Below, one piece after another: positions 1-64,000 of a stretch of DNA of 64,000 nucleotides (positions within the stretch are counted from its first letter, which is position 1; each line of letters starts with the position of its first letter). A program made the position numbers and the translations under genes. The notes under the pieces were generated by a model. It made no database searches. It had not been told where the DNA came from and saw nothing but the letters and a program-made list of their open reading frames with translations. The stretch is taken from positions 46,004,001 through 46,068,000 of the forward strand of contig OZ024747.1 in the NCBI GenBank assembly GCA_964016885.1. The letters run 5' to 3'. The stretch comes from Eledone cirrhosa (taxonomy: Eukaryota).

Positions 1-1750
1 TGGTGTTGGTGGTGGTGGTGGTGGTAGTGTTGGTGGTGGTCGTGGTGTTGGTGGTGTTGGTGGTGGTGGTGGTGGTGGTGTTGGTGTTGGTGGTGGTGGT
101 GGTGGTGGTGGTAGTGTTGGTGGTGGTCGTGGTGGTGGTGGTGGTGGTGGTGGTGGTAGTGGTGTTGGTGGTGGTGGTGGTGGTGGTGGTAGTGTTGGTG
201 GTGGTCGTTGTGGTGGTGGTGTTGGTGGTGGTGGTGGTGGTGGTGGTGTTGGGGGTGTTGGTGGTGGTCGTGGTAGTGTTGGTGGTGGTCGTGGTGGTGG
301 TGGTGGTGTTGGTGGTGGTGGTGGTAGTGTTGGTGGTGGTCGTGGTGGTGTTGGTGGTGGTGGTGGTGGTGGTGGTGGTGGTGGTGGTGTTGGTGTTGGT
401 GGTGTTGGTGGTGGTGGTGGTAGTGTTGGTGGTGGTCGTGGTGGTGGTGGTGTTGTTGTTGGTGGTGGTGGTGTTGGTGGTGTTGGTGGTGGTGGTGGTG
501 GTGGTGTTGGTGTTGGTGGTGTTGGTGGTGGTGGTGGTAGTGTTGGTGGTGGTCGTGGTGGTGGTGGTGGTGGTGGTGGTGGTAGTGGTGTTGGTGGTGT
601 TGGTGGTGGTGGTGGTAGTGTTGGTGGTGGTCGTGGTGGTGGTGTTGGTGGTGGTGGTGGTGGTGGTGGTGTTGGGGGTGTTGGTGGGGGTGGTGGTAGT
701 GTTGGTGGTGGTCGTGGTGGTGGTGGTGGTGTTGGTGGTGGTGGTGGTAGTGTTGGTGGTGGTCGTGGTGGTGTTGGTGGTGGTGGTGGTGGTGGTGGTG
801 GTGGTGTTGGTGGTGGTGGTGTTGGTGGTGTTGGTGGTGGTGGTGGCAGTGTTGGTGGTGGTCGTGGTGGTGGTGGTGGTGTTGTTGTTGGTGGTGGTGG
901 TGTTGGTGGTGTTGGTGGTGGTGGTGGTAGTGTTGGTGGTGATCGTGGTGGTGGTGGTGTTGGTGGTGGTGGTGGTGGTGGCGGTGTTGGTGGTGGTGGT
1001 GGTGGTGGTGGTGTTGGTGGTGTTGGTGGTGGTGGTGGTAGTGTTGGTGGTGGTGGTGTTGTGTTTTGATGGTGGTGGTGTTGGTAGTGTTGGTGTTGGT
1101 GGTGGTGGTGGTGGTGTTGGTAGTGTTAGTGTTGGTGGTGGTGTAGTATTGGTGTTGGCGGTGTTGTTTTGATGGTGGTGGTGTTGTGTTGATGGTGGTC
1201 GTGATGGTGTTGGTGGTGTTGTGTTGATGATGGTGGTGATGGTGTTGGTGGTGTTGTGTTGATGGTGGTGGTGATGGTGTTGGTGGTGTTGTGTTGATGG
1301 TGGTGGTGATGGTGGTGGTGGTGTTGTGTTGATGGTGGTGGTGATGGTTTTGTATTGATGGTGGTGGTGATTGTGTTGGTGGTGTTGTGTTGATGGTGGT
1401 TGTGATGGTGTTGGTCGTGTTGTGTTGATGGTGGTGGTGATGGTGTTGGTGGCGTTGTGTTGATTGTGGTGGTGATGGTGGTGGTGGTGTTGTGTTGATG
1501 GTGGTGGTGATTGTGTTGGTGGTGTTGTGTTGATGGTGGTGGTGATGGTGTTGGTGGTGTTGTGTTGATGGTGGTGGTAGTGTTGGTGAGGGGGGGGGGG
1601 GGTAGCGGCGGTAGGGTTGGTGATGGTGGTGGTGGCGGTGGTAGTGGCAGTGATGATGTTTGTCATAGTGTTGGCGATTGTAGAGTTGGTGTTGGTGGGT
1701 ATGGTGTTTGTGGTGATGGGGTGCTGAGATTGGGCGTTGAGGGTGGAGGT
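1..1750. repeat. (GGT)n-derived degenerate microsatellite grading into a ~30-bp GT-rich minisatellite
   Basis: GGT/GTT triplets at 1-1170; unit like ggtggtgttgtgttgatggtggtggtgatggtgtt repeated at ~1170-1580. The poly-Val ORF is a translation artefact. Confidence 0.95.
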
Positions 1751-2112
1751 GATGCGACATAAAAAGACATTTGAATGAAACATAGTCACATTGATTGAGG
1801 ACGCTTGAAAAGACAATAGACTGAGAAGCTTTGAAACTATGCCGTGCCGATTGAAAATGCAGCAAACGATGATTGCATTAATTATGGAAGGTTAGAAACA
1901 CAATAGTATCAAATAAAAACGTTAAAACCCAGTCTAGAATTTGCTGTAAATATGACCATATCAATAGTGAATATTAAACATATAATATTAAATACATAAT
2001 CATATTAGCAGATAAATTTTATGAACATAGTATCTTCATTAGTTCATATTGGTATGATAATACTATCAGTTTCGGTATATAGACTAACACTTGTAAACCT
2101 TACTAGCATTAA

Positions 2113-2437
2113 CCCTTTAGCATTTACATTACTCTAAATTTAATATTTTGTTTTCGTGCTAAAGGCTTTACTTCACGTAATTATCTCACATAATATCGAA
2201 TCGATGAGATTTTGATATTATTTACGTTGAGAAAAATACTTTAACATCAGTATGAGTGGCCAGTTCTTACATAATTATCTCACATAATATCGAATCTATG
2301 AGATTTTGATATTATGTTTGAGATTTTATGTTGAGAACAATACCTTAACATCCGTATGAGGGCGCAATTGCTGCTGGTTAGAACATAAAGAGGTGAGAGA
2401 ATTCTGACCGGGTACGGCCGGTTTAAATGCTAAATGG
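2113..2437. mobile_element. Non-autonomous TTAA-type (piggyBac-like) MITE
   Basis: TIR CCCTTTAGCATTTA (2113-2126) vs TAAATGCTAAATGG (2424-2437, 1 mismatch); flanks TTAA / TTAG; internal ~95-bp duplication. Confidence 0.65.
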
Positions 2438-2687
2438 TTAGTTAAGTCATTTTGTAGTCGTTCTCGGGAAATGCTCTTGTTTTTAGAAATTATCTTGTTA
2501 GTAATATCTAACTGGTGCTTATGTGACTCTGTATGTTTGTGTAATGTGTATCTTATTGAATTTATTGTTGTGCTTATGATCGTAAGGTCATGAGTTCGAT
2601 TCGAGAACAAATTATATTATAAATGTTTACATGATTATGTATTTATGTGTTCTTTTAGAGCTCTGTAAATATGTCATTATGTATATA

Positions 2688-2840
2688 CGCCATGCTTTGA
2701 CGTATAGAGTTACGGCCCTTGCCATTCTGAGTGCAAATCCCGCCGAGGTTAACTTTGCCTTTCATCCTTACGGGGTCGATAAAATAAAGTACCAGTAATG
2801 CACTGAGTAATTGCTTACCTTGTGCCAAAAGTAGAAACAA
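2688..2840 (+). mobile_element. tRNA-derived SINE copy (5' truncated)
   Basis: B-box-like GAGTGCAAATCC, core gcctttcatccttacggggtcgataaaataaagtaccag, tail ccttgtgccaaaagtagaaacaa, shared with the other copies. Confidence 0.85.
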
Positions 2841-2859
2841 ATATGTATATAAGTCTATG

Positions 2860-2918
<59 letters not shown>

Positions 2919-2969
2919 GTATATATATATATGTATATCTATATATATATGTATATATATATATATATA

Positions 2970-3066
<97 letters not shown>

Positions 3067-3068
<2 letters not shown>

Positions 3069-3248
3069 CGAAGGAAAAGTGGTAAGGAACCAGGTGGACC
3101 ATAACGCACCAAAGTACTCAATACTTAGGGTAGTAGAGTGGGTAATAGGAACAAGTAAGTCCCCGACGGCTGAGCTCAAGCCGTTTCGACGGCTAATTCT
3201 GGACATCGAAACGGCTTGAGCTCAGCCGTCGGGGTCTTACTTGTTCCT
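3067..3248. mobile_element. Short fold-back repeat in (TA)n (probably PLE-pLTR derived); related copies at 4774-4927 and 52463-52602
   Basis: ~45-bp inverted arms ataggaacaagtaag..ccgtttcga / tcgaaacgg..cttacttgttcctat plus a one-sided tail; three copies, each abutting TA/TG dinucleotide runs. Confidence 0.7.
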
Positions 3249-3277
3249 ATATATATATATAACTTATATATATAACT

Positions 3278-3377
<100 letters not shown>

Positions 3378-3378
3378 C

Positions 3379-3460
<82 letters not shown>

Positions 3461-3543
3461 CTTATTCCGGGTTCAACCGGGGGTAACCGCAGTAAGTAAG
3501 GTGCTCAATATATAACAGAGTATAAATGTTTTAATATGGAAAT

Positions 3544-3592
3544 GCTTCTACAGGACTAGAGCTGTTTCATTCGTGAGAAATCATCAGGAAGC
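3544..3592 (-). ncRNA. Type I hammerhead ribozyme motif in a probable PLE 3' fragment (~3459-3995)
   Basis: Minus strand: gcttc CTGATGA tttc-tcac-gaat GAAA cag-ctctagtc-ctg TA gaagc; stems I, II and III all pair. Confidence 0.8.
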
Positions 3593-4095
3593 TGACTGTC
3601 CAAGTAAATGTGGTGGTATTTATATCTTTTCTGGTGGTAGGAGAGGATGGGGATTGGGAGGGTGGAGGTCATTGGTTAAAGGATTTTTAAAAAAAGGGAG
3701 TTCATTAAAAGCTAATTCTTTAAAGCTATAATATTAACAAAGGCAGAAAGAATACTGTAAACAAATTCAAATTTGGAATACCAATCCTTGTTTATCTCTT
3801 AAACTAACAATGCCTGTAAGTCAGGTGTCTACAGGATGGGTGGGGTTCAATGGTTTAAAGAGAAAGGAAATTCTTTAGAAACTAATTATTTAAGGCTGAA
3901 ATAAGTGTGACAAAGTCAGAAAGGGTTCTGTGAACAGGTTCAAGTGTTGGGATGCTTCCCCTTATTGTGAAGTTTCTCTTAATTTATATTCCAGGTGTCA
4001 ACAAGCACATTCACATACGCGCTCACTTACACACGTACACACACATGCACACACGCACACACTGACACGTACACACACAACAAACATACATATAA

Positions 4096-4150
<55 letters not shown>

Positions 4151-4153
4151 TAT

Positions 4154-4249
<96 letters not shown>

Positions 4250-4380
4250 GTGAGATTTTTTTTACAAAATGAAAAATAACCGAGGTGTCCTACACGAGTG
4301 AAAGTATAAAGAAAATAAGATGAAATCGAAAATGCAACTGGAGTCTTATTTTTTTTTTAAATATATATATTTATTTGGTT

Positions 4381-4420
4381 CCTTTACCGGTTTCGCAGTT
4401 CTTCTGCTTTTCAAAAGTAG
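4381..4420 (-). ncRNA. Variant minimal HHR motif (U3-A8 core)
   Basis: ctt TTGAAAA gcag-aagaa-ctgc GAAA ccgg TA aag; palindrome ACCGGT; stem I only 3 bp; same family as the PLE end at 24429-24565. Confidence 0.5.
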
Positions 4421-4477
4421 AGTTGAGATGGAGGGTCTGTGCTTTTTCTCACATCTGTTTTTCTCATCGGTTTTTCT

Positions 4478-4539
<62 letters not shown>

Positions 4540-4598
4540 TAAAAAAATAATGAATAAAACAATGAAACAGTTCCTTATATTAAACAAAAAAAGTTCAT

Positions 4599-4740
4599 TA
4601 TTTAACGATCGTTTCTAGGATATATATGTGTTAGAATTGGCATGCATATTCAACAGATCTATGTACAAAATTATACAAAATTATACAAACTATCAAAATT
4701 AAATATACATACCAAACACATATATATGCCGTCTTCAGAA

Positions 4741-4743
<3 letters not shown>
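4599..4743 (-). ncRNA. HHR motif with ~115-nt stem II
   Basis: tattt CTGAAGA c ggcatatatatgtgtt...aacacatatatatcc ta GAAA cgatcg TT aaata; inner tggtatgtatattta/tgaatatgcatgcca helix; palindrome ACGATCGT. Confidence 0.7.
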
Positions 4744-4774
<31 letters not shown>

Positions 4775-4929
4775 AACGAAGAAAATGTGGTAAGGAACTA
4801 GATGGACCATAACGCACCAAAGTACTCAATACTTAGGGTAGTAGAGTGGGTTATAGGAAGAAGTATGACCCCAGAATTAGCCGTCGAAACAGCTTGAGCT
4901 CTGCCGTCGGGGTCATATTTGTTCCTATA

Positions 4930-4965
<36 letters not shown>

Positions 4966-5199
4966 CACATACACACATACATACACTTACATACACATAT
5001 ACATACATATGTATATATATATACACAAATATATATATATATATACACACACATATATATACATACATTCATACACATATATATATATATATATATTAGA
5101 AAATATCTAGCTTTCAGGAATTTTAGCTTGATAGCGGGGTTTAGAACCCTCAGATAAATGGAAAAAGATGAGTATTGACGTACATATATATATATATAT

Positions 5200-5556
<357 letters not shown>

Positions 5557-5671
5557 TAATAAGAGGAATTCCAACTTTGTCTGATTTACTCGTTTTATTT
5601 ACAACCCTTTAAAATTTATAATGGTATTATAATGAAATAGTATGATAGAATATTAAATTCTAAGTGTTAAT

Positions 5672-5710
5672 TGAACAAGTACTTTCATGCTTTCGCAATC
5701 TTCAGGTTCA
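5672..5710 (-). ncRNA. Minimal HHR in the PLE pLTR (also 9842-9880 minus and 10457-10495 plus)
   Basis: tgaac CTGAAGA ttgc-gaaa-gcat GAAA gtac TT gttca; palindromic stem III AGTACT, typical of PLE minimal HHRs. Confidence 0.85.
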
Positions 5711-6089
5711 TAATATGTGGTGACAGTCAAGTTTGCAATTTTCAACTGTAATAAGATGGGTAAATTTTCTACCTTTTATACATTTGATACAGGGAAAAGG
5801 GGCTCCAGAATGCTAAGTCTTGCAAACTGTATTTCGACCAATCAGTGTGTAGTTTCACTGAATTACTAAAGCTGATTGGTTTAAGCGTCTCGGCTGGTTG
5901 AGCATGTCTAACGACCAATAATTAATCATATCCAAAGCATTAATTGTTTTGCTATTTTTAGAAATGATGAAAATAGTATTTTCTATTAATCATCACCATC
6001 AACATCACTTTTATTATTATTATTATTGTTGTTGTTGTTGTTAGTGGTCGTAGTCATAGTGATAGTAGAAGTAATACCCCTAAGCGTTA

Positions 6090-9000
6090 TTATTGTTCAT
6101 TTAGCTTGGGTTTGAATTTATTAATAAAATTCTTTTCTTTGATTTTTCTCTTGATTTCACTTGGGCTGTGTAATTTGTAGAATGGGAATATTATAAATAT
6201 TCCCTGACCACATGTTGCTAGATGGTTACTTAGGGGTATCTGACGGACATTTGGGGTCTCTGATTTGTTGACGGTGTACCCGTGCACGTTCCGATAGTGC
6301 ATTTCCAGTTTGACCGACATATAGTTCTTCACAATTCGGGCATTTAATGCACTAAATTAGATTTCTGCTTTTGCAGTTCATATTTGCATTTGGGAATAAT
6401 TTTCCAGTTTTTGTTTTCATATATTGACCGGCGTGTATAGATTGACATGTGCCGCATCGACTATCATTGCATTTAGATACAGTGAATGATTGGTCTTTGT
6501 TGTTAAGGTCAAACTTTGCTTTTGTAAGTAATTGCTTCAAATTTTTTGGCTGTCTTTTACTAAGAGTCAAAGATCGATCTGTGATTAAGCCTTTTAATTC
6601 ATTACTTTGAGCAATGATCGGTAGGTTTGCTTTGGCAGTGTTGAAGATATTCTGGTGACATGGGTTGTGTGTCATTATAAATGGTATGACCAGTTCTTGG
6701 TTTCTTCTCCTTGGGTTGTCCTAAGTTGTTGTATAGGTATTTTTATAGCGCGCTGTATGCCATTTTCTATAAGTAGAGATGGGTATTTTTGTTTGAGCAA
6801 AAATTCTCTTAGTTCTTTTAGGCGTTTGTACCTGGTATTCGTATCTTCTACAATGGTACAAATTTTTCTGGCTAGGCAGTATGGGATGTTGCGTTTTGTA
6901 TGAGGTGGATGGCACGACTTAAAATTCAGATATTGATGGGTGTCTGTGTGTTTATAATATATATCCGTGGTAATGGTGGTGTCGTTTTTGATTATCATTA
7001 TATCTAGTAATGGTAATTTGGTCCTACTCATCTGTTTTGTGAATTGGAGAGATGGGTGTAGGTTATTCAGGAGGATATTGAACTCATCCAGAGTATCTAG
7101 AGATTCTGTTCAGATGATGAAACAGTCGTCAAGGTATCTCTTCCAAGATTTTTCAATGTACTTTCTAAAGTCAGTACTATATTTTTCCTCTATTTCTTGG
7201 TAGAGTTGTTGTTCTAAGTATCCCATTACAGAGTTCGCGTAAAAGGGAGCAAACTTCGTTCCCATCGCTGTGCCTCTAATTTGGATGTAATTCTTTCCAT
7301 TGAAGAAGAAAGTGTTGTTTTCCAGAATAAGTTTAACTGCGTCTAATATAAATGGCGCTGAGAATCTGATGGGAATCACTTCTCTATGTTTTTCCACCCA
7401 GTATTTAACCGCCTTTATTCCTAAATCATGTGTAATGTTGGTGTAAAGGCTTACCACATCAAAACTGAGTAGAAGTGAATTCGCTTCCGTGGTTTTGGGA
7501 AGATGGGACAGGAAGTCGATATCATACCGGATGAAACTGGGTATGTGAATACATAGTGGTTTCAAAATAATGTCAACAAAATTGCTTAGACATGGGTGGG
7601 GCATGTTGGACCAGCTATAATAGGTCTAAGTTTTAAGTCTTTTGGGTGTAGTAATTTAATGTACTCACTGTTTTGTTCTCTTACTGTCAGTTGTATTTCT
7701 TTTGACTTATGAATTTTCGGTAGGCCATACAGGTTGCCTGGTTTTGGCTCAAAATTCCTTATCAGTAAGTGAGTTGTGGTATTTTGAAGCCAGGTTGTTG
7801 ATCTTCTTCATGATGTTGTGGTCTATATTTGACGGTATTTCATGATAGAATGTTGTGTCTTTCAGTTGTTCCTCAACCAAATCCTTGTAGTATTCAGTAT
7901 CCATTATAACAACTGCACCCCCTTTATCTGCTTGTTTAATTATTATTGTTTTATCATTTTGTATACGTTTAAGTGCAGACATTTCTGATTTGTTAATGTT
8001 TGGCCTAACATTAGTATTATGTCTAAGAGGAAATTTAGACAGGATGTCAATGTATTGGTCGAGATAGATATTTCTTCCTTTTGGCGGAGTGAAATTTGAT
8101 CTATTCTTTACTAGTGATTCATCACTCTCATTACTTTTATCAGCGAAGAATTCTACAAGACGTAATTTTCGACAGAATTCTTGGGTATCCTCCTTCAGTT
8201 CTTGGTGGTTGACTGTTGGAGTTGGTGTGAATTTCAGTCCTTTTGACAGAATTTGCATTTCATCATTGTCAAGATCTCTTTTAGATAAATTAATTAATTT
8301 AGGATCTACGTTTTGGGTATGTTTCCTCCTGGAGTTTTTCTTTTTCCGGTTTTTGTTGTCCTGACGTTAAAAAATGGATTTTTCTCTGTTCAGGATTTAT
8401 ATTCCTGTTGGTGTTCGCTTGATGAACTTTTGGTCGTGATATTATATTTGGTTTCGTTATGTATGTTGTCCTATTTTTGATATTCTGTATATTATTTTTC
8501 TTCCTGTTAGCATTATTTTTAACAATCTGGGGAAATGACCTAGGTTTGCTTTCAGGTTTAGATCGTTTTTTCGTCCAGTTTCTTGTGGGCAATCTCTGTT
8601 GAGATCTTGAGAGTGATCTGGTTATTCTACGTTTTGTTTCCCATTCCTTATTGGTAGTCTCTGTTGAGATCTTGAGAATGATCTCCTGGTTTTACTACTT
8701 CTCATGGTCTGGTCAAGGAATATCTATCGTGTTTGTGCCTTTTTGTTCATGTTGTGTGCGTTAGGGTGTTTTTGTAGAAAAGGCGAAGAGTTATTACCGT
8801 AGTTCTTCTTTGATTCAAGGTAAGGTGAGTGTTTGTGTTGGCACGTGTTCTGGCGTATGTTGTGTTGATGAGATTGTCCACTTTTAATGCTTTTTCTCAG
8901 GGTTCCAGAGTCTTTACCGTAATTTGCAGCATATTCGTCGAGAAATAATTATTTCTACTGCCATACCTTTCTTGATTTGTTTTCTTCTTTTGAGATATCT

Positions 9001-9639
9001 CTGATCCATAGTTCTCGTAGTTTTTCAGCTATAATACCAGTCGTTAGCTTTGAAATTTCAACTTCAATTTGGTCATCAATAGCTTCATATTTGGCTTTGT
9101 AGCGGGATTGTTTACATTCAGAAATGGAAATGTCGGTCCTGAATTTTGTCAATGTAAGTTCATTCGGAATTTTGTTTCTTCTTCTGGTTCTCCTGCAATT
9201 TCTGTAATTAGGTATTTACGAGGGAGTATGGGTGCCGTTAGAGAGAGCCATTTCGAATGTGTTTCGACATATTTTTCGCATTTGTATGCTTTCCAGAAAT
9301 TTTGTTTTCTTATGTTAAGGAATTTTTTCCATGTCTTCCACATTTCTTTTCTTATTCGATGTGTTTTGTTTTCCAAATTTCTTTCGTTTATTTCTGACAT
9401 CCAAGGGGGTTGTGGTAGGCTTTCTCTTGTATCTTTGATAACTGTATAATTTCAGCTAAATTTTTAATTTCAGAGTTTATATGTTCAGTTATAAGTTTTC
9501 CGTCTGTAGATTGTTTTTCTATTTCCTTTAAAATAGAGGATTGTGTGTCCATCAACGTGACAAGTGTTGATAATTTCGATGATATCTCCTTTAGAATTCT
9601 TTCTGATTCTGTTGATTTCATTTGTTGCTTTCCAGACAT
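6090..9639 (-). pseudogene. Disrupted PLE polyprotein (RT + GIY-YIG endonuclease)
   Basis: Fragments LSKGLKFTPTP, IIIKQADKGGAVV, SFDVVSLYTNI, GTAMGTKFAPFYAN, WKRYLDDCF, YYKHTDTHQYL; CNDSRCGTC upstream of YVGQT; several stops and frameshifts. Confidence 0.93.
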
Positions 9640-10111
9640 GTTGGCATATACACAATAGGAATATATATATAGAGAGAGATAGATAAATATACACGGGTGT
9701 GTATGATTGTGTATAGAAGATTATATTAATAAGAGGAATTCCAACTTTGTCTGATTTACTCGTTTTATTTAAAATCCTATAAAATTTATAATGGGATTAT
9801 AATGAAATAGTATGATAGAATATTAAATTCTAAGTGTTAATTGAACAAGTACTTTCATGCTTTCGCAATCTTCAGGTTCATAATATGTGATGACAGTCAA
9901 GTTTGCAATTTTCAACTGTAATAAGATGGGTAAATTTTCTACCTTTTTTCTACCTATTTATAATATTCCCATTCTACAAATTACACAGCCCAAGTGAAAT
10001 CAAGAGAAAAATCAAAGAAAAGAATTTTATTGATAAATTCAAACCCAAGCTAAATGAACAATAATAACGCTTAGGGGTATTACTTCTACTATCACTATGA
10101 CTACGACCACT

Positions 10112-10156
<45 letters not shown>

Positions 10157-10673
10157 AATATTAATAATAAAAGTGATGTTGATGGTGATGATTAATAGAA
10201 AATGCTATTTTCATCATTTCTAAAAATAGCAAAACAATTGATGCTTTGGATATGATTAATTATTGGTCGTTAGACATGCTCAACCAGCCAATCAGCTTTA
10301 GTAATTCAGTGAAACTACACACTGATTGGTCGAAATACAGTTTGCAAGACTTAGCATTCTGGAGCCACTTTTCCCTGTATAAAATGTATAAAAGGTAGAA
10401 AATTTACCCATCTTATTACAGTTGAAAATTGCAAACTTGACTGTCACCACATATTATGAACCTGAAGATTGCGAAAGCATGAAAATACTTGTTCAATTAA
10501 CACTTAGAATTTAATATTCTATCATACTATTTCATTATAATACCATTATAAATTTTAAAGGATTGTAAATAAAACGAGTAAATCAGACAAAGTTGGAATT
10601 CCTCTTATTAATATAATCTTCTATACACAATCATACACACCCGTGTATATTTATCTGTCTATCTATCTATCTA

Positions 10674-10757
<84 letters not shown>

Positions 10758-10856
10758 TACACACATACACATATATATATATAGACATACACGTACATAC
10801 ATATGCATACGTACACATAGACATATACACAAATATAAACATATATATATATATAC

Positions 10857-10908
<52 letters not shown>

Positions 10909-10914
<6 letters not shown>

Positions 10915-11961
10915 ACAACTAGAAATTGATTAACCTATATATAAACATATGAAACAATCACAGGGGATAATTTTGACAAGTGTGCAAGCACACATAGCTA
11001 GGTAGGTAACTATATAAAGTTAATTAGAACTTCAAAAATAGATACCTTATAATATGATTAATCTTCCCTGTATATATTCCATTAAAGAAATATATTTCAC
11101 CAATTAATCAAATGGTAAACCACGGAGGCCTATACTTGGATTTTTAACAAGGAAGAAGTCCAGCCATCTGTGTTTACGCATTAAGTTCAAATCAGCGACT
11201 GGCCAGTAACACGTGCTGTATCTACTAAAAATACACACATCATACCAGCTTTGTCCCAGTGGCGTGAATAGGATTATCGACAACTAGAAACAACAGTCAA
11301 GTCCTTTCAACAGAGTTAACTCTACAATTAAGGAGCCATATTAAATACGGCTCCTTAATTGTAGCGCTAACTCTGTTGAAAGGACTTGACTGCTGTTTCT
11401 AGTTCAAATACGGCTCCTTAATTGTAGAGCTAACTCTGTTGAAAGGACTTGACTGCTGTTTCTAGTTGTCGATAACCCTATTCACGCCACTGGGACAAAG
11501 CTGGTATGATGTGTGTATTTTTAGTAGATACAGCACGTGTTACTGGCCAGTCGCTGATTTGAGCTTAATGCGTAAACACAGATGGCTGGACTTCTTCCTT
11601 GTTGAAAATCCAAATATCTGCCTCCGTGGTTTACCATTCGATTAATTGGTGAAATATATTTCTTTAATGGAATATATACAGGGAAGATTAATCATATTAT
11701 AAGGTATCTATTTTTGAAGTTCTAGTTAAATTTATTTAGTTACCTACCTAGCTATGTGTGCTTACGCACTTGTAAAAATTATCTCCTGTGATTGTTTCAT
11801 ATGTTTATTTATATGTTAATCAATTTCTAGTTGTTATAAAATGCTCGGACCTATTCATTAGAATCTTGGAGCTTATTTTACGGGTGATATGGCGCATGCT
11901 TTTCTGGCATGACACCAATAATTTTGATTTATATTAAATTCACTTTGATTTATCTTAATTT

Positions 11962-11962
<1 letters not shown>
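10909..11962. repeat. ~930-bp near-perfect palindrome with a one-sided tail, flanked by (TA)n
   Basis: Left arm 10909-~11341, right arm ~11343-11839; ~62-bp tandem duplication at the apex; unique tail 11840-11962. Confidence 0.9.
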
Positions 11963-12034
<72 letters not shown>

Positions 12035-12042
<8 letters not shown>

Positions 12043-12374
12043 ATACTTGGGGAGGGTCATATTTGTTTAATATTGCCAGAATTAATAACAGAACACACTC
12101 ACTGTTTGGTTGGTTTCGCTTTTCGCTTCTGTGTCTTTTATATCGGTAATCTAATTTATTCGGTCCTCAATGTTGCCATTGACTGACCAACGGTCAAAAA
12201 TAATACAGATACAATATAGACACAAACACATATATATAGTTTATCACCAAACAGTGAGTGTGTTCTGTTATTAATTCTGGCAATATTACACAAATATGAC
12301 CTCCCCAAGTATAACAATATTTGTTTCGACACACGATTTCATATAAAAAACCTCGCAAAACTAAATCAACGCCG

Positions 12375-12377
<3 letters not shown>
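12035..12377. repeat. Fold-back element in (TA)n
   Basis: ~75-bp inverted arms at 12035-12110 / 12246-12320, then tail 12321-12377. Confidence 0.85.
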
Positions 12378-12435
<58 letters not shown>

Positions 12436-13062
12436 GACACATACATACGTACACATATAGATATATACACACATACACACATATATATACATACATACAT
12501 ATATACACATACACATACATATAAAAATACATATATACATATATATATATACATATATATATATATACACATACATACACATATACGCGTATACATACAC
12601 ATACACATAAATATATACGCACATACACACAAACATACACATACATACATACATACAACCATTCATACAAATACGTACATACATACTACTCATAAATATA
12701 CACATATACACACAACATACATAAAGGAACCAAATAAATATTTTTAAAAAGACTCCAGTTGCATTTTCGATTTCATCTTTTTTCCTTACATATAGATAGA
12801 TCGATAGATAGAGAGATAGATAAATAGATTTCTTTATTAGCCACATGGGCGCACAAGAAAAGGGGACAATACAAAGACATGCTGGGGATTTTACATACAG
12901 TCGTGTAAAAAATATAAAAACAAACAATTACAACAATCGTAATCCCCAATAGAGGGTAGGCGCCACAAATGGGTTGTTTAATACCCCGTCGATAGAACAA
13001 CCCTCAACTCCAGGAGCGTGTTGTGAAAGTGCTCCTTTCTTCCGTTTGCTCTCTTCCTCAAC

Positions 13063-16000
13063 CTACAGGTTTATAAACAGAGAAGGCCCAACCACTCGGG
13101 CCATTTTCGCTTCATTCACCCACCTTTTAGTAAATTTACTGGGGTGCAGTGCCTCTCTCTCCTCCCTGATTCTCCTTCTAAAGTGATACTTAAAGAAGGG
13201 AATCAATTGTTGTCCGGAGAGAAAGGCATCTGTCCTCAGTCCTCTCAACCTCGTCCACCATATAACTTCTTTCACCATAGCCACCGTACAGAGGAAAACC
13301 GCCTCTCTTTCGTTTTTGAAAGAGGCTGGCGGTTTGATCCTTAGTATGGACTCGGCAGTCAACTGGATTTGTCCCATACGCGACAGCAATTGTTCTGCAT
13401 AGTTCCACAGGTCGGTTACGCCCGGGCAGTGTACAATTGCGTGCAGGACTGTTTCAATGTCCTGCGCGCATCTTGGACACGTCCTCTTGGAAGGATCCCT
13501 GCCGGGGCGTCCGTGCCTGTAGATCTTGTCACGAACCGGTAGAGCTCCTCGGTAGCACTGCCAGGCCAGGGACCTCTGGAAGTTGTCCATAGGTCCCGGG
13601 CGGAAAGTCCTACCAAACAGACTGGTGAGCTCATCGTCTTCGACGCCCAGAGTCTCTCCGAGCACGTCGTCGCCCTTGTAACGTACAATCCCTCTATAGA
13701 ATGTCGAAGTGGAGTCTCCACTGATTGCTGCGCCCGCTTGCCAGAGGACTGTGAGCACCTGAGCGCATTCAATGTGCCAGGCGCCCATCGTTTTCGGTCT
13801 TTTCTTCACCGGTGCCCACACCGGTTGGGGGTCGGTGAGGAATACCTGGAGATGCCGCAGCCTCAGCGCATGTTTGCGCATCATCAGCCATGGCATTCCC
13901 AGCCCTCCGTTGGAAGGGTGCTGACAGTAGACGGATCTCCTCACCAGCGGAGCCTGCTTCTGCCACAGAAACTGGAAGAGCATGCGTTCCATCTTGGCGA
14001 GGTGTTCACGGGGACAAGGCACGACAGTCAAGCGGTAGTAGATGACGGGCGCTATGAAAGTGTTCGCCACCTCCGCTCGACCTTTCAAGGACAGTTTGCA
14101 CTCTGCCCACTTCTGGGTGAGTGCAAACACCTTCGACATGACCTCGTTCCAGTTTTTCTCCACCTAGAGGTCTGGACCGAACCAGACCCCGAGCAATTTC
14201 ACCGGTCCGTCCGTCCAGCGTCCAACGACGCTGTCGGACGTCATCGGTTTGCCTCTCCACGTACCGAGTTGCAAACCGACATACTTGTCCGGGTTTAGTT
14301 TTTCTCCCGTCAGCGTTTAGTTTTGCTCCCGTCAGCGTTTCGTATTATTTCAGTAAGTTGCCGATCACCCCGATTTCCGAGGTGCTCGACACCATTACCG
14401 TCACGTCGTCGGCATAAGCCGACGCCGCTTTGCGCAGTCCCGGTTCTAGAGGGATGCCCTGCAACAGCTCCAATTTCTGCAGTAGTGGCTCTAGAGTAAA
14501 TACATACAGAATGGAGGAGAGAGGGCACCCCTGTCGAATGGAACGCGTGATTGCGAACGGCTCCGATAGGTAGCCGTTCACCTTGACTCTCGACTCTCGA
14601 GCAGATGCTGGTGTGCATCGCCTCGATCCATCCTCTGAACACGGGACCGAAACCGGCCGCCTTGAGAACCGCTTCCAAGTATCGATGGTCGACCCTATCG
14701 AATGCCTTAGACTGATCCAAGTTGATCAGAGCCCCACCGAAGCCGGGTTTACTACCCACCCTCTCTATGATGTATCGCATGAGGTGGAGGTTGTCGTGTA
14801 TGGACCTGGTCGGGATAGCACACGTTTGCGCTTTCCTTACCAGGTTCTCGACGACAAGCGCCAACCTCGTCGTTAGCACCTTGGCCAAAATCTTTAACTC
14901 TGTGTTGAGCAGAGTTATGGGCCTGAAGTTGTTAATCTCGTCTTTCCTGATCAGCGTTACTACGCCCTTGCCTGCAGAACCGGGAATTCTCCCGTTCTGC
15001 TGCCAATTGCAGTAGACGGCTTCGAGGACGCTAGAGAACAAGTCCGGCATGCCTATGTAAAATTTTTAGGGTAGACCATCTAGACCGGGTGACTTGCGTT
15101 TCCCGCAGCGGCCCAGAGCGTCCCGTATCTCAGTGTCCGTGATCGGTCTTTCGCAGAACTCGGCGTCCGTGTTCGAGAGACGCGGCAGGCCGTCGAGGTA
15201 TGAACTAAAGTCCATTGCCCCGTTCGGCTCACCGTCGTTCTGCTCAAACAGTCGCGCAAAGTGCCGCTGAAAGGCCGCGCACATTTGCTTGGGGTCAAGT
15301 AGCACGCGTCCGTTTTGGTCTTTCAAAGACAGAATCGTGGACTTGTTGCTACTTTTTGCCTCGGGCCCAGCTGACAGCTTTCGCTCCTTCGTTTCCTAGA
15401 GCACGTGTTTTGCTTCTGACCACGCAGCCTTCGTGCTTCGCATCGAAGAACTGGTCCAGTGCCGTTCTCGACGCTAACACTCTAGCCGCGTTGCCACTTC
15501 TAAGTGCCTCCTCTACCTTGGCTACTAGTTCTCTTTCTATTCTGTTTTTCTCTAAGGCTAACTCTCTGCTATACCCTATCGTTCTATTCTAATTGCTTTC
15601 TTGAGAGAGTACCACCATCTATTGTTGACGATGGCTCGCGTTAACTGTTGCTTGACTAGTCTACTTATCCGTTCACTGTAAGCTTTATGTGCCGGCAACG
15701 ACACGTTCAGCTTCCAGTATCCGGGACCCTGTCTATGTATTCTATCACGGTTGACTAAGCAGACGACTAACTTGTGATCTGAATAGGCAACCATGTGCAT
15801 TCGTGGACAGTTTAACATCTCCTTGTCCCTTTCTCTAATGAAGAACCTATCTAAATACGATCTAGATGTCCCACTGCGGTTTGCCCACGTCCACTGTGGT
15901 GCAGTCGGGAAATCCAGTCGATACCTATCGGCCAGTTGGAATTGGCCGATTAAAGTGTTGAGGCTGTTGCACCTCCCTCTACTGGGTCATGCTCCCACAT

Positions 16001-16460
16001 AGTCCCATCGTGCATCTAGGATACCATTCCAGTCCCCCACTAAAAGTAAGGAGCGAGACGTTCCCAGAAAAGACTCTAGACGCTTAAAGAAGTCTGGCCG
16101 TGATTGCGATTGCCCGGTCGGGGCATAAACGGCCACCAGTCTGAAGGCTCCACCTCCGATACTATTCACGTCTAGGACTAACAGTCTACCCTCCGGGTCC
16201 AAGTGTACTTTCTGTACTCCGACGTCCAGGTTCTTCCGAAACATGACAGCCACTCCACCTCCACCTCCTGGCTGATAGAGAGATGCGTAGATCTCAAAGT
16301 CGTCGAAGATGGGAGTTAGTTGCTGCCTGTTGTGGATCCTGGACTCGGTGATGGCTATCACATCCATACTGTGTGACCTAAGGTCGTTTAAAAGTTGGCC
16401 CTGTTTCTAGGGCATCCCTAGGCCACGCACATTCACGGTTCCAACTCGTAAACTAGCCAT
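13063..16460 (-). pseudogene. Tx1 copy A ORF2 (APE endonuclease, RT, C-terminal zinc finger), disrupted
   Basis: ITESR, LVGDWN, YSDHKLV, KSPGLDGLP, FRPITLLN, DQSKAFDRV, QGCPLS, AYADD, CPRC..H..C; stops, frameshifts and a ~22-bp duplication near 14293-14340. Confidence 0.92.
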
Positions 16461-16501
16461 GTTGGTGAAGAAAAGTTGGAGAAAAAGGACGAAAGGTGCA
16501 C

Positions 16502-18353
16502 TTACCTTTTCGTTTCCTGGAGATCGGGTTGTTCAATCTCCATTTGGGTGCTGGATGGGGTGTTGGGTGGGGTGGAGAAACATTTTAACAGGACGCGATT
16601 GATGGGTTTGTGGCAGGGGTTGCCCACGTTCTGTGAAAATTTATTTTTTAGGTCATTATAGGTTTCCATAGGAACCCTTATAAGTTTAAGGTGTAGAGAC
16701 GATTCTGCCTTGACGAAAGTTTTGCCCTCCGTCTCCACCTCGGGGTTTTGGGAGATGACCTCCATCAAACTCTTGTTGTTTGTGTTGATGTATGCGTATT
16801 GTTGTTTGTGTTTTTTGTGTTGTTTTAGTTTGTTGTTCGTCCGGGAGTTTTCTTTTTATGGTGAGTGCTTGTGTTTGGGGTGGTGTTGGTGCTGGTTTTG
16901 CTGATAGGAGGATGTTTGACTGTGGCGTTGTTTGTGTTGTTGTTTGTGTCTGTGGTTGTGTGTTGGTGTTGGTGTTTGAGTTTTGGGGATTTTGTGGTGT
17001 CTCTTTTTTGTTTTTTAGATTTCCGCGGTTCTACCTCTTCTTCACTTAAAGAAGGAGAAGCAGCTTCATCCATCAATGAATAATCATCGTCAGGTGGGTG
17101 GGGTAAGGGTATGTTGTGTGGTGGTGGTATTTGATGGAGTGGGATGGAATGGGGCTGTGTTCTTCAGGGGTGTTGTCTCTGTTTTTTCTGTTGTTGTTGG
17201 TTGAGTGTCTGTTTGTTTTGGTGTGGTTGCTCGTTTCGTCTGTCGTTGTACTTGTGGTGGTGGTGGTTGTTTTAGTGTTGGTGTTGGTAATAGCGTTTTT
17301 TTTATGATGTTGTTGTTGTGTGTTTGTGGACAAGAGGCTTTTAGGTGTGCTGTGCTATCACAGCGAAAGCAATGAAATTTTCGTCCTTCTACCGAAATGT
17401 TTATTTTGTTGTTATTATCGATAACGACTCTTTCGGGTATTTTGGAGATTCTCTCCGGTTTCATTTGCAACAGAATCTCCAAATCTGTGCCCGCCCACCT
17501 TTGTCGAATAGACTTTCGTATCGAAAGTATCATATCAGTTTCTGGCTCTACGAAGCCAGCCAAGATCCACCAGATGTTAATGTTTGGAGGTATGTTTTTT
17601 ATTTTTATTTTTTGTGTCCTTTTTCCCATGTATGTAGGGAAAAAGGTGTACGCTTTTGACACCATTGGTGTCACAGAGTTTTTTGGGCGAGTGCCTCGCT
17701 TTTAAACAGTACGGAAACACTTCCGTACTGTTTTCCTCGCTGGAGAAAATCGACATTTGCTAGAATTTCCTTGAAAGCATCTTCTATATCTGCTTGGTTA
17801 ACAAATGTCGGCTTTCTTGTGGAATTTGACACAGTCCTAAAGGTGACTGATCTGCGGATTGTGTCTTCCTTTATTTCAAGGGGTGAGTTAATTCTAAACC
17901 CACCTCTTTCTTCGAAAGTTACAAATTTTCTCCCTTGCTGGAGCATATCTCTTGCGTTGGAGATATCAAGATTTATAAAATCTTGTTTTTTGTTCACTGT
18001 TTCAGCGAAAGACATTTTCTATTTTTTGTGTGGTGTTGCTGTTGTTGTTGTTATCGTTGTTGGAAATCTCAGTTCCTTGTCGAAGTGAAACATTATGTGT
18101 ATATGTATCTGTAGAGTTGTTGGTGTCTTTTTTTCATGTGTATGTATGTTAATTGGTTTAATTCCTGTGTTTTCCTGTGTGTTATTGTAATTTTTTCCGC
18201 TGAGACGGTAGAAATTTTAAAATTTTCAAGTGCTAATATATTTTTCTCTTTGTTGACACTTGTATCTATGGCGACGTCCATAGTAGCAGAAGCAGATATA
18301 ACGTTAATATCTGCCTCTTTCTCTCTCTTTTCTCTATTAACGTTCTCCAGCAT
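16502..18353 (-). pseudogene. Tx1 copy A ORF1 (gag-like, zinc knuckle), disrupted
   Basis: Fragments homologous to copy B ORF1 (YMGKRTQ, INISVEGR, CCHC knuckle, KPINRVLLK). Confidence 0.85.
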
Positions 18354-18760
18354 TAATTTTAAAATAAAATGTTCGCCCCTACAGGGTCGAAAAATGGGAT
18401 TACCACCCGGCTGACAATTCAGCTTGGGGTTAATCTACAAAGTGTTATGTTTTTTCAAACAATTAGTTCGGTTTTTTGCATAGAAATTAACAAAAAAGCT
18501 TACCGGCGATTTTCCACATGTCAAACAGAAAGATAGATAGATATATTTCTTTATTTACCATAAAGGCATAAAAAGAAGGGACAAATACAAAGGGGGAGTT
18601 TACATACAATCGAGTAAAAAGGGTGTAGCATGAAAATAATCGAAAATAACCTCAAAAGGGAGGGGACGTGATGGGGGTTGCACACACCCCCGAAAAAGTG
18701 TGCCAACCTTTGCCCGGGGAGCACATGGAGAAGGTGCTCCCCTCTCCTTTCCTTCTTTAC

Positions 18761-21700
18761 CTACAGGATGGTATACAGAGAAGGCCCATTTACACGAGCC
18801 ATTCTCGCCACTATCACCCACCTTTCATAAAACTGCCTGTGGCCAAGCACCTCTCTCGCCATTCTTATCCTTCTTCCGAAGTGATATCGGAAGAAGTAGA
18901 CCAGACTATGGCCAGAGAGGAAGTTGCCTGACCTCAGACCTTTCAATCGTGTCCACCAAACAACCTCTTTCAACATGGCTATTACGCACAGAAAAACCGC
19001 CTTTGCTTCCTTTGTGAAGAGGGGAGGCGGTTTGATTGTCATCACGGACTCGGCGGTCAATTGAATCGGCGCCACACGCGACAGCAGTCGTTCGGCGTAG
19101 CCCCACAGATCAGCCACGCCCGGACATTGCACCAATGCGTGCGCAACGGTTTCTTCGTGACGCACGCATCTAGGGCAAATCTTTTTTGAGGGATCCCTGC
19201 CCGGGCGCCCGTGTCTGTAGAGCCTCTCTCGAACGGGTAGAGCCCCTCGGTAACACTGCCAGGCCAGTGACTTCTGGAAGTTGTCCATTGGTCCTGGGCC
19301 GAAAGTCCTACCGAACAGGCTGGCCAGTTCGTCTTCTTCCATGTCCAGCGACTCTCCAAGGGTGTCATCGCCCCTGCTAGCCACCAGCCCTCTATAGAAT
19401 GATGAGGTGGATTCTCCACCGATGGCTTGGCTCGCTTGCCAGAGAGCCCTGAGCGCCTGAGCACACTAGTGTGCCAGTCTCCCAGTTTTCCAGATCTTTG
19501 CTTGACCCAGGACTGTAGCTCGGTGAGCGAGACGAGTCTCGGAAAGGCTCGTTTCACGAACGGAGCCCACACCGGTTGACCAGTGAGGAATACCTGTAGG
19601 TGCCGTAGCCTTAATGCGTGCCTACGCATCATCAACCACGGCATCCCCAGCCCTCCTTTCGAAGGTTGTTGGCAGCAGATGGATCTTCTCACCATAGGAG
19701 GGCGCTTCTTCCAAAGAAATTGGAAGAGCATGCGTTCCATGGTGGTGAGTGTTTCCTTAGGGCAAGGCACGACAGTCAGGCGGTAGTAAGTGACGGACGC
19801 TATGTAAATGTTCGCCACCTCCGCCCGGCCTTTTAGGGACAGCTTACACTTGGCCCATTTCTGGGTTAGTGCAAACACCTTGTTCGTAACCTCGTTCCAG
19901 TTCTTTTCCACCTGGAGATCCGGTCCAAACAAGACCCCAAGCAACTTTACCGGGCCCTCCGTCCAGTATCCGACGACACCGTCGGGAGGCATCGGTTTGC
20001 CTCTCCACGTTCCGAGTTGCAGCCCGATGTATTTTTCCCGGTTCAGTTTCGCTCCTGACAACCTTTCGTAATCCTCCAGTATGGTACCGATCGCCTCGAT
20101 CTCCGAGTCGGTCGATACCATTACTTTTACGTCATCAGCGTAGGCCGACACCGCTTTGCTCAATCCTGGTTCCAGGGGGATACCCTGCAACAACTCCAAC
20201 TTCCTCAGTAAAGGCTCGAGAGTCAATACGTACAGAAGGGAGGAGAGAGGGCACCCCTGTCGAATGGATCGTGTGATTTCGAACGACTTCGAAAGGTAGC
20301 CGTTCACCTTGATCCTAGAACAGATGTGGTTGCTATGTAAGGCAGTGATCCAGCCTCTGAAAACAGGACCGAACCCAGCCGCCGCTAGCACCGCATCCAG
20401 GTAACCATGGTCGACCCTATCGAAGGCCTTAGACTGATCCAAGTTGATCAGGGCCCCACCGAAGCCGGGTTTGTTGCCAACCCTCTCTATGATGTATCGC
20501 ATGAGGTGGAGGTTATCGTGAATGGACCTGGATGGGATAGCACATGTCTGCGCATCTCCCACCAGGCCACCCACGACAAGCGCCAACCTCTTTGCTAACA
20601 CCTTGGCCAAAATTTTTAACTCTGTGTTTAGCAGAGTTATGGGCCGAAAATTATTTATACTATCTCCCTTGTTCTCGTCCTTCCTCACCAGCGTGACGAC
20701 GCCCTTGGCTACAGAACAAGGAATTCTCCCGTTCTGCTGCCAATTGCAGTAGACCGCTTCGAGGAGTTCGGAGAAGAAGACCGGCATTGCTAAATAAAGT
20801 TCGTAAGGTATACCATCGTGACCTGGAGATTTGCGTCTGCTGCATTGGCTCAGCGCATCTCCGATCTCATCAGCCGAGATTGGTCCCTCGCAGGACTCTG
20901 CCTCTTCGCTCGAGAGACGCGGCAGGCCGTCGAGGTATGGACCGAAATCCACGCCCCCGCCCGAACCCTCGCCTCCCCCGAAAAATCGGGCAAAGTGCCT
21001 TTGAAAGGCCTCGCACATCTGCTTAGGCTCCCGGATCACCCGTCCATCTTCGTCTTGCAACGACCGGATGGTAGATCGATTTCCACTCTTAGCTTCTGTC
21101 ACGCGGGCCCAGCCAACGGCTTTGGCCCCCTCATTACCTAGAGCACGTATTTTACTTCGAATGACGCAGCCTTCGTGCTTTGCATCGAAAAACTGGTTCA
21201 AGGCCGTCCTCGATGCCAGCACTCTGGCCACATCTTCGCTCTTGATTGCCTCTTCTAATTTACCTGTTAATTCTTTCTCGTTTCTATTCCTATCGGCAGC
21301 TAACATCTTGCTATAACTTATTGATTCTGTTCTAATCTCTCTTTTGAGAGATGCCCACCATCGGTTGTTGACGATTGCACCCGTCAACCTCTCCTTAACT
21401 AATCTGCTAATCCGGTTTCTGTAAGTCTCTTTTGCCGGTAAAGACAAATTAAGTTTCCAGTAACCGGGACCCTGTTTATGTGTTTTCTCGAGATTGACTA
21501 CGCAGGTCACTAATTTGTGATCCGTGTAGCCAGCCGTGCGCATTTCTGGACAGCTTAATATGTCCCTATCCTTACTTCTAACTAAGAATCTATCTAAGTA
21601 CGATCTAGATTGACCACTGTGGTTTCTCCAAGTCCAGGTAGGCACAGTTGGAAAATCTAGTCGATACCTATCGACCAAGTTAAAACGGTCGAGTAACCCC

Positions 21701-22197
21701 TTGAGGCTGTTACACACCCCTCTATTAGGACATGCTCCTGCATAGTCCCAACGTGCATCTAGGATGTCATTCCAATCCCCCGCTAGAAGCAGGGAACGCG
21801 ACGTTCCCAGAAAAGTCTCCAAACGCTGGAAGAAGTCGGGCCGTTCAGCTCCGAAAGGGGAGTAGACGGCGACCAGTCTCAAGGCCGCACTTTCACTACT
21901 GCCAACGTCTAGCACTAACAAACGACCCTCCGGGTCCGAGTGCACAACCTGTACGGCAAGACCCAGGTGTTTTTGCAGCAGTACGACAACCCCACCCCCA
22001 CCTCCAGGTTGACAGAGAGATGCATGCACCTCAAAGTCATCGAAGGTGGGGGCCAACTGCCGCACGACGCTGATTCGAGTCTCACAGATAACCATTACAT
22101 TTATACTACATGACCTGAGGTCATTTAGAAGCTTTGCTTGCTTCCAAGTTGAGCCCAGGCCACGTGCATTCAAACATCCTACTCTTAACACATCCAT
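18761..22197 (-). CDS. Tx1 copy B ORF2 (APE + RT + CCHC), nearly intact with one frameshift near 19460
   Basis: 1046-aa ORF with GCLNARGL, ICETR, AGDWN, SYLDRF, YTDH, RPITLLN, AYADD; C-terminus continues in the 18761-19384 frame (CPRCVRHEETVAHALVQC). Confidence 0.93.
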
Positions 22198-22230
22198 GTG
22201 GGCGGCAGAGCCAAAGGAGAGTGTAGAGAC

Positions 22231-23939
22231 CTACCTTTCCGCTTCCCGGGGTTCGGGTCGCACGACTTCCATGGGGTCGGGGGTGTTGGGTGAAGGGGTG
22301 TCTTGTGGTGGTGTGGGGTCGTCAGTGTGTGGTGGGGTTGGGGTGTTTGGAGTTGTGTTGGGGAGGGGAAGGGGAGGGAGAAAGCTTTTTAGTAGGACGC
22401 GGTTTATGGGTTTGACAGAGGGTGGTCCTACGTCCTCCTTAAAATCCTTTTTTAGTTTTTGGTAGAGGTTCATTGGGATCTTTATTAATTTTAAATGTGG
22501 GTAGTTTTCTGAAGAAACAAAGTTTACACCTTCGGTTTGTACCGAAGGATTATTGTTTATGAGTTCATTTAATTTATTATTGTTTCTGTTGATGTAAGTA
22601 TAGTGTAATGTCTTTTTTTCGGATGGTGTGAGTGTTTCGAAGAGGGGAGGGGCAGGTTTGGTTTTGTTTGTTGCTGGAGGGGTGTTTTCTGTTTTGTTGG
22701 ATTGTGTTGACATTTGGGTGTGGGTTGTTTGGCCTTGTGTGTTTTGCACATGTTTTCTTTTTTTCCTTTTACTCTGTCTGAAGGACTCCGTTTCTTCCTC
22801 CGAATTCGTTGGGTTATCTTCAGTGTTGGTAATGTTTCCGTGTTGGTTTTCTTTGTGGGGGAGATGGATGTCACTATGTTAGACTGTGTTGTGTGTTGTG
22901 TCTGCGGTGGTTGTGTTGTTTTATTGAGTGAGAGGTTGGGTGGGCCTGTATTTTGTTTTGGGGTAATGTGTTGTGACTGTTTGTGTTGTGGTGGTGGTGT
23001 GGTTTTACTGAGGGACGGGTTGGGTGGGACTGAGTTTTGTTGTTTGTTTATCTGTTGTGGTGGTGGTGGTGGAGCTGGTGTTGGTAGCAGGGTTTTCTTT
23101 TTGTTGAGTTGGGGACAAGCGGCCTTCAGGTGCCCTCTGCCTGCACAGATATGGCAGGACGGCCTTCTCCCCTCCACGCTAATGTTTATATACCCGTGGC
23201 CCTCTAATAGGATTCTGTCGGGTATTTGGGCGATGCGTTCAGGCTTCATTTGCACTACCAGCTCTTTACCTGTTCCACTGAACGCATTGCCTGTGGTTTT
23301 CCCAATGGAAATCACGTTGTCATTCACTGGATCGATGAAGCCAGCTATGAGCCAGCAGTAGTCCACATCTGGCATCATTGCATCCAGCCATATGCGTTGA
23401 GTTCTTTTACCCATATAAGATGAATAAAAGGTAAAATTTTTCGAACGAATCGGTGACAAAGCACATTTTTTTGCCGCCGATTCGTTCTTCATGATAATTG
23501 CTAGGCTTCCATACAGTCTGTCTTTTCTTATGAAAGTGGTTTCATTAAGTACTTCTGTGAGTACTGTTTTGATATCTGCTTGAGAAGGCTGTTCAGGTTT
23601 TTTTGTAGTGTTGTTGATGGTGCGGAACTTGACCGTTCGGCTTTCAATGTCTTTGGTGAATTCTTGAGGCATTTTTACCGATAAAATACCATTCTCTCCT
23701 TCACTTATGTATTGTTTGGCGTCTGTGATTCTTCGTGCCACATCTGAAATATTTTCGGGTATATAAGTCAAAGATTTCTTTGTTGTTTGTGCAAATGAAA
23801 TCTTGACTCTGTCGTCTGCTTTGCTTTCTGCTATGGTGTTATTTTCAAATGTTATTTTTGTGTCTGTTGTGTCTTTGTTTGTGGTGTTAGTATTGTCATG
23901 CAATTTTTCAAATTTTTTTTTTTCGTTGTTGGAATCCAT
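22231..23939 (-). CDS. Tx1 copy B ORF1 (zinc knuckle CHICAGRGHLKAAC), one frameshift near 22760
   Basis: 456-aa ORF plus an overlapping 172-aa ORF that carries the C-terminus conserved with copy A. Confidence 0.88.
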
Positions 23940-24349
23940 GTCCAGATTTGTGTTTTCGTCATTTTTCTCCGCAGATTCGTCTGTTTTTATTTTAATTTTT
24001 CCTTCCTTCTCTATGACGTTAGTTGGGAAGGAAGGGGGACAAAAGCGTGCGAGCTTACAACACTTACCGCTGTTCCCCCACCACTATTTTCGTTCGCTTC
24101 GTTCAACATTTTTGTCAGACGATTGAAATTTTTTTTTGACACAACATTTTTTAAAACAGGCTTTTCACCTCTAGGAGGGGTAAAGATGAGCTGACCCACC
24201 GTCTGACAGTTCAGACGGGGGGTCAAGCTACACAATGGTATCAAAATTAAATTTGAACTCACAAAATTTCCGTAATAAATTTGAACAAAACTTCTGCGCG
24301 AAGTGAATTACATCCACACTGTAGAACAGACGACAGCTAGATTATAAAC

Positions 24350-24353
<4 letters not shown>

Positions 24354-24430
<77 letters not shown>
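24354..24430. repeat. (GATA)n microsatellite
   Basis: About 19 perfect AGAT units directly at the Tx1 copy B 5' end. Confidence 0.98.
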
Positions 24431-24431
<1 letters not shown>

Positions 24432-25845
24432 GGAAAAAAGATGAAATCGAAAATGCAACTGGAGTGTTTTTTTAAATATTGATTTGGTTCCGTTACCGGT
24501 TTCGCAGTTCTTGTACTTTTCAAAAGTAGAATTGAGATGGAGGGCTTGTGGTTTTTCTCGCATCTGGTTGGTGTTCGAATGTTACTTCTGTTTTATATGG
24601 AAAAAAGTGGCTCGAAATGCTAAGTGTTTAGAAAAGTAATTTGGCTGGTTGATGCCTGTCATGTGAATAAGTATAATAAATTTCGTGCCAGTTCGCGTTA
24701 CAAATTCTTATTATATTTGCCTTTAAAAAAAAGGGCGGGGGAGGGGCTCAGAATGTTTTTTCATATAGGAGTGAAATTTGGTTGGTTGATGCAGTCACGT
24801 GAATAAGCCCATCAACTTTCGCGCCAGTTTGTGTTTGAATTTCTTTTTACTTAAAAGAAGTGGCTCAAGAAGGTTTTTTTTATATAAATGTAATTTGATT
24901 GGTTATAAATTAAATTATGACTGTCACTCGAACAAGTACATCAAATTACAGTATTTGGGAATTTTCTTTTAGCCATTTAGAGAATTTTGTGCCAAACAAA
25001 AGATAATAGTCAAGAAAAAAGAGATGGGGAGAATTGTTTTGGTTCAGTGAGTATGGCTGATGTGCTGGGGTGTCAACATTCAGACTTTCTATTGAAATAA
25101 AGACAGTAGAGATATGTATTTTTATTTGTGCGCTGGTGTGTGTGTGTGTGTGTGTGTGTGTGAGTATGTATGTAGGATGATGATTCTATCAGTAGAAATG
25201 GGGGAGGGAGTTATGTGTGTGGGGTGGGTTATATGTGTGTGTCGGAGTATGGTTAGCATGTTAAGATGGAGAGAATATATATGTGTGTGTGTGTGAGTTT
25301 GTGTAGGAAAATGATTCCGTTAGTAGAAATGGGGGGAGGGAGTTATGTGTGGGGTGGGGGGTATGGTTAACATGTTAAGGTGTTAGAGTATTAACGTATG
25401 TTAAGGTTTATTTAGTTCTGGTTTTTATTTTCTAAAGAAGGTGTTATGTGTGTGTATGTATGTATGTATGTGTCTGTTTGGATGGTTAGCATGTTATGGT
25501 GTTAACATAATGTATATTAAACTATATTTAGTGCTGGTCTATATTTTTGAATAAACATATTTTCTTTCTTTATTTGTATTGTCAGCGCAAAGTTAAAATG
25601 GGAAGACTTAGAATTTGGGTGTCTTATCACTTGCGCATATGTCTAGATGTGCACTGAGTGGTATCTGTCTTGTGGTAGGGTCTCGTAATTGTTGGCGATG
25701 AATTGTCATTCTGTTTCTGAGTGTGAGTTTAGTTTGTCCTATATAATCTTCATTTTTTTAAAGGTAAATATAATAAGAACCTTGTAACGCGAACTGGCGC
25801 GAAATGTATTATACTCATTCATATGACAGTCATCAACCAACCAAA
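24429..25845 (-). mobile_element. 5'-truncated PLE: GIY-YIG remnant, repeat-rich 3' region, variant HHR and inverted upstream piece
   Basis: Minus strand 25751-25527 reads EDYIGQTKLTLRNRMTIHRQQLRDPTTRQIPLSAHL...FIQKYRPALN; 25784-25845 is the reverse complement of ~24639-24701; the end also occurs at 4310-4460 and inverted at 12722-12788. Confidence 0.8.
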
Positions 25846-25846
25846 T

Positions 25847-26025
25847 AATTGTTTTTACTTTTGGCTCAAGACTAGCAATTACCCAGTACATTACTGGTAC
25901 TTTATTTTATCGACCCCGTAAGGATGAAAGTCAAAGTTAACCTCGACGGGATGTAAACTCAAACTGTAAAGGGAGGTAACTATGCTAGAAAGCATTGTAT
26001 CCAACCCTCTAGTGATACTGCCAGT
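25847..26025 (-). mobile_element. SINE copy
   Basis: Reverse complement of the SINE core and tail. Confidence 0.85.
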
Positions 26026-26380
26026 TGAGATATGTACATATTTGTGAGTGGGTGTGTGCCTGCTTGTGCGTGTGCGCACTTATATATCTCTTTATATAAA
26101 ATATATGTTACCATTAAAATGATGGATGAATATAAAATCCAAGGAAAATATTAATTCAAATATTTGTATTATTTGAATATTAGAAATCATATCAACACCC
26201 ATAACAACAACACCAACACCACCACCCACAAATAAACAGCCATAACAACAACACCAACACCACCACCCACAAATAAACACCCATAACAACAACACCAATA
26301 CCACCACCACCACCCACCACAAATAAACACCCATTAAAACTTATTGAATCAAGCTCATTCGGAATTGTTACACTTATCGG

Positions 26381-26417
<37 letters not shown>

Positions 26418-26516
26418 TATAAATATATATATATATGTGGGGGGGGGTGTAAAAGGTAAACAGAAATAACAACACAATCGGTACAGTATATCGAAGGTAT
26501 ATATGAGGTTAACGCT

Positions 26517-26544
<28 letters not shown>

Positions 26545-26547
<3 letters not shown>

Positions 26548-26730
26548 TAATAAGAGGAATTCCAACTTTGTCTGATTTACTCGTTTTATTTACAATCCTT
26601 TAAAATTTATAATGGTATTATAATGAAATAGTATGATAGAAGAGTAAATCAGACAAAGTTGGAATTCCTCTTATTAATATAATCTTCTATACACAATCAT
26701 ACACACCCGTGTATATTTATCTATCTATCT
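26545..26730. mobile_element. Miniature fold-back derivative of the 5552-10672 PLE pLTR
   Basis: First ~95 bp match 5552-5650; the rest matches the inverted segment 10575-10670; flanked by (TA)n. Confidence 0.9.
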
Positions 26731-26745
26731 ATATATATATATATA

Positions 26746-28462
26746 TTTATTCAGGTTTCAGGTTTACCACTGTATAGAGCTGGTCTATTCCGTATGGTCA
26801 ATCGTAATGCAATAATATAGAGAGTACTCAACGTAAAGCAGTTCAACTGTCTTTGTTTTTGTAGTTGGTGGTGCTATTACGGAGTTAAATATTATAATGG
26901 AATGACAGGAGGCTGGATTTTTGTAAATCCTTGAAAGGTTTATTATACTATGATCATTTCAATGACCGGGTTCCGTATGAATCCGGTGATATCATCAGGT
27001 ATTCGAAATATAATACGTGAATGTAATAGATAAAATCCATGGGGTTGAAAATCGAGGGCCCGGGGGCGACCGCTATTCTGTTCCTTCAACCTCAGCCGGT
27101 CGCCCTCGAGTGACGTGGCTAAAGTTTATAGTATGCTACTACCGGTCAGATAAACGAAAACAGAAAGGGATGGGAACATAAGTTAGCGTCAATCTCATGA
27201 CACAAGGTAAAAGAAAGAAAGGAAGGAGAGAGAAGAAGGGGGAAGAAAGAAGAAGAGAAGCCAGGGTTAATGTCAGCTAAAAGAAGAAATGCAACTACTA
27301 TCGGTCAGATATAGGCAAGCAAGAGGGGGAAGGAAGATAAGTCTGCGGGAGGAAGGCAGGAAGAGGGAAGAAGAGAAGGAAGAGAAGAGAGAAGTAAAAA
27401 AGTAAGGGTTGATGGCTACAAGAAGGAAGATAGAAAGAAAGAGGAAGAAAGGTCGATATTAATGTCAGATCACAGTCAGGCCAGGAGTGGCGCGAGAAAA
27501 TGTTCACAGGGACCCGCATCTTAGCAGAGGTGAATATATTGGGAGTCAGTGTGTTACAATGTTTAGACTTCTAGGATGAAGTTAAAAAATTAATAATCAA
27601 TATTCAATATCAAAGAGGTTAGAAAATTTAAAGTTCAACAGTTTAACATTTTCAGGTTGATATATCTAATAGTTCCGATTTGTTCTGTAATTTAAAGGTA
27701 CTATGTGGCGGTTAAAACACCGGCCGCGCCCCGGGCCCCATGGCGAATTAAGCTACGCCGAGTATTTTCATTTACCGAAAGAAGGGGAAATTTATTTTTC
27801 CAAGCACTCCAGGTAAGCTCGTGCGCCAGGGAGCTGGTCGCGCCGCCGTTAAAACCCACCCAACAGTCCGACAGAAAGTTGGAACTTTAAAATTTTGTTT
27901 AGAGGAGTAGAAAAGTAATGGTTGATGGCTACAAGAAGTAAGATAGAAAGAGAGAGGAAGGAAGGTCGACATTAATGTCAGACCACAGTCAGGCCAGGAG
28001 TGGCGCGAGAAAATGTTCACAGGGACCCGCATCTTAGCAGAGGTGAATATATTGGGAGTCAGTGTGTTACAATGTTTAGACTTATAGGATGAAGTTAAAA
28101 AATTAATAATCAATATTCAATATTAAAGAGGTTAGAAAATTTAAAGTTCAACAGTTTAACATTTTCAGGTTGATATATCTAATAGTTCCGATTTGTTCTG
28201 TTTTCGTTTATCTGACCGGTAGTAGCATACTATAAACTTTAGCCACGTCACTCGAGGGCGACCGGCTGAGGTTGAAGGAACACAATAGCGGTCGCCCTCG
28301 GGCCCTCCATTTTCAGCCCCATGGATTTTATCTATTACATTCACGTATTATATTTCGAATACCTGATGATATCACCGGATTCATACGGAACCCGGTCATT
28401 GAAATGATCATAGTATAATAAACCTTTCAAGGATTTACAAAAATCCAGCCTCCTGTCATTTC

Positions 28463-28471
<9 letters not shown>
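26746..28471 (-). mobile_element. Non-coding PLE-like element with ~277-bp terminal inverted arms bearing HHRs and an internal ~290-bp direct repeat
   Basis: Arms 26889-27165 / 28196-28471; direct repeats ~27399-27689 / ~27910-28200; HHR atac CTGATGA..accgg..ccggt..GAAA tgatca TA gtat at 28359-28416 (+) and 26945-27002 (-); (TA)n flanks. Confidence 0.85.
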
Positions 28472-28520
<49 letters not shown>

Positions 28521-28624
28521 TGCAGACAAAGCGAGGTTTCACATTAAGGTCTTTATTGATTATACACAGTTACGACCGTTTCACAGATGTAAAATTAAGT
28601 ATTATGTATGTTTCTCTTATAAAT

Positions 28625-28722
28625 AATTGTTTCTACTTTAGGCACAAGGCCAGCAATTACCCAGTACATTACTGGTACTTTATTTTATCGACCCCGTAAG
28701 GATGGAAGGCAAAGTTAACCTC
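28625..28722 (-). mobile_element. SINE 3' half
   Basis: Core and tail match the other copies. Confidence 0.85.
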
Positions 28723-29144
28723 AAATAATGTAACTAAAAGTTCCTCTGTTACGTACAGTCGAGCTCTTCCTTCTGATGAAGGAGCTCCACGAGGTTAGGT
28801 GGCTGATGCAGCAGGTGTCGCTGGCCATTGTCCGCGTGGCGCAGCCCATTTACCGCCACGCCTTAGGCCCAGAGCCGAATCATCCTCCCTCCCGCTTCTC
28901 ATTCTTCTGTGACACTATAGTGCTTGCCATTTCCGTCCCTATCCTTTTTTTTCTTTTTCTTTACATTTTCTTATTTTACATTCCATTCTTTCTTCTCAAT
29001 CTAAATTTCCCTTTTTTCTTTTTCTATTAAACTGTATTTCCATGGTATATTACATGAATAAATTATGGTTCCTATTCGTGAAAAATAACTAAAAGATAAG
29101 TGATATACATCTCTTAATTCACACTTTACCTTTGCTCTCATTGG

Positions 29145-29740
29145 GTGATTGATAGCCTGCGTATCGGGGTTTCCCAGAGGATTGGCCTCCGGATCTGCGA
29201 ACCACACAAATGCTGCTGCAGATCCACCATGGACTCTTTCGGCATCCACCCGCTTTCCTATATCTACTGTGTCAGCTGCCTTCCACGCTATGCTGCGCTC
29301 AACGAGTTCATAAAGCAAGGCTTGGATGCTGCAGTCTTCCACTCTCAGCTCGAGTCGGTGAGGCCGACGAAAGGCCAGATGGTATAACCATCTTCCCGTT
29401 CCGCGATGGTAAACCCCTCGTCTGGGTTACCACTTGCAGCGACATATTCTCCAACGGTAACTTGGTGCAGTCTGCGACTAACTCAGATTCTGCTGCACTT
29501 CGGGTCGAGGAGGGTAAACTCTCCAAGTATCGGTCGCTCTCCGACAGGTTTGCAGTCGAGCCCCTAGCAATGGAGACGTCTGGTTTTCTTGACTACCCCC
29601 GTACTTACCCCCATGGGCGCTGAGCTAGTTAACCGCAGGTGTGAGCCTCGCGAGATGGAATGGCTCTTCCAGCGCATCTCCCCTACCATCCTCCGGGGAA
29701 ACGCCTACTCCATTCTTCTGTCCAGAGGGGCCGTGGGGCA
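29145..29740 (+). pseudogene. CRE-like non-LTR retrotransposon 3' fragment (RLE domain), frameshifted
   Basis: LRIG..ICEPHKCCC..HPLS, RPDGITIFPFRDGKPLVW, PLAMETSG, WLFQRIS..ILRGNA; homologous to 58440-58980. Confidence 0.8.
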
Positions 29741-30819
29741 GCCAGCACGTGGGACCTCATTTGCTCATAACAGAGAGAGAGATGGGGAGAGCGAGAGAGA
29801 TGGAGGCGATGGCAGTGGGAGTTTGGGTGTTCTGTGTTCGGACCTGGTTTGCAGCGTCAGTTGTCCATAAGGAGGTAGTGATTCATCTACTATTGTCTAG
29901 GGCACTAATTTCACGGGGTGACCCTGGATGTCACTAAAAGTGAGAAATAGATTCAACTAGTTGGTCAGGACTGGAATGTTTTTGATTATAGATCACCCCA
30001 ATTAGGGTAGGCCAAGTAGTAAATAACAGCAAATTAAATCCTATTGGATTTGAACTTCCATTCCTTTCAGGTGAGATTCAATAACAATGTAATACATTTA
30101 GTCAAACAATCCACTGTATCTGCCAAGTTACCATCCTTAAAATAATTAAGTCATATTGATTTAAAGCAAGTAACATAGAAAATGCAATGAAATCTTCAAG
30201 AAATATGTTGAAGAGATGGAGTTGATAAAAGCAGTAGTGTGTATTAATTAAATAGGCCTACAGCAAGTAAAGTACTTTTCCATCAAGATATTGGCTGCAT
30301 TCCAGATTGCATAATCTGTATCAGCATGTGGGACTTTACACATGTAAATATTGTTAAACCAAAGCAAGATTGCTGAGAACAAAGCAGATAACTTTCGTTT
30401 AATATCATATCTCCAGCGACAAACTTGTTAATACATAGTCATTGTCATGTGAAGCACGAACACTGACGCATACACAAGGGACATGTACAATATTGACATT
30501 TCCTTAGATTTAGATAATATTTGATTTTTGCATCTTTTCGCTGATGATGATCTTAAACATGACTGAATTATATAGAGAGATTCAAACTCAGGTTTGATAT
30601 TTTTTTTTAATTACTGACTTGATTTATTAATCATTCTTAAGTGAACTTTTAATTACAGTTACTATTAATACGAATAAAAATACTAATGATTCATCCTTTC
30701 ACACCACAATATTTCCATTTAAGGATATGACTAGTAGCTACAGTGCAATAACAGTATATACATATTTTACTGGAATTTGTTAAATGGAGCCTGGAGATTT
30801 AAATACATACTAAATTTAA

Positions 30820-30896
<77 letters not shown>

Positions 30897-31055
30897 AAAG
30901 GTAAACAGAAATAACATCACAATCGGTACAGTAAATGGAGGGAATATATTAGGTTAACAATTGAAATAGCAGGAATAGGGTCTTAACATTTCGGACGCTA
31001 GTCCTTTATCAGAGGAAAGAATGAGAAATTTAAAAGATTGAAGGCACGGGCGGAT

Positions 31056-31124
<69 letters not shown>

Positions 31125-31213
31125 CTCTACGGTTCTTATATATTTGATATATATTTATCCTTATCGAGCCCTCTTTGGATTTTAGTCTTCAAATTTATTA
31201 TTATTACTCTCTC

Positions 31214-31296
<83 letters not shown>

Positions 31297-31371
31297 GGTA
31301 AGCAGAAATGTGTGTGTGTTATTATACGTCCGTACGAAGCTATGAGCAAATGTTAATATAAGGGTGTGTAT

Positions 31372-33768
31372 TAGGCATATTCCTAAAGTACACTTTTGTT
31401 AAAAATATAAATGAGCATGCCATTTTCAGATGAACTTTTACTAGAAAATACTTGTGAGCATGTTAAAAAATATTAGAATTTTAAAAAACTCTTGCACAAG
31501 GTAGATTCTCAAACATTGATTAACTAATATAGAATTGCATATACAATATAGGTGTGTATGTAATAAAAATATAGTGTGCAATTTAACAGTTTATAAAATA
31601 TAGTATTCTTCTTCAAATTGTTTAATGGATCAACTTTATTGCTTGTTCATCACTTATTTGCCAGTTTAATCTGTTCATAAAATTCATTAAATACATAAAT
31701 AGAATAAATTAAAATTTGCGAGGTATATTTATTACTATATTTTAATATTTATAAGTATATTATATTAATATTATAAATTTCAGATGTATAAAAATCCAGT
31801 TGCTAAAGAGGAAAGTAAAAAGATTTGGGCACAAAATATTTGTCATTTTGAGAAGAGAAAGAAATCTAGGAAAACGAAAATTCAAAGTTCATTAATCGAA
31901 TTATGCAAGCTACCTACTGAGAGCAACAGATCGTTGATAGATATATCACTCTTGCTGCTGAAGAGAAAAATACCCAAAAAAGAATTAAGATAATTACTGG
32001 AGAATGTGAAAGTTTATGGGAAAAGTTCATCTTTCCAACTATCAACAAACTTTCAATACCTCGAAAAATTGAAAAAATAATTTTAAAAAAAAAGGAAAAA
32101 GAAGTGAAAAGACCTGGCTCTGCGAATTTCAATAATCTGTTTGACATTACAAAAAGCTATGGGATATGGATAGCAGCCGAAGATTTGTCATTTTATGAAA
32201 AGTTGAGAGTTGTGGAAAGGTTGGGTATACTACAATGAAAATAGACAGTGAAAAGAAAATCCATCCTTCTAAGAGAATTAAAAACAAAAAAAAACAAGAA
32301 CTAGATCATGATAAGCCATCCTGCTCATACATTCATCTGGACTCAAATGAAAGTTACAGTGACACCGATACAAATACCAGCGATTACAAATCTTCACCTT
32401 CACCTTCACCAGAAAAAAAAAACGAAAAAGAGAAAACACAGCTCATGCTGTTTACCTAGTAAGAAATACTAAATTACCTAGTAGAAAAGCAGCAGCAGTT
32501 TGCAACGAATTTAAAAGTGGTGGTATTAAGGTGAGCACTCTGAGTAAGTCGGCAATGCACAAAGCAGTTATCAGAGAAGGTGAGAAACTCATGGAAAAGT
32601 TTAAAAATGAACTCAAAAGGGAAAAATGGAGCCTTCATTTTGATGGAAAACGAATGAGAGACGTAGAATATCAGGTTGTAGTGATACAAAATGATGAGAA
32701 AGAAATACGCCTGAGGCCGATGGCATTAACCGATGGAAAGGCTCTTACTATATTTAATGGATTGAAAAAAGTTATTGACAAATATGAATTGTGGGAATCT
32801 ATCGTGATGATAGTCTCCGACACAACTAGTGTCAATACCGGCAAAAAGGCAGGAGTTGTTGCCATGCTCAACAGTGATTTCTCGCATCGCGGTTACAGCA
32901 AGCCATTATATGTTGGATGCCAGCACCACATTTTTGACCGTGCATTGCAAGTTTATTTTGATCAACTATATAGTAGCAAAACAACTTCGCCATATATCAA
33001 TTATTACTTTGTTGAGGCCATTTTAAAGAACTATGACGAACTGAAGCAGAACTTTTCAAATGGAATGACGGAAATTAATGAAACCCCGACGCGCTGGAGA
33101 AGTGACATGGATTTCCTTCAGCATCTCATGATAGCCGTGCAACATTTCTTTGAAAACGGTGCGTTTCCTAAAATAAATTTTAAGAAATTACCTAATTTTC
33201 ACAATGCTCGTTGGAATAGCCGAGCAATTTATTTGTTGCTTGGGTTTATTTTGATGCCTGATGAACGAGCGAAGCTGCGCGCTGGTGCCGAATACACCTG
33301 CGGAATGTGGGGAAAAATGTGGTTCTCAAGTCAACTGTATAGAGCTGACATCAAGCAGAAACTCATTGACCAACTAATTAAGGCCAAGTGTGAAAATGCT
33401 GCAAACATCGTCAGAAAACTTGGGTCTAATGAAGAATCTCCAATTGTGACGCAACGCTCGAACATTTGCGCTGAGCGAGCTGTAAAAGTTGTGCAGGATC
33501 TTTTGGCATTTTGTAAAAGTAGTAGAACCTTAGAGATTAAATTTTGTCTAACTAATAATTAAAATTAATTTTTTATTGTCATAATATATTGTTTTAGGTA
33601 TTTATTTTATGGGACTGGCTAATTACCAAAAAATTAAAAATATAATTTAGTATGTTCAAGAATTTTTTTCAAAATTTACAAAAAAACTACTGTAATTCTT
33701 TCTTTATGACAAAATCCTCATTAGAAAATAGCATGCTAATATGGGGTTGTAAAAAAGTCATATGCCTA
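31372..33768 (+). mobile_element. hAT-type (hATm-like) DNA transposon
   Basis: TIR TAGGCATAT (31372-31380) / ATATGCCTA (33760-33768); inverted subterminal agcatgcyattttc; 8-bp TSD gtgtgtat / gtgtttat. Confidence 0.85.
31784..33562 (+). pseudogene. Transposase; N-terminus frameshifted, catalytic part open (32531-33562)
   Basis: LHFDGK, VSDTTSVNTG, CQHH (CxxH), HNARW, ICAERAVK: DDE plus CxxH signature. Confidence 0.85.
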
Positions 33769-33906
33769 GTGTTTATGTGTGTATACAGAGCAGTGAAGGG
33801 AAAAGTGAAGTGAGCATATATAGACAGCATGTATTAGTCGTAAGAGAAGATGTTAATGATCAAGAGAAAGTGATAGGAATCTAGGGGTGTCATAATGGAC
33901 GGGGTA

Positions 33907-34200
33907 TTAGAGAAATTGGGGAGATGAGTTGAGTCCAAGAGGGGAATAGGCCCCAAGGCGGTGAATCAGACTTTGTTCAGTCCTGGTACGCGAGGCCTGT
34001 GATCCATGATTTAAAAGGACAACCAGGACTGAAACATGTAGGAAAGAATGACCAGGAGAACAGAAATGACGGGCGATAGGAGTATCCAAACCGAGTCGTA
34101 TGTCCCTCAAATGCTCGGCAAAAGGCTCCGCCATACGGCGTCCCGTTTGTCCGATATATAAAGACCCGCAAAGGGAACACGGGAACACTGAAGGGCATAG
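33907..34200 (-). pseudogene. PLE GIY-YIG endonuclease fragment (3' end of another PLE)
   Basis: CSLCGSLYIGQTGRRMAEPFAEH...PIARHF...EQSLIHRLGAYSPLGLN. Confidence 0.85.
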
Positions 34201-34813
34201 ACGAGAGAGATAAAGAACGAAAAGAGAGAGTAAGAGAGATTTAAAGAGCGAGAAAGACAAATAAAGGGATAGAGGTAGAGATAAAGTGCGAGGGAGAGAG
34301 ATAGCGTTTCATAGGGATTTACTGTCAAAATGCTACTCACGAATAGCTGTGTCAGATGTGTGTAGAATCTATTGGTAAACAGGATTATTTCCTCATGTCT
34401 AAATGTCTCGTGTGTTTGGCTTTAGTCAACCGTACACATAGGTATGTTTCAGACTAAAAGACTCGTACTAGGCGCAGCTGAAGTATGGCCCTGCAGATTT
34501 CTTTCGTAAGTTCATTCTGATGAGCTCATGTCTCCATATCTCCTCCTTATTATTCCTGCGCCGACAAACTACCCATACCACAAATAGAAATGTGACTGAA
34601 AATGATGCCACGGATCGTCACTTCTCCATCCTAAAAACAGGGGCACAAGTGCATGGACGGGTGTGTACCTCTGCTTCAATATCTCTGCATGGTTTGGGGA
34701 TATACTTTCGGTAACAAAGAAGAGGGTTTTCCTCATATATCTAGTAGGGAATATTTCAGTTGTTCCTTCAACGGTATTTGAAATCTCCCGCTAATTTTGT
34801 GAGACAGTATAGA

Positions 34814-34848
<35 letters not shown>

Positions 34849-35436
34849 AAAATATTTGCTTGTGCCTAGTCGTAAGGCAATCTGAGGTTCTACTTCGTAA
34901 CGTTTCTTTCCTACATTGACTCTTTCTACGGGAATAGATATATATCCAAATATGATTTATCGTGTTTCTAAAGCTAGCAATGGTGCAACTAATATATGAA
35001 ATAGGAAAAATATTTTCGTTGGAGTAAAAATAAATATGTTTCAATACTGTTACTGTTTTTTGAAGTAGTAGAAGTTGGTGTTGATGTTGATAATACTTCT
35101 GCCTTGGGTCATCAAACTGGTATTTTTTCTCTTAAAATACAGTTGTTGTTTGTATAAGTTCATGTAAAACCTAAATGTCTTGCAAAGCAATGAAAATATC
35201 AGTCTTTTACTTGCTTTTGTGTGTATGTGTGCAAACTATGTCTTTACGGTTCATTGTCAATGTCAGCAATTCTTCGTTTATTATACGAATATTTCTAAAT
35301 TTGAATGTGACATAGAAGAAGGGATAAGGGTTCATTCCCTTCCTACCTTCAATAGCCTCTCTCTCCCATTCTCTCTCTTTATACATACATACACACACAT
35401 ACGCACACACAAATACGCACACACACACAGTATATA

Positions 35437-35515
<79 letters not shown>

Positions 35516-36109
35516 ATGCCAAGGAAAACGTTTTCCTTTTTTATGACTTAAGATTCCACCATATAGAACGAAGACAACTGAATGATAAAGAAACGAGTAT
35601 ACTTCAGAGTGAAAGAATTAGATGCTCTTCGTTGATATTCTGGGAGGAATTAATATTATGGAATTAAATATTTTTCCAGAACCCTCTGCTGAGCAATTTC
35701 TAGTAAAGAGAGCTTTGATACAAAATAAAGAAACAGAAATGATCTCCATTCAATTTCAATCGACAACACTGCTATCTAATTGATTATTCTCCAGCAGTTT
35801 TTTTGTTTTTTAGTTTTTTTTGTTTTTGTTTTTTTGTTAATACATACACAATTTCTTACTTTGATCGTTCTTGATTGAAAACTATTTCAAATATATGATG
35901 AATAAATATGTATGAGTATTTAGATGAATGAGAGAAAAAAAGCAATAACCACAAAAACAATAACAGCAACAACAAATCCAATAACAAATATTTAACAACA
36001 ACAATATTAGGAATGGGATTAACGAACAACTCCAACAGCTTTAACATCGATGACAGCATAAAGATAAACAACACTAAATGTATTAATGAGAAAACAGTGC
36101 ACCAATAAT

Positions 36110-36297
36110 AATGGTTTCTTATAGAGGCACAAGGCCAGCAAATTGGGGGAGGGGAAAGTCGATTAAATCGACCCCAGTGCGTGACTGGTACTTTATTTTA
36201 TCGACACCGTAAGGATGAAAGGCAAAGTCAACTTCGGCGGGATTTGAACTCAAACCATGGTGTCCGACTCTCTACCGATACTGCCAATCCACTGCCC
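36110..36297 (-). mobile_element. Full-length SINE copy (variant tail)
   Basis: A-box TGGCAGTATCGG, B-box GAGTTCAAATCC, core, tail ccttgtgcctctataagaaaccattatta. Confidence 0.88.
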
Positions 36298-36301
36298 TAC
36301 C

Positions 36302-36340
<39 letters not shown>

Positions 36341-36342
<2 letters not shown>

Positions 36343-39300
36343 TTTCTTTATTAACCACAAGGGTTTACATAAAGTAGACATTAAGGACAGTGCAGGACAA
36401 TGCAGGACGGTACAAATGGGCATTTCTGCGTGTAAAAAACAAAAACAGAGGATGTAACAAAAAATAACAATGAAAAATTCCCCAATAGGGGGCAGACTTC
36501 GGAGGGACATTTGTGGAGAAAGCCCAGTAAAAAGCCACAATGACCCTGACCACCAAGGCAAGTGCCCTCTCCCAGTTTTCCACCTTTAATTTACAGATAT
36601 ATACTCAGAGTAGGCCCATTCACTCGGGCCATTCTTGCTTCTCTCACCCATCTTTCAACAAAATGCTGGGAAGAGAGCACTTCCCTCTCTACTCTGATTT
36701 TCCTTTTCAAATGAAATTTGAAAAAGTCAATCAGAGCATCACCGAAGAGGTAAGTGCTCGTCTTCAGCCCTTTCAAACGTGTCCACCATACTATCTCTTT
36801 CACCATGGCCACCAGGCAGATAAAAACTGCCTGCCCTTCCCGGCTAAAGGAGGAGGGCGGGGCAATCCTCACGATGGACTCAGATGATAGCCGGATCCGT
36901 CCTAAACGCGACAGCAGGTGTTCGACATAAACCCACAAGTCAGCAATTTTCGGACACTGGACGAGTGCGTCGTGCAGGACGGTTTCGTCGCCCTGCGCGC
37001 ATCTCGGACATGCCCGGCTGACGGCACCTCCATGCCTGTAGAGTTTATCCCGAACTGGCAAGGCTCCTCGGTAGCACTGCCAGGCCAGGGATTTCTGGAA
37101 GTTGTCCATAGGCCCTGGCCCGAAAGTTCTTCCGAAGAGATTGGCTAGTTGATTTTCGTCGACGCCTAGAGTTTCCCCAAGTACGTCGTCGCTCTTTCCC
37201 TCCACTAATCCTCTATAGAACGCCGAGGTGGAGTTTCCACCGACCACATTGCCCGATTGGTCGAGGGCTGTGAGCGCCTGAAGACATTCCAGTCTCCAGG
37301 CGCTCCCTCTCGGTCTTCGCTTGACCCAGGACTGCAGCTCCGTCAAGGAAACGAGCTGGGGAAATACGTGTCTAGCAAACGGCGACCACACCTGATCACC
37401 GTCGAGGAAGAGGTGGAGATGTCGTAGCCTGAGCGCGTGCCTGCGCATCATCAGCCACGGCATGCCCAGCCCTCCACGTAGCGGGTGTTGACAACAGATG
37501 GACCGCCTGACCATCGGAGCACGTCCCTTCCACAAAAAGCGAAAGAGCAAACGCTCCAGCGCAGTCAGGCGAGGCTTAGGACAAGGTACGACGGTCAGGC
37601 GGTAGCAGATGACAGACGCGATGTACGCATTCGCCACCTCCGCTCGACCTTTCAGGGATAGCTTCCTCTCCGCCCATTTCTGGGTGAGAGAAGCCACCCT
37701 GCTCGTCACCTCGTCCCAGTTTTTGTCCGTCTGGAGGTCCGGACCGAACCAGACCCCTAGCAATTTAACCGGTCCGTCCGTCCAGCGCCCGACGACGCTG
37801 TTGGACGGCATGTACCTGCTTCTCCAGGTGCCGAGCTGCAGGCCCACTGACTTTTCCTGGTTGATCATTGCTCCTGTCACCGCTTCGTATTCTCTTAGTG
37901 TAGTGCCGATCGCCTCGATGTGTTTGGCGTTCGACACCACTACGGTGAAATCGTCCGCATATGCTGACACGGATCTTCCACATCCTAGTTCGCGCGGGAC
38001 TCCCCTCAACGTCTCCAGTTTGTGCAGTAATGGCTCGAGAGTCAATACGTACAAGAGGGACGAGAGGGGACATTCTTGGCGGACCGAGCGCATGATGTTG
38101 AACGGTTCCGACAGGTGACCGTTCACTCTCACCACAGAGCAGATGTCGCTGTGCATGGCAGCGATCCAGCCTCTGAAGACGGGCCCAAAGCCAGCCGCCC
38201 TCAGGACTGCCGCTAGGTAACGATGGTCGACCCTATCGAAAGCTTTCGACTGATCTAAATTGATCAAGGACCCACCCGTGCCAGGTTCCCTAGCTACCCT
38301 CTCTACGATGTATCGCATGAGGTGGAGGATGTCGTGGATGGATCTGTCGGGAATGGCGCATGTCTGCGCCTCTCCCACCAGACCACCAACGACAAGCGCC
38401 AACCTCTTTGCTAGCACCTTGGCTAAAATCTTGAACTCTGTGTTTAACAGTGTTATGGGCCGGAAATTATCTATGTTATCCCCCTTGTTCGGATCCTTTC
38501 TCAGCAGTGCCACCGCTCCTCGGCTCACAGAACTGGGAATTCTCCCGTTCTGTTGCCAGTTGCAGTAGACGTCCGCCAAGATGCCTCCGAACAAGTCTGG
38601 CATCTGTACGTAAAGTTCATAGGGCAGACCATCCAAACCAGGCGATTTACCCCTTGTGCAGCCAGTCATTGCCTCCCTTACTTCAGCGGCTGTTATCGGC
38701 TTTTCGCAACACTTCGCCTCAGTGGCCGAGAGCTGCGGCAGTCCGTCGAGGTAGACACTAAAGTCCATCCCTCTACCAAGCCCACCGCTGCCCCCGAACA
38801 GCTGAGCGAAGTGTCGCTGAAAAGCTTCACACATTTGCCCGGGATCGAGTAGCATGCGCCCGTCGTGGTCCACCAAAGACCGGATCGTGGCTTTGTTGCC
38901 ACGACGCGCCTCCGCCACTCGGGCTCATTGAACGGCTTTCGTCCCCTCGTGTCTGAGAGCACGCATCCTTGCTCTGACAACGCAGCCTTCGTGCTTTGCA
39001 TTGAAGAATTGGTCAAGGGCCAATTTCGCCGCAAGCACGTCGGTCGCAATGCCTTTGCTAAGCGCCTCGTCTAATTTTTTAACTAGTTCTCCCTCTGCTC
39101 TATTTTTCTCTATTGCTAAAGCCTTACTAAACCTAATCGATTCTATTCTAATCGCTCTTTTCAGAGCAAACCACCACTTGTTGTTGACGATGGCCCCCGT
39201 CAACGCCCGCTTAACTAGTTCGCTAATCCGGTCTCTGTAGGCCTTGCGCGCTGGTAAGGACGCGTTTAGCTTCCAGTAGCCGGGTCCTCGTCTATGAAGT

Positions 39301-39755
39301 CTATCTAAGTCAAGCACACAGATCACGAATTTGTGGTCCGTGTAGCTGACTATCTTGAATTTTGGACAGCCTATGCTAGACCTATCTATTTCCCTACAAA
39401 ATACTCTATCTAGATATGATCTGGATGACCCTATGCGATTTGTCCAAGTCCACATTGGCGCATTCGGGAAATCCAATCGGTACCTGTCAGACAGTTCAAA
39501 ACGCCTGAGCAGGTTGGTGAGGCTCTTGCACCCTTCACCCCTATCCGCTAATCCCACACAATCCCAGCGTGCATCTAAGATCCCGTTCCAGTCGCCCACT
39601 AACACTAAAGAGCGGGACGTTCCAAGAAAGGTCTCCAGACGCCGGAAGAAATCAGGCCGCCCTGCTCCTGTCGGGGCATAGACGGCCACTAGCCTGAAAG
39701 CTTGCCCGTCTCCGCTGGTCACGTTCAGCACCACCAGCTTACCCTCTGGGTCCAG
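36341..39755 (-). mobile_element. 5'-truncated Tx1-like LINE, copy C (ORF2 only), in (TAA)n
   Basis: APE (LVGDWN, YTDH), RT (AYADD) and CCHC, one in-frame stop near 38925; (AAT)13 at the 3' end and (AAT)4 at the truncated 5' end. Confidence 0.93.
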
Positions 39756-39767
39756 AATAATAATAAT

Positions 39768-42700
39768 CCACCGGTGGTTATGTAACCATACATTCGCCAA
39801 ACCTCGATAAGAGTGTTTAAATGTCCAACCTAAACAGTTCGAATAACGGTGAAATGGAGACTAGAACGTCATGTGACAGACTCTCACCCAACAGGTGCTC
39901 CCTGGCTCAGCAGCAGGGACCTGGCTGTCAACCAAATACTGCTGGTGTCGGAGGAAGAAGAAGAAGGAAAGGGACCAGAACCAACTGGACGGAAGAATTG
40001 AATAGAACTGTTATGCAATGTTACCTGAAAAGTAACCCCAAGGAGAGGGGCTATAGGAAACGGATGCATAACATCTGGAACGAGATTGGTCTATTTAAAT
40101 TAGATGAACAAAAATTGGCCGGGCAGGCTCGGGTAATAAGAACTAATGGGTGGATAAGCGAGCTGGAACTGGAGGAACTGAGCAGAGAGATTAGTTTGGA
40201 GATGGAGGGTGGAGTATGCAAGGCAAACGAGCCAGTGGGAAATGAAGGTGAAGAGGTCGAGAGAACGGAGGAACCACCCGAAGCAGACAATGATCTGAAT
40301 ACTGAGATAAATAATACCTGGAACAGAGATACGGCCACTGAGGAGATGAATGCTGACGGGCTAGGACAAGATTTGGTTGATATCCTAAATTTAGTGGTAG
40401 ATGAATTGAACAATGATAGTGGGAGACCTATGAACCTAAGATTTGTAGACAGGAAAAAGTTAAAAGAAACAACAGCTAAGGTAAACAAAGTCATCCCATA
40501 CCTTGAGGCGAGGAGCCTTCACCAGTGCAACAATATCCTCAAAGCAACAGCAAATACGGTGAGGAAACTACTTGGTATAAAAGCGAGAGGAAACAACAGA
40601 CAAGAAAGAGCAGAGCCTTGGTGGAAGAAACGACTGAGTGGTCAAATCAGGGAAATGAGAAATGACATTGGAAAGCTTGAGTCCCTACTGAATGGGACAC
40701 TAAAAAACATAGACACTAAAAATAGACTGGAAATAAAGTACAAAACTAGGAGGAAAAAGCTAAATATTATCATAGAGAAACTGAAGCAACGCATTGTAGC
40801 AAAGAGTGCAAAAATCAGGCGATACGAGAACAGAGTCAGTCAGTATAAACAGAACCGCATGTTCGACAACAACCAGAAGATGTTGTTTGGACAGCTTGAA
40901 GGGAAAGAAAGAGGCAATGACTTGATCCCTGAGGCGGAACAAACTAAAACATTCTGGAGAGGAATATGGGAGCAGGATGTTAGACATAATGACCAGGCAG
41001 TGTGGATTGAGACAGTACAGGAGATCAGTAAACAGGCACACCAACAAACTGATTTGAGTATCACAGTTGAAACTCTTAAGGGGTAGGCCAAAAAACTAAC
41101 CAACTGGAAATCACCAGGCCCAGATGGTGTGCAGGGGTATTGGATTAAAAATATAACATCCCTCCACCCGAAACTGACAACCATGTTCAATGACTGCTTG
41201 ATGTCAGGTGAGGTACCAGAGTGGTTGACAAAAGGTACCACAGTTCTGATAATGAAAGACCGAATCAAGGGTAATGATGTTACCAAATATAGACCTATCA
41301 CATGTCTGTCCGTAATGTGGAAACTGTTGACGTGCATTGTGTCTGAGGAAATCTACCATCACCTCCACACAAACAACTTGTTACCGGACGAACAGAAAGG
41401 ATGCCGAAAGAAGTCACGTGGTACAAAGGACCAGTTACTTATTGATAAGATGGTAATGGGGATTTGCAGGAGGAGACACACTGATCTTGCCATGGGATGG
41501 ATAGACTAGAGAAAGGCATTTGACATGGTGCCTCATTCTTGGATCACCAAAAGCCTGGAGATCTTCAAGGTGACAGATAACATCAGACAGTTGTTGGGCA
41601 AAAGTATGAGGTCCTGGGAAACAGAGTTAACATCAACTGGAGAATCCTTGGGAAGCGTGATGATTAAGAGAGGTATCTTCCAGGGAGATAGCCTGTCCCC
41701 TCTGTTGTTTGTCCTTGCCATGATGCCCCTGACCAGTGTACTGCGAAAAGTGAGAGCAGGATACAGGTTGGGAAAGGGAGTGCTTACCATCAATCACCTC
41801 CTCTTCATGGACGATCTTAAGCTCTTCGGGAAGAGTGAGAAGGAGTTGGATGTGCTTGTTGACACTGTCCGTATTTTCAGCAGTGATATATGTATGCAAT
41901 TTGGTATTAGTAAGTGTGGAGTCATTGTGATGAGGAGGGGTAGGTTGAGCAGAAGTAACGGAATCCAGATACCAACAGGTGAGATGATAAAGGAAATTGA
42001 CTCTGAGGAAGGATACAAGTATTTGGGCGTTCTGGAGGCTGATAGCATAAAGAACAAAAAATGAACGAATTGTTAAGAACTGAATACATTCGGAGAGTAA
42101 GGAGCGTATTGAAGTCACATCTGAACAGCAGAAATGCCATAAGCGCAGTAAATTCCCGAGCTGTGTCTATTATTAGGTACAGTGCGGGAATTCTGAGATG
42201 GAATGTTGCTGAACAAAAAGAAATGGATAGGAAGACTAGGAAGCTATTGACTATCTACAACATGTTCCACAAGAGGAGTGATGTCGATAGACTCTACTTA
42301 AGGAGATCTGAGGGTGGAAGAGGTCTTATCAGCATAGAGGACTGTGTTCAGTTGGAGAAAAACAACCTACACAAATACGTGACTGATAGTAAGGAGCCAA
42401 TGCTCAGAACTGTACTGAAGGAGGGGACAATAGGCCAGGGGATGTACAGGGAGGAAATAACATCAAGGAGAAAGAGCAGCCTTCAGGAAAAATCCCTTCA
42501 TAGTACCTTCTTTGAGAAAACTGAATTTAGAGATCCACAGACATGGAACTGGTTGAAAAGAGGAGACCTTAAAAAGGCTACAGAAGGAATGTTAATGGCT
42601 GCGCAGGAGCAGGCCCTCAAAACGAAGTGGTTGAAACACCATATTTACAAGGAGGAGGCTAGCCCACTGTGCAGGATCTGTGGAGAGAGAGAGGAAACTG

Positions 42701-43317
42701 TGCCTCACATTGTATCCGAGTGTAAACACCTAGCCCAGACCCACTATAAGGGCTGGAGACATGATGTGATGGGCAGGTTGATCCACTGGCACCTGTGCAA
42801 AGTAAACAATTTACCACATTCTGAGAAATGGTATGAGCATAAGCCAGAGGCGGTGATAGAGAACGATCAGGTGAAGGTGCTGTGGGATTTTAGGATACAG
42901 ACGGACAAGAAACTGGAACACAATAGACCTGACCTGGTGGTGGTGGACAAAGAAAAAAGATCGTGTCTGATTGTGGATGTGGCCTGCCCATTCGACACGA
43001 GAGTGCAAGAGAAGGAGAGGGAGAAAATTAACCGATACCAGGACTTAAAGTGGGAGATAAAAAGGATTTGGAACTGCCATGAAGTCAAAGTGATCCCGAT
43101 TGTCATAGGCGCACTGGGGACTATCTCCAAAGTTTCCAGGGATGGTTAAAGAAAATCGGCCCCTTCACGCTTTTTGGAACGCTTCAAAAGGCATGCTTGC
43201 TGGGAACAGCAAGAACCCTCCGATACGTCCTGAATATCTGAGGCTGCAGGTAGTGGCTTGATATTCATTCCAACAAACTTTCCAGTTAACTAACATCAAT
43301 GACTGAGACTCAAGGAG
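39768..43317 (+). mobile_element. R4/Dong-like RLE non-LTR retrotransposon, near full length with a few stops and frameshifts
   Basis: Single ORF 39821-43240: WKSPGPDG, YRPITCL, GIFQGDSLSP, LLFMDDLKLF, CRICG..H..C, RPDLVVVD..IVDVACP; flanked by (TAA)n. Confidence 0.93.
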
Positions 43318-43324
43318 TAATAAC

Positions 43325-43381
<57 letters not shown>

Positions 43382-43382
43382 T

Positions 43383-45163
43383 GTGCCTCATTCCTGGATC
43401 ACCAAAAGCCTGGAGATCTTCAGGGTCGCAAATAACATCAGACAGTTGCTGGGCAAAAGTATGAGGTCCTGGGAAACAGAGTTAACATCAACTGGAGAAT
43501 CCTTGGGAAGCGTGATGATTAAGAGAGGTATCTTCCAGGGAGATAGCCTGTCCCCTCTGTTGTTTGTCCTTGCCATGATGCCCCTGACCAGTGTACTGCG
43601 AAAAGTGAGAGCAGGATACAGGTTGGGAAAGGGAGTGCTTACCATCAATCACCTCCTCTTCATGGACGATCTTAAGCTCTTCGGGAAGAGTGAGAAGGAG
43701 TTGGATGTGCTTGTTGACACTGTCCGTATTTTCAGCAGTGATATATGTATGCAATTTGGTATTAGTAAGTGTGGAGTCATTGTGATGAGGAGGGGTAGGT
43801 TGAGCGGAAGTAACGGAATCCAGATACCAACAGGTGGGAAATTGACTCTGAGGAAGGATACAAGTATTTGGGCGTTCTGGAGGCTGATGGCATAAAGAAC
43901 AAAAAAATGAAGGAATTGTTAAGAACTGAATACATTCGGAGAGTAAGGAGCGTATTGAAGTCACATCTGAACAGCAGAAATGCCATAAGCGCAGTAAATT
44001 CCCGAGCTGTGTCTATTATTAGGTACAGTGCGGGAATTCTGAGATGGAATGTTGCTGAACAAAAAGAAATGGATAGGAAGACTAGGAAGCTATTGACTAT
44101 CTACAACATGTTCCACAAGAGGAGTGATGTCGATAGACTCTACCTAAGGAGATCTGAGGGTGGAAGAGGTCTTATCAGCATAGAGGACTGTGTTCAGATG
44201 GAGAAAAACAACCTATACAAATACGTGACCTATAGTAAGGAGCCAATGCTCAGAGCTGTACTGAAGGAGGGGACAGTAGGCCAGGGGATATCCAAGGAGG
44301 AAATAACATCAAGGAGGAAGAGCAGCCTTAAGGGAAAATCCCTTCATAGTACCTTCTTTGAGAAAACTGAATTTAGAGATCCACAGACATGGAACTGGTT
44401 GAGAAGAGGAGACCTCAAAAAGGCTACAGAAGGAATGCTAATGGCTGCGCAGGAGCAGGCCCTCAAAACGGAGTGGTTGAAGCACCATATCTACAAGGAG
44501 GAGGCTAGCCCACTGTGCAGGATCTGTGGAGAGAGAGAGGAGACTGTGGCTCACATTGTGTCCGAGTGTAAACACCTAGCCCAGACCCACTATAAGGGCT
44601 GGAGACACGATGTGATGGGCAGGGTGATCCACTGGCACCTGTGCAAAGTAAACAATCTACCACATTCTGAGAAATGGTATGAGCATAGGCCAGAGGCGGT
44701 GATGGAGAACAGTCAGGTGAAGGTGCTGTGGGATTTTAGGATACAGACGGACAAAAAACTGGAACACAATAGACCTGACCTGGTGGTTGTGGACAAAGAA
44801 AAAAGATCGTGCCTGATTGTGGATGTGGCCTGCCCTTTCGACACGAGAGTGCAAGAGAAGGAGAGGGAGAAAATTAACCGATACCAGGACCTAAAGTGGG
44901 AGGTGAAAAGGATTTGGAACTGCCATGAAGTCAAAGTGATCCCGATTGTCATAGGCGCACTGGGGACTATCTCCAAAGGTTTCCAGGGATGGTTAAAGAA
45001 AATCGGCCCCTTCACGCTTTTTGGAACGCTTCAAAAGGCATGCTTGCTTGGAACAGCAAGAACCCTCCGATACGTCCTGAATATCTGAGGCTGCAGGTAG
45101 TGGCTTGATATTCAATCCAACGGACTTTCCAGTTAACCAACATCAATGACTGAGATTCAAGGA
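43383..45163 (+). mobile_element. Second, 5'-truncated copy of the same R4/Dong family, in tandem
   Basis: Highly similar to 41528-43317; preceded by (TAA)~21 and followed by (TAA)n to 45217; ORF ends LLGTARTLRYVLNI. Confidence 0.95.
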
Positions 45164-46184
45164 ATAACAATAACAATAATAATAATAATAATAATTATAA
45201 TAATAATAATAATAATAAGGGAAGAAGACGCACTTGGTGGATAGAATGTTATGAAATCGCTCCCGTAAGATTTTGATTTTTAACATATTTAAAACAATTG
45301 TGATATAACAATTCTTAGTACAAATGAGACATAAAGCACCAGACTCAGCTCTCAGAAAATTCGGATCCTTAATATCCTGTTATATCGCTCAAATATTCAA
45401 TTTTTTATTATAAATTTTATATTCAAAAAGGAAAATGGTTATAAATGGAAGAAAACCCCCTCTGTCTACACTATATAGAACAGCCAAATAACATTAATTT
45501 CACCAACACCACAAACTAGATACACTACCTATCCCATCATCCCTCTGTGTACACTAAATACAACAGCCAGATAACGGCAATTTCACCACCACCAATCCCA
45601 GCATAATAATAATAATTACTATTATTGTATCTCAAGTTTTCTCAAAATGTTTAATTCAAATATTAAGAAAATATGTCAACTCATATATTAAACATACGCG
45701 ACAAACCGCATAGATACACAGATCAAACAAACGCATACTACTAGAGTCTATTCAACAAAACTCAGTAATGACAACGCCATCACTATAGTTACCGCCGCCA
45801 CCATTCCATCCATCATTACTACCACTATCCCATCACTGCCGCCACCACTCCTTCATTGCTACCACCACTATTCCCCCACTACCTTCTGTTAACTTAAGAA
45901 ATGGGAAGGTGGCGGTATCACTAAACAAGGGAGAGGCTAGCAAAAGATATAAATAGATTGAGTTAGTGACACGGTCAAATGTCAACGACTATGGCACTGC
46001 TGGCTCCCCCTTCCCCACCAACAATAGAAAAAGCCCCACCACCACCACCGACATAGCCAACAACAATAACATGCAAATTCAGCAAAAGTATATTATATTA
46101 TTAATAATAATTTCATTCTTAAGCCACGCTATGCTCACATTAAGGAACCACTCATGATAATAACAATTTAAAAAACAACAAAAG

Positions 46185-49100
46185 AGAAAACCCCGTGACC
46201 AAGAAATACCAGGATGGCGGCCGATGAGGAATAGCCGTGTCTCTAGGGTAGGACGACCCCTCTAGTCTTGGTTTACACTCGTCCTAGAAGTGGTAACACG
46301 AAATGATTACCCCTTAGCGGTTAAGGATAAAACGCGAAAAAATAAAGTAAATGTCAAATGAAAAAATCTCATACCGGATCGGCCGTCACCCGGGTCAAAA
46401 AGGGCCGCGTCCCTCAGAGAGGGAAAAATCAGCTAATGGCTCAAACCTTCCCATCACTTCAGAGCTGGAGATCTCCCATAACCGGAATACTCCTACAGTT
46501 GCCCTCCATGCTCACCACCAAGAAATCCAAAGAAAAAGAGATAAAATTGGTCAAGGGAAGACAATAAAGAAGTCCTTGAGGCTTTCTACACTGCCATGTA
46601 CTACCCATCAAATAGATCGAATACAGAACAGACATATATCAACTGGAAAAAGAAACATCCCGAAAACAGGCTATATTGACAGTAACAAAATAGCCAATAT
46701 ACGAAGAAATATTGTTAAAAAAAAGTTACTAACTGATATAGAAATTGATCAGATCAAGCTATTAGCACAAAGTCAGCGAAGGGAAAATGAAACATGTGTC
46801 AGTGAAAACGAGGTAAATTGTAACACTTCGAATCCCAGGGTTCGGGCGGAATCACTGACAACAGAACAAATTAAAGAAAGGATCGAAAAAGTGGAGGGAG
46901 TGCATGCTCAAGATGAAACTCAAAATGAAAACAATGAGATCGTAATTGATAAAGAAATGAATGAGAATGAACCTGCCAACTTGAAGGATGAAATTATGAA
47001 AATGAAAGAATCTGACATGGGGAACGAGACATCGTCCCTAAGATCCAGAACTCCAAACAGAACCAAAAGATAATACACAAGACTAACATAATTCACAAAA
47101 ACATTATCATTACAAACAAACTAAACATTACTGATTTAAATCATCTCTATTATGCATCGGCTAAAGTCACCACTCACGTATGTGGAGTGAAAATGAAAAA
47201 ACAAAGGAATTCCCACAAGAAAACTACTTGGCAAGAGAACATCAATCGCCAAATAAACCTTCTCCGATCTGACATAGAAATTTTAACAAACTACAAAGTA
47301 GGTGAACATGTTAAACAAACTAAACTTAGAAAATTGAAAAGAAAATACAGTATAAAATCAACAAGTGACATAGACATGCTGATAGAAATAATCAAGCAAA
47401 AAGTGTCGGCCAAAGCTGTTCGTATAAGGCGCTTTGAAAACGATCTAGATTCTATAGAGACAATAATATGTTCAAAAACAACCAAAGAAACTTCTACAGA
47501 AAAATTGGCAAGTCAACAATAACTGCTAAATCAATACCACCCAAGGAGGAAGTGCAAGAATTCTGGGAAAAGATCTAGGCCGAAGAAAAAGTTCATAATA
47601 TACATGCCCCATGGATAGACAGACAAATGTAAGATACAGCTCACCTTGAGGAACAAATATGGTAAAATATAACAGTTGAACAGTTGCGTTTGGCTCTTAG
47701 AAAAACCAGCTAATGGAAATCCCCAGGAAAAGACAAAATACAAACTTTTGGATAAATGCCTTCACAGAGTCTCATGAAATGTTAGCCCAACTTTACAATG
47801 AAATAGTTAAGGAGCCAGAAAAGATACCATCATGGCTAGTTAACGGCATTACATTCCTGCTTCCGAAGAATGATGAGACAAACAATCCCAAAAATTACAG
47901 ACCGATAACTTGCTTGACCACAATGTATACAATTTTAGCATCAGTCCTAACTGAATATACATATGATCCCTTGATAACAAATGATATATTTCCCAATGAG
48001 CAGAAAGGGTGTAAACGAGACTCATATGGCTGTAAGGATCAGCTTTTGGTTAACAAAATGATACGGGAAGATTGTCATAATAGACACAAAAATCTATCAA
48101 TTGCTTGGATAGATTATAAAAAAGCATTCGATAGTTTGCCACACATTTGGATTGAAAAATGTTTAGAGATTTTCAAAATATCTCCCGTTGTCAGGAGGTT
48201 CCTGTCATTCAGTATGAAGACATGGAAAACGACACTCCTTTGAATAGTGAAAAAACATCACTGGAAGCTGGAGAAGTTAATATTAATTGTAGAATCTTTC
48301 AGGGTGACTCTTTATCACCAGTTTTATTCTGCATCGCACTTATACCATTAAGTAAAATGCTCAATGAAACAAAACATGGATATAAAGTCTATGACAAAAC
48401 CTTTAATCACTTGTTCTACATGGATGACCTGAAACTATTTGCAAAATATGATCAACAATTGCAAGGGCTATTATCCACTGTGGAGAAAATCAGTGATGAC
48501 ATTAAAATGAAGTTTGGACTAGATAAATGCGCCAAAGCAACGTTCACCAGAGGAAAGCTGCTGAAAAGTTCAGACATTAATCTTGAGCGGGGGAATGTGA
48601 TAAGAGAACTTGATCAAGAGGAAACTTACAAATATCTAGGTGTTTGTGAAGGATACGGAATCAAGCACGCGACAATGAGGGAAAGGATAAGGAAGGAATG
48701 TTACCGCAGAGTAAGAGCAATCTTAAGAACGGAATTGAATGCAAGGAATAGGATCGATGCCATAAACACGCTTGCCATACCAGTAGTAACCTACAGTTAC
48801 AATGTCATCAACTGGTCAAGCACAGAGATCCGCAGGCTCGATACAAAAAATAGAAAATTCTTAACCATGCACAGAATGCATCACCCTAAGGCAGATACAG
48901 ATAGAATATATCTCCCTAGGAAAGAAGGAGGACGTGGGTTAATCCAGTTAGATATTGCGTTGAAAACTGCAACAACTGGATTATCTACATATCTAAGGGA
49001 ATCACATGATTGGATGCTCAAACTCGTTTTGAAACACGAAAGCATCAAATGATCATACTCCATTACAAAAGATGCACAAAGATACAGTACTGGACTACAA

Positions 49101-49763
49101 ATTTCAGAAGTTCCATTTACTGCTGAAATGGAAAACACAGAAAAGGAAAAGCAGGTAAAAATAACTGCAAAGAAAGAAATGCTACAGAAACTGGCTAAGA
49201 AATGGCAAGAAAAGCCTCTGTATGGAAAATACCCAGAAAGAGCTCTACAATCCTGATGTTGACAAAACTTTAACCCATCAGTGGTTGGCATCCTCTGGAC
49301 TGAAATCGGAGACTAAAGGACTGATTATATCACCACAAAATCAGTGTCTGCCTGCTAAGAGGGTATGTCCGTTCCAATAGACAAGAATGTATCTATAAAA
49401 ACATTTGAAAAATTGAGCAAGTATAAGGACCTGGAGATAGAAATTGGAAAAATGTGGAAATTGAGAACTAAAACAATACCAGTGGTTGTAGGCGCTCTAG
49501 GAATGATACCTAAGGGGTCTAATGATTGCAAATCCCAGGAAACCCGCGTATAGGAGAAATACAAAAGATAGTACTAATGGGAACTGCCCATATACTAAGG
49601 AAGATTCTGTCGATATAAGTACATCACAAGTCTAAACACCTAAAGATGCATGTGTGTGTATGTATGTTCTTTCTTGAACATGGCGGACCTTGTTGTCTCT
49701 TGAGGTCACTGGTTGTGACTTGGTGATAACTCGTATGAACATAAAGCAAGATAAATGCAACTA
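46185..49763 (+). mobile_element. Divergent, decayed R4/Dong-like element with an internal deletion
   Basis: NYRPITCL, WIDYKKAFDS, IFQGDSLSP, LFYMDDLKLF, KYKDLEIEI..PVVVGALG; zinc knuckle to PD region missing near 49360; ends in (TAA)n. 5' boundary approximate. Confidence 0.88.
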
Positions 49764-49782
49764 TAATAATAATAATAATAAT

Positions 49783-49883
49783 AATTGTTTCTACTTTAGG
49801 CACAAGGCCAGAAAATTACCCAGTACATTACTGGTACTTTATTTTATCGACCCCGTAAGGATGAAAGGCAAAGTTAACCTCGG
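49783..49883 (-). mobile_element. SINE 3' half, tail-to-tail with the Dong element across (TAA)n
   Basis: Core and tail match the other copies. Confidence 0.85.
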
Positions 49884-49929
49884 ATACCTCTCGTTCCTAC
49901 GAAGCAGATTTTCCTATATATATATATAT

Positions 49930-49997
<68 letters not shown>

Positions 49998-50032
49998 AGA
50001 TAGAAAGATCGAGATACAGAATATATATAGAT

Positions 50033-50088
<56 letters not shown>

Positions 50089-50762
50089 GAATATATATAT
50101 AGATAGATAGAGAGGGAGAGATAGAAAGAGAGAGAGAAGAATATATATACATAGAAAAAGAGAGAGTGAGGAATATATAGATAGAAAGAGAGGGGGGGAT
50201 AAGACATGTCGTTTTTGCTATTCAGTTAATCATAGTTGTTCTCAAATAAGTAGAATTAGTAGCAAAGAATAAGGCAGGAAAGCTGATTGGTTCAATAAAG
50301 GAGAGTCGGTATAAGATGGAGAACCAAGATATTTATCTGTTCGATTTTTCAGTAATCGGGTGTCACGTTTCTTAATTACAATAGTTTAGCAGGTTAGTCT
50401 ATAATAAATCATTTTTTTCACAGTTGCATAGATTTTCAAAAATGTGAGGAAATTGTTTCAATTTACTCTCAGACATTTCATTAGAATTCTCGTTATGGGT
50501 ATATGTACTACTGGCTGCTTCCCTACTTGTCTCAGATATCTCATTCTTACTGAATACATTCTAACCATAATTGAAATGTTACAGTGAGAAATTCTATTCC
50601 AGTGCTTATCACTTACTTCACGAATTGGTAGAGTTGATAAAGAGTCGAAGTGAAAACATCACAGTATTTATTCCGACGCTCTGTACTTCGAGCTCAAATC
50701 TGATTGTGACTACATTTACTTTCCCTCATTCTGTGTTTTACAATGGAAATATATATACAATA

Positions 50763-50930
50763 GTTGTTTCTACTTTTGGCACAAGGCTAGCAATTACGCA
50801 GTACATTACTGGTACTTTATTTTATCGACCCCTGTAAGGATGAAAGGAAAAGTTAACCTCGACGGGATTTGAACTCAGACCATAAAGGGACGTAATTATG
50901 CTGGAAAGCATACGGCCAATTCACTGGTGA
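50763..50930 (-). mobile_element. SINE copy
   Basis: Core, B-box and tail match the other copies. Confidence 0.85.
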
Positions 50931-50957
50931 TTCTCTCTCTCTCTCGCTCTCTCTCTC

Positions 50958-51013
<56 letters not shown>

Positions 51014-51956
51014 TATATATATATAGTATAAACAGAGTTTCATACACTTGACATGTATGTGCTACCATCAGTCATGGCCACTTTTAAACTCGTCCTTAAT
51101 ACGGGCACGTGGACAAAAATATGAAAAGGGAAGTAGTTATCCCTCAACTAATCCTTCCTCCTTCCCGTGGTCATCATTATATTTGAAACAGGGAAGGCAA
51201 ACTGGCTCGAAATCTGTCTATAGACTAAATTTTCAAATTTTCTATGGATTTTTGTCTACTTTGGTGGTTAAGAGAAGGGGCTATTTAATTTATCAGATAC
51301 TTTGTAGATATCTAAACTGATTAAGGTAAGTAATTATATATGCACGGACACACATAACAATTCATTAAAGATTTTTTTTAATTACATGCATTTGCGCGCA
51401 CATGTGAGCTCAAATATGCACATATCTATACATTTGCACACATATATAGGGTACCTATCTATGCATACACGTAGAGAACAGCAACTTATATTTTCTTCAC
51501 AAACTTTTTATCCCCCTAACCTTAATGCCCCAACCATCTTACTTTAGTCTGCCCTGCCACACACTTTAAACATACTTTAAACATACTTCATTTATCATAT
51601 GTCACAAATTCGTTAATACATACACTCTTACATACAAATGACAGTTAGATATTTTACACGTACACAATATAAACTTCAACATGCATACACACATTAAAAT
51701 TTAATCATACACTCACACATACAAATCCACACATCTCACAGACATAGGCTAATATTGCCAGATACTTTACACACACACAAAATAACTTAACGCACATATA
51801 ATTTACTCAAATTTCCAACTTACATTCACTCACACATACATGTCAACTACCACACACCACATAGATATACGCATAGCACACGCAAACTTTGATACTTTTC
51901 ACAATAAACCTTACAAAAACATACACGTTTAAACATACACATACACACACACAAAT

Positions 51957-52141
51957 AATTGTTTCTACTTTTGGCACAAGGCCAGCAATTACCCAATGCA
52001 TTACTGGTACTTTATTCTATCGACCCCGGAAGGATGAAAGGCAAAGTTAACCTCGGCGGGATTTGAACTCAGATCATACAGGGAGGTAACTCTATGCTTC
52101 AAAGCATGGCATCCGATCCTCTACCGATACTGCCAATCCAC
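51957..52141 (-). mobile_element. Full-length SINE copy
   Basis: A-box, B-box, core and tail present. Confidence 0.88.
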
Positions 52142-52429
52142 ACACAAATAATATCGACTCTATACACACAATTTTCACTTTGCGTTCCAAAATCGTTACC
52201 AAGACTACAGACGGTTTGTCTAATTTACTCTCTTTATTTTATTTTATTCTATTTTTTTTTCTTTTGCACTTGGACTATCTTTTATTTTCTGTATAAATCC
52301 TTTGTGATCTGTATCTATTTTTGTACTCCTGAAGAAAGGCTAAAGTCCAAAACGTCAAACTTTCTTTCCTCTTTTCCAAATAAGTGTGAAACTAATAAGA
52401 CTTTTGGACCTCAGATTGTCGTTTCCTTG

Positions 52430-52465
<36 letters not shown>

Positions 52466-53508
52466 CGAAGGAGTTGTGGTAAGGAACCAGATGGACGATA
52501 ACGCACCAGAGAACACAATACTTAGGATAGTAGAGTGGGTAATAGTCCAGAAATAGCCGTCGAAGCGGCTTGAGCTCTGCCATCGGGGTCATACTTTCTC
52601 CTATATATATATACATACGGATGTTTGTACAAATTGATGGGAGCAAATACATCAATTACTGCCATACATTGATAAGCATTTCGCCAGGAAACGGTATAAA
52701 TACAAAGAATAATCAAAGAAAAATAAATAAATGAGTAAAATGATAAAGGAGAGAGACAAAAGTTGACATGGCATTGGATGTAATACCATTAGTTAAGTCA
52801 AATATATATATATATATCCATACATAAACACACACAGATATATATAGATATAGATATATACCTATATAAACATATACTTGCACATGTATGTGTGTGTCTG
52901 TGTATATGTGTATATAGGAAGAGAGAGAGCGAGAGAGATAGAAACAGACAGACAGAGAATGAAATAGAAGTAAAGTAATTCTGAAGTAGTCTTTCGAAGT
53001 TTTTCCATAGCAAAACAGCTATTTTCTTGGTGCCTCTTCTACAATCAGCAGGTACGGTTTATAGAATAGACATCAAAACATTGGAATATGTCAAGATTGT
53101 TCTAAGAGTTATTTATTCTAATAAAACAAATCATTAGTTTGGAATTGCTCTCTCCTTCCCCTCACTAATCACCACCACCCCTTTTCCACGCTGTCATTCC
53201 AATCAAATGAATGATGTGTTTTTCAGTCATACTCCAAGTTTATCGTGCTGTATGTCACCTGAACAACATGTCATAACTGTCATTAGAATGTCTATCCACT
53301 GACAGAAGCAGTAAACACATTTCTTTCTATCAGTTTTTGCTTTAGCATAGTGTGTTTGTTAAGAGGCCGGAAGCTATTACTCCTTGCCTATAATATAAAC
53401 ATCTTGCAGCAGACTTCTTTGTCAAAGTTGAATTACTTGCAGATAACATATTTCTTTCTATACATTACATGGCTTCTTCCTTGCACATTCACAAACACAC
53501 ACACACAC

Positions 53509-53548
<40 letters not shown>

Positions 53549-53860
53549 GTACACATACACACATAGATGTAGATACGGTTATACACATACATGTATACCC
53601 GTACTATATCTATCTCTTTTCTATTTTTGACCAATTTTCAACTGTCCCTTCTCACTTCTCTTGCTTATTATAAGAGTCACACGTGGTAAATTAAGAACTG
53701 GCATATATCTAAATTAGGCATGTCCCCTATTAATTGAAGTGAACGAAACAGATATGTAACAGTACACGTCTTTGGAAATAGAGGGAGCGATATATATATA
53801 TACGTATATATGTTTCTCTCTCTTTCTCAATATATATAAATATATATATATACACAATAT

Positions 53861-54200
53861 ATTAATAAATGGAAACTATATTTATAAAACTATATTTATT
53901 TTATTATATATATTTCAAGGGCAACCAAGGAAAATTATGGTGCGCTTTCATCAGATAAAATACAGATTTGTTTTATAATTAAAATACAGATTTGTTTTAT
54001 AAATAAATAAATAAATATTGGCATACCCGGAAAAAAGATGTCAATATTTATTTATTTATTTATAAAACAAATCTGTATTTTAATTATAAAACAAATCTGT
54101 ATTTTATCTGATGAAAGCGCACCATAATTTGCCTTGGTTGCCCTTGAAATATATATAATAAAATAAATATAGTTTTATAAATATAGTTTCCATTTATTAA
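53861..54200. mobile_element. Fold-back element with an HHR on each arm
   Basis: ~160-bp arms; tattttat CTGATGA aagcgcacca..tggttgccctt GAAA tatata TA ataaaata (54100-54165 +), mirror at ~53897-53962 (-). Confidence 0.82.
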
Positions 54201-54296
54201 AATATTATGTATTTACTCCACTAAACTGTTGGGTGCTTTATATCAGTTATAAAAAATGTTAAGCTTGTTGAATCCCACCAATTTAAATAAAACCTC

Positions 54297-54372
<76 letters not shown>

Positions 54373-54523
54373 TATAAATATATATTTTATATATACATAC
54401 ATATATATATATATATATACTGTATGTATATATATATATATATATATATTTATAATCAAGGTTTAGCAAATAAGAAACATTTTCAAAATAAATTTCAAAA
54501 CATTCACTGTACTTACTATGGTT

Positions 54524-54610
54524 ACCTTTACCGAATCGGTTTCGAGTCTCAAAAATAAATGGATAGTCCTTACGGGCTTCCATTGAAAAGATAAACTCTC
54601 GTCAGAAGGT
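54524..54610 (-). ncRNA. HHR motif with extended stem II
   Basis: acctt CTGACGA gagttt...agactc GAAA ccgattcgg TA aaggt. Confidence 0.8.
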
Positions 54611-54907
54611 TCTTTTCACTCGGAGAATATAAAATTCCCGAGTTCAAATTACGAACTGGCGCTATTCAAAATTGTTCCCGAGATGAGAATGAATGATGTG
54701 GAAGCAATTCTGTCCAGTGCCGAGTGAAAAGACATAGGCAGAGGCAGGGAGGTCAATCTACTACCACTATAAACTAGGGTCGGAATTAAGAGCATTCCGC
54801 AGTTCACGGTAATAATAATAATAAATGTATATATATATAATATACATATATATATAAATATATATTTTATATATATATACATACATATATATATACTGTA
54901 GTATATA

Positions 54908-54946
<39 letters not shown>

Positions 54947-55674
54947 CTTCCACTCCTTCTCTCCCTATCTACCCTAACCCCACTTTCTTCCTCTCCCTTT
55001 CTCCCTCTCACTTTCACCCCCTCACCTGACCCTTTAGCAGTTCTCTTCTCACTTACAACTGCGGCGATCAGACGTGTGTCTTTTTTCTCTCGACCACTCA
55101 GTCTTGAACTTAAGTTCTCTTATCGAGTGGTCTTGGATTTCCTACCTATAGTTGCTCGCACATTGCTCGGTTTGTTGTTTTTTTCGCTGTTTTGTCACTG
55201 TTTTCTCCTTTCTTCCCATTTGCTTTCCTTCCCTCTCTCCTCCGTTTTCCAAATAACTTATCCAGTTATTGACGCCCTGGGGCGAGATATATTGTCTTTA
55301 AAGCGTAGAAATATCCTAGACCCCCAGTAGAAAACTTATGAGGAAAACACACCCCACCCCGTTCTTGCTTTCTTCGTATTCCCACTGCATTTTTAGTTAC
55401 CTTAAATAGACCTTAAAATGGTCTAGTATATATATAGTAAGGTGTATTATTGATTGTGTCAAACGGTCCAATAAAATTTTTGTTAGCAATATTAAGTTCT
55501 CCACGCTTTTGTATATCTCCAATTCCATTTATGGGAACAGCTAGATGATGTAAAACGGAGTATTTGTATCAAATTAAAGATCCGAAGGCATGGTATAAAT
55601 ATGAGGGACTAAACTCTGTGAGTGAACACCGTTAATTTTCTCCCTCATATCAAGGATTTGAAGACAATTCATTT

Positions 55675-55748
55675 TCACCTGACGAGATCAGTGATAATCG
55701 ATCATGGCTACACGATCGATCCATCTCTTATTGAAACATGTGTCGTGA
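55675..55748 (+). ncRNA. HHR motif inside a fold-back element (arms ~55568-55600 / 55764-55796)
   Basis: tcac CTGACGA gat..atcgatc..gatcgat..GAAA catgtg TC gtga. Confidence 0.65.
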
Positions 55749-55792
55749 TTAAAATGATTGGAAATTTATACCATGCCTTCGGATCTTTATTT

Positions 55793-55823
<31 letters not shown>

Positions 55824-56052
55824 CGCACAAAATCTGAATTCAAGAATGTAAACCCAAATTAACATCAGATGTCACTTAAGCATTGTAGCGATGGTACAAA
55901 TTAAACTGTGTTTAATCATAAGCTAGTGTCACCCTATATACATCTATAGCATGATAATAGAAGTTCTATTAACCGCAAACAATCCTAAATCACAAACCAG
56001 AAAATTATCTATGTATCTGTATGTATATATATACATACATACATATATATAT

Positions 56053-56091
<39 letters not shown>

Positions 56092-56477
56092 TGTGTGTCT
56101 GTCTGTGTGTGTGTGTGTGTGTGCCTGTGTGTCTCTGTGTGTGTTTGTGTTTGTGCAAATATAAGTATGTATGTATTTCATTTTTCATCCCTCTCCCATA
56201 CTTGTTGCAATAATTATACACAGCCAGCTTACTTATTGTTATCTGTTCTAGCGAGAAATTGAATGCCACAAAAATCCTAATGAAGAACTATACCCTGCAA
56301 ATTGGGTGAAATCCCCAAATGATTCCCAAACTCCCTAAAATATAACGCGGGAAACTCCCCAATCTCATTATAGTTATGAAGTACAATTTGGTGCTGTGTA
56401 ATAGACATATAAGCTAATAATGTTGCATTGTTGTTGGTGTTTATTTTTTAATGAACATATTTATATTATATTATGAG

Positions 56478-57004
56478 GGTAGTGGATTGGCAGTATCGGT
56501 AGAGGGTCGGACGCCATGCTTTGACGGCCCTTGCCATTCTGAGTTCAAATCCTGCCGAGGTTAACTTTGCCTTTCATCCTTACGGGGTCGATAAAATAAA
56601 GTACCAGTAATGCACTGAGGTAATTACTGGCCTTGTGCCAAAAGTAGAAACAATTATATTATGTGCTTTGCGGCATAGCCCTTTACGATTTGAGTTCAAA
56701 TCCTGCCGAGGTTAACTTTGCCTTTCATCCTTACGAGGTAGATAAAATAAAGTACCAGTAATGCACTGGTGTATTTGCTGGCCTTGTGCCAAAAGTAGAA
56801 ACAATTATTTTGTAGAGGGCGGTGGATTGGCAGTACGGTAGAGGGTCGGACACCATGATGCGCAGTATATAGTTATGTCCCTTTACGTTCTGAGTTCAAA
56901 TACCGCCGTGGTTAACTTTGTCTTTCATGCTTACGGAGTCGATAAAATAAAGTACCTGTTATGCACTGGCGTAATTGCTGGCCTTGTGCCAAAAGTAGAA
57001 ACAA
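56478..57004 (+). mobile_element. Three SINE copies in head-to-tail tandem
   Basis: ~56478-56655, ~56662-56807 and ~56818-57004; A-box in the first and third, B-box, core and tail in all. Confidence 0.9.
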
Positions 57005-58439
57005 TCTAAACTATAATAAAGCAAGGGCTGCGGGACTGCGTACGGTTTTTTTCTTTTAATCTAATTAGTAAAATAAGTTGGATTACTTTCAAAAAATAAT
57101 GAATGAATATTACATAATTTATCTACTAAATTTCGTAAACAAATAATTTAGTAAAAATAAATAATTTAAAATTGACTTCTTTTCAAAGTTGCATTCCGGT
57201 ATATCGTCGTCACCACCACTACTTCAACTACCATATATATAGAAAGAGAGAGTGTGTTATGAGAGAGATAGAGATATTCTACACGCTGACGCGTATGAGT
57301 ATGCACATACATACATCTATATGTATGAGTATATAACTATTATCAGTATATAAATATAATCGCGCAAACACAAACTTCTAAAAATACACATTCACGGACA
57401 TACATTCATAGAAATACACATACATTCACACATACTTTCACACAAACATACATACATTCACACATATACATTTACACAAACACGCTCATACAGTCATGAT
57501 AGCGTTCGGCTTAATTGGAAAATGGAGGGTAAATCAAGTATAACGTTTTATTTATTTATTAACTCTTTTTTTTTAACTCATTTAATATAATTGTTTCTAC
57601 TTTAGGCACATTAACTCATTTAATATAATGGTTACAGAACGAAAACGCTAACAAATATAATATATACAAAGGAAACGGAAAGGAAAATATGAAATAGAAA
57701 TAATACACATGCAGGTAATACACACATCTTAGACCACAGAACAATATGCAGGCGAAAGAGTGGGAAAACGAGCCGAAACCAGAGCAAAAGATAGCAATAT
57801 AGCGAGGAGCACAGTGAAACCTCTCTAATAATTTCTGAGGCAAGCCAGCACGGTAGCAGTGTAAACCTGGGGTGATGGCGAGGCTGAGCTGGTCTAATAT
57901 GCATACTACATATGCTAGCAGAAACCGTCCGAGGGCGGTTTTTCTGCTGGTTATATTAAATATTATCCAAAATGAGTTGAGGATTATGTTCAGCAATTGA
58001 ACCAATATACTTTACACATATACCCACACTCACAATCATCTGTTTTCGAAAATAGAGAATATAGAAAATTATATTTCCTTAATCATTGCCATCGCCAATA
58101 TCATAGCTGTTTAATTGATGAAAACGTTGACCTCTGGATTCTGGTTACCATCAAAGCACAACATGAATAGTTGGTCTGCGTTGACGTGACTTTGATGGAT
58201 ATTTGGTCTGCTGGAATTTATTGATTCAACGACACCATCATATTTTTTTTTTTAGCCAGAAGTAGGAGCAAGAGGAAAAGCGCTATAATGAGCCTTTCAG
58301 ATCAAGAAGCCCAACTGCAATATATCTGGTTGAAAAAGTTGATGTGGAAAGTTAAAAGGAAGCCACAAAAAACAGCAACAGCAATAAAAACAACAGGCTG
58401 TTATATGATCAACGCTTTAATTATGACGACTACATCTAA

Positions 58440-58980
58440 CAGTGAGACATGACTCTTTCGGCCTCCACCCACTTTCCTATCGCCACAGTGCCGGCCGTAT
58501 TCCACGCCATAATGCCCTCAACGAGATCATTAAGCGTGGCTTGGACACTGCAGGCTTCCCTTCCCAGCTCGAGCCGGTGGGGTTGGATCGAGAGGACGGC
58601 AAAAGGCCAGATGGCATGACCATCTTCCTGTTCCGCGATGGCAAACCCCTCGCCTGGGATGCCACTTGCACCGACACTTTCTGCAGCCGCAACCCGGTGC
58701 AGTCTGCGACTGACCAAGGTTCTGCTGCACGTCGGGCTGAGGGGGCCCAACTCATCAAATACCGGTCGCTCTCCGACAGGTTTGCGGTCGTACCCCTGGC
58801 AGTGGAGACTTCTTGTGTCCTGGGACCCAGGGCTACCTCCCTACTCACCCCCATAGGCGCTGAGCTGGCCAGCCGCAGGTGTGAGTCCCATGAGTTGGAG
58901 TGGCTCTTCCAGCGCGTCTCCCTCACCGTCCTCCGGGGAAACGCCTTCTCCATTCTGTCCGCCGGGGCTGTGGGTGGGCC
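58440..58980 (+). pseudogene. CRE-like non-LTR retrotransposon 3' fragment (RLE domain), open frame
   Basis: HPLS..RHNALNEIIKR..EP..KRPDG..WDATCTDT..PLAVETS..LFQRVSLTVLRGNA. Confidence 0.85.
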
Positions 58981-59074
58981 ACATCGCGTACCGTTGAAGA
59001 AGAAACGCGTTCCACTTGTATATAGGATATCAACTGAAAAATGCATATCTCACATATATATATATATATATATA

Positions 59075-59270
59075 TGTGGATAGTGCAGTTTTAAATCAAC
59101 ATATGTTGATTTAAAACTGCACTATCCACAAGTGTTTTTTAACCTTCATATCATGTCTTCCTATTTTATCTGATGAAAACACAAATGTTATTGCATGATG
59201 ATATTTGTTTTTGAAAAGCGCATAATAAAATACATGGAACTCTTTTAACCATCTTTTGATCTTATATATT
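59075..59270 (+). mobile_element. HHR-bearing short element beginning with a perfect 56-bp palindrome; second copy at 63488-63650
   Basis: Palindrome 59075-59130; tattttat CTGATGA aaacacaaatgttatt-gcat-gatgatatttgttttt GAAA agcgca TA ataaaata (59162-59232). Confidence 0.82.
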
Positions 59271-59355
59271 ATGTATACTCCAGTCCTACAAATTGTAGAG
59301 TGCTTCTTATCCGATATCTGCATTGCTTTATTGTACTACAATAAAACTCACCTCC

Positions 59356-59433
<78 letters not shown>

Positions 59434-59588
59434 TACATAGTCAAATTATGGCTACATTAACCTATAACCCATTGTTATCTTCTTCTCTCGGGATGGTAGA
59501 GTGTGTCTAAAAAGAGATAACGACGCTATTTGTAGCATGACAAGCGGCTACGTCAATGCCTAAATAGTTGGCTCGTGTCAAATCTGTA

Positions 59589-59636
<48 letters not shown>

Positions 59637-60597
59637 CTATCATATATTATATTTGTGTTTAAGATATAAATTTTTTCATCTGTTTATAAAGAAGTTGTGA
59701 GTTAGGTGTGTAAACAAATGTAGGCATAAAAAAGAGGAGTGAATATTGTTTGTAGTTGTACATATTTGGTGGCCGAATGAGGATGAGTGGATGCAGTATT
59801 TAATACTTCTTCAAGCATTGGTGTATATGACAATTTTTCAGATACACAGGTTTTCACATTAAAATCTCGATATCCTTGGAAGCATACGCCTTTATATCGA
59901 GACGTTTTGAAAGGATATCAGGTTTGGCTATTTCAATTTCAGGTGGGCTGCAGGAGCTTCCCGGGCTCAACCTGTATGGAGAATGCTCACTGCCAATTGT
60001 AATGAAAGGAATTAGAGGATGTATTAGCTCACAGGAAGGGAAGGTAACGGAAAGAACCGCTTGTAGGTTACGGGGCAGGAGAAAGGAGTTTAGCTAGAAC
60101 CTAGGAGGAGAAGTTGAGCAGTAAATTAGCAAACATTACTGTTCCATCATCTTAAAGGTATTGCGGTTCAGGGTGAAAACACCCGATAAACATCGGACAC
60201 TGTTGGTGGCATCAGATCTTCCTGACTAAGGCTATATGATCCGAAGGTAAATGACTGAGGAATCTTGTCTAATATGTAATAATCCTTACATTTAATTTGA
60301 AGCTGGACATTTATCATATTACAACATCGGATCCTCCTTCTAATGTGATATTTGAGCTCTTGTACAGAGCAAATAATAGTTCTGTTTCTTCTAAATCAAA
60401 GATCTCTCATTTCACCCTCACACATTCTTCCAGCCATAAACATCACGGTGAATAAAGTTTTCTGTGCGACAGTTACAAAATTGTCTTGATTAAGTTTAAT
60501 ATATGATCACTATTGGTACCATAAACTAAACTAATATACTACTACTATTGTTACAACAAGAGTAGAAGCAATAGCAGCAATAACAGCAACAGCAACA

Positions 60598-61128
60598 GGT
60601 TTCTGATTGATTAGGCACAAGGATGACAATTTTAGGGGAGGGAAAAGTCTATTAAATCGTCTCCAGTGTTTATTTGTACTTTATTTTATCTACGCCTTTA
60701 GGATGGATGGCGAAGCTAACCACGGTGTTATCAAAACTCAGAACTGCTAAACCACTGCCTTTTAATAACAACAATAATAATTGTTTCTACTTTTGGCACA
60801 AGGCCAGCAATTACCCAGTACATTACTGGTACTTTATTTTATCGACCCCATAAGGATGAAAGGCAAAGTTAACCTCGACGGGATTTGAACTCAGATCGTA
60901 AAGGGACGTGACTATGCTGGATAACAACAATAATAATAATTGTTTCTACTTTTGGCACCAAACCAGCAATTATCCCAGTACATTACTGGTACTTTATTTT
61001 ATCGACCCCCGTAAGGATGAAAGGCAAAGTTAACCTCGGCGGGATTTGAACTCAGATCATAAAGGGAGGTAACTCTATGCTTCAAAGCATGGCACCCGGC
61101 CCTCTACCAATACTCCCAATCCACCGCC
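60598..61128 (-). mobile_element. Three tandem SINE copies separated by short AAC/AAT runs
   Basis: ~60598-60745 (diverged), 60779-60920 and 60938-61128 (full length). Confidence 0.88.
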
Positions 61129-61129
61129 A

Positions 61130-61245
61130 ATGGTTTCATTTATTGACCACAAGGACCGACATATAGGGGACAACAACAAATACAGGGACAGTTGGGGTTT
61201 ACAATAAAGTCGAGTCAAAAATACATAATACCAAAAACATGGAGA
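61130..61245 (-). mobile_element. Tx1-like 3' UTR fragment
   Basis: gtttcatttattgaccacaagg..ggggaca..agtcgagtcaaaa resembles the 3' ends at 12828-12910, 18545-18620 and 36341-36400. Confidence 0.65.
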
Positions 61246-62176
61246 GAAATAATGTTCTTGAATTTTACATGCCTTCTCAGACTGGTCAGATTGCTACAGT
61301 TAAATGTTCGCTTGAAAACTTACAAGCAGAAGATATTAAGAAAACTGTCGGCAAGAAAGGACATCCTGACGTATAATGCTATCAGGGAGCAATGTTTAAG
61401 TACTGTAGTTAGTGTGGGTTGTGTGACACGAAAATACTACGAAATAGGTGACAAAAGGAAGAGAAGTGAAGGAATTTGGTTGCAGATAACGATGTCAACG
61501 ACGATGATGATGATGATAGTGATAAGGAGACGAAGCCCATGACGCTGACAATGATGATGATGCCAATGATAAGGATCATGATGATGACAAAAATGACGAC
61601 TATACAGGATTAGGTCTGTTTTAAGCATTCTAGTCATGTCAACATTTTGAGAATACATTCATCCCTTTTTTTTCCCCAGTCTCAAAGACACCGTAAAGAA
61701 ATCATGGTTGGAGCCCTTCCATTTCTTACCAAACCATAAAAATCATATGTAAACTCATTGTAAGTCAATTATACCCCAGTTGATAGGTTAAAATACATCG
61801 ATAGTTAACTCATGTGTAGATTCAAACCTGAACAACTCCGTGAAAGTTGTTTCAAGATATGGAATATTTAGTGAAATGTGACGAAATCAATATAAAAATG
61901 TGCTTTGTATTGTGTCACTAGGCAACTGTCCTGGGTTGATATCTCCTGATATATATGTGTGTTGGTGTGTGTGTGGGGGTGGGGTGTTTGTGTGTGTTTT
62001 GGTGTGTGTGGTGTGTGTGTAAGAGAGAGAGAGTGTATGCATATATATATATATATATATATATACCCTCTCCGTCTCTCTCTCTATATAGATATAAGGA
62101 TAGATAGGTAGGTACGTCGGTAGGTAGATACACACATACACATATACATACATATGTATATGAGCGTCTGCGTATT

Positions 62177-62248
<72 letters not shown>

Positions 62249-62281
62249 TATGTGAGTGTGTGTGTGTATGTGTGAGCATGA

Positions 62282-62368
<87 letters not shown>

Positions 62369-63443
62369 TGTATGTGTGTGTGTGTACACAACTGAAAATA
62401 CTAATTAACAACAAGCCACATAAAGGTGGATAACATTACACTTGAGAGAGATTAATACACTTCTAGGAAATTTGGTTAATGTTTTTAATTGAAGATTAAG
62501 AAACATCTAGCTTTCAATGACCTACATTTTATAGTTATGTTTCCCAGTAGGAGAACATAAGTCAAGACGCTTGATTATGTTTCTGACCATTCTCTAGAAT
62601 TTCACCTCAAGACAAGAACTGCTAATGGATTCCTATAAATTTTAACAAATTAGTTTCAACAATGCAACTTTCAGAATAACACGACTAAAAGATATTAAAT
62701 GGAATTGTTAGGTTTTGCATGATTTGTATGTAAAATGTAACAGAAAGAGCAAAGCAAATTACATTTCCATGATTGATTCTAGAAGATTCTTTGTTAAATA
62801 ACAGAGCTATTTATTTATTTATATACAAAGTGAAAACGTTTGAGAAGTTATTTCCCGAAACTGTGTATATACAACTTTCATAACGTTGTTGGTGTTTTAC
62901 TCATACCGTACCTTTGAATCTTCTTTTCCCAACACGTGGAACTATAAGATTATATTTTTTTTATTCGAGAACTATAAATAAAGATCTTTCATCTGTAACC
63001 ATTCCATGATATTTCCATAAATGTTATATCTAGAACTACATTTTTCAATATGTTCTTCCTTTATTTAAAGTCGATAGGATTTGAGATTTGAGATGTGAGA
63101 TGGATTTCGCTGGTTTTTTTTATAGCGGGCCGAGTGGCTAAGTAAGATGTACTTCCGTTTCTGAAGTCGATGCTAGAAAAGAATGAGTTTGATTTAGTGC
63201 TAAGTGACAATTAATGAGGGAAATTGTTTATTCTATTCGAGTGCTAGCGATTTACTTAATAATTTCAAGGAAGAAATTTTAGCACAATTTTTACTGAACT
63301 CAGTATTTCTAAACTAACTAGTATGAAACTAATTTCTTGTTATTCCTAAACCACAAACTTATCACTGATTATTATTGTAAGAAGGTAATTCACAAGAGAG
63401 AGAGAGAGAAAGAGCTGTGTAAAATCTCGACCGGAGCGCCAAG

Positions 63444-63487
<44 letters not shown>

Positions 63488-63492
<5 letters not shown>

Positions 63493-63650
63493 ATTTAAAA
63501 CTGCACTATCCACAAGTGTTTTTTAACCTTCATATCATGTCTTCTTATTTTATCTGATGTAAACACAAATGTTATTGCATGATGATATTTGTTTTTGAAA
63601 TGCGCATAATAAAATATATGGAACTCTTTTAACCATCTTTTGATCTTATA
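63488..63650 (+). mobile_element. Second copy of the 59075 HHR element
   Basis: Near-identical to 59104-59265; core CTGATGT (mutated), intact palindrome ATGCGCAT; flanked by (TA)n. Confidence 0.85.
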
Positions 63651-63663
63651 TATATATATATAT

Positions 63664-63830
63664 AGTAATAATAATAAAATTGAAGACTAAACTCCAAAGA
63701 GGGCTCGATAAGGAAAATATATATCAAATATATGAGAACCGTAGAGCAAATATTTATTAAAATAACAGATTAAAGTTTAAGCAAAGAATCGCTGCTTTCA
63801 CCCTTAACGGGATCTTCTGAAACTAACAAA
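63664..63830 (-). mobile_element. PLE-type terminus with a degenerate HHR; inverted match at 31121-31208
   Basis: gttt CAGAAGA tccc-gttaa-gggt GAAA gca..tgc TT aaac (63775-63823). Confidence 0.55.
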
Positions 63831-64000
63831 GTCAATCTGTAAACGCAGAACTGGATATTTCAAAAAACGTTGCAACCGGAGGAAGACAGGAAGACGATAT
63901 TTTGGTTCGTGGTAACGTTCGCTGGCAAAGAACGGGAGAAAACGAATAATACGTCATTAATAGCAGCGGTGAAAAACAATTACGCACTAAGACAGAACCA

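Follow-up and report, generated by a model that had tools for sequence, protein, structure and literature searches.

Why would a LINE carry a splice-donor motif on the stop codon of its ORF1, and to which acceptor, if any, would that donor be joined? The question is raised by two full-length elements in a 64,000-nucleotide stretch of Eledone cirrhosa DNA, which we refer to as the window. A sequence-only reading of this stretch had interpreted the motif as the possible start of a mini-intron that fuses ORF1 to ORF2. Here we compare the two elements with their relatives in the same genome and ask which reading of the donor best fits its conservation, its surroundings and its possible partners.

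Two LINE families with a splice-donor motif on the ORF1 stop

The positions of the two elements, A and B, are given in Table 1. Pfam identified Exo_endo_phos, RVT_1 and zf-RVT in ORF2, the last slightly below its cut-off, and this combination of an endonuclease, a reverse transcriptase and a C-terminal zinc-binding region places the elements in the L1 group. The best PDB match of an intact relative (L171) was human L1 ORF2p (E 1.9e-46 over residues 6–857), with R2 at 4e-20. A separate ORF1 lies upstream; a knuckle is visible in it, and Pfam returned no match. We provisionally take the elements to belong to the Tx1 clade, a label that comes from the sequence-only reading. Target preference is common in this clade, though not universal. 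By eye, the ends of A, B, F, F2, H2, I and K run into (TATC)n-like repeats and those of C, D, G and G2 into (ATT)n, while E inserts at a different target from these; the microsatellite insertions are often tandem. Most of the families examined also have donor-like motifs 28–99 nt from the start of the element.

Table 1. Features of the LINEs in the window (the slash marks the putative splice site)
Feature	Position	Strand	Remarks
Element B, full-length L1-group (Tx1-like) LINE, family B	18547..24354	-	(TATC)n flanks
Element A, full-length L1-group (Tx1-like) LINE, family A	12830..18531	-	tandem, directly downstream of B
A ORF1	16502..18353	-	start inferred; CX2CX4HX4C knuckle in translation; frameshifted copy; no Pfam match
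B ORF1	22231..24083	-	start not fixed; CX2CX4HX4C knuckle; frameshifted copy; no Pfam match
A ORF2 (endonuclease, reverse transcriptase, zf-RVT)	13063..16460	-	broken copy; with spacer, candidate retained intron
B ORF2 (Exo_endo_phos, RVT_1)	18761..22197	-	open for 1046 aa, late frameshift; with spacer, candidate retained intron
A 5' splice-donor motif AG/GTAAGT	16500..16507	-	over ORF1 stop TAA (16504-16502)
B 5' splice-donor motif AG/GTAGGT	22229..22236	-	over ORF1 stop TAG (22233-22231)
A pyrimidine-rich inter-ORF spacer	16461..16501	-	5' arm of predicted long-range helix (arm 16517-16464)
B pyrimidine-rich inter-ORF spacer	22198..22230	-	5' arm of predicted helix (arm 22246-22204); weak in family B
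A AG put forward as mini-intron acceptor	16453..16454	-	ORF2 codon 3; not conserved
B AG put forward as mini-intron acceptor	22184..22185	-	ORF2 codon 5, conserved Arg codon AGA
A pyrimidine run closing in ORF2 stop TAG/G	13063..13086	-	acceptor-like, rank 3 of 267 ORF2 AGs
B pyrimidine run closing in ORF2 stop TAG/G	18761..18784	-	acceptor-like, rank 1 of 252 AGs
A purine-rich 3' UTR start	13013..13063	-	3' arm of predicted helix, with anti-donor stretch
B purine-rich 3' UTR start	18717..18761	-	3' arm of predicted helix, with anti-donor stretch
Family C ORF2, 5'-truncated	36591..39764	-	query for full-length C copies

A and B are not two copies of one element: they represent separate families with 76% ORF2 identity. 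Both window copies are damaged, A by a stop at ORF2 codon 18 and frameshifts, B by frameshifts in ORF1 and late in ORF2. Their ORF2-start motif is present in at least 12,535 copies in the E. cirrhosa genome, and one hundred long stretches were fetched, 20 of them without a recognisable ORF2 end. For comparison between families we used 15 hand-picked representatives (A, B, C, D, E, F, F2, F3, G, G2, H, H2, I, J and K), leaving aside the single-copy types M and N; the ORF2s of these 15 are 68–97% identical, and the families are related. Three related proteins from other organisms, known without genomic context, share 25–40% identity, and a search of metagenome and viral contigs for related loci returned none.

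The donor was read correctly in both copies. On the minus strand, ORF1 ends AAA AG/GTAAGT in A (GT at 16505) and GAA AG/GTAGGT in B (GT at 22234), and conservation across subfamilies, which had been suggested as a check, extends far beyond these two copies to all 15 families. The G at -1, G at +1, T at +2 and T at +6 are the same in 15/15 representatives and the G at +5 in 14/15, with variable flanks; by comparison, 17.5% of 366 fourfold ORF2 sites are invariant over the same families. The motif is kept with the three stop codons TAA, TAG and TGA, and in phase 2 (10 families), phase 1 (4) and phase 0 (1). Exact GTAAGT is found in 93 of 100 A copies listed, and the donor is present in 30/30 best-matching B loci. 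Among copies of the ORF2-start motif, which was picked irrespective of the donor, 28 of the first 30 in order of position have it too. Elsewhere in the 15 representatives, 85.6 kb contain six more donor-like motifs. The donor is more than chance. This comparison shows a conserved splice-donor consensus on the ORF1 stop that is kept regardless of frame, and U1 likely binds it.

The 3' UTR complement and the ORF2 stop

The first ~60 nt past the ORF2 stop are complementary to the donor plus spacer in a family-specific manner. Pairs of a spacer with its own 3' UTR averaged -46.1 kcal/mol versus -36.3 for foreign pairs, a result reached in 0 of 100,000 permutations (centred); the representatives of A and D had been changed between the shuffle tests and this permutation test, and the new D representative, a copy with a D-type 3' end, is a choice that favours the helix. 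Two control regions were null in the same test (29,799 and 31,498 of 100,000). Both shuffle tests gave ≤3 of 300 in 13/17 tested copies, and the best partner window of the whole element lay at the ORF2 stop in 13/17. A wider, coarser scan started from 82 sequences, the two window copies included, of which six had no donor match or stop anchor; among the 76 left, the best partner window was at the ORF2 stop in 56. Comparison of own with foreign pairs thus shows a family-specific complementarity of spacer and 3' UTR, and modelling predicts that it forms a helix in the living RNA.

The predicted helix covers the ORF1 stop and stops a few bases short of the ORF2 ATG. Changes in the donor are matched by its partner: +4 forms A-U in five families and G-C in four, and +3 forms A-U in seven and G-C in one. 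Pairing of positions +2, +3 and +4 occurs in just 8, 8 and 9 of the 15 families, respectively, and because it is partial, U1 would not be fully blocked in every family. The strength of the helix also varies. It is weak in family B, where 31–40 of 300 shuffles reach it and the best window falls at the stop in 2/5 copies. In window copy A it is modest, the shuffle tests giving 8 and 2 of 300; in family D, which has mixed 3' ends, it fits 5/16 copies. A compensatory change at donor +5, seen in one D copy, was rejected, as it matched in just 2 of the 15 D copies with a visible 3' end.

The ORF2 stop itself resembles an acceptor. By a simple pyrimidine score, the stop TAG ranks 1–3 of ~250 ORF2 AGs in A, B, E, F, F2, F3, H, H2, I and K, and 5–13 in G, G2 and J; family C, whose ORF2 ends in TAA, is without a good acceptor (ranks 88–124). 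Some AG in the last 12 nt of ORF2 would close ORF1 within four residues in 15/15 families and in all three phases (permutation p=0.006), by a lenient rule that was picked after seeing the data and applied to related families; stricter acceptor rules gave 12/14 (p=0.057) and 8/14 (p=0.076). Spliced at the ORF2 stop, B would read AG+G TAA, the same ORF1 end as in the unspliced RNA. A YTNAY branch point 12–60 nt before the stop was absent from 12 of the 15 families, and genomic copies joining the ORF1 end to the 3' UTR were found neither in B (two 3'-flank variants) nor in A. When contig sets X1, X2, X4 and X5 were aligned to both elements, the 15 joints listed out of 469 included none at a donor; X4 aligned to element B alone gave three joints, all of them away from the donor and from the ORF2 stop. 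These joints count neither way because the contigs come from runs of unrecorded kind and contigs drop rare forms. A deeper relative ORF1 depth in X4 than in X1 was set aside, as contig depth cannot rank gene parts.

Readings of the donor

We hypothesize that the donor pairs with the acceptor at the ORF2 stop, that ORF2 is a retained intron, and that the helix hides the donor and so keeps the full-length RNA unspliced. We offer this tentatively as the most probable reading, rating its chances at slightly under even. U1 would bind the donor on the ORF1 stop, which would be joined to the acceptor at the ORF2 stop and not to one at the ORF2 start; ORF2 and the spacer would be removed together, leaving an ORF1-only mRNA as in Copia. 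Where the donor plus spacer instead folds with the first ~60 bases of the 3' UTR, the donor would be shielded, the RNA would stay full-length and ORF2 would be translated from it by reinitiation, as for L1. We infer that use of the far acceptor and this direction of the helix effect are likely. Reinitiation on unspliced RNA is the most likely source of ORF2, given that ORF2 in these families usually starts with an ATG in A/C-A-C context and that one family (I) has none. The spliced RNA would be without ORF2 and the spacer arm, which would explain its absence among genomic copies.

A further-reaching form of this proposal seems to us rather unlikely, though worth stating: the LINE would enclose the entire reverse-transcriptase gene in a spliceosomal intron and would carry its own antisense switch, a 3' UTR hairpin that would open and clamp the donor lying 3.4 kb upstream. 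RNA in one fold would be spliced to the ORF1-only message, and RNA in the other would be protected, translated into ORF2 and copied; the clamp would certify that an RNA is full-length and so exclude spliced RNA from the genome.

The donor may instead bind U1 without being spliced, shielding the nascent RNA from early cleavage or stimulating transcription, with the helix later freeing U1 for export and the acceptor look being incidental. Such a role would account for donor conservation regardless of frame, for the absent spliced genomic copies, for the missing branch point and for family C with no acceptor; the donor-like motifs near the element start would fit it, as would the U1 protection of full-length RNA described for EVD (PMC5580714). 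However, ORF2 has few poly(A) signals to protect, with none in 9/15 representatives and none nearer than 624 nt, and both the top-ranked stop AG and the closing of ORF1 within four residues in all three phases are left unexplained. On balance, we consider this reading rather unlikely.

It is less probable again that the helix serves chiefly in translation or packaging: by covering the ORF1 stop and spacer and juxtaposing the ORF2 start and stop, it would set the reinitiation rate or mark full-length RNA for the element's protein, the donor being secondary. The reach of the helix from the ORF1 stop almost to the ORF2 ATG fits this role, and there are precedents in SART1, where coupling requires a downstream structure, in the termination-reinitiation of L1 ORF2 (PMC5972666) and in the 3' stem-loop recognised by stringent LINEs (PMC4176376). 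However, a purely structural role does not need a U1 consensus, and the donor is invariant even in F, F2, F3, G, G2 and H2, where the partner bases mismatch.

The mini-intron fits the sequence at the two window junctions. The first AG downstream of the donor ends at 16453 in A and at 22184 in B, just inside ORF2 (ATG at 16460 and 22197), and removal of the resulting 53- and 51-nt segments does join the ORFs in frame (K-S-L-R-V-G in the ORF2 frame in A, E-R-V-G in B). However, this agreement is no more than chance, since ORF1 ends in AGG-stop and ORF2 codon 3 (A) or 5 (B) starts with AG: where the donor falls inside a terminal AGG codon, every codon that begins with AG is in frame with it, and the two AGs sit in different ORF2 codons. 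The phase of the first AG, whose conservation was to be checked, is out of frame in 6/15 families (D, G, G2, H2, I and J), and the segment is just 39–42 nt in four more (E, F, F2 and F3), probably too short for an intron and below the intron cut-off of 50 nt named in PMC5435141; a literature search for a minimum intron length in this animal group found none. The acceptor is not kept either: by hand count, 46 of 100 A copies listed are without an AG at codon 3, 36 of the 100 having GGT, and in a 22-copy A tree GGT predominates in the youngest clade, while four copies form a separate AAT clade. If ORF2 came from spliced RNA, intron-less copies should be common because of cis preference, as described for L1 (PMC5860796). 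The proposed search for intron-less retrocopies found 0 in A against 484 unspliced, and 0 in B, for which the figure at hand for comparison, 1275 first-look candidates, is not a copy number. In its favour, the segment is in frame and 51–61 nt long in some A copies, B, C, K and one of two H copies, and family C has a CAG acceptor. Taken together, sequence comparison largely refutes the mini-intron as a general mechanism and makes it very unlikely; a splice-fused polyprotein is not supported, as no acceptor is conserved in the donor phase and intron-less copies were not found in A or B. What stands of the sequence-only reading is the conserved donor consensus, whereas the phase and the near acceptor fail the refutation test that it had set for itself.

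Even less credit is due to the idea that a terminal Arg codon, a stop and shared ancestry produce the motif incidentally, with complementarity arising from base composition. AGG TAR does supply six of the eight letters in phase-2 families, and purine-rich and pyrimidine-rich runs pair readily (foreign pairs average -36 kcal/mol), but the motif is also kept by families in phase 1 or phase 0 and at the untranslated positions +5 and +6, and own pairs outdo foreign pairs and shuffles; the phase, permutation and donor-position data already contradict this explanation. Stop-codon read-through, for which B is indeed in frame across TAG and E, F, F2 and H2 are by spacer length, is the least credible reading, as 5/15 families in frame (hand-worked from spacer lengths) is the chance share and the identity of the stop codon varies.

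Relation to known elements

What is known of how LINEs produce far more ORF1 than ORF2 protein, and of how their full-length RNA escapes splicing, comes largely from L1 of mammals and from a few elements of insects. The closest parallel to the retained-intron model is the Arabidopsis Ty1/Copia element EVD, in which splicing yields a GAG-only (shGAG) RNA, the donor is better conserved than the acceptor and full-length RNA receives U1-dependent protection (PMC5580714). As in Copia subgenomic splicing, a U1-type donor is present and conserved at the end of the structural gene in the elements described here; in EVD the spliced RNA gives structural protein and the unspliced RNA is the genome (PMC5580714). 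EVD, however, is an LTR element; it has a single GAG-POL frame, its intron is short and it shows coupled early termination, and experiments have demonstrated all of this (PMC5580714). In the bicistronic LINEs described here, all 3.4 kb of ORF2 would make up the candidate intron, and a long-range helix is predicted to cover the donor.

Human L1 is a member of the same group, its RNA carries its own splice donors and acceptors, and it shows cis preference (PMC5860796). Its splices, however, are intra-5'UTR or 5'UTR/ORF1 and are called dead ends, and they leave genomic copies (SpIREs) amounting to ~1.8% of full-length L1s (PMC5860796). Here the donor sits on the ORF1 end and is kept across families, and spliced copies were not found in A or B; compared with the SpIREs, this absence of ORF1–3' UTR copies counts against the retained-intron model. 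The Tx1-clade elements Kibi and Koshi likewise combine an L1-group ORF2 with microsatellite insertion, into other repeat units than the (TATC)n or (ATT)n seen here, and the accessible part of their description makes no mention of a donor at the ORF1 stop or of spacer/3' UTR pairing (PMC4494074). The termination-reinitiation of L1 and SART1 shares with these elements a bicistronic RNA, a short spacer and a retained ORF2 start (PMC5972666), family I here being without AUG; unlike there, the structure predicted here has its partner 3.4 kb away and includes a splice donor. We found no published description of this arrangement of donor, far acceptor and helix in the open-access literature searched.

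If the retained-intron model is true, the combination of conserved donor, distant acceptor and co-varying long-range helix would mean that a LINE uses a solution like that of retroviruses and Copia, and a few compensatory mutations would suffice to test this RNA switch. The genome has at least 12,535 ORF2-start motifs, and if left unmasked, a strong donor in every full-length copy could also capture the splicing of host genes.

The donor motif over the ORF1 stop

Elements A and B, two full-length LINEs of the window, are presumably Tx1-like, the label given in the sequence-only reading. Their ORF2s are 76% identical and have endonuclease, reverse transcriptase and zf-RVT matches; for the ORF2 of an intact relative, human L1 ORF2p was nearest among solved structures. 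The junctions read as first described: from the donor GT to the end of the first AG, the segment runs from 16505 to 16453 in A (53 nt) and from 22234 to 22184 in B (51 nt). Removal of either segment leaves a join in the ORF2 frame, and in B the two ORFs also share a frame across TAG.

We collected copies in the 3.0 Gb genome with a degenerate pattern spanning ORF2 codons 5-15, which is blind to the junction and gave 12,535 matches versus 0 in a reversed control. The first 30 loci were inspected, with 40 more chosen for variety, 29 of the window's third element (C, a 5'-truncated ORF2) and 100 long stretches, and sampled copies were sorted by hand into 15 families (ORF2 identity 68-97%). A donor (GTAAGT, GTAGGT, GTGAGT or GTAATT) was present at 28 of the first 30 loci, and its GT was retained in 97 of the 100 listed A copies. 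Across 15 representatives -1 G, +1 G, +2 T and +6 T were unchanged and +5 G was altered in one, with variable flanks, compared with 17.5% invariant sites among 366 fourfold ORF2 sites; only six further donor-like motifs occur in their 85.6 kb. Ten families have the donor in phase 2 of ORF1, which there ends Arg-stop; in G, G2, J and H2 the phase is 1 and the ORF1 end Gly-Lys/Glu-stop, and in I the phase is 0. Selection thus acts on nucleotides and not on frame. The donor on the ORF1 stop is a genuine conserved motif, and that it is a by-product seems highly improbable.

Features of the window and of related genomic stretches (L-numbers)
Feature	Position	Strand	Remarks
Element B	24354-18547	minus	Head to tail with A, in (TATC)n-like repeats
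Element A	18531-12830	minus	Head to tail with B, in (TATC)n-like repeats
Another non-LTR element	39821-45218	+	Directly adjoins truncated C copy; presumably restriction-like-endonuclease type
Reverse-transcriptase-like frame	46351-49052	+	Mobile-element remnant; type name assumed
Reverse-transcriptase-like frame	7110-8366	minus	Mobile-element remnant; presumably Penelope-like
Transposase-like frame	32363-33562	+	Mobile-element remnant; type name assumed
Endonuclease-like C-terminus	58427-59083	+	Mobile-element remnant; type name assumed
Second donor-like motif, A	18503		Near element start
Second donor-like motif, B	24262, 24067		Near element start
Second donor-like motif, other stretches	L173, L177, L183, L184, L185, L193, L196, L199
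Mosaic D	L241-L260, L207		Own or C-type 3' end
Mosaic G	L182		C-type 3' end
Mosaic A	L227		3' end of another type

The non-LTR element beside the C copy contains a 1.85 kb tandem duplication of 96% identity (41525-43374 and 43380-45218). Among element ends in L161-L220, the target repeat tracks the ORF2 tree: C, D, G, G2 and the start of J have (ATT)n, and A, B, F, H2, I and K a (TATC)n-like repeat. Family E has a different, non-repetitive sequence at its end, and its copies occur in arrays with a spacing of about 5.8 kb (L100-L105).

Predicted pairing of donor and spacer with the 3' UTR

Just behind the ORF2 stop lies a purine-rich stretch of ~60 nt with complementarity to the ORF1 end, the donor and the pyrimidine-rich spacer that precedes ORF2. 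For 13 of 17 copies, neither shuffle test of this pairing exceeded 3 of 300, and the 3' UTR-start window was the spacer's best partner in the entire element, likewise in 13 of 17; a rougher scan across ORF2 and UTR, with a slight bias toward the own window, placed it best in 56 of 76 copies. Mean pairing energy was -46.1 kcal/mol for own pairs and -36.3 for foreign pairs. After centring, the own-pair value was matched in 0 of 100,000 permutations, a figure inflated by kinship among families, and two control regions were null in the same test. Both arms of the predicted helix have nonetheless diverged between families and remain each other's best fit. Five families have A-U and four have G-C at donor +4; for +3 the numbers are seven A-U and one G-C. 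Several observations count against the helix. That of family B alone is not significant (31-40 of 300 shuffles reach its value), window copy A has a modest one (8 and 2 of 300), and mismatches affect donor +2 to +4 in F, F2, F3, G and G2, and mostly so in H2. In family D, 5 of 16 copies fit the helix, and many bear another family's 3' end.

The 3' UTR arm is predicted to fold locally too, and cofolding of the arms to gain 7-33 kcal/mol over separate folds, which suggests two competing states. In B (window about 18740-18715), H2, G and G2, an anti-donor stretch lies in or beside a local hairpin; the H2 and H hairpins differ in stem and loop with the fold retained.

Several elements are mosaics, in which one ORF1 and junction type occurs with differing 3' ends (table). 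In compared representatives of F and F2, ORF2 is 97% identical and the ORF1s are unalignable.

Possible roles of the donor and its partner

The reading that we favour, tentatively and at slightly below an even chance, is that ORF2 is a retained intron: splicing from the donor over ORF2 would give an ORF1-only RNA, the helix over donor and spacer would shield full-length RNA, and ORF2 protein would come from reinitiation. Reinitiation is the most likely source of ORF2, as for L1 (review PMC5972666). Family I (L195-L199) fits it: the ORF2 ATG is replaced by ATA in all five copies (about 1-2% apart), ORF1 reads through the spacer, its TAG stop overlaps the ATA, and ORF2 is open for 1146 codons in L199. 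From its sequence, this family is likely a natural case of AUG-independent ORF2 translation.

That the ORF2 stop could serve as the far acceptor is a fair inference, not a result. About 250 AGs per ORF2 were ranked by a simple pyrimidine score, D's own 3' end aside, and the stop TAG takes places 1-3 in ten families and 5-13 in three; family C ends ORF2 in TAA and has no stop acceptor. If the donor were spliced to an AG among the final 12 nt of ORF2, ORF1 would close after no more than 4 residues in all 15 families, those in phases 1 and 0 included (permutation p of 0.006 under a lenient rule, 0.057 and 0.076 under stricter ones), and B would regain an identical Arg-stop. No canonical branch point was found in 12 of 15 families, and a genome search found no A or B copies joining ORF1 to the 3' UTR. 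A second donor-like motif, 28-99 nt into the element, is found in most of the families inspected (A, B, F, F2, G, G2, H2, I); about 65-70 nt past it, A, F and F2 have a T-rich stretch with TAG at its end, an arrangement that looks like a 5' UTR intron retained in genomic copies.

Among known systems, Arabidopsis Copia elements with their spliced GAG RNA come closest; there too the donor lets U1 protect full-length RNA (PMC5580714). That U1 binds the LINE donor with no splicing, the helix ending its binding, is unlikely in our view, and a mainly translational or packaging role for the helix is less probable again. Human L1 has splice sites, with products described as dead ends (PMC5860796). A listing-level search of open-access literature found no account of a LINE ORF1-stop donor that pairs with the 3' UTR; active L1-Tx1 families are listed in a recent octopus repeat annotation, in the passages of which the words splice and intron are absent (PMC13282606).

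The proposed ORF1-ORF2 fusion

The sequence-only reading proposed that a mini-intron fuses ORF1 to ORF2, which now seems very improbable. Its conserved donor stood, but the phase of the first AG did not. This AG is out of frame in six of 15 families (D, G, G2, H2, I, J) and in frame yet only 39-42 nt from the donor in E, F, F2 and F3; a 51-61 nt in-frame segment occurs only in A, B, C, K and one H copy. In-frame joins arise because a donor inside a terminal AGG matches any ORF2 codon beginning AG. ORF2 codon 5 is a conserved Arg, mostly AGA; family A has CGA, and its candidate acceptor depends on codon 3, which by hand count lacks AG in 46 of 100 listed copies (GGT 36, AAT 6, other 4). A 22-copy tree of family A has mostly GGT copies on its shortest branches and a separate clade of four AAT copies, so elements lacking the proposed acceptor have multiplied at least twice. 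Under cis preference (PMC5860796), intron-less copies should be common if spliced RNA were the ORF2 source; exact-flank genome searches found none for A against 484 unspliced copies, and none for B, where there is no matched unspliced count. Read-through of the ORF1 stop into ORF2 is hardly credible; the two ORFs share a frame in 5 of 15 families, the share that chance predicts.

The fusion model is rejected, and a better-supported, testable feature replaces it. The step best supported here, common to the retained-intron and U1-only readings, is a conserved donor with an element-encoded antisense partner.
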